This document shows positions 1 to 64,000 of a stretch of DNA of 64,000 nt, piece after piece (position 1 is the first letter of the stretch; the number at the start of each line of letters is the position of its first letter). The translations under genes and the position numbers were made by a program. The stretch comes from Scenedesmus sp. PABB004 (Eukaryota), in assembly GCA_014905635.1 (NCBI GenBank), contig CM026547.1:2790001-2854000 (forward strand). Reading direction: 5' to 3'. The notes below the pieces were generated by a model. It had not been told where the DNA came from. It saw only the letters and a list, made by a program, of their open reading frames with translations, and ran no database searches.

Positions 1-1125
1 GGTGCGGCTGCAGGTGCTCGACCTCAGCCACAACCAGTACCGCCACCTGCCGACCATGACCGGCGACCTCACGCAGCTCCAGGCGCGACCCCGCCTGCCC
101 GCCCGCGCGCGCCGCGGCGCCGACACAGCCGCCGCCGGCGCCGACGCTGCCGCCGCCGACGCTGACGCGCCGCCGCCGCGCTGGGGCTTGTGCCGCGCCG
201 CCGCGCAGGCGCTGCTGCTGGAGGACAACCAGCTGGAGGACCTGCCCAGCAGCTGCAGCGCGCTGCTCAAGCTCACGGCGCTCACGCTGAGCAGCAACCG
301 CCTGCACGTGCTGCCGCCCGCCATCGCGCGCATGAGCGGCCTGGCCAGCCTCAGCCTCGCGGACAACCCGCTGCTCGGCCGCGACGCGGTGGTGCTGCAG
401 CTGCAGCGCCAGCTCCCCGGCCTCGCGGTGGACCACCTGCCGTCGCTGCCCGCGGGCGGCGCGCAGCTGCCGCTCGAGGCGATGCAGCAGCATCTGCTCA
501 GCGGCTGGGGCGCCGCGGCGGGCGGCGGCTCGCCCCTGCCGGCGGCGGCGCCCGCGGCGGACGGCGGCGGCGCGGTGGGCGGCGCGGCCGCCGCGCCGGG
601 CTGGCTGCTGCAGCCGGGCGCGTTGCCGCGCAGCCTGGCGCAGCTGGTGCAGCAGGCCATCGACGCGGCGCAGGAGCAGCCGCAGCACACGCGGCAGCTC
701 ATCAAGCTCGTGCTGGGCGAGCGCTTTGGGGCCGACAGCGGCAGCGACGGAGCGGCGGCGGGCCGCGAGGGTGCCGCCGCCGCGCCGGCGAGCGGCGGCG
801 CAGGCTCGAGCGCAGCCGCTGCGGCGGCCGCCGCCAGCGCGCCGCTCAACCCCGGCACGTGGCCCGGCCACCCGGCGGGCGAGCCGCTCCCCTGGCAGCG
901 CATGCTGGCGGCGCAGCCGCCCGCCAGCCACCCCATGCTGCACCTAGGGGACGCCTCGGCCGGCTCGAGCGAGGGCGGCGCCGGGCTGAGCGACGCAGCG
1001 AGCGCGGCGGCCTGCGCCGCGCAGCTGCACCTCGCGGCGTCGCTGCAGCAGGCCCAGGCGGCGGCAGCCTCGGTCTTCCAGGCCCACCAGGAGCTCCAGG
1101 CCGCCGCGGGCACGCGCTTCAGCGA

Positions 1126-1157
<32 letters not shown>

Positions 1158-1970
1158 CCGGCGACGGCGGCCGCGACAGCAGCCCGCTCGGCGACGGCGC
1201 GCCCGGCGGGCACGGTCTGCGGCACCTGCTGTCGCCCGCGCGCAGCGCGCCGGCGCCCGGGAGTGCGTCGTCGAGCAGCGGCGGAGGCGGCGGGTGCGGG
1301 CGGGTCAAGTCGTACCTTGAGGTCGCCACGTCGCCCGCCACCACGGCGCGCAGCAGCGCGGCGGGGACGAGCAGCGGCGGCGCGAGCGCGAGCGCGGCGA
1401 GCCGCGGCCTGACGCGCGCGTCGTCGCTCGACCCCGGCGGCCTCGCCGGCGCGGCCTGCTTCCAGGCGGGCGCGCTCGCGCAGCAGCGGCAGCCGGGCCT
1501 GCACCGCTGCCACAGCGCAGCGCCGCAGCTCGCGTGCGCGCTGTCCGGCGGCCTGCTCGCGCCCGTGGGCTCGTTCGGCGGCTGCAGCAGCGTGAGCGCT
1601 GCGGCCGGCGGCCGCGGCGCCGGCGCGCCCGGCAGCAGCGGCGGCGGCGGGGGGCGGCAGCAGCGGTGGCGGCGCGGGCAGCGCGGGCAGCGCGGGCGGC
1701 GCGCCCTCCGCGGCGGGCGACATGGACGACGTCTCGAGCGCCGCGGGCGTGGAGAGCTGCGGCTCGGAAGACAGCGGCTCGGACGTGCTCGTGCACCTCG
1801 CGTGCGCGGAGCAGGCGCCGGCCGACGGCCAGCGCGGGCAGCCGTCGCCGTCGGCGCAGGCGCCCGCGCCGCCTGCGCCGCCTCCGGCGCAGCCGCCGGC
1901 GCGGCAGGGCGAGCGCAGCTTCACGCAGCACATGCTGGAGGGCGCGTGGTGGGGCCGGCGGCGGGGGTGA
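1..1970 (+). CDS. Leucine-rich repeat protein (5'-partial) with long low-complexity C-terminus; apparent +1 frameshift near 1650
   Basis: LRR motifs LQVLDLSHNQY, LLLEDNQLEDLP, LTLSSNRLHVLP, LSLADNPL. Candidate GC-AG intron 83-208 joins QLQ|ALLLEDNQL. The coding-like frame switches at the G-run 1649-1654 and ends at TGA 1968-1970. Confidence 0.75.
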
Positions 1971-2248
1971 CGCGCGGGGGGCGCACTGTCATTGGCGGCG
2001 GCTGATCGCACCGCGCGCTGCGCAGATCTATCGATCGGTCACTCAATCGGGGGGGGGGGGGGGGTGTCGGGCGCACGACCAGGGTGTGCGCCAGCTGGCT
2101 GCAGCACACGGCGGTCGGCTGTTGATGCGGCGCGCGCACGTGCGGTTCACGGTAACGCCACGCCGCGCACGCTCGCTCCGGCCAGCCCCCGCTCGCTCGC
2201 TCGCTCGCTCGCTCGCAGCCCCCCCCCCCCTCCCAATCCCGTCGCGCG

Positions 2249-2982
2249 TCACTCGCCGCCCACCAGGCTCGGCGCGGCGGCGCCGCCGGCGGTGGCCTCT
2301 GGCGTCGCGATGATGATGGACGGCTGCGCGTCGGGCCCGGTCGGCGGCTTGATGTACGTCGTCGCGTCCTCGTTGTACGTCTTGGCCGCGATGCCGCCGC
2401 ACACCAGGCCCAGCACGACGAGCCCCGGCAGGAAGTACGACTCGAGCGCCTGCGCGTGTGAAAAGGTGTGGGCGTGCGGCGGAGCGCGCGCGTTGGACGA
2501 AAAAGCGCGGCGCCGGCGGCGCGCGCGCGCGCCGGCCCGCCGGCCGGCGCGCGGCGCGCCCGCCTGGGGGCCCGGCCGCGCGGTGGGCGCTGCGCCGGGG
2601 GCGCTGCGCCGGGGGCCCGGCCGGCCGGCGCGCCCCGGGGCGACCCCCCAGCAAAAGCGTGCACCTTGCCGAATGCCTCGAAGCGCTCGCCCTCCCAAAA
2701 GTCGGGCGCGTCCTCGGGGCCCCGGAACGGCGCGTTGGTCTCGACGACCTTGCTGCCGAGCGCGCGGAACTCGCGGGTCACGGCCTGCTCCGGCGCGGCG
2801 GGCGCGCTGGTCGACGCCTCGGCCCCCGGCGCGGGCGCGGGCGCGGCGGCGCTGCTGCCGGGCTGCGCCGCCTGCTGCGCCGCCTGCTGCTGCTTCCTCG
2901 CGCCCGCGGCGACGCTCCTCCGCCGCGTCGGAGCCGCGGCAGCGCGCGCGCTGCCCGCGCCGGCTCGCAGCGCGAGGGCCAT
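2249..2982 (-). CDS. Conserved-type plastid-targeted single-pass membrane protein of unknown function
   Basis: ATG 2982, Ala/Arg-rich transit-peptide-like N-terminus, PDFWEG motif. GT-AG intron 2450-2664, then a hydrophobic helix FLPGLVVLGLVCGGIAA followed by TYNEDAT. Stop at 2249. Confidence 0.7.
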
Positions 2983-3266
2983 CTGCTGCTGCCGCTGCTG
3001 CTGCTGCCGGCGTGGCGCAGGCGATCTGCTCGCGCGCGCGGCGGGACGGGCGGCGCGGCGATGGGTGTGGCCTGGAACAACTGGGGCCGCGGGCTGCTCG
3101 CTCAGGACCACCCCGCGGGGCCCGGAGCTGCTGCGCCCTGGACGGGAGACAGAGGCGAGTGGGGCGCCCCGCAGTCGCGCCCGCCTTCATAATCCCACCG
3201 CACACCGGCGCGCACGCACGGCGCCGGCGCCGCCGCCACCACACCGCGCTGCTCTCGCCGGCGCGC

Positions 3267-5282
3267 ATGGCCATGTGCGTGCGCGGCCGCGGCCGGCCGC
3301 GTCCGCTGCAAGTCGCCCCACCCAGCAGCCCCCGACCTCACCTCGCCACGCCGCCGCGCGCCGCCGCAGGCACGCGGGGGCGCGGCGCGCCGGCGCGCAG
3401 CAGCAGCCCGCCCGCGCCGCGGCGAGGTCGGGCGGCGGTCGCGGCGCCGCGCCGCGCGGGCCGCGGCCGGCCGCGCCGCGGCCGGCCGGCGTGGCAGCCC
3501 GCGCCGCGGCAGCGAGCGAGGCGAGCACGGCGCCCGCGGCGGCTGCCGACCAGCCGGGCTGGCCGAGCGAGGCGTGCCGGCGCTCGCTCTTTGGCACCGC
3601 GGCCGAGCAGGCGGCCGAGGTGGAGGCAGAGGTCAGCGGCACGCTGCCGGCCTGGCTGTGCGGCTCGCTGCTCGTCAACGGCGGCGGCGACTACAGCCGC
3701 ATGGACCACATGTTTGATGGCTACGCGCTGCTCTCAAAGGCGCGCGCGCGCGGGCTCGTGCGCCGCGCCAGCGCCGCCGGGCGGCCAGCCCCTGGGCCAG
3801 GCGGCAGCGCGCGCGTGCCGACGGCTGCCCCGCGCGCCGCAGGTGCGCGTGCGCGGCGGGCGCGCGTGGGGCAGCCAGCGGTACGTGGACACGCAGGCGT
3901 ACCGCGCCTACAAGGACCAGGGTGAGCGGGGCCCACGCCGCGGACTACAAGCGCGCGCGCCGGCGCGCGCGCGCCCGCCCGCCCGCCCGCCGGCGCCCGC
4001 ACGAGCCCGGCCGCGCCGCCGCCGCGCGCCGGCGCAGGGCGCGTGGTGTTCCGCGAGTTTGCGACGCGCGCCGAGACGGCCGGCCCGCTCGGCGCGCTGC
4101 GCGAGCTCGCGGCGCAGCTGTGGGGCCTCGCGCGCGGGTCGCCGACCTTCACCGACAACGCGAGCGTGAGCCTGCAGGCGATGGGCCCGCCGGGGCTTCT
4201 GCTGGCAATGAGCGAGACGCCGGCCGCCGCGTACCTGGTCAACCCGGTGGACCTGAGCACCGTGCGCCAGGTGCGGCGCCCGCGGCGGCCTCGGTTGCCC
4301 TCCCCCCCCCTCCTGCTGCGGCGCCGACGCGCGCGGCGTCCCCCGCGCAGGTGTCGTTCAGCGACGGCATGCCGGGCGACCTCACCACCGCGCACCCGAG
4401 CGTGCTGCGCGATGGCCGCGTCGTCAACTTCACGCGCAGCCTGCCCATGGGCGGCTTCCACATCTACACGCAGGACCCGACCACCCTCACGCGCACCCAG
4501 GCGCGCCGCGCCGCCGCGGGGGCCGCCGCCGGGGGCCGCCGCCGGGGCCCGGCCCGCTGGCGCCACGCGGCGCGCTCACGGCGCGCGCGGCGCGCTGACG
4601 GCGCGCTAACGGCGCGCGCACGCGGCGGTGCGGCGCGCGCAGGTTGGGTTTGTGCCCGACCGCCGCCCGCTGAGCCCCGCGTGGGTGCACGACTTTGCGT
4701 GCACGGAGCGCCACGCGGTGGTGCTCGAGCAGCCCCTCTACATGAGCCTGCCCTCCCTGCTGCTCGGCAGCCCCGCGTCGCACCTCTTCATGGACTGGGA
4801 CCCCCGGGACGACGTGCTGGTGCACGTGGTGCCGCTCGACGGCACCGGGGTGCGCGCGCGGGACGGTCCGGTGGGGCGCGCCCGCGCGCCGCGCCAACCG
4901 CCCGCTGACCGCGGCCCGCCGCCGCCCGCTGCCTGCCGACGGGCGGCGCGTCGCGGCGCGCAGGCGGTGCGCAGCTTTTCGTGCCCCGCGTTTTTCTTCT
5001 TCCACGTCGGCAACGCGTTTGAGACGCACGACGGCGCCGCGCTGGTGGTCGACCTGGCCGCGTACGACGACCCCCAGATCCTGCTGGACCTCGGCCTCGA
5101 CCCCCTGCGCCACCCGCGCCCCGCGCCCGGGGGCGGCCTGCAGCGCGAGGTCGCGGCGAGCGAGTACCGCCGGCTCACCATCCCCCTCACCGGCGACGCG
5201 GGCGCGCGGCTGCAGGCGCGCGCGCGCCGCGGGGCGCGGCTGGCGCGCGGCCCCTCGCCGCACGCCGCCGACGCGCGCGCGT

Positions 5283-5362
<80 letters not shown>

Positions 5363-5815
5363 GCGCGCGCGCGCGCGCAGGCGCCGGAGCCGCTGCTGCC
5401 GCGCGCGGGCGGGCAGGGCGGCGGGGGCGGCGGGTTCTGCGAGTTCCCCGCCGTGCCGGCCGCGGCGCGGGGGCGGCCCTACCGCTACGCGTACGCCCTC
5501 GGCGCGGCGCGGCCGACCAACATGGGCAACGCGCTGACCAAGCTCGACCTCGAGGCGCGCAGCGCGGCGGCGTGGCACGAGCCCGGAGCGGCGGTGGGCG
5601 AGCCCGTGTTTGTGCCACGCCCCGGCGGCGCCGCGGAGGACGACGGCGCCGTGCTCGCGCCGGGCGTCGGCCGCGACGGCCGCGCGTTCCTGGTCGTGCT
5701 CGACGCGCGCACGTGGGCCGAACTCGCGCGCGTGACGCTGCCGTTTGGGACGCCAAACCGCTTCCACGGGATCTGGCTCGACGGCGGCGGCGACGGCGGC
5801 GGCGATAGCGCGTGA
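3267..5815 (+). CDS. CCD8: Carotenoid cleavage dioxygenase (RPE65 family), CCD8-like, multi-exon
   Basis: Motifs GTLPAWLCGSLLVNG, HMFDGY, FTDNA, GEPVFVPRPG..EDDG. All four Fe-binding His are present (TTAHP, WVHDF, FFHVGNA, RFHGIW). The start codon is inferred. Confidence 0.85.
5283..5361. repeat. (GCC)n microsatellite in a CCD intron
   Basis: About 26 tandem GCC units ending shortly before the acceptor AG at 5379-5380. Confidence 0.95.
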
Positions 5816-6054
5816 GGGCACCGGTCCCATGCTGTGCGTATGTGAGGGAACAGGTGCCGCGCTGTGCTGGTTGCCTCGCGCCACCCCGACCGCGCGCGGC
5901 GCGCGCCTCGGGCCCAGACCTGAACCGCCGCCGCAGCCGCGCTGGCGTGCCCCCACCCCTGCCACGCAGCCACAGTTCCGGTCGCCGGTGGCAGGGCGTC
6001 AGCAGCAGGCCGTGGGGCAGCGGGCCCCCTGCGGCAGCACGCGCCGCACGCAGC

Positions 6055-6863
6055 ATGGCCCAGCACGGTGAAGGGGGCTCCCCCCGGCCGACGGCCGCGC
6101 CTGTGACACGCGGACCGGCCACGCCGGCGGCCCAGGTGGTGCTGGCGCCCGTGGGCCCGCCCCGGGCAGCAGCGGCAGCAGAGGCAGCAGCGGCAGAGGC
6201 TGCCCCGCGCTCGCCGCGCGTGGGCGCCAAGCGGCCCGCCGCGTGCGAGCCCGACGACGAGCTCTATCGCGCGCCCGAGCAGGAAAGTGGCGCGGCCTGC
6301 AGCGGCGGCGGCGACGGTGCAGCGGCAGCAGCAGCGGCGGCGCCCGACGCGGCCCCGCCGCCGGCACCGGTGGCGGGCGGCCGCGCCGGCCCCGCCGCGC
6401 CCTGCACGCCCGTCAAGGCGCCCGAGCAGGCGGGGCCCCGGGGCGAGCAGGCGGGGGCCCGCAGCAGCCGCAAGCGGCGGCGCCGCACGCCCGCACGCGC
6501 GGCCTTGAGCAGCAGCCAGCTGTTCACGCCGGTCCTGCTCGACCTGCGCCTGGAGCTGATGAGCCAGGACAGCGATCACGAGGACGGCGGCGAAGCCGCT
6601 GCCGCGCTGCAGCAGCAGACGCAGCACGCGCAGCAGACGCAGCACGCGCAGCACGCGCAGCAGGCGCAGCAGGCGCAGCAGGCGCAGCAGGCGCAGGCAG
6701 TGCTGGAGCTGGCGCGGGAGGCGCCACCGGAGCTGGCGCAGCCACCGCCGGAGCTGGCGTGGCAGGGGCCAGAGCTGGAGGAGGCCCGCGCGCTGCAGCA
6801 GCGGGTGCAGCCAGCGCCGCCGCCGCCGCAGCCGCAGCAGCAGCAGCAGCAGCAGCAGCAGCT

Positions 6864-6905
<42 letters not shown>

Positions 6906-9900
6906 GGTGTCGGCGAGCCAGGCAGGCACGAGCCGCGCGACGCACGAGACGCCCGGCGGCGCGCCCAGCAGGGCCCATGTTGCGCCGCCGGCGGCGCAGG
7001 CCGGGTGCGCGCCCACCCCCGCCCCCGCCCCCGGCCCCGCCCCCGCCCCCGGCGCCGGCGGCGGGGGCGGCGGCGCCGTGGTGTATGTGCACGACTCGGT
7101 GCCCTACCTGCGGCGCCGCCTGCCGCTCGCGGCCGCGCGCCTGGGGCCGTACGGCGCGCACGTGCGCGGCGGCGCCGCGCCGGGCAGCGCCGCGGGCCTC
7201 GCGGGCGTGAGCCACCTCGTGGTGCACCCGGGCGGCGGCGGCGGCGTGGAGCGGCTGCTGCAGCTCGCGGAGGCGGTGCGGGCGGAGCAGCAGCGGTCGG
7301 GCGCGCCGGCGCTGGTGGTGGTGACGGACGCGTGGCTCGACGCGTCGCTGGCGGCGGCGGCGCTCGTGCCGCCGGCGCCGCTCGACGTGCTCCTGCCGCG
7401 CGCGCCGCCGCCGCCGCCGCCGCCGCGCGCCGCGCCCAAGTTTGGCCGGGGCCCGGCGCGGCACGCGCGGATGGGCAGGTTTGCCGAGTGGCTCGGCTTC
7501 TGGCGGCAGGAGCTGGATGATGTGAGTTCGCAAACGGAGCTGATGCTGCACGCCAACTTTGACCCCGCGCGCGCACACCCCGCCAACGAGACGGTGCGGC
7601 GGGGGCTCAAGGAGCTCGAGGCGTTTGAGCGCGCCATCGCGGTGCGCGGCGGGCGAGCCGAGAAGGGCTGGGACCACCTCGTCGTGCCCGGAGGTGAGGG
7701 CGGGGGCCGAGAAAGGCTTGCGCACGGCGCAGCGTGCGGGGCGCCGCGGTGCCGCGCCGGGGAGCGGGGGCGCTGCTCCACGCGCGCGCCGCGCCGCGCC
7801 GCCCGCCTGCCGCGCCAGCGCCGCCGCCCGTGGCACACGAGGCGCTCGTCTACGCCCATGCCGCCGCGTCGCTGCGGGCCTGCTCCTTCCCGCTGAGCGC
7901 TGCGCTCGGCGTGGACCGTATCAAGAGCCTGTTGCCGTGGTGCGGCGGCAACTTCATCCCGCTCCTGGTGCACGAGATGCTCGTTGGCGGTGGGCCGCGC
8001 CACCGCCGCCGCGCCGCCGCCGCCGCACCGCCGCTGCCGCGGCTGAGACCGCTCCGCGCGCTGCGCAGGCACGTGCGAGCAGCTGGAGGGCTACCGGTCC
8101 AACAAGGCTGTGTGCAACTCGCTGGGCCTGGAGCGCCCCGCCACGCGCGGCGGCGCCGTGCGCGCCGCGTTCTGCCGCCTGCCTGGCGTGGGCCCGTCCC
8201 TCGCGGAGCGCTGGTGGCAGGCGGGCCTCACGACCTACGACGAGGTGCGGGCGTGAGCGGCGTGAGCGGCGCGGGGGTTGCGCAGCCCCTTGAACCGCTC
8301 ACGCCCGCACCGCGCGCCGCGCGCCGCGCGCCGCAGGTGCTCGCGGCGGCGGCGCCGCCCGCCGGCGCCGGCGGCACGGCCGCGGGCGCCGGCGGGGCGC
8401 CGGGCGGGGTGAGGCTGAGCGCGGCGGTGCGGTGCAGCCTCGCCCACGCCGCCGACCTGCTGGAGGGGGCCAGCGCGGACGAGGCGGCGGAGATGGCCGC
8501 CTGCGTGCGCGCCGCGCTCGCCGCCGTGAGCGGCGTGGGCGACGGCTGGCGCATCGAGCCGGTCGGCGGCCGCCGCCGCGGCGCGGCGCGGCACGACGCC
8601 GACTTCCTGGTCGGGCACGAAGCGGCGCCGGCGCTCATGCACCGCCTGGTGCCGCGCGTATACGCGCACCTGGTCGCAGGTGGGCGCGCCGGCCGGCGGC
8701 GCGCCGCGCGGCGGCGCGGGCCGGCGCCGCGCTCAGCGCTCGGCGAGCGCAGCGCGCCCTGCGCGCCCGCCGCGCGCCGCGCGCCTGAGGCCGCGCCGCC
8801 GCGCCGCCGCGGGCCGGCAGCGGGGCGGCTCGTGCGCCAGGGCGTGGGGCTGTGCCACCTCGTGTCGGGGCGGCTGCAGGGCTACGAGCTTGGGCGGCGG
8901 CGGGAGCTGGTCGGGTCGACCTACTCGCGCAACCGCCCCTACATGGACTGCTTTGACCACATCTATGTGCGCCGCCGGCCGCGCCGCCGGCCGCGCCGCG
9001 GCGGGGCTGGCCGCGCCGCGGCGACGCCGGCCGCCGCCGCCGCGCCCGCGCAGGGCATCTACATCACGCGCGCGGGGCGGCGCCGCCGCATCGACCTGGT
9101 CTTTGTGCCGCCGACGGGGAGCAGCTGGCCCATGGCGCTGATGGGTGGTCAGGGTCAAGCCACTACCTCAGGTGCGTCGCAGCCGCGCCGCCGCCGCTTT
9201 GCCGTGAAGCCCGCCCGCCGCCCCGCCGGTCAGCGCTCCACGCCCGCCCGCCGCCCGCTGCCCTCCGTCCTCTGTCGGCCAGGTTCATGCGCGACCACGC
9301 GGTCAAGTGCGGCATGCACCTCAACAACCACCTGCTCCTGCGCGTGGTGCCCCTCGCGCGGCGCAGCGGCGGCGACGGCGACGGCGGCGCCGCCGCCGCG
9401 CCGCCCGGCGGCGGCGCGGACGGCGGCGGCGCGCTGGCGGGCGGCGGCGACGAGGGCGGCGGCGACAAGGACGGCGGCGGCGGCGACGAGGCCGGCAGCA
9501 GCGAGGAGGAGGAGGCCGAGCCCGCGCTGGTGCCCGAGCCCGAGCTCGGGCCGGTGCCTGCGGACGCGGGCGGCGCCGCCGTGCACGCGGCGCGCGTGGC
9601 TCTGGTCGTGGGCGGCGTCCCCAGCGCGTCGCAGGTCGCCGCGTACGTCGACGGCGCCGAGGCGTCGGGCTGCAGCCACGTCGCGCTGTCTGTGCCCGAG
9701 GAGGCGCCGCCGACCGACCGGCGCGGCGCCGAGGCGTGGCCGCCGGGCTGGGGCCCCGCGCCGCCGGGCGCGGGCGGCGTCGTGGCCGCGCTGCGGGGCA
9801 GGGTCGCTGCGGGCGCGGGCGCGGGGCGGCGCATCGTGCTCGAGCGCGACCTGTGGGACCTGCTGGGCATCCCGTACCGCGAGCCGCGCGAGCGCGAGAG

Positions 9901-9988
9901 GCGGGGCGTCGCGTGGGCCGAGTTGTCGGGTTGCAACCCCGCGCCCGCAGCCACGCCCGCACACACACGAGCCGAGCTGAAAGGTTGA
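6055..9988 (+). CDS. X-family DNA polymerase with BRCT domain, Pol mu/TdT-like; 1-nt frameshift at ~9144
   Basis: BRCT-like segment (SHLVV..VVTDAWLDASL), 8-kDa domain (HPANE..YAHAAASLR), HhH LPGVGPSLAERWWQAGLTTYDEV, catalytic GGRRRG..HDADFL (Asp 8595, 8601) and RRIDLV (Asp 9093), C-terminal ERDLWDLLGIPYREPRER. Introns start at 7694, 7990, 8245, 8680, 8967 and 9172. Confidence 0.9.
6835..6903. repeat. (CAG)n tract encoding polyQ in the PolX N-terminus
   Basis: Tandem CAG with one CTG interruption, in frame. Confidence 0.9.
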
Positions 9989-10821
9989 CTGGTGATACAC
10001 ACGCGGCCGCGCACGAGCGCGGCACGAGTGCAGGCGGCAAGTCCCTGCCCAGGCGCCACGACAGACGCGCCGCCGCCCGCGCGTGCCTCCCCTTTCGGGC
10101 GTCAAGAGTTTGGGGGATCACATCACATTTCCACGACATTTTCACGCCGCTGTCCGCGCCGGCCGGCTGGCGCCACCGCGCCACAGCAAGCAGAGCAGCG
10201 TTTGACACACAGCAGCCTCCTGCCCAAACACCCAACGCATCTTTAGCAGCGCCAAAAGGAATCGCACCACAGCCCCTGTGCTGCGCTTGGCGGCGGCTGC
10301 GCAAACGCCGCGCGCCGGCGCCCTGCCCGCCGTCGCGGGGAGCAATGCACGGCGCAGCAAGCGGGCGCGCGCTCGAGCTCCGAGCCCAAACTCCCCCCTG
10401 CGTGGACGTGCGGCCTGTGGCCGCCAGCAACGATCAGATGCCGACACGGCGCGCGCGCCGCCGAGCCCAGCGGGCCTTGGCTGTTGTCGGTGGCGCGCCG
10501 GGCGCGAGAGCGCCGCGTCGCTAGGGCTAGGGGGCGCCGCAGCGGCTCCCCGCAAAAGATATGCGGCTAGGCCGAAGCATGCATGCGCGTCGCCCAGAGC
10601 GCCACCCACCACAGGGCCTGTGGGGGTTATTCCGTCCCCCCACCTCCCCCCAGCAAACGGGCAGCGCCGGTGGCAGTCAACACCTACCATCGCCGCGCAC
10701 ACAGGCCAGGAGGCCGCGCAGCGCGGCGCGGCCGCCCAACCAATGTTCAGGCCGCCGTCGGCGCGCAGCCGTGCGGCGAACAATCCGCGGGGCCGCCGCA
10801 GACTGTGCAATCAATCCCCCC

Positions 10822-11321
10822 CTACAGCCCAGGGCCGGCGGCCATGGCGGACGACGATGAAACGTGCACCATCTGCATCAGGCCGTTCAGCTGCTCCAGC
10901 GACGCCGCGCCGTCCGGCGCGCCGCCGGCCGCGGGATGGTCGGGCGCGCCGCAGAGCCAGGGCGCGCCGTCCTGGCCGCGGTGGCCGGTGGCGCTGGCGC
11001 TGCGCTGCGGCTGCTTGCTCAGGATGGAGGCCGACCACTGGATCGTGCCGCCGCTGCCGCTGGCGGTGCGCGCCACGGGCGGCGCCGGGCTCGGCGCGAG
11101 GCGCGTGGGGCTGAGCAAGCTGCCGCGCGCGTACGCGCCGCTGCCGCCGCCGCCGCCGCCAGATATCGTCGCCGTGAGCGGGCCCGCTTCGGGCGGTGTG
11201 AAGGAGCTGCTGCTGCCGTACGAGCCCGGCGTGGCTGCGTCCAGCTGGGCCGACGCCCACAGCGCCTGCCCGTGCGGCGCCGACGTCGGGAGCGGCTGCG
11301 ACGCGAGCAGGCTGCTGTGCC

Positions 11322-11353
<32 letters not shown>

Positions 11354-13122
11354 GCCGGCTGCGCGACGTGCGCCGCCGCCTGCGCCGCCTGCAGCTGCTG
11401 CAGCTGCTGCAGCTGCTGCAGCTGCAGCTGCTGCACCGCCGCCTGCTGCACGAGGCCCTGCATGCCCGCCGTGCCGGCGCCGCCGCCGCCCGCGCCCGCC
11501 GCGAGCGCCTGCTGCTGCAGCATGCTGTGCAGCTGCTGCTGCATGTAGAGCTGCTCCATCGCCGCCTGCTGCATCGCCGCCTGCTCGAGCTGCAGCTGCT
11601 GCAGCAGCTGCTGCTGGTACGGCGCGCCGCCGTCGCCGCCGAGCAGGCTGTACCCAGCGGGCGCCGAGCCCGCGAGCTTGCCGCCGCCGAGGCTGCCGCT
11701 GAGCTGGTGCGCGAGCGGCGGGGCGTTGCCCGGCAGCGTGCTGGCGAGCATGCCGGCGTCGAGGCCGTAGCTGCTCGCCGCCGCGGCCAGGGCGGCCGCC
11801 TGGTCCAGCGACACGCCCATGCCCGAGCCGGCGCGCAGCAGGCCGCTGCCGCGGCCGTGCGGCAGCGGCACGGGGCTCGTGGCCGACATCTGCCGCCCCA
11901 CGGCGCCCAGGCTGCTCAGCAGCGAGGGGTCGCTGTTGCTGTTCAGCCACGCGCCGCTGCCCAGCGCGCCGCTGCCCAGCGCGCCGCCCTCGTGCAGCAG
12001 GCTGCCGCCGGCGGCGGCGGCGCCGCCGCCGTGCTGCAGCAGGCCGCCGTCGTCGCCCGCGCCGCCGAGCAGCATGAGCTGCGCCGGGCTGGCGCCGCCG
12101 AGCAGCAGGCCCGAGCCGTTCATGCCCGCCGCGGCCGCCGCGGCCGCGGCGGCCATGGCGCTGCCCTGGGCCTGCAGGTAGCCGAGGCCGGCGCCGCTGC
12201 CGGCGTGCGCGAGCCCCCCGTGCGCGCGCGGCGGCGGCGGGGGCGGCGGCGGCGGCGGCGGCGGCGGCGGGGGTGGCACGTCGTGCGGCTCGGGCGTGGG
12301 CGTCGCGGTGGCATAGACGTAGTCGTCCGGCCCCGCCGCCTCGAGGCCGTTGGCCAGGCGCCTGACCTCCTCGTCCTTATGCGCAAAGAAGCAGATCGGG
12401 CGGTCGCAGTTGGGGCCCTGGTTGCAGAGCGACGTCTTGAAGCGGTCGGGGTGCAGCCAGAACTCGACTGCGGCGGCGCGGCGGCGGCGACGGCCGCGCC
12501 GGCGTGGGCGCGCGAGCGCGCGCGCGCGCGCGCCGAGGCCGAGGCGCGGCGGGGCGCGCTGCCCGGGCGCGGCGCCGCGCGCGCACGCGCGCGCGCGCTC
12601 ACAAGGGTTGTGCGCGAACGTGCACTGCTCGCGGCGCGGGCACGAGGCCGCGGTCTTGGCGGGGCAGAGCACCGCGGTGTAGCCGCGCGGGTGGCGGCGG
12701 CGCGCGACCTCGCCGGGGTGGGCGTAGGGGCAGATCTTCCAGTCGTGCCGGTCCTTGCGGCTGCACATCTCGATCTTGAACTTGAACATCAGGAACTCGT
12801 CAGACATCTTGAACACGCGCCCCGGCCGCGACCCCGGCTCGCCCGCGGGCGCCGCCGCGGCGCTGCTGCCGCCGTGCAGGCTCGCGCCGCCGCCGCTGCC
12901 GGAGGAGTAGAGGCTGCCGCCGTGCGCGCTGCCGCCGCCGTGCGCGCCGCCGCCGGCAGAGTAGAGGCTGCCGCCGTGCGCGCTGCCGCCGCCGTGCGCG
13001 CTGCTGCCGCCGTGCGCGCTGCCGCCGTGCGCGCTGCCGCCGCCGTGCGCGCTGCCGCCGCCGGCGGCGCAGCCCGGCGCCTGCTGCTGCGCCCCGGCCG
13101 TGGCTGCGCCTCCGCCGTCCAT
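10822..13122 (-). CDS. Plant-type tandem CCCH zinc-finger (RR-TZF) RNA-binding protein
   Basis: SDEFLMFKFKIEMC..HDWKICPYAHPGEVARRR arginine-rich region followed by two CCCH fingers (C..C..CTFAH; C..C..CFFAH). GT-AG intron 12468-12602. Q/G-rich C-terminus. Confidence 0.9.
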
Positions 13123-13599
13123 GGCGCCCTGGGGCGGGCGGCTTGGGCGCTGCTGCTCAGCTGCTACTGCTGCTGCTCAGCACATCGGCTGCCCCGAGCG
13201 CTCGCTGGCGGCGGGGGCGTCCGACCGACACCTGCGGCGCGGCGTGGGCAAGAGTGAGCCAGGGCGATGCGAGCCGGCGGCCCGGGCGGCCGCGGCGCGC
13301 GGCCGCGGGCGCGGCGGGCGGGGAATGGCGTCGCCCCGCCCGTTCCACGGCGCCGCCGGCCGCGCCGCGCGCTCCGCGATCGCGTTCGCCCCCGGCGAAC
13401 GTGCCCAGGCCAGGACGGGCCGCGGTTGAACGGTTTTCCCCCCGGCCCACGTGGTGCGGCGGGACGCTGCCACATGGCCGCCCCGCAGCAGCGCCGCACG
13501 CGCCCCCGGCGCCCGGGCCGCCACTCCCGGCCCGCTGCCGGCGCGGCGAGGGCCGCGGCGCCCCGCGCCGGCCATAGGAGGGCCCGCCCCCCGCGCGGG

Positions 13600-14849
13600 C
13601 GCTCACATGCACGCGGTGCGGGCGCGGGGGCGTGCCGTGCCCTGCCCGCGCGGGCGCCCGTCCGGTGGGGCGGCCGCGGGTGCTGCCTGCGACGGGAGCT
13701 GGGGCGGGCGTTCGGCGCTCGCCGGCGGGCGAACGCTGGCTCGGCGCGGCTCGCAATGCGGCGGCTGCCCGGATCGGCGGCGTGGGTGCGTCGTGGGCTG
13801 TGCGGACGCGGCGCGGCGCGCCCGGGCGCTCGACCGCGCCGTCACATGGCCGACCCACGTGATTAGGAGGCAGGGTTCTGCGGCCGCGACAGCAGAAAAG
13901 GGCAGCCTCGGCAGCCGACAGTGCCGCCCGTCGCTGGGAAGGCACCTCGCGGGGCGCCGCGCCGGCGCGGGCGCCGCGCTGGCCCGCATCAGGCGCGGCG
14001 ATGGCTTACACCCAGAGGCGCTGGCCACCGGCGCCTTCGCTCAGCCGCCGCGCGGGCCCCGGCGAGGGCTGGCGGCGCCGCGCGTGGCGTGAGATCACGC
14101 GCGGCGGCGCCGGCGGCGCGGCACCGCCGCCGCCGCGGTACGTGCTGCTGACCGTGCGCGGCCCGCGCCAGCTCCTGCCACCGCTCGCCCACGCCACGGT
14201 CCAGCGCTCCTCCGCGTCAGTGAGCCGCAGCTCGAGGGCGCACCCCCGCGCCCTGCTGCTGGCGCCGCGCGCTCACGCCACGGTCCAGCGCTCCTCGAGG
14301 CCCGACTCGGTGAGCTGCAGCTCGAACGCGCCCGCGCGCCCGCTCGCGTGCAGCCAGGCGTCAACCGCCATCACGTCATACGCGTTGGTCACGAGCGCGC
14401 GCCGCGCGCCGAGGGCTGCCATCGACCAGAGGTTGCAGGGCCCGGTGACGCGCACCGTGAAGCCGCCGCCGGGCCCGCCGCCGGGCGCGGGCGCCACGTC
14501 GCCGACCTCGGCGCGCAGCGCGTAGCCCCGGCCCACCATGACGTCCAGCAGCGCGCCCGCCCCGGCCGCGAGCGCCGCCACGTCGGCGCCGCGCGGCGCT
14601 GGCGGCGGGCCGCCAAACTGCTCGCCCCGGAAGCCGTTGCGAAGGCCGTCGTAGATGAGGTCGCCTGCCGCGGCGGCGGCAGCGTGAGCCGGGGGGACGC
14701 GGCGGTGTGTGGGCCGGGCCGGGCCGGGGCGCGGCGGCGGCGGTGGCGGCGGCGCGGCACCTGCGACCCTGAAGAAGCTCTGCGGCAGGGCGGCGTCGTC
14801 GTCAAACTGCGGCGGCCGCGTGACCGTGCGCGTGCCCGACTCGCACGGC
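13600..14849. repeat. Left arm of a 1.25-kb inverted segmental duplication
   Basis: Reverse complement of 17727-18975. The ORF track shows mirror ORFs (14001..14525+ equals 18050..18574-; 13603..14028- matches 18547..18972+). Confidence 0.95.
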
Positions 14850-15873
14850 TCGTCGTCGCCCACGCCCTGGCAGTCCTCATAGTACTCCTGCGCCCCACAG
14901 CGGCACCGCCCGCGGCGGCGGGAGCGGCTCGCGGCTGCCCGTGGTCGCAGTGGCGCGTGCGCGCGCGCGCGCGCGAGGCGCGCGCCGCGGCGCGCCGCCG
15001 CCGCCGGCGGCGCGGGCGCCACCTGGAAGACGTGAGCTGGGCGCCGCATCTCCTGGGAGATGGCCGCGTACTGCGCGAAGCTGATGAAGTCCAGGTAGAG
15101 GGGGTCTGCTCCGCGGCAGCGGCGGCGGCGCCCGGCGCTCGAGGCGGCGGCGGCGGCCGGGGCGGCGGCAGGCCGGCGGGAGGGCCGAGGCGGGAGCGAG
15201 GGGGCGGCGCCGGCCGGCCGCGCCCGCGGCGCACCCGTGAGGTCGCCCTGCCGCATGCGCAGCGGCGCGTACAGCAGGTTGTAGCCCTCCAGCTCGCTCT
15301 GCCGCAGCTTCCAAAAGTTGGCCTCAAACGTCTGCCGCGGGACAAAGTCTGCAAGCGGCGCCCGCGGGCGGCGCTCGCCGCCAGCGCCGGCGCGGCGGCG
15401 CTGGCGCCCGGCGCTTGCGTACCGAGCGCGTCCATCGCGTCGTAGCCGCTGCGCATCAGCAGCACCGCGAATCGCTGGTCAAGGTTGCCGCGCGGGAAGC
15501 GCACCGGCTCCGGCTGCAGCGGCAGGCCCGCGAGCGGGAACGGCAGCGCGCGGGCGAGCGCGCCGGCGAGGCCCGGCGCGGGCGCGACGTCCGGGACCGC
15601 CGCCTGCGCCGCGCGCGGCAACGCCAGGCCAGCGCCAGCGCCGGCGAGGCCCGCCAGCAGCGCGCGCCTGCTGCTGCCGCTTCTGCTGCCGCCGCCGCGC
15701 CTCGCCGCGCCTCGCTGCTGCCGCCGCGCCTCGCTGTTGCGCGCGTCGCTGCTGGTGCGCTCGCCACTGGCGCCGCCGCCGCCGCTTATGCTGCCGCGCC
15801 CGCCGCCGCCGCCGCTGCTGCGCGCATCGCCGCTGGCGCCGCGAGCACACTGCGCGCTCGCACACAGGCGCAT
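14273..15873 (-). CDS. Thylakoid-lumen-type protein of unknown function (twin-arginine bipartite signal), 5 exons
   Basis: Transit peptide then RRALLAGLAGAGAGLALPRAAQA (RR, hydrophobic stretch, AxA). Exons splice to FAVLLMRSGYDAMDAL|DFVP..QGDLT|DPLYLDFISFAQY..|EYYEDC..|GDLIYDG..EERWTVA*. TGTAA on the minus strand at 14006-14010. Confidence 0.8.
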
Positions 15874-16208
15874 GGCTGCGCGGGGATCGGCTGGCCTGCC
15901 GATCGCCGGCCCCGAGCAGAGCAGCAGCGAGGCGTGTGGCTGGGAGCTGCTGCGCGGCGACAGGACCGGCCCGGCGTGGCGTGACGGCGCTTCGTCGTCC
16001 TGAGTGCACGCAGAGCGTCGGCGCGCGCGACCAGAAGGCAGTCGTCGGGGTCCCATCGCAGCGCAACCGCTGGGCTTCCTCTCCATGCACGCCCGTGGAG
16101 CGCGCGCCGCGCTGGAGCATCACGCCCGCGACGCACGCTCCCGTGACGCCTCTCGCCGTGCCATTATAGGTCGCGCCGCGCCTGCATCTTCGGCCGCGCA
16201 GCAGCAGG

Positions 16209-17534
16209 ATGGCTCGCTCGCGCACCGTGCGTCGCTGGGGCTCGGGCGCTGGTCCACAGGCTGGCCGCTATGCCCTCAAGCTGGCGCGACCGAGCGCGCG
16301 CGCTCGCTGCGCTCAGTCGCGCGGCCCCGCCCTTTCGCGCGCAGGCGACGCTGGTGCTGCTGGCAGCCGTGGCCGTCCACGCAGGTGAGCGGCACGAACG
16401 ACAGCACCCGCGTCTTGCATGCTCCAGCCGCGCGCGCAGCGCCTGCCGCGCCGCGAGCAGCCCGCCCGGCTGCAAAGCGCGGCAGCGCCGGGCACGCAGC
16501 GCCCGCGGCGGGGCGGGCCGCAGCTGCGCGCAGTGAGTAAGCGCCCGGGGCCCCTGCACAGCCTGGGGCGGCGCCGCCGCCGGCGGCCGGCGGCGCGCGC
16601 CGTACCGCTGCGAGTCCACGCCGCCGCGCTGTGGACGTGCCCCACGCCCCCGCGCCGCAGTGCACGGCAAGGTGTTTGAGGTCGTCTGGGACGTCCCCTC
16701 CAATGGCCTGATCCTGCCCAGCGTGTCCACCGCCAAGTGCGGCGACGTCGTGCGCTTCAAGTGCCCGCCCGGCGCCGTGCACGGCGTGTATCGCATGACC
16801 AGCGGTGCGCGGCGCCCCCACCGCGGCGGCGGCTCGCGGCGCGCGGGCGCGGGCACGGGGGCGGCTCGCGGCGCGCGTGCGCGGGCGCGGGCGCGGGGGC
16901 GGCTCGTCCAGGGGCGGCGCGCGCGCCGCCGGCGCCGGCGGCGCGCGCTCACCTGGCGGCCCGGCCGGCGCGCGCGCCGGCGCGCGCGCTTGCGCGCGCA
17001 GTCGACGGCGCCTGCCCCAAGAGCTTCGACCTTCCCTCCGCGGGCGTGGTGCTGTCGGCGCCGACGGCGGGCTGCGACTTCAGCATCACCCTCGGCGACG
17101 AGCCCGACTTTTTCGTGACGAGCCAGGCGGGCGACGCGTGCGCGCAGAACCTCAAGCTCAACGTCCACAGCGTGTGCCCCCAGACCACGGGCACCTCCGC
17201 GAGCGCCGTGCTGGGCATGGGCAGCGAGGCGAGCCTCAACGGCGGCCTGCTCGGCCGCATGCCCGGCACGCTCGGCGCGGGCGTCATCACGCCCGGCAGC
17301 GCGCTCGCGAGCGCGATGGGCGGCGCGGGCGGCGTCGAGGCGCGCCGCAGCAGCCTCGGCCTCGCGCCCTCGGGCGCGCCGGGCCTGCCCGAGGGGGGCG
17401 TGGCGCCGATGATGGAGGAGAGCGACGAGCTGCTGGGCATGGAGGCGGGGTCGATGAACGGCGCGGCGGCGCGCGGCGCGCTGCCCCTGGCGGCCGTGCT
17501 GCTCGCGGGCGCCGCCTCCGCGCTCGTGCTGTGA
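16209..17534 (+). CDS. Secreted, probably GPI-anchored phytocyanin/early-nodulin-like cupredoxin-fold protein
   Basis: Introns 16227-16344, 16385-16660 and 16805-17001 give MARSRTATLVLLAAVAVHAVHG-KVFEVVW..GDVVRF..HGVY..C..FFVTSQAGDACAQNLKL. G/S/P-rich stalk and a hydrophobic C-terminus (LPLAAVLLAGAASALVL*). Confidence 0.7.
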
Positions 17535-17726
17535 GTCGGCGCCGGCGGCCGCGGGCAGAGTGGCAGCTGGCGGGCTAGGGGGAGGGGAAGGCAGTGCAGG
17601 TGGCGGGAGGCGGGGTTGTGCCTGCGCTGAAACAGTGCGCGGCAGCTTCGTTGCGCGGAAACTCAACCTGCGCGCGATCACCCCGCACGCCCCGCACCGT
17701 GCCTGAGCCGCACGCCCGGGGCGCAC

Positions 17727-18302
17727 GCCGTGCGAGTCGGGCACGCGCACGGTCACGCGGCCGCCGCAGTTTGACGACGACGCCGCGCTGCCGCAGAGCT
17801 TCTTCAGGGGCGCAGGTGCCGCGCCGCCGCCACCGCCGCCGCCGCGCCCCGGCCCGGCCCGGCCCACACACCGCCGCGTCCCCCGGCTCACGCCGCCGCC
17901 GCCGCGGCAGGCGACCTCATCTACGACGGCCTTCGCAACGGCTTCCGGGGCGAGCAGTTTGGCGGCCCGCCGCCAGCGCCGCGCGGCGCCGACGTGGCGG
18001 CGCTCGCGGCCGGGGCGGGCGCGCTGCTGGACGTCATGGTGGGCCGGGGCTACGCGCTGCGCGCCGAGGTCGGCGACGTGGCGCCCGCGCCCGGCGGCGG
18101 GCCCGGCGGCGGCTTCACGGTGCGCGTCACCGGGCCCTGCAACCTCTGGTCGATGGCAGCCCTCGGCGCGCGGCGCGCGCTCGTGACCAACGCGTATGAC
18201 GTGATGGCGGTTGACGCCTGGCTGCACGCGAGCGGGCGCGCGGGCGCGTTCGAGCTGCAGCTCACCGAGTCGGGCCTCGAGGAGCGCTGGACCGTGGCGT
18301 GA
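17727..18302 (+). pseudogene. 5'-truncated copy of the lumen-protein gene (part of exon 4, intron, last exon)
   Basis: Encodes PCESGTRTVTRPPQFDDD..|GDLIYDG..EERWTVA*, matching the 3' half of 14273-15873. It begins mid-exon, with no upstream exons or start. Confidence 0.85.
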
Positions 18303-18975
18303 GCGCGCGGCGCCAGCAGCAGGGCGCGGGGGTGCGCCCTCGAGCTGCGGCTCACTGACGCGGAGGAGCGCTGGACCGTGGCGTGGGCGAGCGGTGGCAG
18401 GAGCTGGCGCGGGCCGCGCACGGTCAGCAGCACGTACCGCGGCGGCGGCGGTGCCGCGCCGCCGGCGCCGCCGCGCGTGATCTCACGCCACGCGCGGCGC
18501 CGCCAGCCCTCGCCGGGGCCCGCGCGGCGGCTGAGCGAAGGCGCCGGTGGCCAGCGCCTCTGGGTGTAAGCCATCGCCGCGCCTGATGCGGGCCAGCGCG
18601 GCGCCCGCGCCGGCGCGGCGCCCCGCGAGGTGCCTTCCCAGCGACGGGCGGCACTGTCGGCTGCCGAGGCTGCCCTTTTCTGCTGTCGCGGCCGCAGAAC
18701 CCTGCCTCCTAATCACGTGGGTCGGCCATGTGACGGCGCGGTCGAGCGCCCGGGCGCGCCGCGCCGCGTCCGCACAGCCCACGACGCACCCACGCCGCCG
18801 AGCCGGGCAGCCGCCGCATTGCGAGCCGCGCCGAGCCAGCGTTCGCCCGCCGGCGAGCGCCGAACGCCCGCCCCAGCTCCCGTCGCAGGCAGCACCCGCG
18901 GCCGCCCCACCGGACGGGCGCCCGCGCGGGCAGGGCACGGCACGCCCCCGCGCCCGCACCGCGTGCATGTGAGCG
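17727..18975. repeat. Right arm of the 1.25-kb inverted segmental duplication
   Basis: Reverse complement of 13600-14849, with four differences seen by eye. Confidence 0.95.
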
Positions 18976-19245
18976 GCGCCACCGAGCCTGGCCAGCCAGT
19001 GGGGGTCGGGCGGGCTCCTCTGGCCGACGGCGGCTTGGGGTCTAGCGTGGGCACTGGGCCCCGCGCTTTGAAGCCTGGCGGCGAACGCGACAGAACTCCA
19101 GCGGGGTTGCCCGCCAGAGTGAGCGCCGGCGAGCCCTCTGCACGGGACGCCTTGCTGCGGACGCTGCAGCGCCCCGCTGGCGAGCAGGGCTTGCTGCTGA
19201 TGCAGCAGCGGCGCGGCGCTGCCTGAGCACCACGCGGGCGCAGAG

Positions 19246-20893
19246 ATGGCCTGGCGGCGGTGCAGCGGTGGCGCTGCGCCATGCAGCTCGCTGCGGCCGC
19301 CCCCGTCCTGCCAGGCGGCCGCGCGGGCGCGGGCGCGAGCTGCTGGTGTGCCGCGCGCCCACAACAGCAACGGTGCGCGGCCCAGGGCGCCCGGGCGGCG
19401 CGCACACGTGCTCCAGGCCGGCCGGACAGGCCGCCGGGCGCGCTGCGCGGCACGGCGCCGCGCGGCGCCCGCGCACGCCGGCGCTCGCCGCCGCTGCTGT
19501 GCGCGCGCAGGCGGCAAGGCGCTCGACGTGGTCGGCCTGTCCAACCTGTGCGTGGACGTGGTGATCAACGTGCCGGAGCTGCCGCCGGACGACCCCGCGG
19601 CGCGCGCGGCGCTGCTGTCGCAGCTCGCGGCGGCGCCGCCGGACGAGGGCGCGTGGGAGCTCGGCGGCAACTGCAACTTCATGATCGCCGCCGCACGCCT
19701 GGGCATGCGCGTCGGCAGCATCGGCCACGCCGGCGACGACGCGCCGGGGCGGTACATGGACCGCGTGCTCGCCGCGGAGCGCATCGCCGCGATCACGCGC
19801 GTCACGCCGCCGCCCGCCGCGGCCGCCGCGGCCGCCGCCGCGGCCGACGCGACGCTGCTCTGCTTCGTCCTGGTCGACCCCGCGGGGCGGCACGCCTTCT
19901 GCTCGCGCTACGACTTTGGGCCCTGGCCGCTGCTCGCCGGCGTGCGCAGCCTGCCGCCGTCGGTCGAGCAGGTGCTGCGCTCCACGTCGGCGGTCTTCAC
20001 CAACGGCTTTGTCTTTGACGAGCTGCCGCTGGACCTGGTCAAGGCGGCCATCGCCACCGCGAGCGAGGCGGGCGCGGCGGTGCTCTTCGACCCGGGTGCG
20101 GCGCCGGGCGCGCGGCGGGCAGGGAGCGAGGGACGGCGCGGCCGCGCTGGCGCGCTGGCGCGGCGCGATGACGCGGCGCATGCGCGCGGGCCCGCCCGGG
20201 CGCACAGGGCCGCGCGCGTTCACGATGCGGAGCGGCAGCCGGCGCGCCGCGCTGGACGCGCTGATGGACCTGTCTGACGTCATCCTCATGACCCAGGCGC
20301 GGCGGCGAGGGAGGGAAGGGAGGGGAGGGAACGCCCCGCGCCCCCGGCGCACAAAACCCCCGCCGCGCGGCGCCGCCCGACCCCGCCGCGCCCGCCCGCG
20401 CGCGCCGCAGGAGGAGGCGGTGGAGGTGACGGGCCTGGCTGACCCGCAGGCCGCGGCGGAGGCGGTGCTCGCGCGGCCCGGCGCGCGCACCGAGTGGTGC
20501 GTGGTGAAGCTGGGCGGCGAGGGCGCGCTGCTCGTCACAAAGTCGCCCGAGCAGCAGGTCTTCCGCGCCGGCGCGTTCAAGGTGACCGTGGCGGACACGG
20601 TGGGCTGCGGCGACAGCTTTGCCGCGGCGATCGTGCTGGGCTACACGCGCAGCCACGACGTGCACGCGACGCTGCTGCTCGCCAACGCGGTCGGCGCGGC
20701 GACCGCGATGGGCCGCGGCGCGGGCACCAACGTTGCCGACGCGCCCACGGTGCTGTCGCTGCTCGCGGCCGCGCGCGGCGCGGCGGCCGGCGCGGCGGAG
20801 CGGGCTGACGTGGACAACGCGCTGGCCATCCTGCAGGGCTCGCTGGGCGCGGCCGACGTGGGCGGCAAGCAGGCCGCCGCGCGCGCGGCGTGA
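19246..20893 (+). CDS. pfkB/ribokinase-family kinase, plastid-targeted (resembles the plant plastid nucleoside kinase type)
   Basis: DVVGLSNLCVD, WELGGNCNFMIAAARLG, LFDPG, VVKLGGEG and the anion-hole motif DTVGCGDSF. Transit-peptide-like exon 1; three introns. Confidence 0.9.
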
Positions 20894-21109
20894 GCGTGGT
20901 GTTGCCCTCTGTGACACGCGCACTGCCCCCCGCGCACGCACCGCGCACGCACCGCCCCCGCGCGCCGCGCCCGCGCGCGCCGCGATGCGCCACCCCCGCG
21001 CCCGCCCCCACGCACACACCGCCCCCGCGCCCGCGCGCGCCGCGACGCGCCGCCCCCGCCGGGGCGGCCGGGGCGCCGCGGCTGCGGCAGGCGCCCCGCC
21101 CCGCGCGCG

Positions 21110-22701
21110 TCAGGGGAGGCGTGGGAAGCGGGTGAAGTCGGGGCGCCGCTGCTCGAGGTACGCGGCGCGGCCCTCGTTGCCCTCCTCGCTCTGATAGAAC
21201 AGCAGCGTCGCGTCGCCGCCGAGCTGCTGGATGCCCGCCTGCCCGTCCTCCGCCGCGTTGAGCGCCGACTTGAGCAGCCGCAGCGCGGTCGGGCTGTTGC
21301 GCACGACCTCGCGGCACCACGCGAGCGTCTCCGCCTCGAGCTCTGCCAGCGGCACGACCTGCGGCGCGGGCGCGCGCCCGCCCGGGCGTGGGCGCGCGCG
21401 GCTGCTGGAGGGCCGCGCGGCGGCTGCTTGCGGCTGCGCAGCGCGGGTCAGAGGGTCAGAGGGTCAGAGGGTCAGAGGGTCAGAGGGTCAGAGGGTCAGA
21501 GGGTCAGAGGGTCAGAGGCAGCGGCGCACCTTGTTGACGAGTCCCATGTCTGCCGCTGCCTGTGCGTCGTAGAGGCGCGCGAGGAACCACATCTCCCGCG
21601 CCTTCTTCTGGCCCACGAGGCGCGCCATGTGGGTGGAGCCGTAGCCCGCGTCAAAGCTGCCGACCTTGGGGCCGGTCTGGCCAAACACCGCGTTGTCGGC
21701 GGCGATCTAGGGGGGAGGCAGTGAGGAGGGACGGTGCAGTGAGGCAGGCGGGCGAGCGGTGGGCCGCGGTCAGAGAGGAGCCAGGCTCGCAGCCAGCACC
21801 CCCCCCCCGGCCGACCGCCGCGCTGACCGTGATGTCGCAGACCATGTGCAGCACATGGCCGCCGCCGACCGCGTAGCCCGCGACCATCGCGATGACGGGC
21901 TTGGGCAGCCGCCGGATCTGCATCTGCGCGCGCACGCGCCGGGCGGCTCAGCGGCGCGCCGCTGGCCGCCGCGCCGCCGTGCCGCCCCGCCGCCGCCGCT
22001 CTGCGCCGCGCCGCACCTGCAGGTCCAGGACGTTGAGCCGCGGCACGCTGTCCTCGCCCACGTACCCGCCCTTGCCGCGCACGGACTGGTCGCCGCCGCT
22101 GCAGAACGCGAGCGGGCCCTCGCCCGTCAGGATGACCACGCCGACCTTGGGGTCGTCCCGGGCGTCGGTGAAGCACCGCGACATCTCCGTCACTGCGCGC
22201 GCGCGGGCGCCCCGGCAGGCCGCGTCGGCGCGGCGGCGCGGCGCAGCCAGGCGCGAGCCGCAAGCTGGCTGCTGCGGCCAGCCCCGAGCCGCCGCCGCCC
22301 CCGCCGCGCGCACCCGTGCGGGGCGTGAACGCGTTACGCTTCTCTGGCCGGTTGATGGTGATCTGGGCGCGGCGGCGGGGGCCGTCGGCGGCGCGCGGCG
22401 GCCGGCGCGGCGCGGCAGCAGCGGCGCCGCGCACCTTTGCGAAGCCTTCGTCCGATTTCTCGTACTTGACCTCGCTCAGCTCCTCGCGACCCAGAGAGGG
22501 CACCCTCCGCCACGCGGTGGGCGCGCGGGAGACCTCGCCGTGCACGCGCGCGTAGCTGGAGGGCGCGCCAGTGGCGCTCGCGAAGCTCGGCCCCGGCGCG
22601 CCGCCCCCGGCGCAGGGCGCGCGCCGCAAGGCGGTCGGGGCGCTGCTCGTGCTGGCCAGCTGGCCCTCCAGCACGCGCAGGCGGCGCGCAGCCTCGTCCA
22701 T
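21110..22701 (-). CDS. MENB: 1,4-dihydroxy-2-naphthoyl-CoA synthase (phylloquinone pathway), with PTS2
   Basis: [57 protein letters not shown] and C-terminal [12 protein letters not shown]. The N-terminal RLRVLEGQL fits PTS2 (RLx5QL). Confidence 0.95.
21445..21516. repeat. (GGGTCAGA)9 minisatellite in the last MENB intron
   Basis: Nine perfect 8-nt units inside intron 21359-21529. Confidence 0.95.
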
Positions 22702-23073
22702 GCTCGCTGGCGAGGGTGCGATGGCCGCAGCAGCAGCAGCAGGCGCGAACCAGGCACCGGGGGCGGCAGCACGAGGTCGCGTTCGGGGCTGCGGGCGAAA
22801 TTGAGCGCCCTGCAGCACAGGCGCGCCGCGGCGTCCGCGCCGCCGCAGCTGACGCTGACCCCGCGGCTTCAGCCGCCAGCGGACCGCGCAGCCAGCAAGT
22901 TACGCCTCCCAGGCCCCACGCACGCACGGCAGTCCGCACTTCAGCGGCGCGCGTGCGCGGCGTGGCTGGCGCGCCGGACGTGTCGCAGTCCAGCCCGTGC
23001 GCCCCCGCCGCCCCTCCCTCCCAGCGCGCGCCGGCCTGATCACGGGGAAAAGCCAGGCGCCGGCGCGCCGCGC

Positions 23074-27038
<3,965 letters not shown>

Positions 27039-27817
27039 GACTCAGCTGACTCAGCGCAGCGCAGCGCACGCAGCGCGCCAGCCAGGGCTGACCGCGGCGC
27101 GCGGGGGCGGGACGGGGGTTGGTCCAGCCAGCCAGCCAGCCGCCCGCGGCGCGCGCGCACTGCAAGACGTGCGCCGCCCGGGCAGCGCCGCGGTTGGCAG
27201 CAGGGTGGCAGCAGGGGGAGGCGCTGCGCGCCGCCGGCAGCGCAGCGTGAACGCCGGACGCGGTGGGGGGCGCGCGGCAGGGGGGCGGTCGCGGGGGCCC
27301 GCCGCCGCAGGCGCGGCGGCGCGCGTCCCGCCCTGGCGCGGGCCGGCGCCCTTGGATTTCCTCGCAGGCGCGCGGCAGAGTGCATGCCCTGCCAGCCGCG
27401 CGCGGGGGATCTGTACCAACCACATTTTGTGACCCTGCGCCCAGCCTAGCCTGACCAAGCCACTCGCTTGATTCTGACGGGAGGTGGCGAACTAGCGCGG
27501 AGGTGGGCTGGCGCTGCTCTGCTCTCGGGGGTGGGGGGTGCACGCGCGCGCACGCCGCCGCCGGCGCACATGCGGTGGCGTGCGCTGCTGGGACCTGCCG
27601 CTGCTGCTGGACGGCAGCCGCGTGGTGTGCAACACGTGAACGGCCGTTCCGCGCCAGCTTGCCGAGCCGCGGCGACTGCAGCACGCACCAGCAGCAGTCC
27701 TCCCGCCGCCGCAAAAACTGTGTGGCCGCTGCCAGCTGGCGGTGCCCAAAACTGATCCGAGCTGGCCCGCCCCAGCACGACACCGGCGCCCGACCCACCC
27801 GCGCGCCCGCGCGGCGC

Positions 27818-30323
<2,506 letters not shown>

Positions 30324-30801
30324 GGCGCGTCACCGCTCGGGCGCGTCCCGGCCCCACAGCCACGCCGCGCGCCGCGCCGCGCCGCGCCGCTGCTGCCGCC
30401 GTTGTCGCCGCTGCTGTCGCCGCTGCTGCCGCCTCTCGCCAGCCGTGCGTGCGCGTGAACCTCAGGAGGGCGTGATGTGGGAGCGGCGGAGGGGTCGCGC
30501 CGGGAATCTTGACCTTTCGGTGTTATGTTCGTTGCGCGGGCTCAGCGCGCGCTGGCCGCGTCCGTGACCACCTGGCCCGCGGCCAGTGGCTGGCCCATCA
30601 CGTACCACGGTCACGCGCGGCACCGCAGCGCGTGCGGGCCCGCGGCAGCCTCGGCGCGGCTCTCGCAAACTGCTGCGCCGCCGGCGGTCTCGCCGCGCAG
30701 TCGGATCCGGCGGCCCTGCGGACGGTGCCTGACCAGTCGCAGAAGCAGCATCTCTAGGCGGGGGTGATGAACTGCGCGTCCGGCTAGGCGGCGGCGGAGC
30801 G

Positions 30802-33040
30802 ATGCTGCTGACCGCGGGACGGCGGTGCTGCTGCGGCCGCGCGGCGGCGGGCGGCGGCCGCGCCGGCCCTGCCTGCCCCGCCAGGCAACGGCCGTTGCCG
30901 CCGTGGCGGCTGCAGCAGCCGCGCTCGCGCTGGCGAGGCCGGCCGGCGCCGGCGTCGGCGCTCGACGCCGCTGGCAGCGCGGGCGACGCCGCCGCAGCGG
31001 CCGCGGCGCAGCCGTCGCCGGCGGCGCCGGAGGCGGTGCTCATCACCGAGATGCTGGTGGCGCCCGAGGCGGTGCTGACACTGGAGGAGGAGGACGAGGA
31101 GGAGGAGGCGGAGGGCGGGGCGGTCGCGGGGGAGCAGCAGCCGCCAGACGGGCCGCCCCTGGCGGAGGAGGCCAGCGGTGGCGGCGCGGCGCTCGCCGCC
31201 AGCGCGGCGGCGGGCGGCCCGGACGTCAGCGTCGGCAGCACCGTCCCCAGCCCGGGGCCCTCGCCCTCGCCGCCCCAAGGCGGCGCCGCGGCCGCCGCCG
31301 CCAGCGCGGGCCTGGACGCCGCCGAGCTGAGCCACGCGGAGCGCGCCGCCGCAGCGCAGGCGTCGCCGGCGGCGCCGGAGCTCATCACCGAGATGCTGGT
31401 GGCGCCCGAGGCGGTGCTCACGCTGGAGGAGGAGGACGAGGAGGAGGAGGAGGAGGCGGAGGGCGGGGCGGTCGCGGGGGAGCAGCAGCCGCCAGACGGC
31501 GCGCCCCTGGCAGAGGAGGCCAGCGACGTCGGCGCGGCACTCGCCGCCAGCGCGGCGGCGGACGGCTCGGACGTCAGCGTTGGCGGCACGGTCCCCAGCC
31601 CGGGGCCCTCACCCGGCAGCGTCGGCAGCACGGTCCCCAGCCCGGGGCCCTCGCCCTCGCCGCCGCTGGGCGGCGCCGCGGCCGCCGCCGCCGCCGCCAG
31701 CGCGAGCCTGGACGACGCCGAGCTGAGCCACGCGGAGCGCGCCGCCGCGGCGGCGGCGACGGCGGCGCGGCTGCGCGTCAAGCCCGCGCCGGTGCCGCCG
31801 TGGTGGCCGCCGACCGAGTACGCCGCGCTCGTCGGCCTCGCGGTGTCGCTCGCGCTGGCGGGCATGAGCAACGCGCTGCTGTGCACGCCGTTTGGCGGCT
31901 ACGGCGGCGGCAGCTCGCGCATCGCGCGGCAGTGCAGCTCGTGCTGCGCGCCGCCGGCGGCGCAGGCGGCGCACCGCGTGTACATGCTGCGCGCGCCGGA
32001 GCGCGCGCTGCCGTCGCTGCCGCTGCCGCTGCGGCAGCAGGTGGAGGCCGACCAGCTGCCGCCGCCGAGCTACCGCGTGCCCTCCCTGGTCTCGCTGCCG
32101 GCGCAGGCCGAGGCCGAGGGGTGGCAGGCGCACGTCGTGGCCGCGCGGGAGTGGTTTTTGGGCCGGCTGGCCTACAACCTGCAGCTGCTCGCCGCCGCGC
32201 CCGTCGGCTCCAAGGTCCTCGCCGTCGCGCTCGCCGCGCTGCCCTTCATCGCGGTCTTCGGCGCGCTCTACGCCGTCGCCGCGCGCGTGCAGCTCGGCGC
32301 CGCGATGTACAAGGCGCGCGCGCGCGGGGCGGGGCGCGGCGCGCAGCAGGGCGCGGCGCGCAGCAGGGCGCGGCGCGCAGCAGGGCGCGGCTGCGCCGGC
32401 CGAGCGCGCGCACACGCCTCCCCGCCGGCCCGCCCCCCCGCCGGCCCGCCCGCCTGCCCGCCCGCCCGCCCGCCGCCCGCCCGCCCGCCCGCCCGCCCGC
32501 CCGCCCGCCCGCCCGCCCGCCCGCCCGCCCGCCCGCCCGCCCGCCCGCCCGCCCGCAGGTCTACGCGCTGCTGTACCGCGTGCCAGGGATCGGCATCGCC
32601 AAGGAGTCCAACGCCGCCGCCTACGCCGTTGCCAACGCGGCGTTCCTGGTCGGCCTCTTCAGTTTTGCGGCCATCCTCGGTGGGCCGCCGCCGCCCGCCC
32701 GCGCCCGTGCCGCCCCCCCCCCCCCTGCGCCCCGCTTGCCCCGCGCCGCCGCCGACGCGCGCCGCCCGCGGCCGCATGCGCGGCACGCGCGTGGGCCAGG
32801 GATCGTGAGCGACGAGATCAAGCAGGGCATCCGGTCGTCGAGGTCTGGCAACTACACGCTCAGAACCTCGGGCCACATCCTGCTGCTCAACTGGACGTCC
32901 ACGAGCTGCGCGCTGATCCGCCAGATCGCCTCCGCATACAGCGTGCGCGCGCCGCGCGCGCCCGAGGCCCCGGGAGCAGCACCGCGCCGCGCGCGCCCGA
33001 GGCCCCCGGAGCAGCACTGCGCCGCGCGCGTGCCGCCCAT

Positions 33041-33075
<35 letters not shown>

Positions 33076-35434
33076 AGCCGGGCGGCATGTTCCGCAGCAC
33101 GAGCATCTGGCCCTGGGGCGGGCGGGCGCCGGCGGTGGTGGTGCTCGCTGACAAGGACAAGGCGTGGATGGACAGTGCGGTGCACGACATGCTGCGCGAC
33201 CGGGGGCTCAAGCTCGAGGTGCACACGCGGCAGGGGTCACCGTTCAAGCTCTCCGACCTGCGCCGCGTCGCGGCGAGCCGGGCGTCGACCATCATCGTGC
33301 TGCACCCCGAGTCGGCGAGCGCGGCGCACGCGGAGGCGCTCAAGGCCAGCGCCGCGATGGCGATCACGGCGCTCGACCCGAGCGCGCAGCAGCGCGTCGT
33401 GGTGCAGATGACGGGGCCGTCGGCCGACGAGAGCGTCGCGTCCAGCCTCGGCATCACCACCCGCCTCGTCGGCCGGTCGCCCATCCACTCGCTCGAGCTG
33501 CCCGACCGGCAGCTCACCATGCGGCTGGTGCGCGCCACGCCGCGCCGGCCGCGCCGCCGCGCCGCCGTGCCGCGCGCGCGCGCGCGCTGAGCCTGGCGCG
33601 CCGGGCGCGCGCGCGCGCGTGCGTGTGCAGGTCGCGCAGACCGCAGCGCAGCCGGGCATCCTCACGTGCTGGCTCGATGTCCTGGCCCTGGCCACCAACA
33701 GCGCGCAGTTCAGCTCCGCCGAGATGCCTGCGTCGCTGCACGGCCTGCCCTATCGCGACGTCCGGCGGTGCGCGCACGCGCGGCCGCGCGCGGGGAGGCC
33801 CCCTGGCACGCCGCACCGCGCCGAGCTGCCGCGCCTGCCGCCGCCCGCGCACGCCGCCACCGCGCCGGCCGCCGCGCAGCGCCTTCCCTCTCTGCGTGGT
33901 CTGCGGCTTCAGAACGCCCGGGCAGGGCGGCAGCGTGCAGCTCAACCCCAGCGAGGACGAGGTGCCGCCGCCGGGCTCGTCCCTCATCTTCCTGGGCCGC
34001 GGGGGTGCGCGCCGCTCCGCCGCGGGCCGCCGCTGCTCCGCCGCAGGCCACCAGCGGGCGCCGACCGCCGACCGCCGGCCGCTGCCGCCGCCGCTCACGG
34101 CCCCGCGGCGCGCGCGCAGGCGCGTCGTCGCTGGTCGTCGCGCCCGACGGCGGCGTGTACAAGGCGGCCGCCGCCTCGGCGGCGGAGCGCCTGAAGAAGG
34201 AGCGCACGTACCGCTCCAAGCCGCGGTCCATCCTGGTCGCGGGCTGGCCCGCGGCGAGCGTCCCCGACCTGTGCGAGTCGTTCGCCCAGTTCACGCCGAG
34301 CGGCACCGTCGTCACGCTCACCGTCGCGGGCGAGCCCGCGCCCGACTGGCCGACGCGGCTGGGGAGCTGCCGCTTCGTCTTCATCCCCAACCCCCACCCG
34401 ACCAGCGTCAAGGCGCGCCGCGCCGCGCGGCGCGGCGCGGCGCGGCGCGACAGCCACGCGCGCCCGCGCCGTCGCGCCGACCGAGCGGCGCACGCCGCGC
34501 CCGACCGCCGCGCCGCGCGCGTGCGCAGGCGCTGCTCGAGGCGGGCATCAAGGGCGCCGACGCGGTGGTGCTCGGCAGCGGCGCGGCGGGCGGCGGCGAG
34601 CAGGAGCAGGACGCGGGCATCCTCGCCGCGGTGCTGCAGGTGCAGGACGCCGTGCTCGCGTCCAAGCGGCGGGAGCCGCCGCCGCACCTGGTCGCGCCGA
34701 TCCGGCGCTACGCCACGTCCAAGCTCGCGGCGCAGTACCTCGAGGTGCTCGCGGCGGAGGCGCTCGGCGCCGGCCCCGCCGCCGCGCCCGGCGCCGGCAG
34801 GCAGCCCGCGGCGCCGCGGCCGGTCGAGGCGGCGCCCGCGGCCGGCAGCGAGCCGCCGGCCGGCGGCGCCACGGGCTCGGCAGCGGCAGGAGCGGCAGGA
34901 CCAGCCGCCGCCCCCGCGCCTGCGGCGCCGCCGTCCGGCGGCGGGCTGCTGGCGGCGCTGGTCGGCGGCAGCGGGACTGGCGGCGGTGGCGGCGGCGGCG
35001 GCGCGGCGCCGGCGCCGGCCCCGCCCGGGGGCCACCAGCTCGTGCTGAGCGGGGCCGAGTTCCTGGTCCCAGCAGACGTGTCGTCAGCGCTGCTGACGCA
35101 GGTTGTGAGTGACGCGAGCTGGGCCGACATCACGCAATCACTGCTCTTCGATGCCAAGGGCCAAGAACTGTATCTGCGCAACCCAGCGAGCTTCAACCTG
35201 CCGACCAACGGGCAGCCGCTCTCGTTTGCGGAGGTCGAGGAGGCCGTGCGGCTGACCGGGCAGACGGCGCTGGGGTGGACGCGTCCCGGCGTGCCCGCCG
35301 CCGCCGGCGCCGGCGGGCGCGCGCGGCAGGCCGCGCCGCAGCGCAAGGTCGTGCTCGGGCCCGCGGCGAGCCACACGGTGGTCTTTGACGAGAGCGACCG
35401 CATCGTCGTGCTGGCGCACGACTTCAACGTCTGA
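30802..35434 (+). CDS. CASTOR/POLLUX(DMI1)-like cation channel with RCK domains, probably plastid-targeted
   Basis: TM helices, then GIVSDEI..RSGNY..GHILLLNW, VVVLADKDK, RQGSPFKLSDLRRVAASRASTIIVL, LNPSEDE, GQELYLR and DRIVVLA. Transit-peptide-like N-terminus. Confidence 0.85.
31006..31749 (+). repeat. In-frame tandem duplication (~116 codons) in the channel N-terminus
   Basis: LITEMLVAPEAVLTLEEEDEEEE..AELSHAERAAAA occurs twice (31006-31353 and 31354-~31749). Confidence 0.95.
32474..32555. repeat. (GCCC)n tetranucleotide repeat in a channel intron
   Basis: Tandem GCCC immediately before the acceptor AG at 32557-32558. Confidence 0.9.
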
Positions 35435-35739
35435 GCGTTTTGAGCGTGCTCAGGCCCGAGAGTTTTGACCAGCGCGGACACGTTCGCGCTGCGCGTGCTG
35501 TTAGCACGTTCAGAGCACGTTCAGCCCCGCGGCTGAGCCCTGTGACGCGCCGCGAGCGAGACCAAGTCGCCTCCGCCGCCAGCCGGGCACCGGCCCCAAC
35601 CCGGCAGTGTGTCTGTGTGGTCCGTGTGCGGCAGAGACGCCCGCAGCCGCCGCAGGCAGCAGCAGGGCAGCAGCAGCCGCCGCGCAGCGGGAACAGCAGC
35701 AAGAGCCGCCGCCGCAGCGCCGACGAGAGCCGCGTGGCG

Positions 35740-37087
35740 ATGGGGAAGCTTGGGAGCAGCAGCCTGGCGGCTGCCGTGAAGCGCAAGACGCACAAGGAGC
35801 GCTCGCAGCCGTGAGTGCCGGCCAGCCAGCGCCCGCAGGCGGGGCGCCCGGCCGCTTGCGGTGTCGCTGGCGAGGCTCGCCAGGCTCGCCAGGCCATGGC
35901 GCTGCTCGGCAGGGCTGCGCGCGGCGCGGCAGCCGCGCTTGGCCGCGCCGCCGGACGCCGCTGCTCTCGCTGCTGCTCTCGCCGCAGGGCGGCCCGCAAG
36001 AAGTATGGCCTGCTCGAGAAGAAGAAGGACTACCTGCTGCGCGCCAAGGACTACCACAGGAAGGAGAAGACCATCAAGGCACGCCGCGCGGCGCGCGCGC
36101 CTGCGGCGCAGGCAGTGCGGCGGCGACGGCCGCCGAGCGCCGCCCGCGCCGCGCCGTGCGCAGGCGCTGCAAGGCAAGGCGGAGCAGCGCAACCCGGACG
36201 AGTTTTACTTCGCCATGGAGAAGGCCCGCACCAAGGACGGCGTGCACATCGCGCGGTGCGCGCGCTTGCGGCGCCGCCGCCCGGCGGCAGCCCAGCTGCC
36301 GCCAGCAGCCCTGCCGCCGCGCGCGGCCGACTGCCCGCCGCGCCGCCGCCGTCGCTGCCGTGGTCGCCGCAGCTCGACGCAGGCCAACAAGTACACCCAG
36401 GCGGAGCTGCTGCTGATGAAGACGCAGGACGTCAAGTACGTGGGCCTCAAGAGCCGCACCGAGGCCGCGGTGCGAGCGCACGCTCGGCAGCAGCGCGGCG
36501 AGGCCGCCGGGGCGGAGGCGCGCGCGCGGCGCGGCCCGCGCTGACGCCCGCGCGCCGCGCAGAAAGCGGAGCGGCTGCGGGCGAGCCTGCACTTCATCGG
36601 CGCGGCGGCGCCGGCGCGGCACACCGTGTTTGTCGACAGCGCGGCCGAGGCGGCCGCGTTTGAGCCGGCGGAGTTCTTCGACACCCCCGCGGAGCTGCTG
36701 GGCCGCACGTACAACCGCCCCCGCAACGCGCAGCTGGCGCAGCAGCCGCTCGCGCCGGTCAGCGTGCGCGAGGCGACCAAGGCGGAGCGGTGCGGCGCGC
36801 CGCGCGCCGCGCGGCGGCGGCGCACCTCCTCTGCCCGCGCGTGCGGCGTCCGGGCAAGCGCGCGGCGTCCGAGCCCGCCGCGCCCGCCGCGGCGCGCGCG
36901 CAGGCGCAAGCACGCGGCGTACAAGGAGCTGTCGCAGCGGCTGGAGCGCAGCGCCAAGCTGGGCGGCGTGGCGGCGAGCATGGCGGCAGCCAAGGAGCTG
37001 ATGGGCAAGGGCCGCAAGCGCAAGCTCGCCGCGGCCGACGGCAGCGGGCAGGCGGTGTTCCGGTGGAAGCGTGAGCGCAAGAAGTGA
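35740..37087 (+). CDS. UTP11: U3 snoRNA-associated protein 11
   Basis: HKERSQP, GLLEKKKDYLLRAKDY, RNPDEFYFAM, LMKTQD, EFFDTPAELLGRTYNRP and C-terminal FRWKRERKK*. Confidence 0.95.
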
Positions 37088-37147
37088 GCGCGCGCGAGCG
37101 CGGGCGAGCAGCTGGTTAACCCAAACCCTCCGAGCGACGCGCGCGGG

Positions 37148-39357
<2,210 letters not shown>

Positions 39358-39668
39358 GGCGCTCGCGTGATCGGTCGCGCCTGCTGCGGGCGGCCCTGCG
39401 CTGCCCGAGAGTGGCGTCCGCTGCCGATGCCGCCGCTGCCGCTGCTGCCGCTGCCGCCGCCGCTGCCGCCAGCCAGGTGCGGCTGCGCCGGCGATCGGCG
39501 CGAGCTGACAGGCGCGTACGCAAGGCGCGACGTAGCCCTGCCGGGCGCAGGTGCAGCGCGCGGGGCTCAACGGCCGTTGACACAACGCACGACTCCGACT
39601 CGCTCCGCTCTCGCTCCTCGCTCCCTCTCTGCCCCCCCCCCTCCGCCCCTTCGCTCAAGGCCGCTCCG

Positions 39669-41182
39669 TCAGGCTGGCCGCTCCGTCAGGCAGGCCTCGC
39701 ACGCCAGCGTCAGCTGGCTATTGACGAGCGTGCACACCTTGCACGCCCACCCACTCGAGACGCCGCCGCCGCCGCCCGGCCGACGCTGCTGCAGCTGTCG
39801 GTGGCGCGCGCACCACGCGCGGAGGCCGGCGGAGCTGGGCGCCCAGCCAGTCGCCGCGGCGGCGTCAAAGCCCACGCCCGCCGCGCAGCGGGGGCAGTCG
39901 CCGCCCGACTCCGCGCCGCTGACGCCGTCGCCGCGGTCGTCGTCATCGCTGCTGGAGAGCGTGAGGTCGATGGCCTCGCTGGGGCCGCCACGCCGCCGCT
40001 TGGCGGCGCGCTGCTGGCGCATCTGCGCCTGCTGCTGCTGCAGGTGCTGCTGCCAGCCCTCGCGCAGCGCCGCCTCCTGCTGCGCCGCGTGCGCGCCGAC
40101 CGCCGCCGCAGCCGCCGCCGGCGCCGCGGCCACGGGCTGGGCCGCTGCCGGCTGCTCGCGCCCGCCGCCCGCGGCCGCGCCTGCGACGGCCTGCCGCGAG
40201 CTGCCGCCGCCGCCGACGCCGCCGCCGCCCTCGTCGCCGCTGCTGCTGGCGCGCGCGCCGCCCACGCCCGCCGCGCTGCCGCCGCCCAGCCCCAGCTCCT
40301 CCTCCACCTGCTCCTGGCTGTGCTCCGCGGGGCACCACAGGTTGTCCCGCGCGCGCCGCTCCGCCGCCGCCGCGGCCGCCGCCGCGGGCGTGAGCTGCTG
40401 CAGGTCGCGCCGCCCGCCCAGCTTGCGGGGCCCGCCAGACATCATCACCCCCGCCTTGCCCGCGCGCGCCTCGGCCGCCTGCGGGCGCGCGCGGCGCCGC
40501 CGCCGCCGGGGCGTCGCACGCGGCAGGCGCCGCGCGCAGCGCCGCCGCGCCGCGGCGCGGGCCGCGCCTTGCGGATGGCGTCGCCCATCTTGTCGGGCGG
40601 CGGGTTGTGCAGCGGGATGAAGGCGTGCGCGCCGAGGCGGCCCACGGAGGGCGCGTCGAAGCCCTCGCCCGTGCCCGTGATGCCCTTGTCCATCAGCTCC
40701 TCCGCCTCGACCCACAGCTCGTCGAGCAGCTGCCGCGCCGCGGCAGCGGGTGGGCGCGCGTGGGCGCGCGCGCGGCCTGCCGCCGCCGCGGCCGCGGCCG
40801 CGCCCGCGCCGGCGCGCCCCCGCCGCGGCGCGGGGCGCACCTTGTAGAAGGCGGCGTTGTGGGCGCTGACCTCGTTGTGCGCGAGCTCGTGCAGCATCGT
40901 GCCGAGGATGGTGTTCCAGTCATAGAAGCTGCCCGGGCTGCGCGCGGGGCGCAGCCGCACGCGCACCTCGATGCCGCGGTTGACGTTGAGCCCCAGCAGC
41001 CCCGGGTTGCGGGGCAGGAACTCGGACAGCAGCACCACGCGCCAGCGGCGGCGCCGCATGATCGGCTGCACCTGCTTCGCGACGCGCTCGAGCAGCGCCC
41101 GCGCCTCGCCCGCGCGCTCGCGGCCCTCGAGCACGGCGATCTCCCGCACCGCGAACTCGTCGGGGAACGGCGCCAGCGGCAT
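39669..41182 (-). CDS. WSS1: WLM-domain metalloprotease WSS1-like (DNA-protein crosslink repair) with RanBP2-type zinc finger
   Basis: VQPIMRRRRWRV..LSEFLP..LLGLNVN, HELAH (HExxH), SHP-like GGPRKLGG, SIM-like IDLTLSSSDDDD and C-terminal WACKVCTLVN..CEAC. Confidence 0.92.
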
Positions 41183-41729
41183 CGCGCCGCCGCCGCGCGT
41201 GCGCGCAGCGCAGTGCACAGCGGCGTCCGCTGCTCGCCGCCGGCGCCCGCGCGCGCACGGCGCGGCCGCCGGCCCCCGCCTCCGCAGGCACCGCGCGCCC
41301 GGGGCGGGCCCTGTCGGCCCGCCCGGGCGGCGGGCCCCGCGGCGCGGCGCGCGCAGGCGGCGGCGCCGAGGCGGCAGCAGCTGGCGGCGCGGCGCGGCGG
41401 GCGGCGGCGGCCGTTCACGAGCAGTGGATCAATGCGGCGGCCGGCTCTCTCGCTCGGCGGGCCGGGGGCAGCCGCATGGGCGTCCAGAGCGGGGCAGAAC
41501 AGCGGCCAGCCAGCTCCCGGTGCCTGCTCGGCGACCGCCGGCGCGGCCCCCGCGTCCGGCACAGGCCTGTCCGCTCCCCCGCGCGGCGCGCACCCCTCCC
41601 CTGCTGCACGCGGTCTGCAGAGAAGCCCCGGCATCAGCCCTGTCCACCCCCGCGGCCCCGCGCCGCCCCGGCGCGCGGCGGGCCCCGCCCTCGGCTGAGA
41701 GCAGCTCGGGCGCTCGACGGGCGGCGGCC

Positions 41730-44040
41730 ATGTCGCTGCTGGCGAGCCTGCCGGCGCCGCGGCACCAGCATGCCCCGGCGCCTGCTGCCCCGGCCGCCCC
41801 CGCCGGCGCGGGCGCCGGCGGCAGCTCGCTGGCGCTGGTTGGGCCCAGGGAGGCGCCGCCCTACCCCCGGCGGCGCGGCTTCGTGCCGCGGCGGCAGGAG
41901 GACTTTGGCGACGGCGGCGCGTTCCCGGAGCTGCCGCTGCTGCAGTACCCGCTCGAGATGGGCCGCCCCGACGAGGCGCGCGGCGGCAAGACGCTGGCCG
42001 TGGCGGTGGACATGGCGGGCAACGCCAACTATGACGCCATCCTGCGCCAGGGGCAGCGCGCGGGCAAGATCATCCACAGCGGGCACCAGGCGCTCGTGCC
42101 AAAGGTCGACCTGCTCGACCCCCAGGTACGCACCCGCACCCGCACCCGCACCCGCGCCCGCACCCGCGGCAGCGCCCACGCGCACGGCAGCGCGACGGCA
42201 GCAGCGACCGCGGCCGCGGCGGCGATCGCGGCGGCGGCGATCGCGGCAGCAGCGGCAGCAGCGGCCGCCGCCGCCGCCGTCGCCCGGCCGCCCGGCCGGC
42301 CGCCGCCCACGCCACTGCTTGCCGCCGCGCGCCGCTGCGCGCCGCCGCCGCCGCGCAGAACCTGGCGCGCCCGGACGAGGAGGAGGTCGAGCGCACGGCC
42401 AAGGAGACGCTGGAGGCGCTCAACAAGCGCGTCGGCGCGAAGCTCGCGGCGCAGAACCCGAGCACGCTGCCGGAGCAGCCCGGCGCGGCGAGCTACATCA
42501 AGTACACGCCCAGCCAGCAGGGCGCGGCGTACGCGTCGGGCGCGAAGCAGCGCATCATCAAGATGCAGGACATGCCGGTTGACCCGCTCGAGCCGCCCAA
42601 GTTCAGGCACACCAAGGTCCCGCGCGGCGGCGGCAGCCCGCCCGTGCCCGTCATGCACAGCCCGCCGCGGCCGCTCACCGCGGAGGACCAGGCCAACTGG
42701 AAGATCCCGCCCTGCATCTCCAACTGGAAGAACGCCAAGGGCTACACCATCCCGCTCGACAAGCGCCTCGCGGCGGACGGCCGCGGCCTCATGGTGCGCG
42801 CGCGCGCGACCGCGGGGCCGCGGCGCGGGGGCTGGCGGCGCGGGGGAGAGGCGCGGGGGAGAGGCGCGGGGCAGCAGCCGCCCGCCCGCCCGCCGGCCCG
42901 CTGACGCGCCGCGCGCCGCGCGCCGCCGCGCCGCTGCAGGAGCAAACCATCAGCGACAAGTTTGCGGGCCTGAGCGAGGCGCTGCAGGTGGCCGAGGCCA
43001 AGGCGCGCGAGAGCACCGAGATGCGCAAGCAGGTCGCGCTCGAGGTCGCGCGCCGCGCAAAGCAGTCCAAGGACGAGCAGCTGCGCAAGCTCGCGCAGCA
43101 GGCGCGCATGGAGCGTGGCGGCGTCGTCGCGGCCGCGGCCGGCGGCGGCCTCGCGGGGCGCATGGACGCCGGCGGCGCGGGCGTCGCGCCGCCGCCGGCC
43201 TACCCCGGGCCGCCGCCGGCGGCGGCGCCGGCGGGCGGGCGCGGCGGCGAGTCGCCGGGCAGCTCCAGCGGCGAGGAGGACGACCGGCGGCGCGGCGTGC
43301 GGCGCGGCGAGCGCGACGCGCGCGGCGGCGGGCGCGGCGGGCGGGACGAGTACGAGGAGACGGCGCAGGAGCGCGAGGAGCGGCGGCGGCGAGACGAGAT
43401 CCGCGAGGAGCGCCGCCGCGAGCGCGAGCGCGAGCGCCGGCTCGAGACGCGCGACGGGCACGGCGGCGCGAAGAAGTCCAAGCTCACGCGCGACCGCGAG
43501 CGCGACGTGGGCGAGAAGATCGCGCTCGGCATGGCCGCGGTGGGCGGGCAGGGCGAGGTGCAGTACGACAGCCGGCTCTTCAACCAGGAGCAGGGCATGG
43601 GCACCGGGTTTGGCGCGGACGACAGCTACGCGCTCTACGACAAGCCCCTCTTTGCGACGCGCGACTCCAACCTGTTCAAGCCCGTGCGCAACACCGACGA
43701 CGAGCTCTACGGCGGCGCGGCGCCCGGCGCCGACGGCGGCCCGCGCACCGACAAGTTCAAGGCCGACCGCGGCTTTGCGGGCGCGGGCGGCCCCGCCGAC
43801 GGCGCCGCGCCCGGCGGCGCGGCCAAGCGCGGCGGGGGCGTCGAGTACGAGTCGGCCGCGGTCGAGGCGGACCCGTTTGGGCTGGAGCAGTTTATGGCCA
43901 ACGTCGACCGCGGGCGCAAGCCCCTCGACGCCATCGGCACGCGCGGCGGCATGGCCGCCGGCGGCGGCGGCGGCGGCGGGCTCGACGGCGAGGGCGGCGG
44001 CGGGCGGCGCATGCAGTTCACGTCGGGCAGCGACCGCTGA
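41730..44040 (+). CDS. SKIP: SNW/SKI-interacting protein (Prp45), spliceosomal
   Basis: DFGDGGAFPE, DPLEPPKFRHTKVPRG, KIPPCISNWKNAKGYTIPLDKRLAADGRGL, YDSRLFNQ. Confidence 0.97.
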
Positions 44041-44088
44041 CGCGGCGGCGCGGCGCGGGCTGGCGCGTTGCGCGGTGCGCGCCGGCGG

Positions 44089-44093
44089 TGTAA
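44089..44093 (+). promoter_or_regulatory. TGTAA polyadenylation signal of SKIP
   Basis: The chlorophyte near-upstream element TGTAA lies 48 nt after the stop and is rare in this GC background. Confidence 0.6.
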
Positions 44094-44473
44094 CGCCTGC
44101 AACCGGCCCAGGCTGCGTGTCTCGGGTCGCGGTCGTCACTGTGCGCCAGCGGGTGTGTCGCAACCCCTGGCGGCTCTCCTTCCCCTCCTGCTGCACGCGC
44201 GCGGCCGGCGGCGCGGCCGCTCGGTTCTCCTCGCCGCCGCCGTGCGTTCGTGGGTGCACGAAGGGTGTGGCGGTGACATCAAACAAGCCGTGCAGTGCGC
44301 CCGCCCTCCCAGGATCCATGCCCCCCCCCACCCCCACCACACCGCGGGCGGCGCCGCAATCAGGGTTCAAGACCCCCGCCGCCGGCCTGCACATGTTCGT
44401 TCGGCGCGCCGTCGCGCAGCGGCAACAAACGCAGCCCATACATCGCGCACACGCGCGCGCGCCGCAGCCCAGC

Positions 44474-45327
44474 CTAGGCGTCCTTGGGCCCGCCGCCGCC
44501 GCCGCCGCTGAGCGAGACGCCGAGCTCGACGCCGGCCGCGGCGGCGGCCTCGGGCATCGCGAGCGACTGGAGCAGCAGCTCCTCCTGCAGCTGCGCCAGC
44601 ACCTGCGCCCCCGCCTCGCGGTCCATCAGCATGCTCAGCTCGCGGACCAGCCCCGCCGGCGTTGCCGCCGCGCCGTCGCCGCCGGCGACGAGGCTGCCGC
44701 TGCCGCTGCGCGCGGGGCTGGCGCCCAGCGGCGCGGCGCGGGGCGCGCTGCCGACGCCGGTCCCCACCAGGCCCGAGCCGCGCCGCTGCGCGCTGCCGAC
44801 CGGCGAGGACATGGGGCCGTCGAGGCTGCCCGGCGCGCTGCCGGGCAGCGGCCAGCCGGCGCTGCCCGCCGCGCTGCCCGCCGCGCTGCCCGGCGCGCTG
44901 CCGGGCGTGCCGCAGCTCTCGATCGCCGCCGACGCGGCCGCGGTGGCCACGATGGCAATCGCGGTGCTCTCGCCCAGCGCCTGCGCGCCGCCCCGCGGCG
45001 GCGTCGACGCGCCGCTGCCGCCGCCGCCGCCGCCGCTGCCGCCCGCGGCGGTCGCGCCGCTGCTCGTCGCGCCGCCGCCGCCGCCGCCGCCGGGCGCCGG
45101 CTCCGCGCGGCCCTGCGGCAGGCCGAGCGCCTCGAGCGCGGCGCGGATCTTGTCCGCGATCGCGGCCGCGGTGGCGGGCATGAGCGAGAGCGAGTCGAGC
45201 ATCTCCAGCGTGACCTCGTCCACGCTGTCCGCGCCAGCGTCGTAGCTGAAGCCCACGCGCTTGCGCATGCCCTGCGCCGCAGCGCCGCGCGCGGGCGCGG
45301 CGTGGGCTCGGAGCAGTGCTGGGACGC

Positions 45328-45358
<31 letters not shown>

Positions 45359-48282
45359 CGTCCCGCCGCTGCCGCCGCCGGCGGCGCACCTTGGCGCAGA
45401 AGCCGACGTTGAAGGAGAGCTGCTGCTGGTCGATCCGGCGGTACGTGCAGTCCACCTGGCCCGCCTCGTCGTCGTCGTCCTCGCACTCGTCGCACGCGTC
45501 GCACGCGTCGCCCTCGTCGCCGTCGCGCTCGGCGCCCTCGCGGATTGGGTCCAGCGCGTGGCCGCCGTGCTTGTGGCCGTGCTGCGGCGACTGCGGCTGC
45601 GACTGGTGCGACTGCGACTGCTGCGACTGGTGCGACTGCTGCTGCTGCTGCTGGCGGGGCGCGGCGCCGTGGTGGATGGCCTGCCACACGTGCGTGAGGT
45701 CGTGCCTGCCATCCTCGTGCTCCTCAGAGTCGTCAGTGTGGACCTGCGGGGGCAGGCGCGCGCCCGCGGCGGGCGCAGGCGCGGCGGGCGGTCAGCGGCC
45801 GGCGCCTCCCAGGCGAGCGTGTGCGCGCCACGGCCCGGCCGCCGCGCACCTGGCTGTCGGCGTCAAAGAGCACGTCATCCTCGCTCATCTCCTCCAGGGA
45901 GGCGCGCCGCCCGCGCCCGCGCGAGCTGCAGGACTGCGGCGATGCCACGCCCGCGGCGGCCGCCGCGTGCGGGGCGGCGGCGGTGCCAGCGCCGCTGGCG
46001 GAGCTCGCGAAGCTGCTCTGGCTCAGGTCGGCGAAGGGGCTGTGAAGGGGCGTGCAGCTGGAGTTGCTCGAGGTGCGCGCCACCGGCAGCGCCTGCTGCT
46101 GCTGCTGCGGCTGCTGCTGCAGCTGCTGCGGCTGCTGCTGCTCTGGCGGCGGCGGCGGCTGCTGCTGCTGGTGCTGCTGCTGCTGCAGCTGCTGCTGCGG
46201 CTGCTGGTCCTGCTGCTGCTGCTGCTGCCGGTGCGCCTGGTCCTGCTGCTGCCTGCGCTCCTGCTGACCGAGCTGATGCCCCTGCGCCTTGGCCGACTCC
46301 GGCGCCTGCTGCGCCTGCTGCGGCGTCGGCTGCGGCGACTGCTGCGCTCCCTGGTCCTGCTGCGCCGCGACGTCCGCGCCGTGCGGCTCCCCCTCGTCCT
46401 CGTCCGCGTCCGCCAGCGCCGCCGCCATCAGCACCGGCCCGCAGCTGCGCCCCGCGTCGGGTCGCACGCGCTGCGCCGCCAGGTCGGCCGACGGGCTGCT
46501 GCACAGCGGCGCGGGCGGCTCCAGCACCGCCTCCTGCGCCTGCTCGGCCTGCTGCACCGCTTGCTCCAGCTCCAGCGGCGCGCCGGCCGCGTCGAGCGCC
46601 TCCGCCGCGGCGAGGGCGGCCATCGCCGCCAGCCCGTCCGGCGCCGACAGCGGGACGCGGCCGCTGGGCGCGTGCGCGAGGCCGCCCGCCGCGAGCGGCG
46701 CGTCGGCGCCGCGCCCCGCCGCCGCCGCGGCGGCGGCGGCCGCCGCCGCGCCTAGCGCCGGCGCGGGCCCGCGCGCCCAGCCCTTGGCCCGGATCTGGGC
46801 GCGGATCTCCTCGAAGAAGGGGTGCGCCAGCAGCTGCCGCGCGCTCGGCCGCGCCGCGGGGTCGGCGCTCGTGGTGAGGGCGATGAAGGCGGCCAGGTCG
46901 GGGTGCGCCACGCGCGCGAGGCTCGCCGGCGGCACGCCGCGGCTGACCTTGCGGTAGATCTGCGCCGCGTTGGTGCACTCTGCGCGGCGCGGCGCGGCGC
47001 GGCGCGAGCGGCGGCGCGCTCGGCGGGGGCGGCGCGCTCGCGGGCGCGGCGGCGCGCTCGCGGGCGGCGGCGGCGCGAGGTGGCGGCCGCGGCGGCGGCG
47101 GCGGCGGCGGCGACGGCGCACACCCGAGTAGGGGTACTCCAGCGTGGCCAGCTCGAGCAGGCACATGCCGAAGCTGTAGATGTCGACCTGCGGCCGGGGC
47201 GCGCCGCGGCGTCGGCAGGCTGCGGCACAGGCGCACGCGCCCAGCACGCTCAGCGCGCTCGGCGCGCGCGCCTTTTCGTCGTAGTGCTCGTCGTAGAGCT
47301 CCGGGGCCATGAACTCGGGCGTGCCGATGACCGAGAGCGGCGCGGCGATGCCGTGGAGCAGCGTGGCCATGCCGAGGTCGCCGATCTTGAGCTCCCCGCT
47401 CGCGCCGTTGACAAAGATGTTGTCGCACTTGAGGTCGCGGTGGATGATGGGCGGGAAGTGGCCGTGCAGGTACACGAGGCCCTGCAGCACCTCCCACGCG
47501 TACCGCTTCAGCACGGGCAGCGTGAGCCCGTGCTTGCGCCGGATGAACTGCCGCAGCGAGCGGTCGGTCATGAGCTCCGTGATGAACACCAGCACCTGCG
47601 CCTTCCTGTCAAACCACCTGCGCGTGGGGCGGGGCGCAGCCGGGCGCCGCCGCCGTCGGCCGCCGCCGCCACCGCCCCGCCGCCGCGGTCGGCCGCCGCC
47701 GGCGCCGCTGCCGCTGCTGGTGGCGCACCAGTCGTAGAGGCGCATCACGTTGCGGTGCTTCAGCGCGCGCAGCATCGAGATCTCCCCGAGCATGCGGCGG
47801 CGCTCCTTCTCGCTGCCCAGGCTGACGTCCGAGCAGACCACCTCGTTCCAGGCGACCTCGATGCCCTCGTCCTGCGCCGGCGCGGCGCGGCGCGGCGCTG
47901 CGGCTGGGCGCGCAGCGGCGGCGACGCTGCTGCCGGCGCCCCCGGTCGCCGCCAGGCGCGCGCCGGCGGCTCTCCGTGCGCGCACCTCATCGAAGGCCTT
48001 GTACACCACCTTGCTGGCGCCGCGGCCGATGCACTCGCCCTGCGCGCGACGCGGGCGCGGGCGAGCAGCGGCGGCGCGGGTGGGCCTGCCGCTGCGGTCG
48101 CGCCGGGGCGCAGGTACTCGCTGCGGCGCGCCGTAGCGCTCCAGCGCGACTCCCGGGCGGGCTCGGCCGAGGAGCGGGGCTGCGCAGGGGTCGGCGCGAG
48201 CTGCGGGGGGCGCGCGCATGCGACGCACCTTGACGTAGCGCTCGTTCCGCAGCTTGGGGGGGATGCTGCCCTCGTGGGGCAT
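44474..48282 (-). CDS. WNK: WNK (with-no-lysine) Ser/Thr kinase
   Basis: GRGASKVVYKAFD with Lys in subdomain I, EVAWN, IIHRDLKCDNIFVNG, KIGDLG, GTPEFMAPE. C-terminal KRVGFSYDAGADSVDEVTLEM resembles the PF2-like domain. Confidence 0.95.
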
Positions 48283-48538
48283 GGTGGCTGCCCTCGTGAG
48301 GTCCCCCGCCCCTCTGCGCCCGCCCGCGACGGCTCACGCCCCGCGAGGGCTGCCGCGACTGCTCCCGCGGGCGTGGGCGCGCATGCTGCCCGCGATCGCG
48401 CTCGCGCACACACACATCACGCCAGGGGTGCGGGCTGGAGCGCCGAGCGATGGGCGGGCGAGCGGCAGCCGGCGGCGGCGAGCGCAGGGCGCGGCGCAGG
48501 GGCGCGGCGCAGGGCGCTGCGCGTCACGCCGCGAGGGC

Positions 48539-51500
48539 TCACAGCTCCACGTCCAGCGACTCTAGCGCCCGGGCCCACGCGCCACCCCAGCGCGCGTCCT
48601 GGGCGGCCCACGCGGCCAGCACGTCCGCGAAACGCGCTGCGCCCGCGCCCAGCGCGGCGCTCGCCTCGGCCTCGGCGGCGCGCGCCGCGCGCACCGCCGC
48701 CCGCGCCGGCGGCGCGTCCCAGCCGCACACCAGCGCCTCGGCCTCGCCGCCCGCGCCGAGCCGCCACGCGACGTAGCGCAGCGGCCGGCCGCCGTCGGCG
48801 GCAGCGGCGGCAGCGCTTCCGCCCTTGCCCTTGGCGGCGGGCGGCCCTGGAGCGGCGGCTGCTGGCGGCGGGGCACCGTCCGGCTCCGCCTCGGCCTGCG
48901 CGAGCGCGAGCGCCTGCAGCGCCTCCAGGCTGAGCGGCGCCAGGCCCGCGAGCTCGCCGTCGCCGTCGGGCGCCGGCGCGAGGTCGGCGAGCGCGGGCAC
49001 GCCGCCCAGGAGCGCGAGCAGCGTGCGCGCGAGCTCCGCGCGCGCGCCCGACAGCTGCGCCGCGTGGGTTGCCGCGAGGCCGCGGCAGGCGGCCTCGCAG
49101 GCGGCGGTCAGCTCCGCCGCCGCGCGCTGGCGCGCCGCCTCGGCCGCCTTGAGGGCCTCCAGCTCGGCGCGCCTGCGGGCGCGGCGGCGCTCTGTGGGGA
49201 CGGGGGGCGGGCTGGCAGCACCCGGCGGGCCACGCACGCTCGCGTCGGCGCACCGGTGCAGCTGCAGCATGCTGGGGTGCAGCGCGGCCTTGTTTGCCGC
49301 GAGCTCCGCGTCCAGCCGCCGCCGGCGCGCGGCAAAGTGGGCGAGCAGCGCGTCGCGCTGCGCCGCCGCCGCAGCGAGCAGGTGCCGGCTGTGCAGCCGC
49401 GTCGCCGCGGCCGGCACCGCCTCGAGCAGCCGGGCGCCGCGCACGGTCTGCGCCGCCGGGCGCGGGCGGGGGCCGGGGTCGGCGTTGCCGCGCCGCCGCT
49501 GGCCTGCGCACGCGGCGCGCGCGGGGGCGGGCGGCCCACCTGCACGCGCAGCTGCCTCGCGGCCGCAGCGACGTGGTCGCGCAGGCTCGCGCTGAGCCCG
49601 CCCAGCACCTCCTCCGCGCCGGCCATGAGCTCCCGCAGGCTGCCAGGCACGCGCGCGGGGAAGCGGGCGGGCCGCCCTGGCTCCTGCGCGCGGCGCCGGG
49701 TCGAGGGCTCAGCGGCGGCGGCGGGCGGGCGCGGCGCGCGCGCGGCAGGCAGGGCGCAAGACGCCACCTGCCCTCCGCACACGCGCCTTGGTGGCGAAGT
49801 AGGCCTTGGCGGCCCCGTCCACGTCCCGCCTGGCGGCATCAATCAACGCCTGCATCTCCCTGGCCAGCGGCGCGCACGGCGGCTCGGCCGCCGCGGCCGC
49901 GGGCGCCGCCGGCGCCTGGCGGTCCGGCGAGCCCGACCGCGGCGGCGGCGCCACCGCTGTGCCGGACCGGCCGCCGGGGGCCCTGAGGGTGCTGGATGGC
50001 TGTCCGGGTGGCGCCTTGGTGGCGCTGGCGGTGTCGCCCGCCGCGGTGGGTGCCGCCGCGTCCGGCAGCACAAGCGGCTGCAGCTCGCCGGGGACCACGA
50101 GGCTGGGGGCCGCCTGGGTCAGGCCGGACGACTGCAGCAGCTCGAGCGCCTGCGCCTGCCGCAGCAGCTGGCGGCGCAGCGTGTCGACGCGCGCCAGCAA
50201 CGAGCGGCACTCCCACAGCTCGACCTCCGGCTCGCCGCCCGCCGGCGGCGCGGGCGGCGCTGCGAGCGCGTCCTCCAGCTGCTGCAGCGTGGCGTCGATC
50301 GCGGCGGCCGCCTCGACACTCCTGCCCAGCTCCACCGCCACGCGCCGCTTGGCGCCCGCCACAAACCTGCGGCGGCGGCGGGCTGCGCTCGCTGGCGCGG
50401 CCCTCGCGCGGACCAGACAGACGTCTAGTCTGGTCACAGCAGCGTCAACGCTGCTGCGCCTTGTCCCCCTGCGCCAGCCAGGCCCCCCGCCCCGCGCCTG
50501 TCCTGCGCCTCAATCAGAGCCATGTCCTGCCGGAACGACGGCAGCAGCACCTCCACCGCCGCGACCGCGCCGGCGAGCTCCGCCGCCAGCTGCTCGCCAG
50601 CCGCCTCGGCGGCCGCCAGCTGCGCCGCCTGCTGCGCCGCCGCGGCCTCGTCCACGGCGGCGATGGTGGCCCGATGCACAATGATGCTGGCGGCAGCAAA
50701 GCGCCCGCCCTCTGCGGCGGCGGCGGCGGTGCCGGTCATGCGCGAGCCCAAGAGCGCACGTGCACGCCGCGCGCCGGCGGCGGGCGGCGGTGCCGTGCTC
50801 ACCCTCGAAGCTGCGCAGGGCCTCCGCCTCGAAGCGCCGGTTGGCGGCGGCCGCAGCGCTCGCGCCCTCCGCGGCCGCGGACCGCAGCGCGGCCACGCGC
50901 TCGGCAAGCGTTCGGTCGAGCTTGGCCGCCGCCGCGCGCGCCTCGCGAGCGCAGGCGTCGATGCCTCGCAGGCTGAGCGCCGCGCCCAGCAGGCGCTCGT
51001 ACCCCAGCACGCGCGCCCGCCAGGCGGCGCCGTCGGCGCGCAGCTGCGCCAGCTGCACATTGAACGCGGCCGCCGCCGTCGCCGCCGCGCGCCGCTGTGC
51101 GCGGACGTGTCCCTCCACCTGCCGCCGCTGCGCCAGCAGCTCGGCGCGGCGAGCGGCGCGCACCTGGCGGGCGGCGGCAGAGCGGCGGCTGCAGCGTCGC
51201 GCTCTCGCGTGGCCGGGCCGTGCGCTGGCCTGCCAGGCGCGCTGTAGCTGCCCCCTGCCCCCTGGCAGCACGGCCCCCGCACCTCCTCCTCAATGCGACC
51301 CGCGCGCGGCTGGTGCGCGCTCAGCCGCGCGTCCAGCTCCTCGCCCAGCGCCGCCTCGGTCCGCTCCGCCAGCTCGATAGCAGCGCTGATCGCGCGCCCG
51401 CAGCTCAACTCCATGTCTTGCAGCGCCGCGGCCTGTGCGCGCGGGGGCGGAGCTCGCGGCGCGGCGCCGGCGAGGCTGCGGCAGCCCCGGCCGCGCGCGC

Positions 51501-53848
51501 ACCTGGATGCGCAGCAGCGCCCCCTGCACCGCGTCGGCTGGCACCGCGAGCACCTCGCACAGCGGCGTGCCGGCCAGCGAGGCGGGGCAGGGCGGGCCTG
51601 CCGCCGCGGCCGCCACCGCGGCCGCCGCCTCCGCGGCCGCGGCGGCGGCCGCCGCCGCAGCTGCCTCTGCGGCCGCGGCGGCCTCGGCCTGCTGCCGGGC
51701 GGTCAGCTTGCCCTTGGCGGCCGGCCGCGGGGACGGCGTGCCCGCCGCGCTCGGCCTGGGCGCGGCCGCCGCGGGCTCCTGGGCAGTGGCGGAGGCAGCC
51801 TCGGGCTGCGCCGCCGGCGGCTGCCAGGGCTTGGGCGTGGCCTCCCAGAGCGCCGACCACAGCGGGTGCAGCTGCACGTACGCCCCGCCGCCCGGCAACT
51901 CCAGCGCCTGCTGCTCACCCGCGCCGCCGCCGGCCGGGGGCCCGCCCGGTGCCGGCGCCGGCACCGGCGCCACGTGCAGCAGGCCACACAGGCAGCGCTC
52001 GTGCAGCTCGCACGCGGCGCGCACCGCGCCGGGGTGCTGCTGCGCGATGGCGGCCGCGCTGGCGGCGTAGCTGCGGTACGACTCTGCCACGCCCCCGAGC
52101 GCCTCCAGCGCGGCGGCGACGCGCGACTCGAGCTCCGGCTCGCTGCCGGCCTCGCTCACGCCGCGCATGGCGGCCTTCAGCGCGGCCTCGCGTCCCGCGT
52201 CGGCCTCGTCAAACGCGGCGTGCGCGGCCCGCAGCGCCGCCTGCACGCCCGCCTCGTCCCCCGCCAGCTGCGCACGGTGCTGGCCGTGCAGCGCCGCGAG
52301 GGACGCGAGCCAGTCGCCCAGCGCGCGCGCCGCGAGCGCCCACTCGTCGGCCTGGCGGCGCGTGAACGCGCCCGCCGCCGCGAGCAGCGCCTCCGCCGCG
52401 GCGCGCCGCGCAGCGACCGCGGGCGCGACGTCCTGCTGCAGCAGCTCGTCCGTCTGCTCGGGCGTCAGGCCCCGATAGCCGACCACCTCGGACCGCAGCG
52501 CAGCGACGCCGCTCTGCACCTGGCGGCGCGCGCGGCGGCGGCGGTGCAGCCAGCGTGGGCCAGCGGGGCCGCCAGGGGGCGCGGATGCTGCGGTCGGCCG
52601 CGGGCGCCACACACCTGCGCTTCCAGCTGCTCCTCCTGCGCCGCGAGCGCCGCGAGGTGCGCCTGCAGCTGCGCCTGCCAGCCGTCGCGCCACTGCTGCG
52701 CCTCGGCCGACCACGCCGCGACGGCGTCTGCGCTCAGCCGCGGCGGCAACAGCTCCGCCGCGCCCCGGCAGAGCCGCGTCAGCGCGGCGTGCGCGGCGGC
52801 CTGGCCGGCGCGGAGCTCCGCAAACAGGGCCAGCCGCGCGCCCGGCTCTGCCAGCTCGGTCACGCGGCGCTCAAACGCCGCAATCTCTGAGCGGGAGCGC
52901 AGCTCGCGCCAGCTCGCGACGCCGCGCTCCCAGCGCTGCCGCCTATCGTGCTCAAGCAGCGCCGCCTGCTCGTGAAGGCGGCGCAGCAGCTCCGCGGCGT
53001 CGCGGCGATTGTCGAGCAGCTGAGCGTTGAGCGCGTCCGCCTCCTGCGTCACCAGGCGCGCGAGCCGGCCCTCGTCCAGGTGCGCGATGTCCGCCAGCTC
53101 CGCCAGCGCGCGCCGCAGCGCCGCCTCGACGGCGTCGCGCCGCGCCGCCTCGGCGCGCGCGAGCGCGGCCGCGAGGCCGTCGACCAGGCCCGCCGTTGAG
53201 GCGCAGCGCCGCTGCACGGAGGACCACACCTCGCCGATCTGCGCCTCGTCCAGCAGCATCACCCGGTCGGGCGCGAGCGGCGCGAGGTCGCCCTCCACGC
53301 CCGCGGCCACGCCCTCGAGCTGCGCGCGCAGCTCGCGCGCGGCGTCGGCCGCCGCGGCGTCGTGCCGCGCCGCCGCCGCGTCGCGCGCTTCCACGAAGGC
53401 CTGCCACGCCGCGTCATGCCGCGCCGCCTTGCGCGCCAGCATGCCAGCGACGCCCGCCATGCCGGGCTGCGGCGGGCGGTGACGCGCGGCAGCTCGGGGG
53501 CGGCCAGCCAGGGGCGGCCAGCGGCGGCCAGGGCCCCTGGGCGGCGAGCGCCGGGCGGGCGCGGCAGCCGCGCCGCGCGGCGCGTCCAGCTGCTGCTGCC
53601 GGTGCTGTCCCACCCACCTGCTCGCCGGTGGCCGGCGCGTCGGCCGGCAGGCGGCGCACGGCCGCTGCGGGCGCCGCGAGCAGCAGCGCCTCCGCCGGCT
53701 GGGCGTGCCGCGGCGCGGGCACGCCGTCGCGCACAGCCGCCATTTTTCCGGCCATCGTGCCAGCCTCGCGCTCCGCCCGCGCCTCCCGCGAGCTGTGCAG
53801 CAAGCCGTGCAGGCTCTGGCCGGGCGAGCACGGCGCCGGCGGCGCCAT
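48539..53848 (-). CDS. CCDC180: CCDC180/FAP76-like coiled-coil flagellar protein (DUF4455/DUF4456-like), multi-exon
   Basis: Long Ala-rich helical exons including LADIAHLDEGRLARLVTQEADALNAQLLDNRRDAAELLRRL and, near the C-terminus, NKAALHPSM. The family call rests on recalled similarity, and exon boundaries are partly inferred. Confidence 0.65.
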
Positions 53849-54190
53849 GCCGGCGCGCGGCCTCCCTGCCGCGCCCGCGCGCCCTCCCTGCCGCGCCCGC
53901 AGATCCGCTACGCTAAGGAGTGCCGGGAAGTGGGGGAGCTCGGGCGCGTGAGCGCTGCAGGTCGCGGCCACGCGTCTGCGCGGCACTGCTCGGGCGCGGC
54001 TCCGCCGCGCGTCTGCGGCTCGCTCGCAGCGGGGGCTCGTTACCGCCGGGTCCAGGCCGCCCGTCCCCCGGGCGCACGCCACGAGAAGCTGGCCGGTCGG
54101 CGCCGAGCGCCCGCGCGCCGCCCGCGCGACGCTCCGCCGCCACCCGGCCCGCGCGTGCCGCGCCGCTCGGCCGCTCGGCCGGTCGGCCGC

Positions 54191-55031
54191 TCATCTGCTG
54201 CGCCCCGTCTCTGCGTCGGCCATCGACGTGGGCAGGCTGGGCGCGAGCTTGCTGAAGAAGGTCTTGAGCCCGGGGACGTCGAGCACGCGCGACAGCACCG
54301 GTATTCGCCGTGAGTACGTGAGCACGACGGGCAGGAACTCGCAGAAGAGCAGCCAGAAGCCGTACCCCTCGAGCGCGAGCCCTATCACCGTCCAGCCCAC
54401 GATCACCAGGCCCGCGCCGGCGAGGTAGAACGCGGAGCCCTGCGCGCCGCCGCGCCGCGGGCGGGCGCGGGCGCGCGCGTCGGGCCGGCCAGCGGCGACG
54501 AGCGGCGGCGGCGACGAGCGGCGGCGGGGCCGCACGCCGTGCGCTGCACAGTCCGCCGCGGCGCGGCGCCGCGCCTTTCGGTTCTTGCGCCTGCTGAAAA
54601 ACTGCACCGTGGCCTGCACGCCGATGGTGATGGTCATGCCCGCCAGGAAGAGCAGCTGCGGCGGTCGCGCGAGCGGCCGCGCGTGCGTGTGCGCGCAGCG
54701 CAGCAGCTGCGGGCCACACGCCGCCGTGCGCAGCAGCCGCGCGCGAGCCGCCCGCGCAGCGGCGCCGCTGCCGCGCGCTGCTGCCGCCCGCCGCCGCGCG
54801 CGCACGTTGCCCATCGCCAGCAGGCCGCGGTCAAAGAAGAGCAGCACGCCCAGGAAGGTGAACAGGAAGCCAAACGCCGTCAGGCCCAGCCCGATCTCTG
54901 CGCCGCGGCAGCGGCGGTTGGCGCCAACCGCGCGCGGCGGCGGCGGCGGCCGCGGGACCCCCAGGCCCACGCTGTCCGGCGGCCGACTCACTGCGCTGGT
55001 CGTTCAACCATCCCCCGCCCGCGGCGAACAT
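54191..55031 (-). CDS. GOT1: Vesicle transport protein GOT1
   Basis: WLNDQR|KIGLGLTAFGFLFTFLGVLLFFDRGLLAMGN|LLFLAG..LEGYGFWLLF..RRIPV. Confidence 0.93.
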
Positions 55032-55554
55032 CGCGCCGCGCGCCGCGTCGGCGGCAGCAGACGCCGCTGCGGCGCCGCCGCCGCCGCCTGCTGCGTGCCG
55101 CCTGCCGCTCGGCGCCCGCCGCTGCGAGCCGCTGGCACGGACGGCGTGCGTGCGCGAGGGCGCTGCGGACCGGGAGCGCACACGACCAGCTCGTGTTGTT
55201 GTCCGCAGCGGCTGCGGACGGCTGCGGCGCAGCCGCTGGAGAGCGCCGCGTGCTGGTGATGGTCTGGGGCGAGAGAGACGGCCGCTATACCGCTGATGGG
55301 CGCGCAGCGAAGGGCAGCAGGTCGTCCTGGCTGAGCCCCGGCCGTAGCGCCGCCGCTCTCGGCGCGACAGCGACAGCGCCCAGCCCACGAGCCAAGCCAC
55401 GCGGAGCAGCGCGGGAGTTCCCGTCGTGCACAAGCTACCTGACAAGCGCGCAGCCAGGGCCCCCGCCGACCAGCGGCGCCGCTGACCAGCGCGCGCGCCG
55501 CTCGAGCGCGCCGGCCGCCCCCGCCCAGCCCCAGCTCCACAGTTCCCGGGTCCC

Positions 55555-56500
55555 ATGGCCAGCCGCGCGAGCCCCCCCGAGCACGCGAGCAGCGCCGCCG
55601 CGCCGCGCCAGGCGGCCGCCAGCGCGGGCGCGCTGCGCCCCTGGTGAGCGCGCGGCGGGCGAGCTGGCCAGCCCGCGCCCGCCGCCGGCAAGTGCAAGCT
55701 CACTCGCGCCCGCCCGCCGCCCGCCGCAGCCCGCTCGGCTCGGCCGTCGGCCTGACCCGGCAGGCGGGGGAGCTCGTCGCGCTCGCCTTCTCTCACCCCA
55801 AGACGGGCTACAAGAACAGCCGCGCCCACGGCGCCAAGCCCGTGTTCAGCAGCGAAGTGTGCGTGCGCGCGGGCAGGGCGCGCGCGCCGCGCGCCGCCGC
55901 CTCACGCGCCCGCCCCGCGCGCGCGCCCGTCCCGCGTCGTGCTGGCAGCACGACGCGCTTCTTTGACAAGGCCGTGCGCGCGGCGGCGGAGAGCACGTGC
56001 GCGCACAAGGTGCTCATGCCCTACGCGCCCAACGCGCCCCGCAACCGGCCCAAGGAGACGGTGCGCTGGCCGCGCCGGCGCGCTGCCAGGGCGCGCGCGG
56101 CGCGGCCGCGGGCCGCCGCCGACGGCCGCGCGCGCCGCGCGCCGCCGCGCGCGCCGCGCGCAGCTGAGCAACCAGGTCGGCCGGCGCTACGGCGTGCATC
56201 CGGCGACCAGCACGGAGCGCTGGAAGGGCGAGAGCCACCTGGCGCTCGGCGGCGACGACCCGACGGCGAGCCGCTCGGCCGCCTGGAAGACGACCAACCA
56301 GGCGCGTGGCCTGCCGGGCGCCCGCGGCGGAGCGCTGGGCCCCCGCAGCGCGGCCGCTCACACCGCGGCCGCCGCCGCCGGCCGCCGCCGCGCAGGTCTT
56401 CCACGGCTCGGCGCAGGTCAAGACGTCGGTCGGGCTGTCCAACGCGGGCATCAGCGCCGACATCGCCGCGCGCGCGCACAAGGCGCAGGGCACCAAGTGA
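55555..56500 (+). CDS. Small uncharacterised multi-exon protein (5' structure uncertain)
   Basis: Four GC3-biased exon-like blocks (TGYKNSRAHGAKPVF; TRFFDKAV..PYAPNAPRNR; LSNQVGRRYG..WKTTNQ; VFHGSAQV..QGTK*) separated by GT/GC-AG introns. Confidence 0.55.
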
Positions 56501-56636
56501 GGCAGCAACAACCGAGGCTGCCGGCCTGGCCGGCGCCGCCGCCGTGCGCGTGGCGCGGTGGCCGTGGCCCGGCGTGGCCAGGGCCTGGCGGCGCGGCGCG
56601 GCGTGTGCATTGCCTGGACGGGCGCGCTCGCACGCC

Positions 56637-57742
56637 TCAGCTCGCCGCGAGCGCCGCGAGCAGGCGCTGCACCTCGGCCGGGTCGGTCTCGTTCCACTCC
56701 CAGTCGCTGGGCGGGGAGGGAGAGCACAGCCGCACGTGGGCGCAGCGGTGCTGCATCGCGCTTTGGCGCCGCCTGCGCGCGCGCGCGTGGCGTGTGTGAC
56801 GCGCCCGCCGCCAGCGCCGCTGCCGCCGCCGCCGTCGCCGCCCGCGCGCGCGCACCGCTTGCACGTCCCGTGCAGCTCCCGCACGCCCGTGGCCAGCAGC
56901 GCGGCGGCGTTGGCCGCGCTGACGCCGCCGCCGGCGAGGACGGCGATGCGCCCTGCCGCCTGCCGCACGAGACCCGCGATCGCCGCCGCGCCCTGCGCGG
57001 CGGTGTGCTGCCCGCCTGACGTGAGCACGCGCGGCACGCCGAGCCGGACCAGCGTCTCCAGCGCCTCGCCCAGGTCGCGCGTGGCATCAAACGCGCGGTG
57101 GAACGTGACGTCCAGCCCCTGCGGCGCCCGGCCGCCCGGCGCGGCGTGGGCGGTCGGGCGCGCGCGTGCCGGTCGGCCCCCGCCTGGCACGCGTGGCGCG
57201 CTGCGCGGCTGCGCTGCAGCTCACGTGCGCGCGCGCCGCCGCGAGCAGCCGGCCCGTCGCGGCCTCGTCCACGCGGCCGTCGGGCGCGAGGCAGCCCAGC
57301 GCGACGCCGTGCGCGCCGAGCGCCGCGGCCGCCTCGACGTCGGTCAGCATCACGCGCAGCTCCTCCTCGTCGTACAAGAAATCGCCCCCGCGCGGGCGCA
57401 CCAGGACCATCAGCCGCGTCGGGCTGCCGGCGAGCGCGGCGGCCGCGCGCTTGATCAGGCCTGCGTGGTCCCGGTGGCGGACGGTGCTGTGGGGCGGGGG
57501 CTGCCGCCGGCACTGCCGGCGCTGCCGCGCCGCTGCGCGCTGCCGCCGCCGCTGCCGGCGCTGCTGCCGCCGCTGCGGGCTGCCGGCCGCCCCTTTCAGC
57601 CCGTTGCCCTCGTAGTACCTGCGCTGGGCGTCACGCCGCCCTCAAGGAGGTCGCTGCAGACCTCCACGCGGCCCGCGCCCGCGGCCGCCGCTGCTGCGGC
57701 GCCGGCCGCGCTGTCGACGCACACCTCCAGCAGCGCAGCCAT
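56637..57742 (-). CDS. CUTC: Copper homeostasis protein CutC
   Basis: [63 protein letters not shown]. Confidence 0.95.
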
Positions 57743-57890
57743 GTGAGGAGGCAGCGAACGAGCTTGCTTTGCGGGCGGGCACGGCGCGCAGTGTTTCATG
57801 AAAACCGCGCACGCGGGGGGTTCAGAAAAACGCCGCCGCCGCGCCCGCGACTCCGCGCGCGCGCCCTGCGCGCACGCCGCGCTCGCGCGG

Positions 57891-58770
57891 TCAGGACGCC
57901 ATCTCGTCGATCATCGCAGCAAAGTCGCGGTTGGTGATGGTGGCGGAGACCTTTGAGAAGAAGGCGAGAAACTGGGGCAGGTCGACGAGGTTGTCGGCGC
58001 GCGGCGCATTTACGCCGCGCGCCGACAAGTCGGCGAAGAGCTCGCGCAGCTCCTCCAGCGTCAGCGTCTCGCCGCCGTACTTGTTGGCAAAGTTCTGCAG
58101 GCTGCGCAGCGAGATGCGGCCGCCGCCGTCCTGCGCGGCGTGCGCAGCAGCGACGCCGCGCGCGCGTCGGCGCGCCGGCCAGCCGCCCCGGTTCGGCGGG
58201 GCCCGCGCCGCTGCCGGGCCGGCGGGCCCGGGCTGCTGCCGGGCCGGCGGCGGCGGCGGCTGTGGGTGGGAGCTGTCGCGCGCGCCTTGTCGATGATGAT
58301 GAACACCATCTCCAGCTTCTCGCGCCGGTGCAGCGGCAGCCCCGTCGCCGCGTCCTGCGCGCGGCGCGGCGTGCGCACCGCGTCGGACGGCCGCCCGAGC
58401 GCGGCCGCAGCCCGCCGACGCGCGCGCGCGCGGCCAGCCGCTGCCGTCAGCGGCCGCGGCGGCGAGCGGCCGGCCGCCGCGCCTGCTGCGCTTGCTCCGC
58501 GCCCAGGCTGAGCCAGTCGATCATGAACTGCAGCGGGTCGCGCGGCTTGCCCTTCACCAGCGCCTCCAGCAGGCCGCCCAGCAGCTTGTCTAGCTGGTGT
58601 TTTTCCTGCGCACGCGCGCGCGGCCGTGTCGCGGCCGTGTCGCGGCTCGGCGCGCCGCGCCGACGAGCGAGCCGACGCGCCGGCGCGCCCTCGCGCACCA
58701 GGTACTCTGCGCTCGCGGCGCGGATCTTGTCGTCGGGCAGGGCGTCCAGGCGGTCCACGTCGCGGGCCAT
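57891..58770 (-). CDS. RIIa/Dpy-30-like docking domain plus EF-hand protein (EFCAB10/radial-spoke-like architecture)
   Basis: [35 protein letters not shown], then the EF-hand loop [14 protein letters not shown] and a second EF-like helix pair [21 protein letters not shown]. Confidence 0.75.
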
Positions 58771-59108
58771 TCAAGGCACGGCGGCTGCTGCGCGCGTGGG
58801 GAGCGGGGAGCACTGGCGCAGTCAAACGCAGGACGCGTGCGCGACGGCGGGGCGATGCTGGGGGCGGCGGCGTGCTCGGTGGTGGTGTACAGGGAGGTCC
58901 GTCACAGCCGGCACGCGTGCGCGGCGGCGCCCGCTGCGCGGCGGCGGCGAGGAGCTAGCAGCGGCGGTCTAGCGTCCGCGCCGCGCCGCGCCGCCCGGCT
59001 CCCTGCCAGTCTGCCTGCCTGAGTGGCGGTGGCCGCTGCAACCCAGGCACACCGCAGCCCTCCCCGCTCAGCAGCCCGCCCCCGCGCGCCAGGCAGGGCG
59101 GCAGCAGC

Positions 59109-60523
59109 ATGGCAAACATCAAGAGCCTCTCGGACCTCAACGGCGAGGACGGCGACGATGACCGCAAGCACAACGACTACTACGCTGGCGGCGAGAAGAG
59201 GTGATCCGCGCCGGGGCGCGGCCGGGCGGCGGGCGTGCTGGGCGGGCGGGGAGCAGCAGCGGCGGCGGGAGCAGGTCCCCTAACCACCCCCGTCCCGCGC
59301 CGCTCGCAGCGGGCAGCTGATCCGGGGAGCGCCCGAGGTGGGGCGCAACGCCTGGGCATCGGCGGCGCGCGCTCACAGCGCGCGGCTGCGGCGCGGCGCG
59401 GGCGCGGGCGCGGCGCACGCAGCAGCTGCCGCGCAGCGCCGCCGCCCAGCGGTGCACGCGCGCGCGCGCGCAGGACGAGTCTGACGAGGAGGAGGACGAG
59501 GACCGTGTGGGCAGCATATTCCAGAAGGCCAAGGCCATCGGCGCGACGCAGGGCACGGCGGACGACCTGCCGCCGTCGGGCGCGTTCCGCGGCCAGGGCC
59601 GCACGCTCGCGGACGGCCAGCCAGCGGCGGTGCGGCCGCGGCGGTTGGCGGCGCCGCGGCGGTGCCGCGGCGGTGCCGCGGCGGCGGGGGCGCCGGCGCC
59701 GCGCCGCTGCTGCGCCGCCGCGCCGCCGCGCGCCGCTGCTGCGCCGCCGCGCCGCCGCGCGCCGCGCCGACGCGCGCCGCGCCGCGTGCGCGCACGCGGC
59801 GCGCAGGGCGGCGGCGGGCCGCGCAACCACGTGGTCAAGTTTTACCGCAACCACGTGTTCACCGTCGACGACGGCCCGCCGCGCCACATGGACGACCCCG
59901 CCAACGTCGACTTCATCAACAGCGTCGGCCGCGGCGAGTGCCCCGCCGAGCTCGACCCCGGCGACGCCGACACGCCCGTGACCGTCAACATGCTGCGCGC
60001 GGAGGAGGATTACGTCATGCCAAAGTGCGCGCACGACCCCCGGGGCTGGCGGCGCAGCGAACCGCCAGCGAGCGCGCGCGCCCGCGGCAGCAGCGCGCTG
60101 CGCGACCCCGCCGCGGCCCCGCCGCGACCCGCCGCGGGCGCGTCCCGCAGGTACGTGGCGTTCTCCGGCTCGGGCCGCACGCTGGGCGGTGGCAGCAGCA
60201 GCGGCGCGGGCGCGGGCAGCAGCAGCCAAGCAGCGGCGGCGGGCGCGGCGGCGGCGGCGGCCGGCGGCGAGTGGGAGGGCGTCGACGAGGCGGCGCCGAT
60301 GACGTCGATCCAGCTGCGCCTGAGCGACGGCAGCCGCATGGTCGCGCGCATGAACACGACGCACACCGTCGCGGACGTGCGGCGCTTCATCCGCGCCTCG
60401 CGCCCCGACATGGCCGGCCCCTACTCCCTCGCCACGGGCTTCCCGCCCGCGCCGATCGCGGACGAGTCGCAGACGCTCGAGGCGGCGGGGCTGCTCAACG
60501 CCGTCATCAGCCAGCGCAAGTGA
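59109..60523 (+). CDS. SEP-UBX domain Cdc48/p97 adaptor (p47/Shp1, plant PUX3/4/5 type)
   Basis: YYAGGEKS|G, SHP boxes AFRGQGRTL and AFSGSGRTLG, SEP domain (FTVDDGPPR..CPAEL), UBX domain (TSIQLRLSDG..GFPP..AGLLNAVI). TGTAA at 60580. Confidence 0.93.
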
Positions 60524-61192
60524 GCCAGCGCGCGCCGTGCTCGGCTGCGCTGCGCCTCGCGGCGGCGGCGGCGGCGGCATGTAACCTTCTCGTTGCGCGG
60601 CGGGACGCTGCAGCGGCCGGCAGCTGCGGGCGCGAGGTGCGGTCCGCGGCGCCGCTGCTGCTGCGCGGCGCGCGCGTGGGGCTGCCGGGCCGCTGCCAGC
60701 GCCGCGACTGCTGCCGACTGCTGCCGCCATCGCCGCGCAACAGGCAGCGCTCGCGAGCCGCCGGCCTCCCAGCCGCAGCCGCTGCCAGCCGGGCGCTGCC
60801 ACCACAGCCAGAGGCCTGAGCCAGCCACCGCCGCCAGCCAGGCGCCGCTGCCGCGTACAAGCGTTGGCCCGTTACCCGGGCGCGCGACAATCGCCGCTGC
60901 CGCCCTCACGCACGCTGCGCCCGCCCCGCCCACCCCGCCCCCCGCCCATGCCCAGCCCCCCGGCCTCCGCGGCGCCCGCTGCGCCGCCCGCCCGCCCCGA
61001 CACCACCACCCCCGCAGCTGCGTTCGGTGCCGCCCGCTCCGCTGGGCGGGCCACCCGGGGGGCCGGCGGCCGCGCTGCGCCTGCAGCGCGGCCCGCCGCC
61101 GCCCACACAGTCTGCGCTGCTGCTGCTGCTGCTGCTGCCGCCGCCGCTGCCGCCGCCGCCGCGCCGGCGCGGCATTGCGCGCGCGCGCCGCG

Positions 61193-61576
61193 TCACAGCT
61201 CCACGCGCGGCACGTCGACCTTGGGGGCGTCGGGCGTGATCACGTAGGCCTTCTTGAGCAGGTTCTCCACGGTCTCCGATGGCTGCGCGCCGACCTGCAG
61301 CCACTTCTTGATGGCGGGCGCGTTGAGGTTGGTCTCCTTCTTCAGCGGGTCGTACCAGCCCAGGTACTCGATGGGCCGCCCCTCGCGCCGGTCGCGACTG
61401 TCGATGGCCACCAGGCGATAGAACGGCGCCTTCTTGCGGCCGTAGCGCTGGAAGCGGATGGCCACGCGGGCCTCCACCACCATCGCGCACCGGCTGGCGC
61501 GCGCGGGCAGCGCGCCGGCGGCCAGCGGCCGCACGCTGCCGCAGGCCGCCCGCGAGCTCAGACAGCGGGCCTGCAT
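61193..61576 (-). CDS. RPS16: Nucleus-encoded organellar (plastid-type) ribosomal protein S16, single exon
   Basis: Transit peptide ending VVEA, then [52 protein letters not shown]. Confidence 0.95.
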
Positions 61577-61853
61577 GGTGGCGGCGGGCGCTTCGAGCAG
61601 TCGGGGGGAGCGCGCGGCGGCAATGTGGGCGGCCGGGAGGGCCGCGCGGGGGCGAGGCGGGCTCGCGGGCTGTGGCGGCCCGCGGTCTAAGGCCCGCCCA
61701 GGCCCCGGCCCGCGCCTCGTCCGCGCGGCGGTGGACCCCTGGAGCCGCGAATTACCGCGAGAGCGGGCGCGCGGGGCCGGCGCCGCCGCGCGGCACGGCG
61801 GCCACGCCGGCGCTCGAGAGCGGGCGCCGCCTCGGCCCCCGCGGACGCGCGGC

Positions 61854-64000
61854 TCACTCGACGGCCGGCACGGTGACGCGCACGCCGCCCACCTCCAGGC
61901 CCGGCGGCTCCACCGCCTGGGGCATGAGCGAGCGCAGCAGCTCGTACGACGCCACCTGCGTCACGGGTCGGGGCGGGGCGGGGCGGGCGTCGGGGGGCCG
62001 GCGCGCGCCGCCGGGGCGCCCTCCTCCTCGACTCCCCTCTCGCGCGCTCCCCCGCGCGCGCGCGCCTGGTTGAAGCCGTCGTCCCAGGTGATCTGCACGG
62101 CGTAGTTGCCGACCTGCGCAATGCTCAGCGGGCGCACGCCGTCGGGCACGGGCGCCGCGCCCGCGTCGGCCTCGCCCGTCCACTCGTTGAGGCTGCGCGC
62201 GCTCGTGTCGTGCCGCCGCACGAGCGCAGGGTCCAGGTAGTACGGCGCGCTGGGCGCGCTGCCGCTGCCCGCCGCGCCGGGCAGCACGACGCGCAGCAGC
62301 GCGGCGCCCTCGTCCCACGTCACGCCGTGGCGGTGCGACACTGCGAGCTTGGCCACCTCGCGCACCACCGTCGCGCCGAGCTCCATGAACGCCGCGCCCA
62401 CCGGCCCCGCGGGGTCGCTCACCACCAGCGGCTGCCCGCCTGCGACCCAGCCGCGCGGCGCGGCGCGTCCGCCGCGCGCCGGCACCGGCGCCGCCCGCCC
62501 GCGGCCGCTGCGCCCCCGTCGCGCCGCGCGCAGCGCCGCCGGGGCCCCCCGCCCCGCGCCCGCGCGCCCCGCGGCGCACCGTCGCCCGCGGCGGAGAGGT
62601 CTGGCACGATGGGGAAGCGCACCAGGTGCTCGATGCCATAGTCGGCCTGGATGCGCGCGCCGCTGCCCTCGCCAAACGGCCGGTACCTGGCGCAGCGGTG
62701 GCGGGGCGCGGCGGGGGCGGCGGCGGCGGGGCGCAGCGGGCTGTTTTGCGCGCGCGCACAGGGCGCAGGCAGGCGGCGGCGGCGGCGGCGGCGGCGGGCC
62801 CCCGCGCGCTCGCGCGGGCGGCGCGCGGGGGCGCACCGCTTGCCGTCGTCGCCGTCGAAGAAGGCCATGTTCTCGACCACCGCGACGACGGGCACGGCGA
62901 GCTTGGCAAACATGCGCACGCCCTTGGCGACGTCGACAAATGCGAGGCGCTGCGGCGTCGTGACGACGACGGCGGCGCTGAACGCGACGCTCTGGCAGAG
63001 CGTGAGCTGGATGTCGCCCGTGCCGGGGGGGAAGTCGACGACGAGGTAGTCCAGCGCGCCTTGTGCGAGTGTGCGTGTGTGTGGGGGGTGGGGGGTGGGG
63101 GGGGGGTGGTGTATGGTGGTCGGTGGAGGCGGCGGTGTGAAGGGAGGGGGGGGGCGGCGAGAGGAGGGAGGAGGCGCCTGCGGTGAGGGGGAGGGGCGGG
63201 CCGCCGCGGCCGCGCGCGGCGCCGCACCCCAGTCCGAGGTGGTGAGCAGCTGCTGGATGAGGCCCGAGACCATCGCGCCGCGCATGATCGCGCTGCCCTG
63301 GCCGGCGAAGCCAAAGCTCACGAGCTTGACCCCCAGGTACTCAGTCGGGCTGATCGCGCGCGTGGCGGGGTCCATCGCGAGGATGCGCAGCTCGGGGCGC
63401 ACCATCGTCGGCAGGCTGGGGCCGTACACGTCCGCGTCAAAGATGCCCACCTGCGCGCGGCGGCGGGGCCAGCGGCGCGGCGCGGGCGGCGCTTGAGCCG
63501 GCCGCGGCGGCGGCGGCCGCGGCTGCGCCGCGCCGGCCCCGCCCGGCCCCGCCCGGCCCTGCCCCGCCCCGTCCCGCCCTGCCCCCCCCCCCCCCCCCGC
63601 GCCGCGCCGCGCCGCGCCTTGGCCCCCATCTGCGCGAGCGTGTAGGCGAGGTTGACGGCGGTCGTGGACTTGCCGACGCCGCCCTTGCAGCTCGACACGG
63701 CGATCACGTGCCGCACGTCCTTCAGCCCCCCGGGGCGGCCGTTGTCGCCCGCGGTGATGGGCTTGGCCGGCTGGCTGCTGAGCTTGACGTCCACGCTCGT
63801 CACCCAGGGCAGCTCCTGCGCGGCCGCGCGCGCGCGCGGGCGGCGGTCGGCGCGGGGGGCGGCGACCCGCGGCGGCGGCGGGGCCAGCTGCCGCGCCGGC
63901 ACCGGCGCAACAACAGCGCCGGCTGCGAGGCGGCGGCGACTCACCCCCACGTACTGCGTCGCCTCGCGCTTGAACTGGTCCTTCACGGGGCAGGCGGGCG
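61854..64000 (-). CDS. HCF101: HCF101 plastid Fe-S scaffold (Mrp/NBP35 P-loop NTPase with DUF59 and DUF971), 5'-partial
   Basis: [59 protein letters not shown] and C-terminal [20 protein letters not shown]. Confidence 0.95.

Follow-up and report, generated by a model that had tools for sequence, protein, structure and literature searches.

A green-algal family X DNA polymerase gene with a probable Pol mu-type active site in Scenedesmus sp. PABB004

To our knowledge, textbooks and plant papers credit the green lineage with Pol lambda only, and a locus in the green alga Scenedesmus sp. PABB004 raises the question of whether a polymerase of a different type is encoded there. The locus lies in a 64,000-nucleotide stretch of contig CM026547.1 (the window, to which all positions refer), where an earlier note had read positions 7530-9900 as a mu/TdT-like enzyme. 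From the analysis described below, we conclude that the gene probably encodes a BRCT-bearing family X polymerase that belongs to a lineage of green algae and whose active site is of the Pol mu type.

The PolX gene consists of seven exons on the forward strand, and its spliced translation is a product of ~1,100 residues, a family X polymerase with a BRCT-like domain at its N-terminus (Table 1). The span of the earlier note takes in the catalytic part of this gene, but it omits exon 1, and the gene begins ~1.5 kb upstream of it. The ATG at 6055 was chosen as the predicted start on the sole ground that it comes first among the in-frame ATGs. The six introns, all of them GT-AG, are 79-141 nt long and have a G+C content of 82-95%, while the conserved exons 2, 3, 5, and 6 are 69-76% G+C; the host DNA of this chlorophyte nuclear gene is ~80% G+C. 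The Loop1 segment (LCHLVSG...MDCFDHIY/GIY) spans exon 5 to exon 6, and exon 7 runs ~30 residues past the point where the relatives stop. In a Pfam scan of the stop-free ORFs of the window (346 ORFs, each 120 aa or longer), a PolX domain was matched only in the thumb ORF.

Table 1. Features of the PolX gene, with positions in the window
Feature	Position	Strand	Content or evidence
Complete PolX CDS	6055..9988	+	Stop TGA 9986-9988; GT-AG exon model; colinear family HMM matches
Exon 1	6055..7693	+	Poly-Gln/CAG repeats, low-complexity N-terminus; BRCT-like domain; linker motif
BRCT-like domain, exon 1	~7078-7397	+	Family HMM alignment
Conserved linker motif FAEWLGFW (WLGxW), exon 1	7480-7503	+	
Exon 2	7819..7989	+	8-kDa domain; Pfam HHH_8 E 0.033; alignment with family
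First helix-hairpin-helix LLPWCGGNFIPLL, exon 2	7932-7967	+	Lys absent
Exon 3	8069..8244	+	End of 8-kDa domain and fingers helix-hairpin-helix LPGVGPSLAERWW; Pfam DNA_pol_lambd_f E 1.9e-4; 78.7 bits to family HMM positions 266-327
Exon 4	8337..8679	+	Fingers/palm with GGRRRGAARHDADFL
Catalytic residues, exon 4	His 8592-8594; Asp 8595-8597 and 8601-8603	+	
Exon 5	8821..8966	+	Long Loop1 GRLVRQGVGLCHLVSGRLQGYELGRRRELVGSTYSRNRPYMDCFDHIY
Exon 6	9054..9171	+	Palm strand; RRIDLV, third catalytic Asp 9093-9095
Exon 6, 3′ part	9143-9146 (break); Trp 9146-9148	+	Frame break, then +1-frame GWSGSSHYL
Exon 7	9283..9988	+	Thumb; DNA_pol_B_thumb 25.4 bits vs cut-off 25
SD2 LNNH, exon 7	9320-9331	+	Within HLNNHLL
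Clade-specific insertion, exon 7	~9350-9680	+	Rich in Gly/Asp/Glu
SVPEEAPPTDRRGAEAWPPGW, exon 7	WPPGW 9737-9751	+	
LLGIPYREPRER, exon 7	9860-9895	+	

A search of 1.84 billion representatives returned 38 relatives at E<=1e-3, six of them at E<=1e-10, and the named members of this family come from Trebouxia, Coccomyxa, Apatococcus, Elliptochloris, Tetraselmis, and Scenedesmus. Scored against a family HMM that was built without the window sequence, the spliced protein reached 436 bits with its frame restored vs 324 bits as assembled. A six-frame translation of the whole window gives 673 ORFs that are 30 aa or longer; four of them match the family HMM, all on the forward strand between 5809 and 9985 and colinear with the profile, and the family match of the window gene is far above chance. 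A word-indexed homolog search with exon 4 gave no match, and the same kind of search with residues 470-573 of family member P0042 gave three proteins, all algal. In the tree, the sister of the window protein is the protein of Scenedesmus sp. NREL 46B-D3 (support 98/96), with a window branch twice as long as that of the sister (0.96 vs 0.43).

The family is marked by a set of shared traits. A compact GG..R..HDxD motif is present in 32 of the 38 relatives and carries an insertion in four others, the remaining two being fragments without the motif. SD2 is NSH in 19 proteins, TSH in four, and SSH in three, and a WPPGW-like motif, part of a family-specific thumb insertion, is found in 21. The second and third catalytic Asp are 85-101 residues apart (D2-D3 spacing) in 14 of 16 relatives, with P0030 (46) and P0043 (123) as the exceptions. 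The window protein has the family's HDxD(F/Y/W), long Loop1, GWxGS, SD2 (NNH in place of the xSH of the relatives), WPPGW, and LLGxPYxxPxxR tail in colinear order, where its GWSGS and all traits downstream of it were scored in the frame-restored reading only.

As for the domains, Pfam matched HHH_8, DNA_pol_lambd_f, and the thumb, each weakly, in that order among the exons, which is the layout of a family X DNA polymerase, and the catalytic Asp triad is intact. The Pfam palm had no match in the window's own exons. The frame-1 read-through 8337-9146 was without a match in both Pfam and the PDB, exon 4 was without one in the PDB, and exon 7 gave a weak PDB match in which Pol lambda was the one family matched, by way of the LLGxPYREPxER tail. 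Because the palm exons of the window match neither the PDB nor Pfam, the assignment of polymerase type depends on the family profile, and this profile matches the PDB at 2.5e-52. The domain order is BRCT-like, linker, 8-kDa, fingers, palm, and thumb. Pfam BRCT (PF00533/PF16589) was absent from exon 1 of the window, and the BRCT part had no Pfam match; among 11 relatives, BRCT was matched in two and BRCT_2 in two. The family HMM A1 aligns window residues 311-886 without a break, the BRCT-like block included, and the BRCT block of the family aligns weakly with the Pol mu BRCT (8.6 bits).

The strings quoted in the earlier note are all in the sequence and in the order that it stated. The His that it had placed before the first catalytic Asp is that of RHDADF, which the family profile aligns with GHDVDF of human Pol mu, and the profile alignment confirms the Pol mu catalytic positions H329/D330/D332. 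An SD2 of the NSH/DNH type was likewise borne out, with LNNH of the window aligned to LNSHGL of Pol mu through the family profile. The D2-D3 spacing, as calculated from catalytic residue numbers, is 86/89 in Pol mu/TdT and 61/64 in lambda/beta, and with a spacing of 88 residues the window has the long, Pol mu/TdT-like Loop1 that the note had described. As also reported there, LPWCGGNFIPLL at 7932-7967 is without Lys, and the 8-kDa helix-hairpin-helix LLPWCGGNFIPLLVHEMLVGGTC contains none, so the lyase Lys is missing in the window, but the absence does not hold for the whole family, as a Lys lies near the Pol beta K72 position in some relatives (in Trebouxia P0017, by an alignment made by eye). 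Finally, the Gly-Trp gate, for which we take G433-W434 to be the sugar gate of Pol mu, is present in all 27 of the family proteins that extend to the motif, but in the window GWSGS is read only after one base is added.

When compared with the PDB, the family profile scored 181.6 bits with Pol mu (core 173.9), 152.5 bits with lambda (core 141.5), ~114 bits with TdT, and ~104 bits with beta. The Pol mu alignment is continuous across Loop1, where ldrfdkiygif of the family is aligned with MDAFERSFCIF. Pol mu was the best solved relative in four of five PDB sequence searches (the profile, P0050, P0045, and P0017), while P0046, which is from the window's own clade, scored higher with Pol lambda than with Pol mu (68.8 vs 56.9 bits), and its fingers and N-terminal palm scored best with lambda. 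Structure comparisons used a model of the relative P0017 as a stand-in for the window protein. Loop1, which the earlier note had proposed to locate by structure prediction, is partly ordered in this model, with a helix at 271-281 and a block pLDDT of 87-88. The best 50 VIA-align entries were all TdT (Z 30.1-31.9, identity 27-28%) or Pol mu (Z 30.0-31.5, identity 31-32%). In Foldseek, identities were 23-25% for mu, 22-23% for lambda, 21-22% for TdT, and 19-20% for beta, with E-values that barely differ. The mu/TdT-like enzyme of the earlier note is partly upheld, by the family-wide motif set, the length of Loop1, and Pol mu as the best solved match, but it is tempered by the lambda-like C-terminal tail, the preference of P0046 for Pol lambda, and Foldseek E-values that do not separate the families.

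Set beside human and mouse Pol mu (PDB 4YCX, 4LZD, 7COB, 2IHM), the algal protein is alike in having a BRCT-like domain and a PolX core, the G-x-x-R-R-G...H-D-x-D-F motif, the LLGW(T/S)GS gate (in the window copy, in the frame-restored reading), the L-N-(S/N)-H motif, a Loop1 of similar length that ends in M-D-x-F-(D/E), and a first helix-hairpin-helix without the lyase lysine. The algal family differs in a thumb insertion of at least 25 residues with WPPGW, in the WLGxW linker, in the sequence of Loop1 and its predicted helix, and in its lambda-like tail (PYREPxER). The window copy adds to this an insertion of ~110 Gly/acidic residues and a C-terminal extension of ~30 residues.

The assembled sequence contains a break in the reading frame at the gate. 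As the earlier note had recognized, ALMGWSGS requires a repair, because the ATG at 9141-9143 is followed by only two bases and then TGG at 9146-9148. One extra base is needed at 9143-9146 to obtain the GWSGS frame, the break being inside the GGG run at 9143-9145, and the thumb is out of frame as assembled. Rescue of the frame by a very short intron or by another donor at 9145/9146 was ruled out by the TGG-TCA-GGG codons that follow immediately. We lean toward an assembly error rather than a recent null allele because conservation is as high beyond the break as ahead of it. Identity to relatives is 38-59% after the break (15 of 16 rows, for rows with at least 85 aligned columns) vs 30-46% before it, and is thus not lower after the break, and restoring the frame raises the family HMM score by 112 bits. 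The break also sits in a G run of 80% G+C DNA, and a G run in GC-rich DNA is a typical site of a miscalled base.

There is nonetheless a sizeable, though smaller, chance that the locus is a genuine and recently inactivated allele, an incipient pseudogene with a real one-base deletion in a strain without the polymerase. The break falls within the gate motif, the window branch is long, the conserved stop position of the family is lost, and nearly invariant positions are substituted, all of which would fit an inactivated allele. In six other genes of the window, moreover, frame changes inside Pfam domains are separated by 76-133 nt, which is intron-like, with no zero-gap shift among them, so there is no visible sign of an assembly full of indels. 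After GWxGS, the window has Ser where the relatives have Lys/Arg. Relaxed constraint would explain the long branch, this Ser, and the lost stop position equally well as GC bias.

The type of polymerase can also be read in other ways. We consider it improbable that the family is the chlorophyte ortholog of the land-plant "Pol lambda," the single PolX of Viridiplantae, with ancestral or convergent mu-like motifs in what would be a lambda-like gap filler in BER/NHEJ. The family does share with Pol lambda a PolX core with a BRCT-like domain, the C-terminal LLG(L/I)PYREP(A/R)ER tail, and a long loop before the last helix, and P0046 puts lambda first. Pol lambda has Gly-Asp instead of His-Asp, a Tyr-Phe gate, a short Loop1, and the lyase lysine. 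According to the portions of PMC12362244 cited here, the long loop from SD2 to the C-terminal helix is where lambda and plant PolX carry Loop3, and the plant consensus gate AWTGN likewise has Trp in second position, while the portion of PMC4444747 cited here gives only Pol lambda for plants, Chlamydomonas included. Against a single PolX, the land-plant cluster described in PMC12362244 has the AWTGN gate, a DDT SD2, a Lys at the Pol beta R258 position, a short Loop1, and Loop3, whereas the window protein carries GWSGS (with the frame restored), an NNH SD2, RIDLV (Val at the R258 position), and a Loop1 that is long, and it resembles the plant proteins at Loop3 only in the long loop before the last helix; the plant motifs in this comparison are those of the published description. 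Passages in PMC10787897 and PMC6728418 that cite Morales-Ruiz 2018 also state that Chlamydomonas has, besides Pol lambda, sequences like Pol mu/TdT. The ranking of Pol mu in four of five PDB sequence searches and the TdT and Pol mu entries that make up the best 50 of VIA-align argue in the same direction.

Whether the enzyme could instead be a terminal transferase dedicated to template-independent synthesis, with the role of TdT and not that of a templated Pol mu-like end joiner, must also be weighed, and this we regard as very unlikely. Its motifs alone would allow it, since TdT and Pol mu both have His-Asp, Gly-Trp, x-N-H, and a long Loop1. With the P0017 model, TdT chains gave the top Z and the longest aligned length (mouse TdT, PDB 1JMS and 4I27; Z 31.9, rmsd 2.5 over 326 residues, 28% identity), and the partly ordered Loop1 helix of that model would fit as well. 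However, TdT falls far below Pol mu in every sequence search (~114 vs 182 bits with the family profile), and the Loop1 sequence is unrelated to that of TdT except for its D-x-F/Y-D/E end. The SD2 of TdT is DNH, unlike the NSH/NNH of the algal proteins. We also know of no biology in algae that requires untemplated diversification, which counts against such an analogue.

With a Pol mu-type active site as the preferred reading, the enzyme would, by analogy with Pol mu, use its BRCT domain to join Ku/ligase IV at double-strand breaks and could fill gaps there across discontinuous or poorly paired templates. The Gly-Trp gate suggests weak discrimination against ribonucleotides, dRP-lyase activity would be absent, and a few untemplated nucleotides may be added. 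Any template-independent or ribonucleotide activity of the algal enzyme is something that we purely infer from its motifs.

The gene would then add to a chlorophyte PolX family that is widespread and has an active site of the Pol mu type. This bears on the dating of the origin of the Pol mu/TdT branch, on how algae join DNA ends and integrate transgenes and what CRISPR repair yields in them, and on the search for new template-independent or ribonucleotide-tolerant polymerases. A more far-reaching proposal, which we hold to be unlikely on the present comparisons, would make the family a true sister group to animal Pol mu/TdT and the fungal mu-like PolX, with distinctive properties of Loop1 and thumb. 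If so, a mu-type end-joining polymerase would predate the plant-opisthokont split and would later have been lost in land plants, and the partly ordered Loop1 helix and the WPPGW insertion might allow the enzyme to add untemplated nucleotides or ribonucleotides at breaks, for example, which could account for junction insertions in algal transformation and offer a possible alternative to TdT. The fungal PolX of Basidiomycota/Ascomycota (the "Pol mu-like" group in the portion of PMC12362244 cited here) were the nearest named clusters by language-model features (0.96), which serves as a lead only.

The novelty of the gene is modest, as such algal genes are already in databases and have been briefly mentioned in print. 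The novelty for the green lineage that the earlier note had seen is weakened by the Chlamydomonas sequences cited in the passages of PMC10787897 and PMC6728418. Those sequences of Morales-Ruiz 2018 express the same idea of a mu-like PolX in chlorophytes, and they may belong to the same family. Our literature search for algal Pol mu-like enzymes yielded these two citing passages only, with no study of the biochemistry or phylogeny of the algal family among the results, and the text supplement of PMC12362244 contains no algal name, although its other supplements may list algal sequences. At NCBI, the Trebouxia family member P0040 already bears the name "DNA-directed DNA RNA polymerase mu."

The family-X DNA polymerase (PolX) gene of this window is a new member of a green-algal family that had already been recorded but not characterised, and this copy is frame-broken as assembled. 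All of the motifs quoted for it in the earlier note are present, in family-X order, in a three-frame translation of 5000–10100. Frame changes bordered by GT...AG define seven exons (see table). The earlier note had placed the enzyme at 7530–9900; the motifs do lie there, but that start falls within exon 1 and misses about 1.5 kb of coding sequence with the BRCT-like domain. The six introns, 79–141 nt long, all start with GTG(A/C/G)(G/C) and finish with (C/G)CAG, and their G+C content is 82–95%, as against 69–76% in the conserved exons 2, 3, 5, and 6. Introns 4 and 5, both with lengths divisible by three, are open in frame, and exons 4–6 lie in one common frame. G+C content stays near 80% along the entire window, and for this reason its six frames together contain 346 stop-free ORFs of 120 aa or more, with a total of about 101,000 residues in 64 kb; open frames are thus uninformative here.

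Exons of the PolX gene and other features in the window
Feature	Positions	Strand	Basis
LRR ORF	2–2002		
RPE65-type carotenoid oxygenase, directly upstream of PolX gene	2462–5812	+	Pfam
PolX exon 1	6055–7693	+	frame-change/GT-AG model
PolX exon 2	7819–7989	+	frame-change/GT-AG model
PolX exon 3	8069–8244	+	frame-change/GT-AG model
PolX exon 4	8337–8679	+	frame-change/GT-AG model
PolX exon 5	8821–8966	+	frame-change/GT-AG model
PolX exon 6	9054–9171	+	frame-change/GT-AG model
PolX exon 7	9283–9988	+	frame-change/GT-AG model
Plant-type CCCH zinc finger (AtC3H23-like)	10825–13176	-	Pfam
PfkB kinase	19685–20890	+	Pfam
Enoyl-CoA hydratase fragment	21951–22475	-	
NAD-dependent epimerase	23486–25235	-	Pfam
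GDP-mannose 4,6-dehydratase	24319–27035	+	Pfam
Galactokinase-like GHMP kinase	27821–30541	-	Pfam
Utp11	35780–37084	+	Pfam
TauE-type exporter	37119–39654	-	Pfam
WLM protease	40448–41428	-	Pfam
SKIP/SNW	42035–44037	+	Pfam
Protein kinase	45736–48333	-	Pfam
DUF4455/DUF4456 protein	48542–53907	-	Pfam
CutC	56024–57641	-	Pfam
SEP-UBX protein	59321–60520	+	Pfam
Ribosomal protein S16	61196–61960	-	Pfam
NUBPL-type ParA ATPase	62422–63999	-	Pfam

Pfam searches of the window's own exons gave, in the expected order, HHH_8 (E 0.033), DNA_pol_lambd_f (1.9e-4), and DNA_pol_B_thumb (1.3e-5; 25.4 bits, cut-off 25), but neither palm nor BRCT. With phmmer against the PDB, the palm exons match nothing, and the last exon matches only the Pol lambda tail, besides one low-complexity antibody construct. 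Taken one at a time, the exons cannot give strong matches, being short and of biased composition. Because exons 4–6 share a frame across introns that are multiples of three, we used the open frame-1 read-through 8337–9146 as the query against 1.84 billion representatives; 38 proteins matched with E ≤ 1e-3, and for 6 the E-value was ≤ 1e-10. The compact GG..R..HDxD motif is found in 32 of the 38, occurs with an insertion in 4, and is absent from 2, both fragments. A family HMM built from 29 family proteins, with the window left out, scores 436.2 bits (profile positions 10–436) against the spliced protein with one base restored at 9143–9146, and 323.9 bits against the as-assembled protein, where the match ends at profile position 355. 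Four of 673 six-frame window ORFs (at least 30 aa) match this HMM, all colinear on the forward strand at 5809–9985, and Pfam found no further PolX domain among the 346 longer ORFs. The PolX match is beyond chance, and there is one copy within the window.

Named family members come from Trebouxia (three species), Coccomyxa viridis, Apatococcus lobatus, Elliptochloris bilobata, Tetraselmis striata, and Scenedesmus sp. NREL 46B-D3, and one entry is a transcriptome ORF. The alignment has, family-wide, a BRCT-like block, a WLGxW.PE linker motif, an 8-kDa domain with LP(F/W)xG and (T/G)G(T/S)C, LPGVG fingers, GW...VGG..R...HD(A/V/G)D(F/Y/W), a long Loop1 ending (M/L)D(R/H/C)(F/Y)D(H/K)(I/L)(Y/F/W)G, RR.D(L/I/V), GW(T/S/V)GS..(Y/F/W)LRF, L(N/T/S)SH, VP.E.PP......WPPGW, and a C-terminal (L/I)LG.P(Y/W)R.P..R(N/D); the Gly-Trp sugar gate is present in all 27 proteins that reach it. 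An IQ-TREE phylogeny with two bacterial PolX as outgroup places the window protein as sister to a Scenedesmus protein (support 98/96; 50% identity over 388 columns) inside a five-row clade (97/98) that has Gly/Ser/acidic thumb insertions in common, and the Trebouxiophyceae form one group with moderate support (85/89). Judged from these sequences, the family's history looks like vertical inheritance within Chlorophyta.

Exon 6 carries the frame break. The homologous reading shifts frame with zero gap: ATG at 9141–9143 has two bases between it and TGG-TCA-GGG-TCA (Trp 9146–9148). ALMG|WSGS, for which the earlier note had recognised the need of a frameshift repair, thus requires one extra base within the GGG run at 9143–9145, and as assembled all sequence past the palm is out of frame. 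Beyond the break, identity to relatives is 38–59% in 15 of 16 rows (at least 85 aligned columns), compared with 30–46% before it, and this downstream part adds 112 bits to the family HMM score, so if the frameshift is real, it must have arisen very recently. The break sits in a G run of extremely GC-rich DNA. In six other window genes, all frame changes within Pfam domains are separated by 76–133 nt, which is intron-like, with no zero-gap shift, so the assembly is not obviously full of indels; the window branch is also long (0.96 versus 0.43 for its sister). Taking these together, we regard an assembly error as a rather better explanation of the break than a null allele.

Human Pol mu scores highest with the family profile: 181.6 bits (173.9 for catalytic-core constructs), in a single stretch through Loop1. 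Pol lambda follows with 152.5 bits (about 141.5 for cores, where the match is split into two stretches), then TdT with about 112–114 bits and Pol beta with about 98–104 bits. Family sHDaDF aligns with Pol mu GHDVDF (H329, D330, D332), ldrfdkiygif with MDAFERSFCIF, llGWvGs with LLGWTGS, and lnsHgl with LNSHGL; a Pol mu-like reading of the active site, as in the earlier note, is supported. As single queries, the Trebouxia relative P0017 (mu 100.6, lambda 63.5, TdT 62.1), the window's sister P0045 (mu 50.8, lambda 32.8), and the relative P0050 (mu 57.5, TdT 43.7, lambda 37.6) favor Pol mu, but P0046, from the window's own clade, speaks against mu-likeness (lambda 68.8, mu 56.9, TdT 49.2), its lambda match covering the fingers and N-terminal palm. 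The window tail LLGIPYREPRER also matches lambda, and the family's long loop between the SD2 motif and the last helix resembles lambda-type enzymes. Given these lambda-like features alongside the mu-type matches, the family is a mosaic whose active-site determinants are mu-type. The closest named ESM Atlas clusters are fungal PolX, a lead rather than a placement.

Structure prediction, which the earlier note had proposed for placing Loop1, was carried out on P0017. The AlphaFold model (pLDDT 86.8, pTM 0.83) has a Loop1 helix at 271–281, a disordered tip at 284–290, and the WPPGW segment at high confidence. Its best 50 VIA-align entries are all TdT (Z 30.1–31.9) or Pol mu (Z 30.0–31.5, 31–32% identity). 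Foldseek counts against mu-likeness, as it ranks mu, lambda, TdT, and beta entries among one another, with E-values no more than one order of magnitude apart. Further in favor of mu-likeness, 88 residues separate the second catalytic Asp from the third in the window protein and 85–101 in 14 of 16 relatives; the exceptions are P0043 (123) and the full-length P0030 (46). P0030 lacks Loop1 but keeps GWTGS, so either its gene model is mispredicted or Loop1 is naturally absent from it.

By analogy with Pol mu, the BRCT-like domain would bring the enzyme to Ku and ligase IV–XRCC4 at breaks, the 8-kDa domain, without a lysine for lyase chemistry, would bind the downstream 5′ phosphate, Loop1 would stand in for the missing template, and the His beside the catalytic Asp may act with the Gly-Trp gate to allow synthesis from poorly paired primers and ribonucleotide use. 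Because Pol mu has no counterpart of the P0017 Loop1 helix and tip or of WPPGW, the extent of untemplated synthesis is not predictable. For the window enzyme, a place in the Pol mu/TdT clade is possible, as is terminal-transferase activity.

The land-plant PolX cluster is described as having an AWTGN gate, a DDT SD2, Lys at the Pol beta R258 position, and Loop3 (PMC12362244); its text and one supplement name no alga. The window protein shows RIDLV and a long Loop1 and, in the frame-restored reading, GWSGS and NNH, and so lacks those plant-cluster features. An older view gives plants, including Chlamydomonas, only Pol lambda (PMC4444747), whereas Pol mu- and TdT-similar sequences are reported from Chlamydomonas reinhardtii (PMC10787897, PMC6728418, both citing Morales-Ruiz et al. 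2018), according to the former "in addition to Pol lambda".

The adjacent plant-type CCCH zinc finger fits a green-lineage host. Upstream of the BRCT-like domain, exon 1 carries long CAG/CAGCAG-type repeats (6600–6900) encoding QQTQHAQ-like units and poly-Gln; N-terminal poly-Gln also occurs in P0045. Four relatives (P0003, P0018, P0028, and P0034) have 20–60 residues inserted within the catalytic loop, between GG.RR and HHDxD, which could be unspliced introns of gene predictions or a real variant. In the window protein's thumb, large Gly/Asp/Glu/Ala-rich insertions lie at 9350–9680, between SD2 and the VP.E.PP...WPPGW block, and at 9752–9830, between WPPGW and the last helix; they are common only to the Scenedesmus-type clade (P0044, P0045, and P0047; shorter in P0046) and are partly conserved as protein (...AAYVDGAEASGCSHVALSVPEEAPP versus ...AVEYAGAAAASGSIRVVLSVPDEAPP). 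At 9896–9988, the frame continues about 30 residues beyond the stop of nearly all relatives (...ERN(C/A)(P)*).
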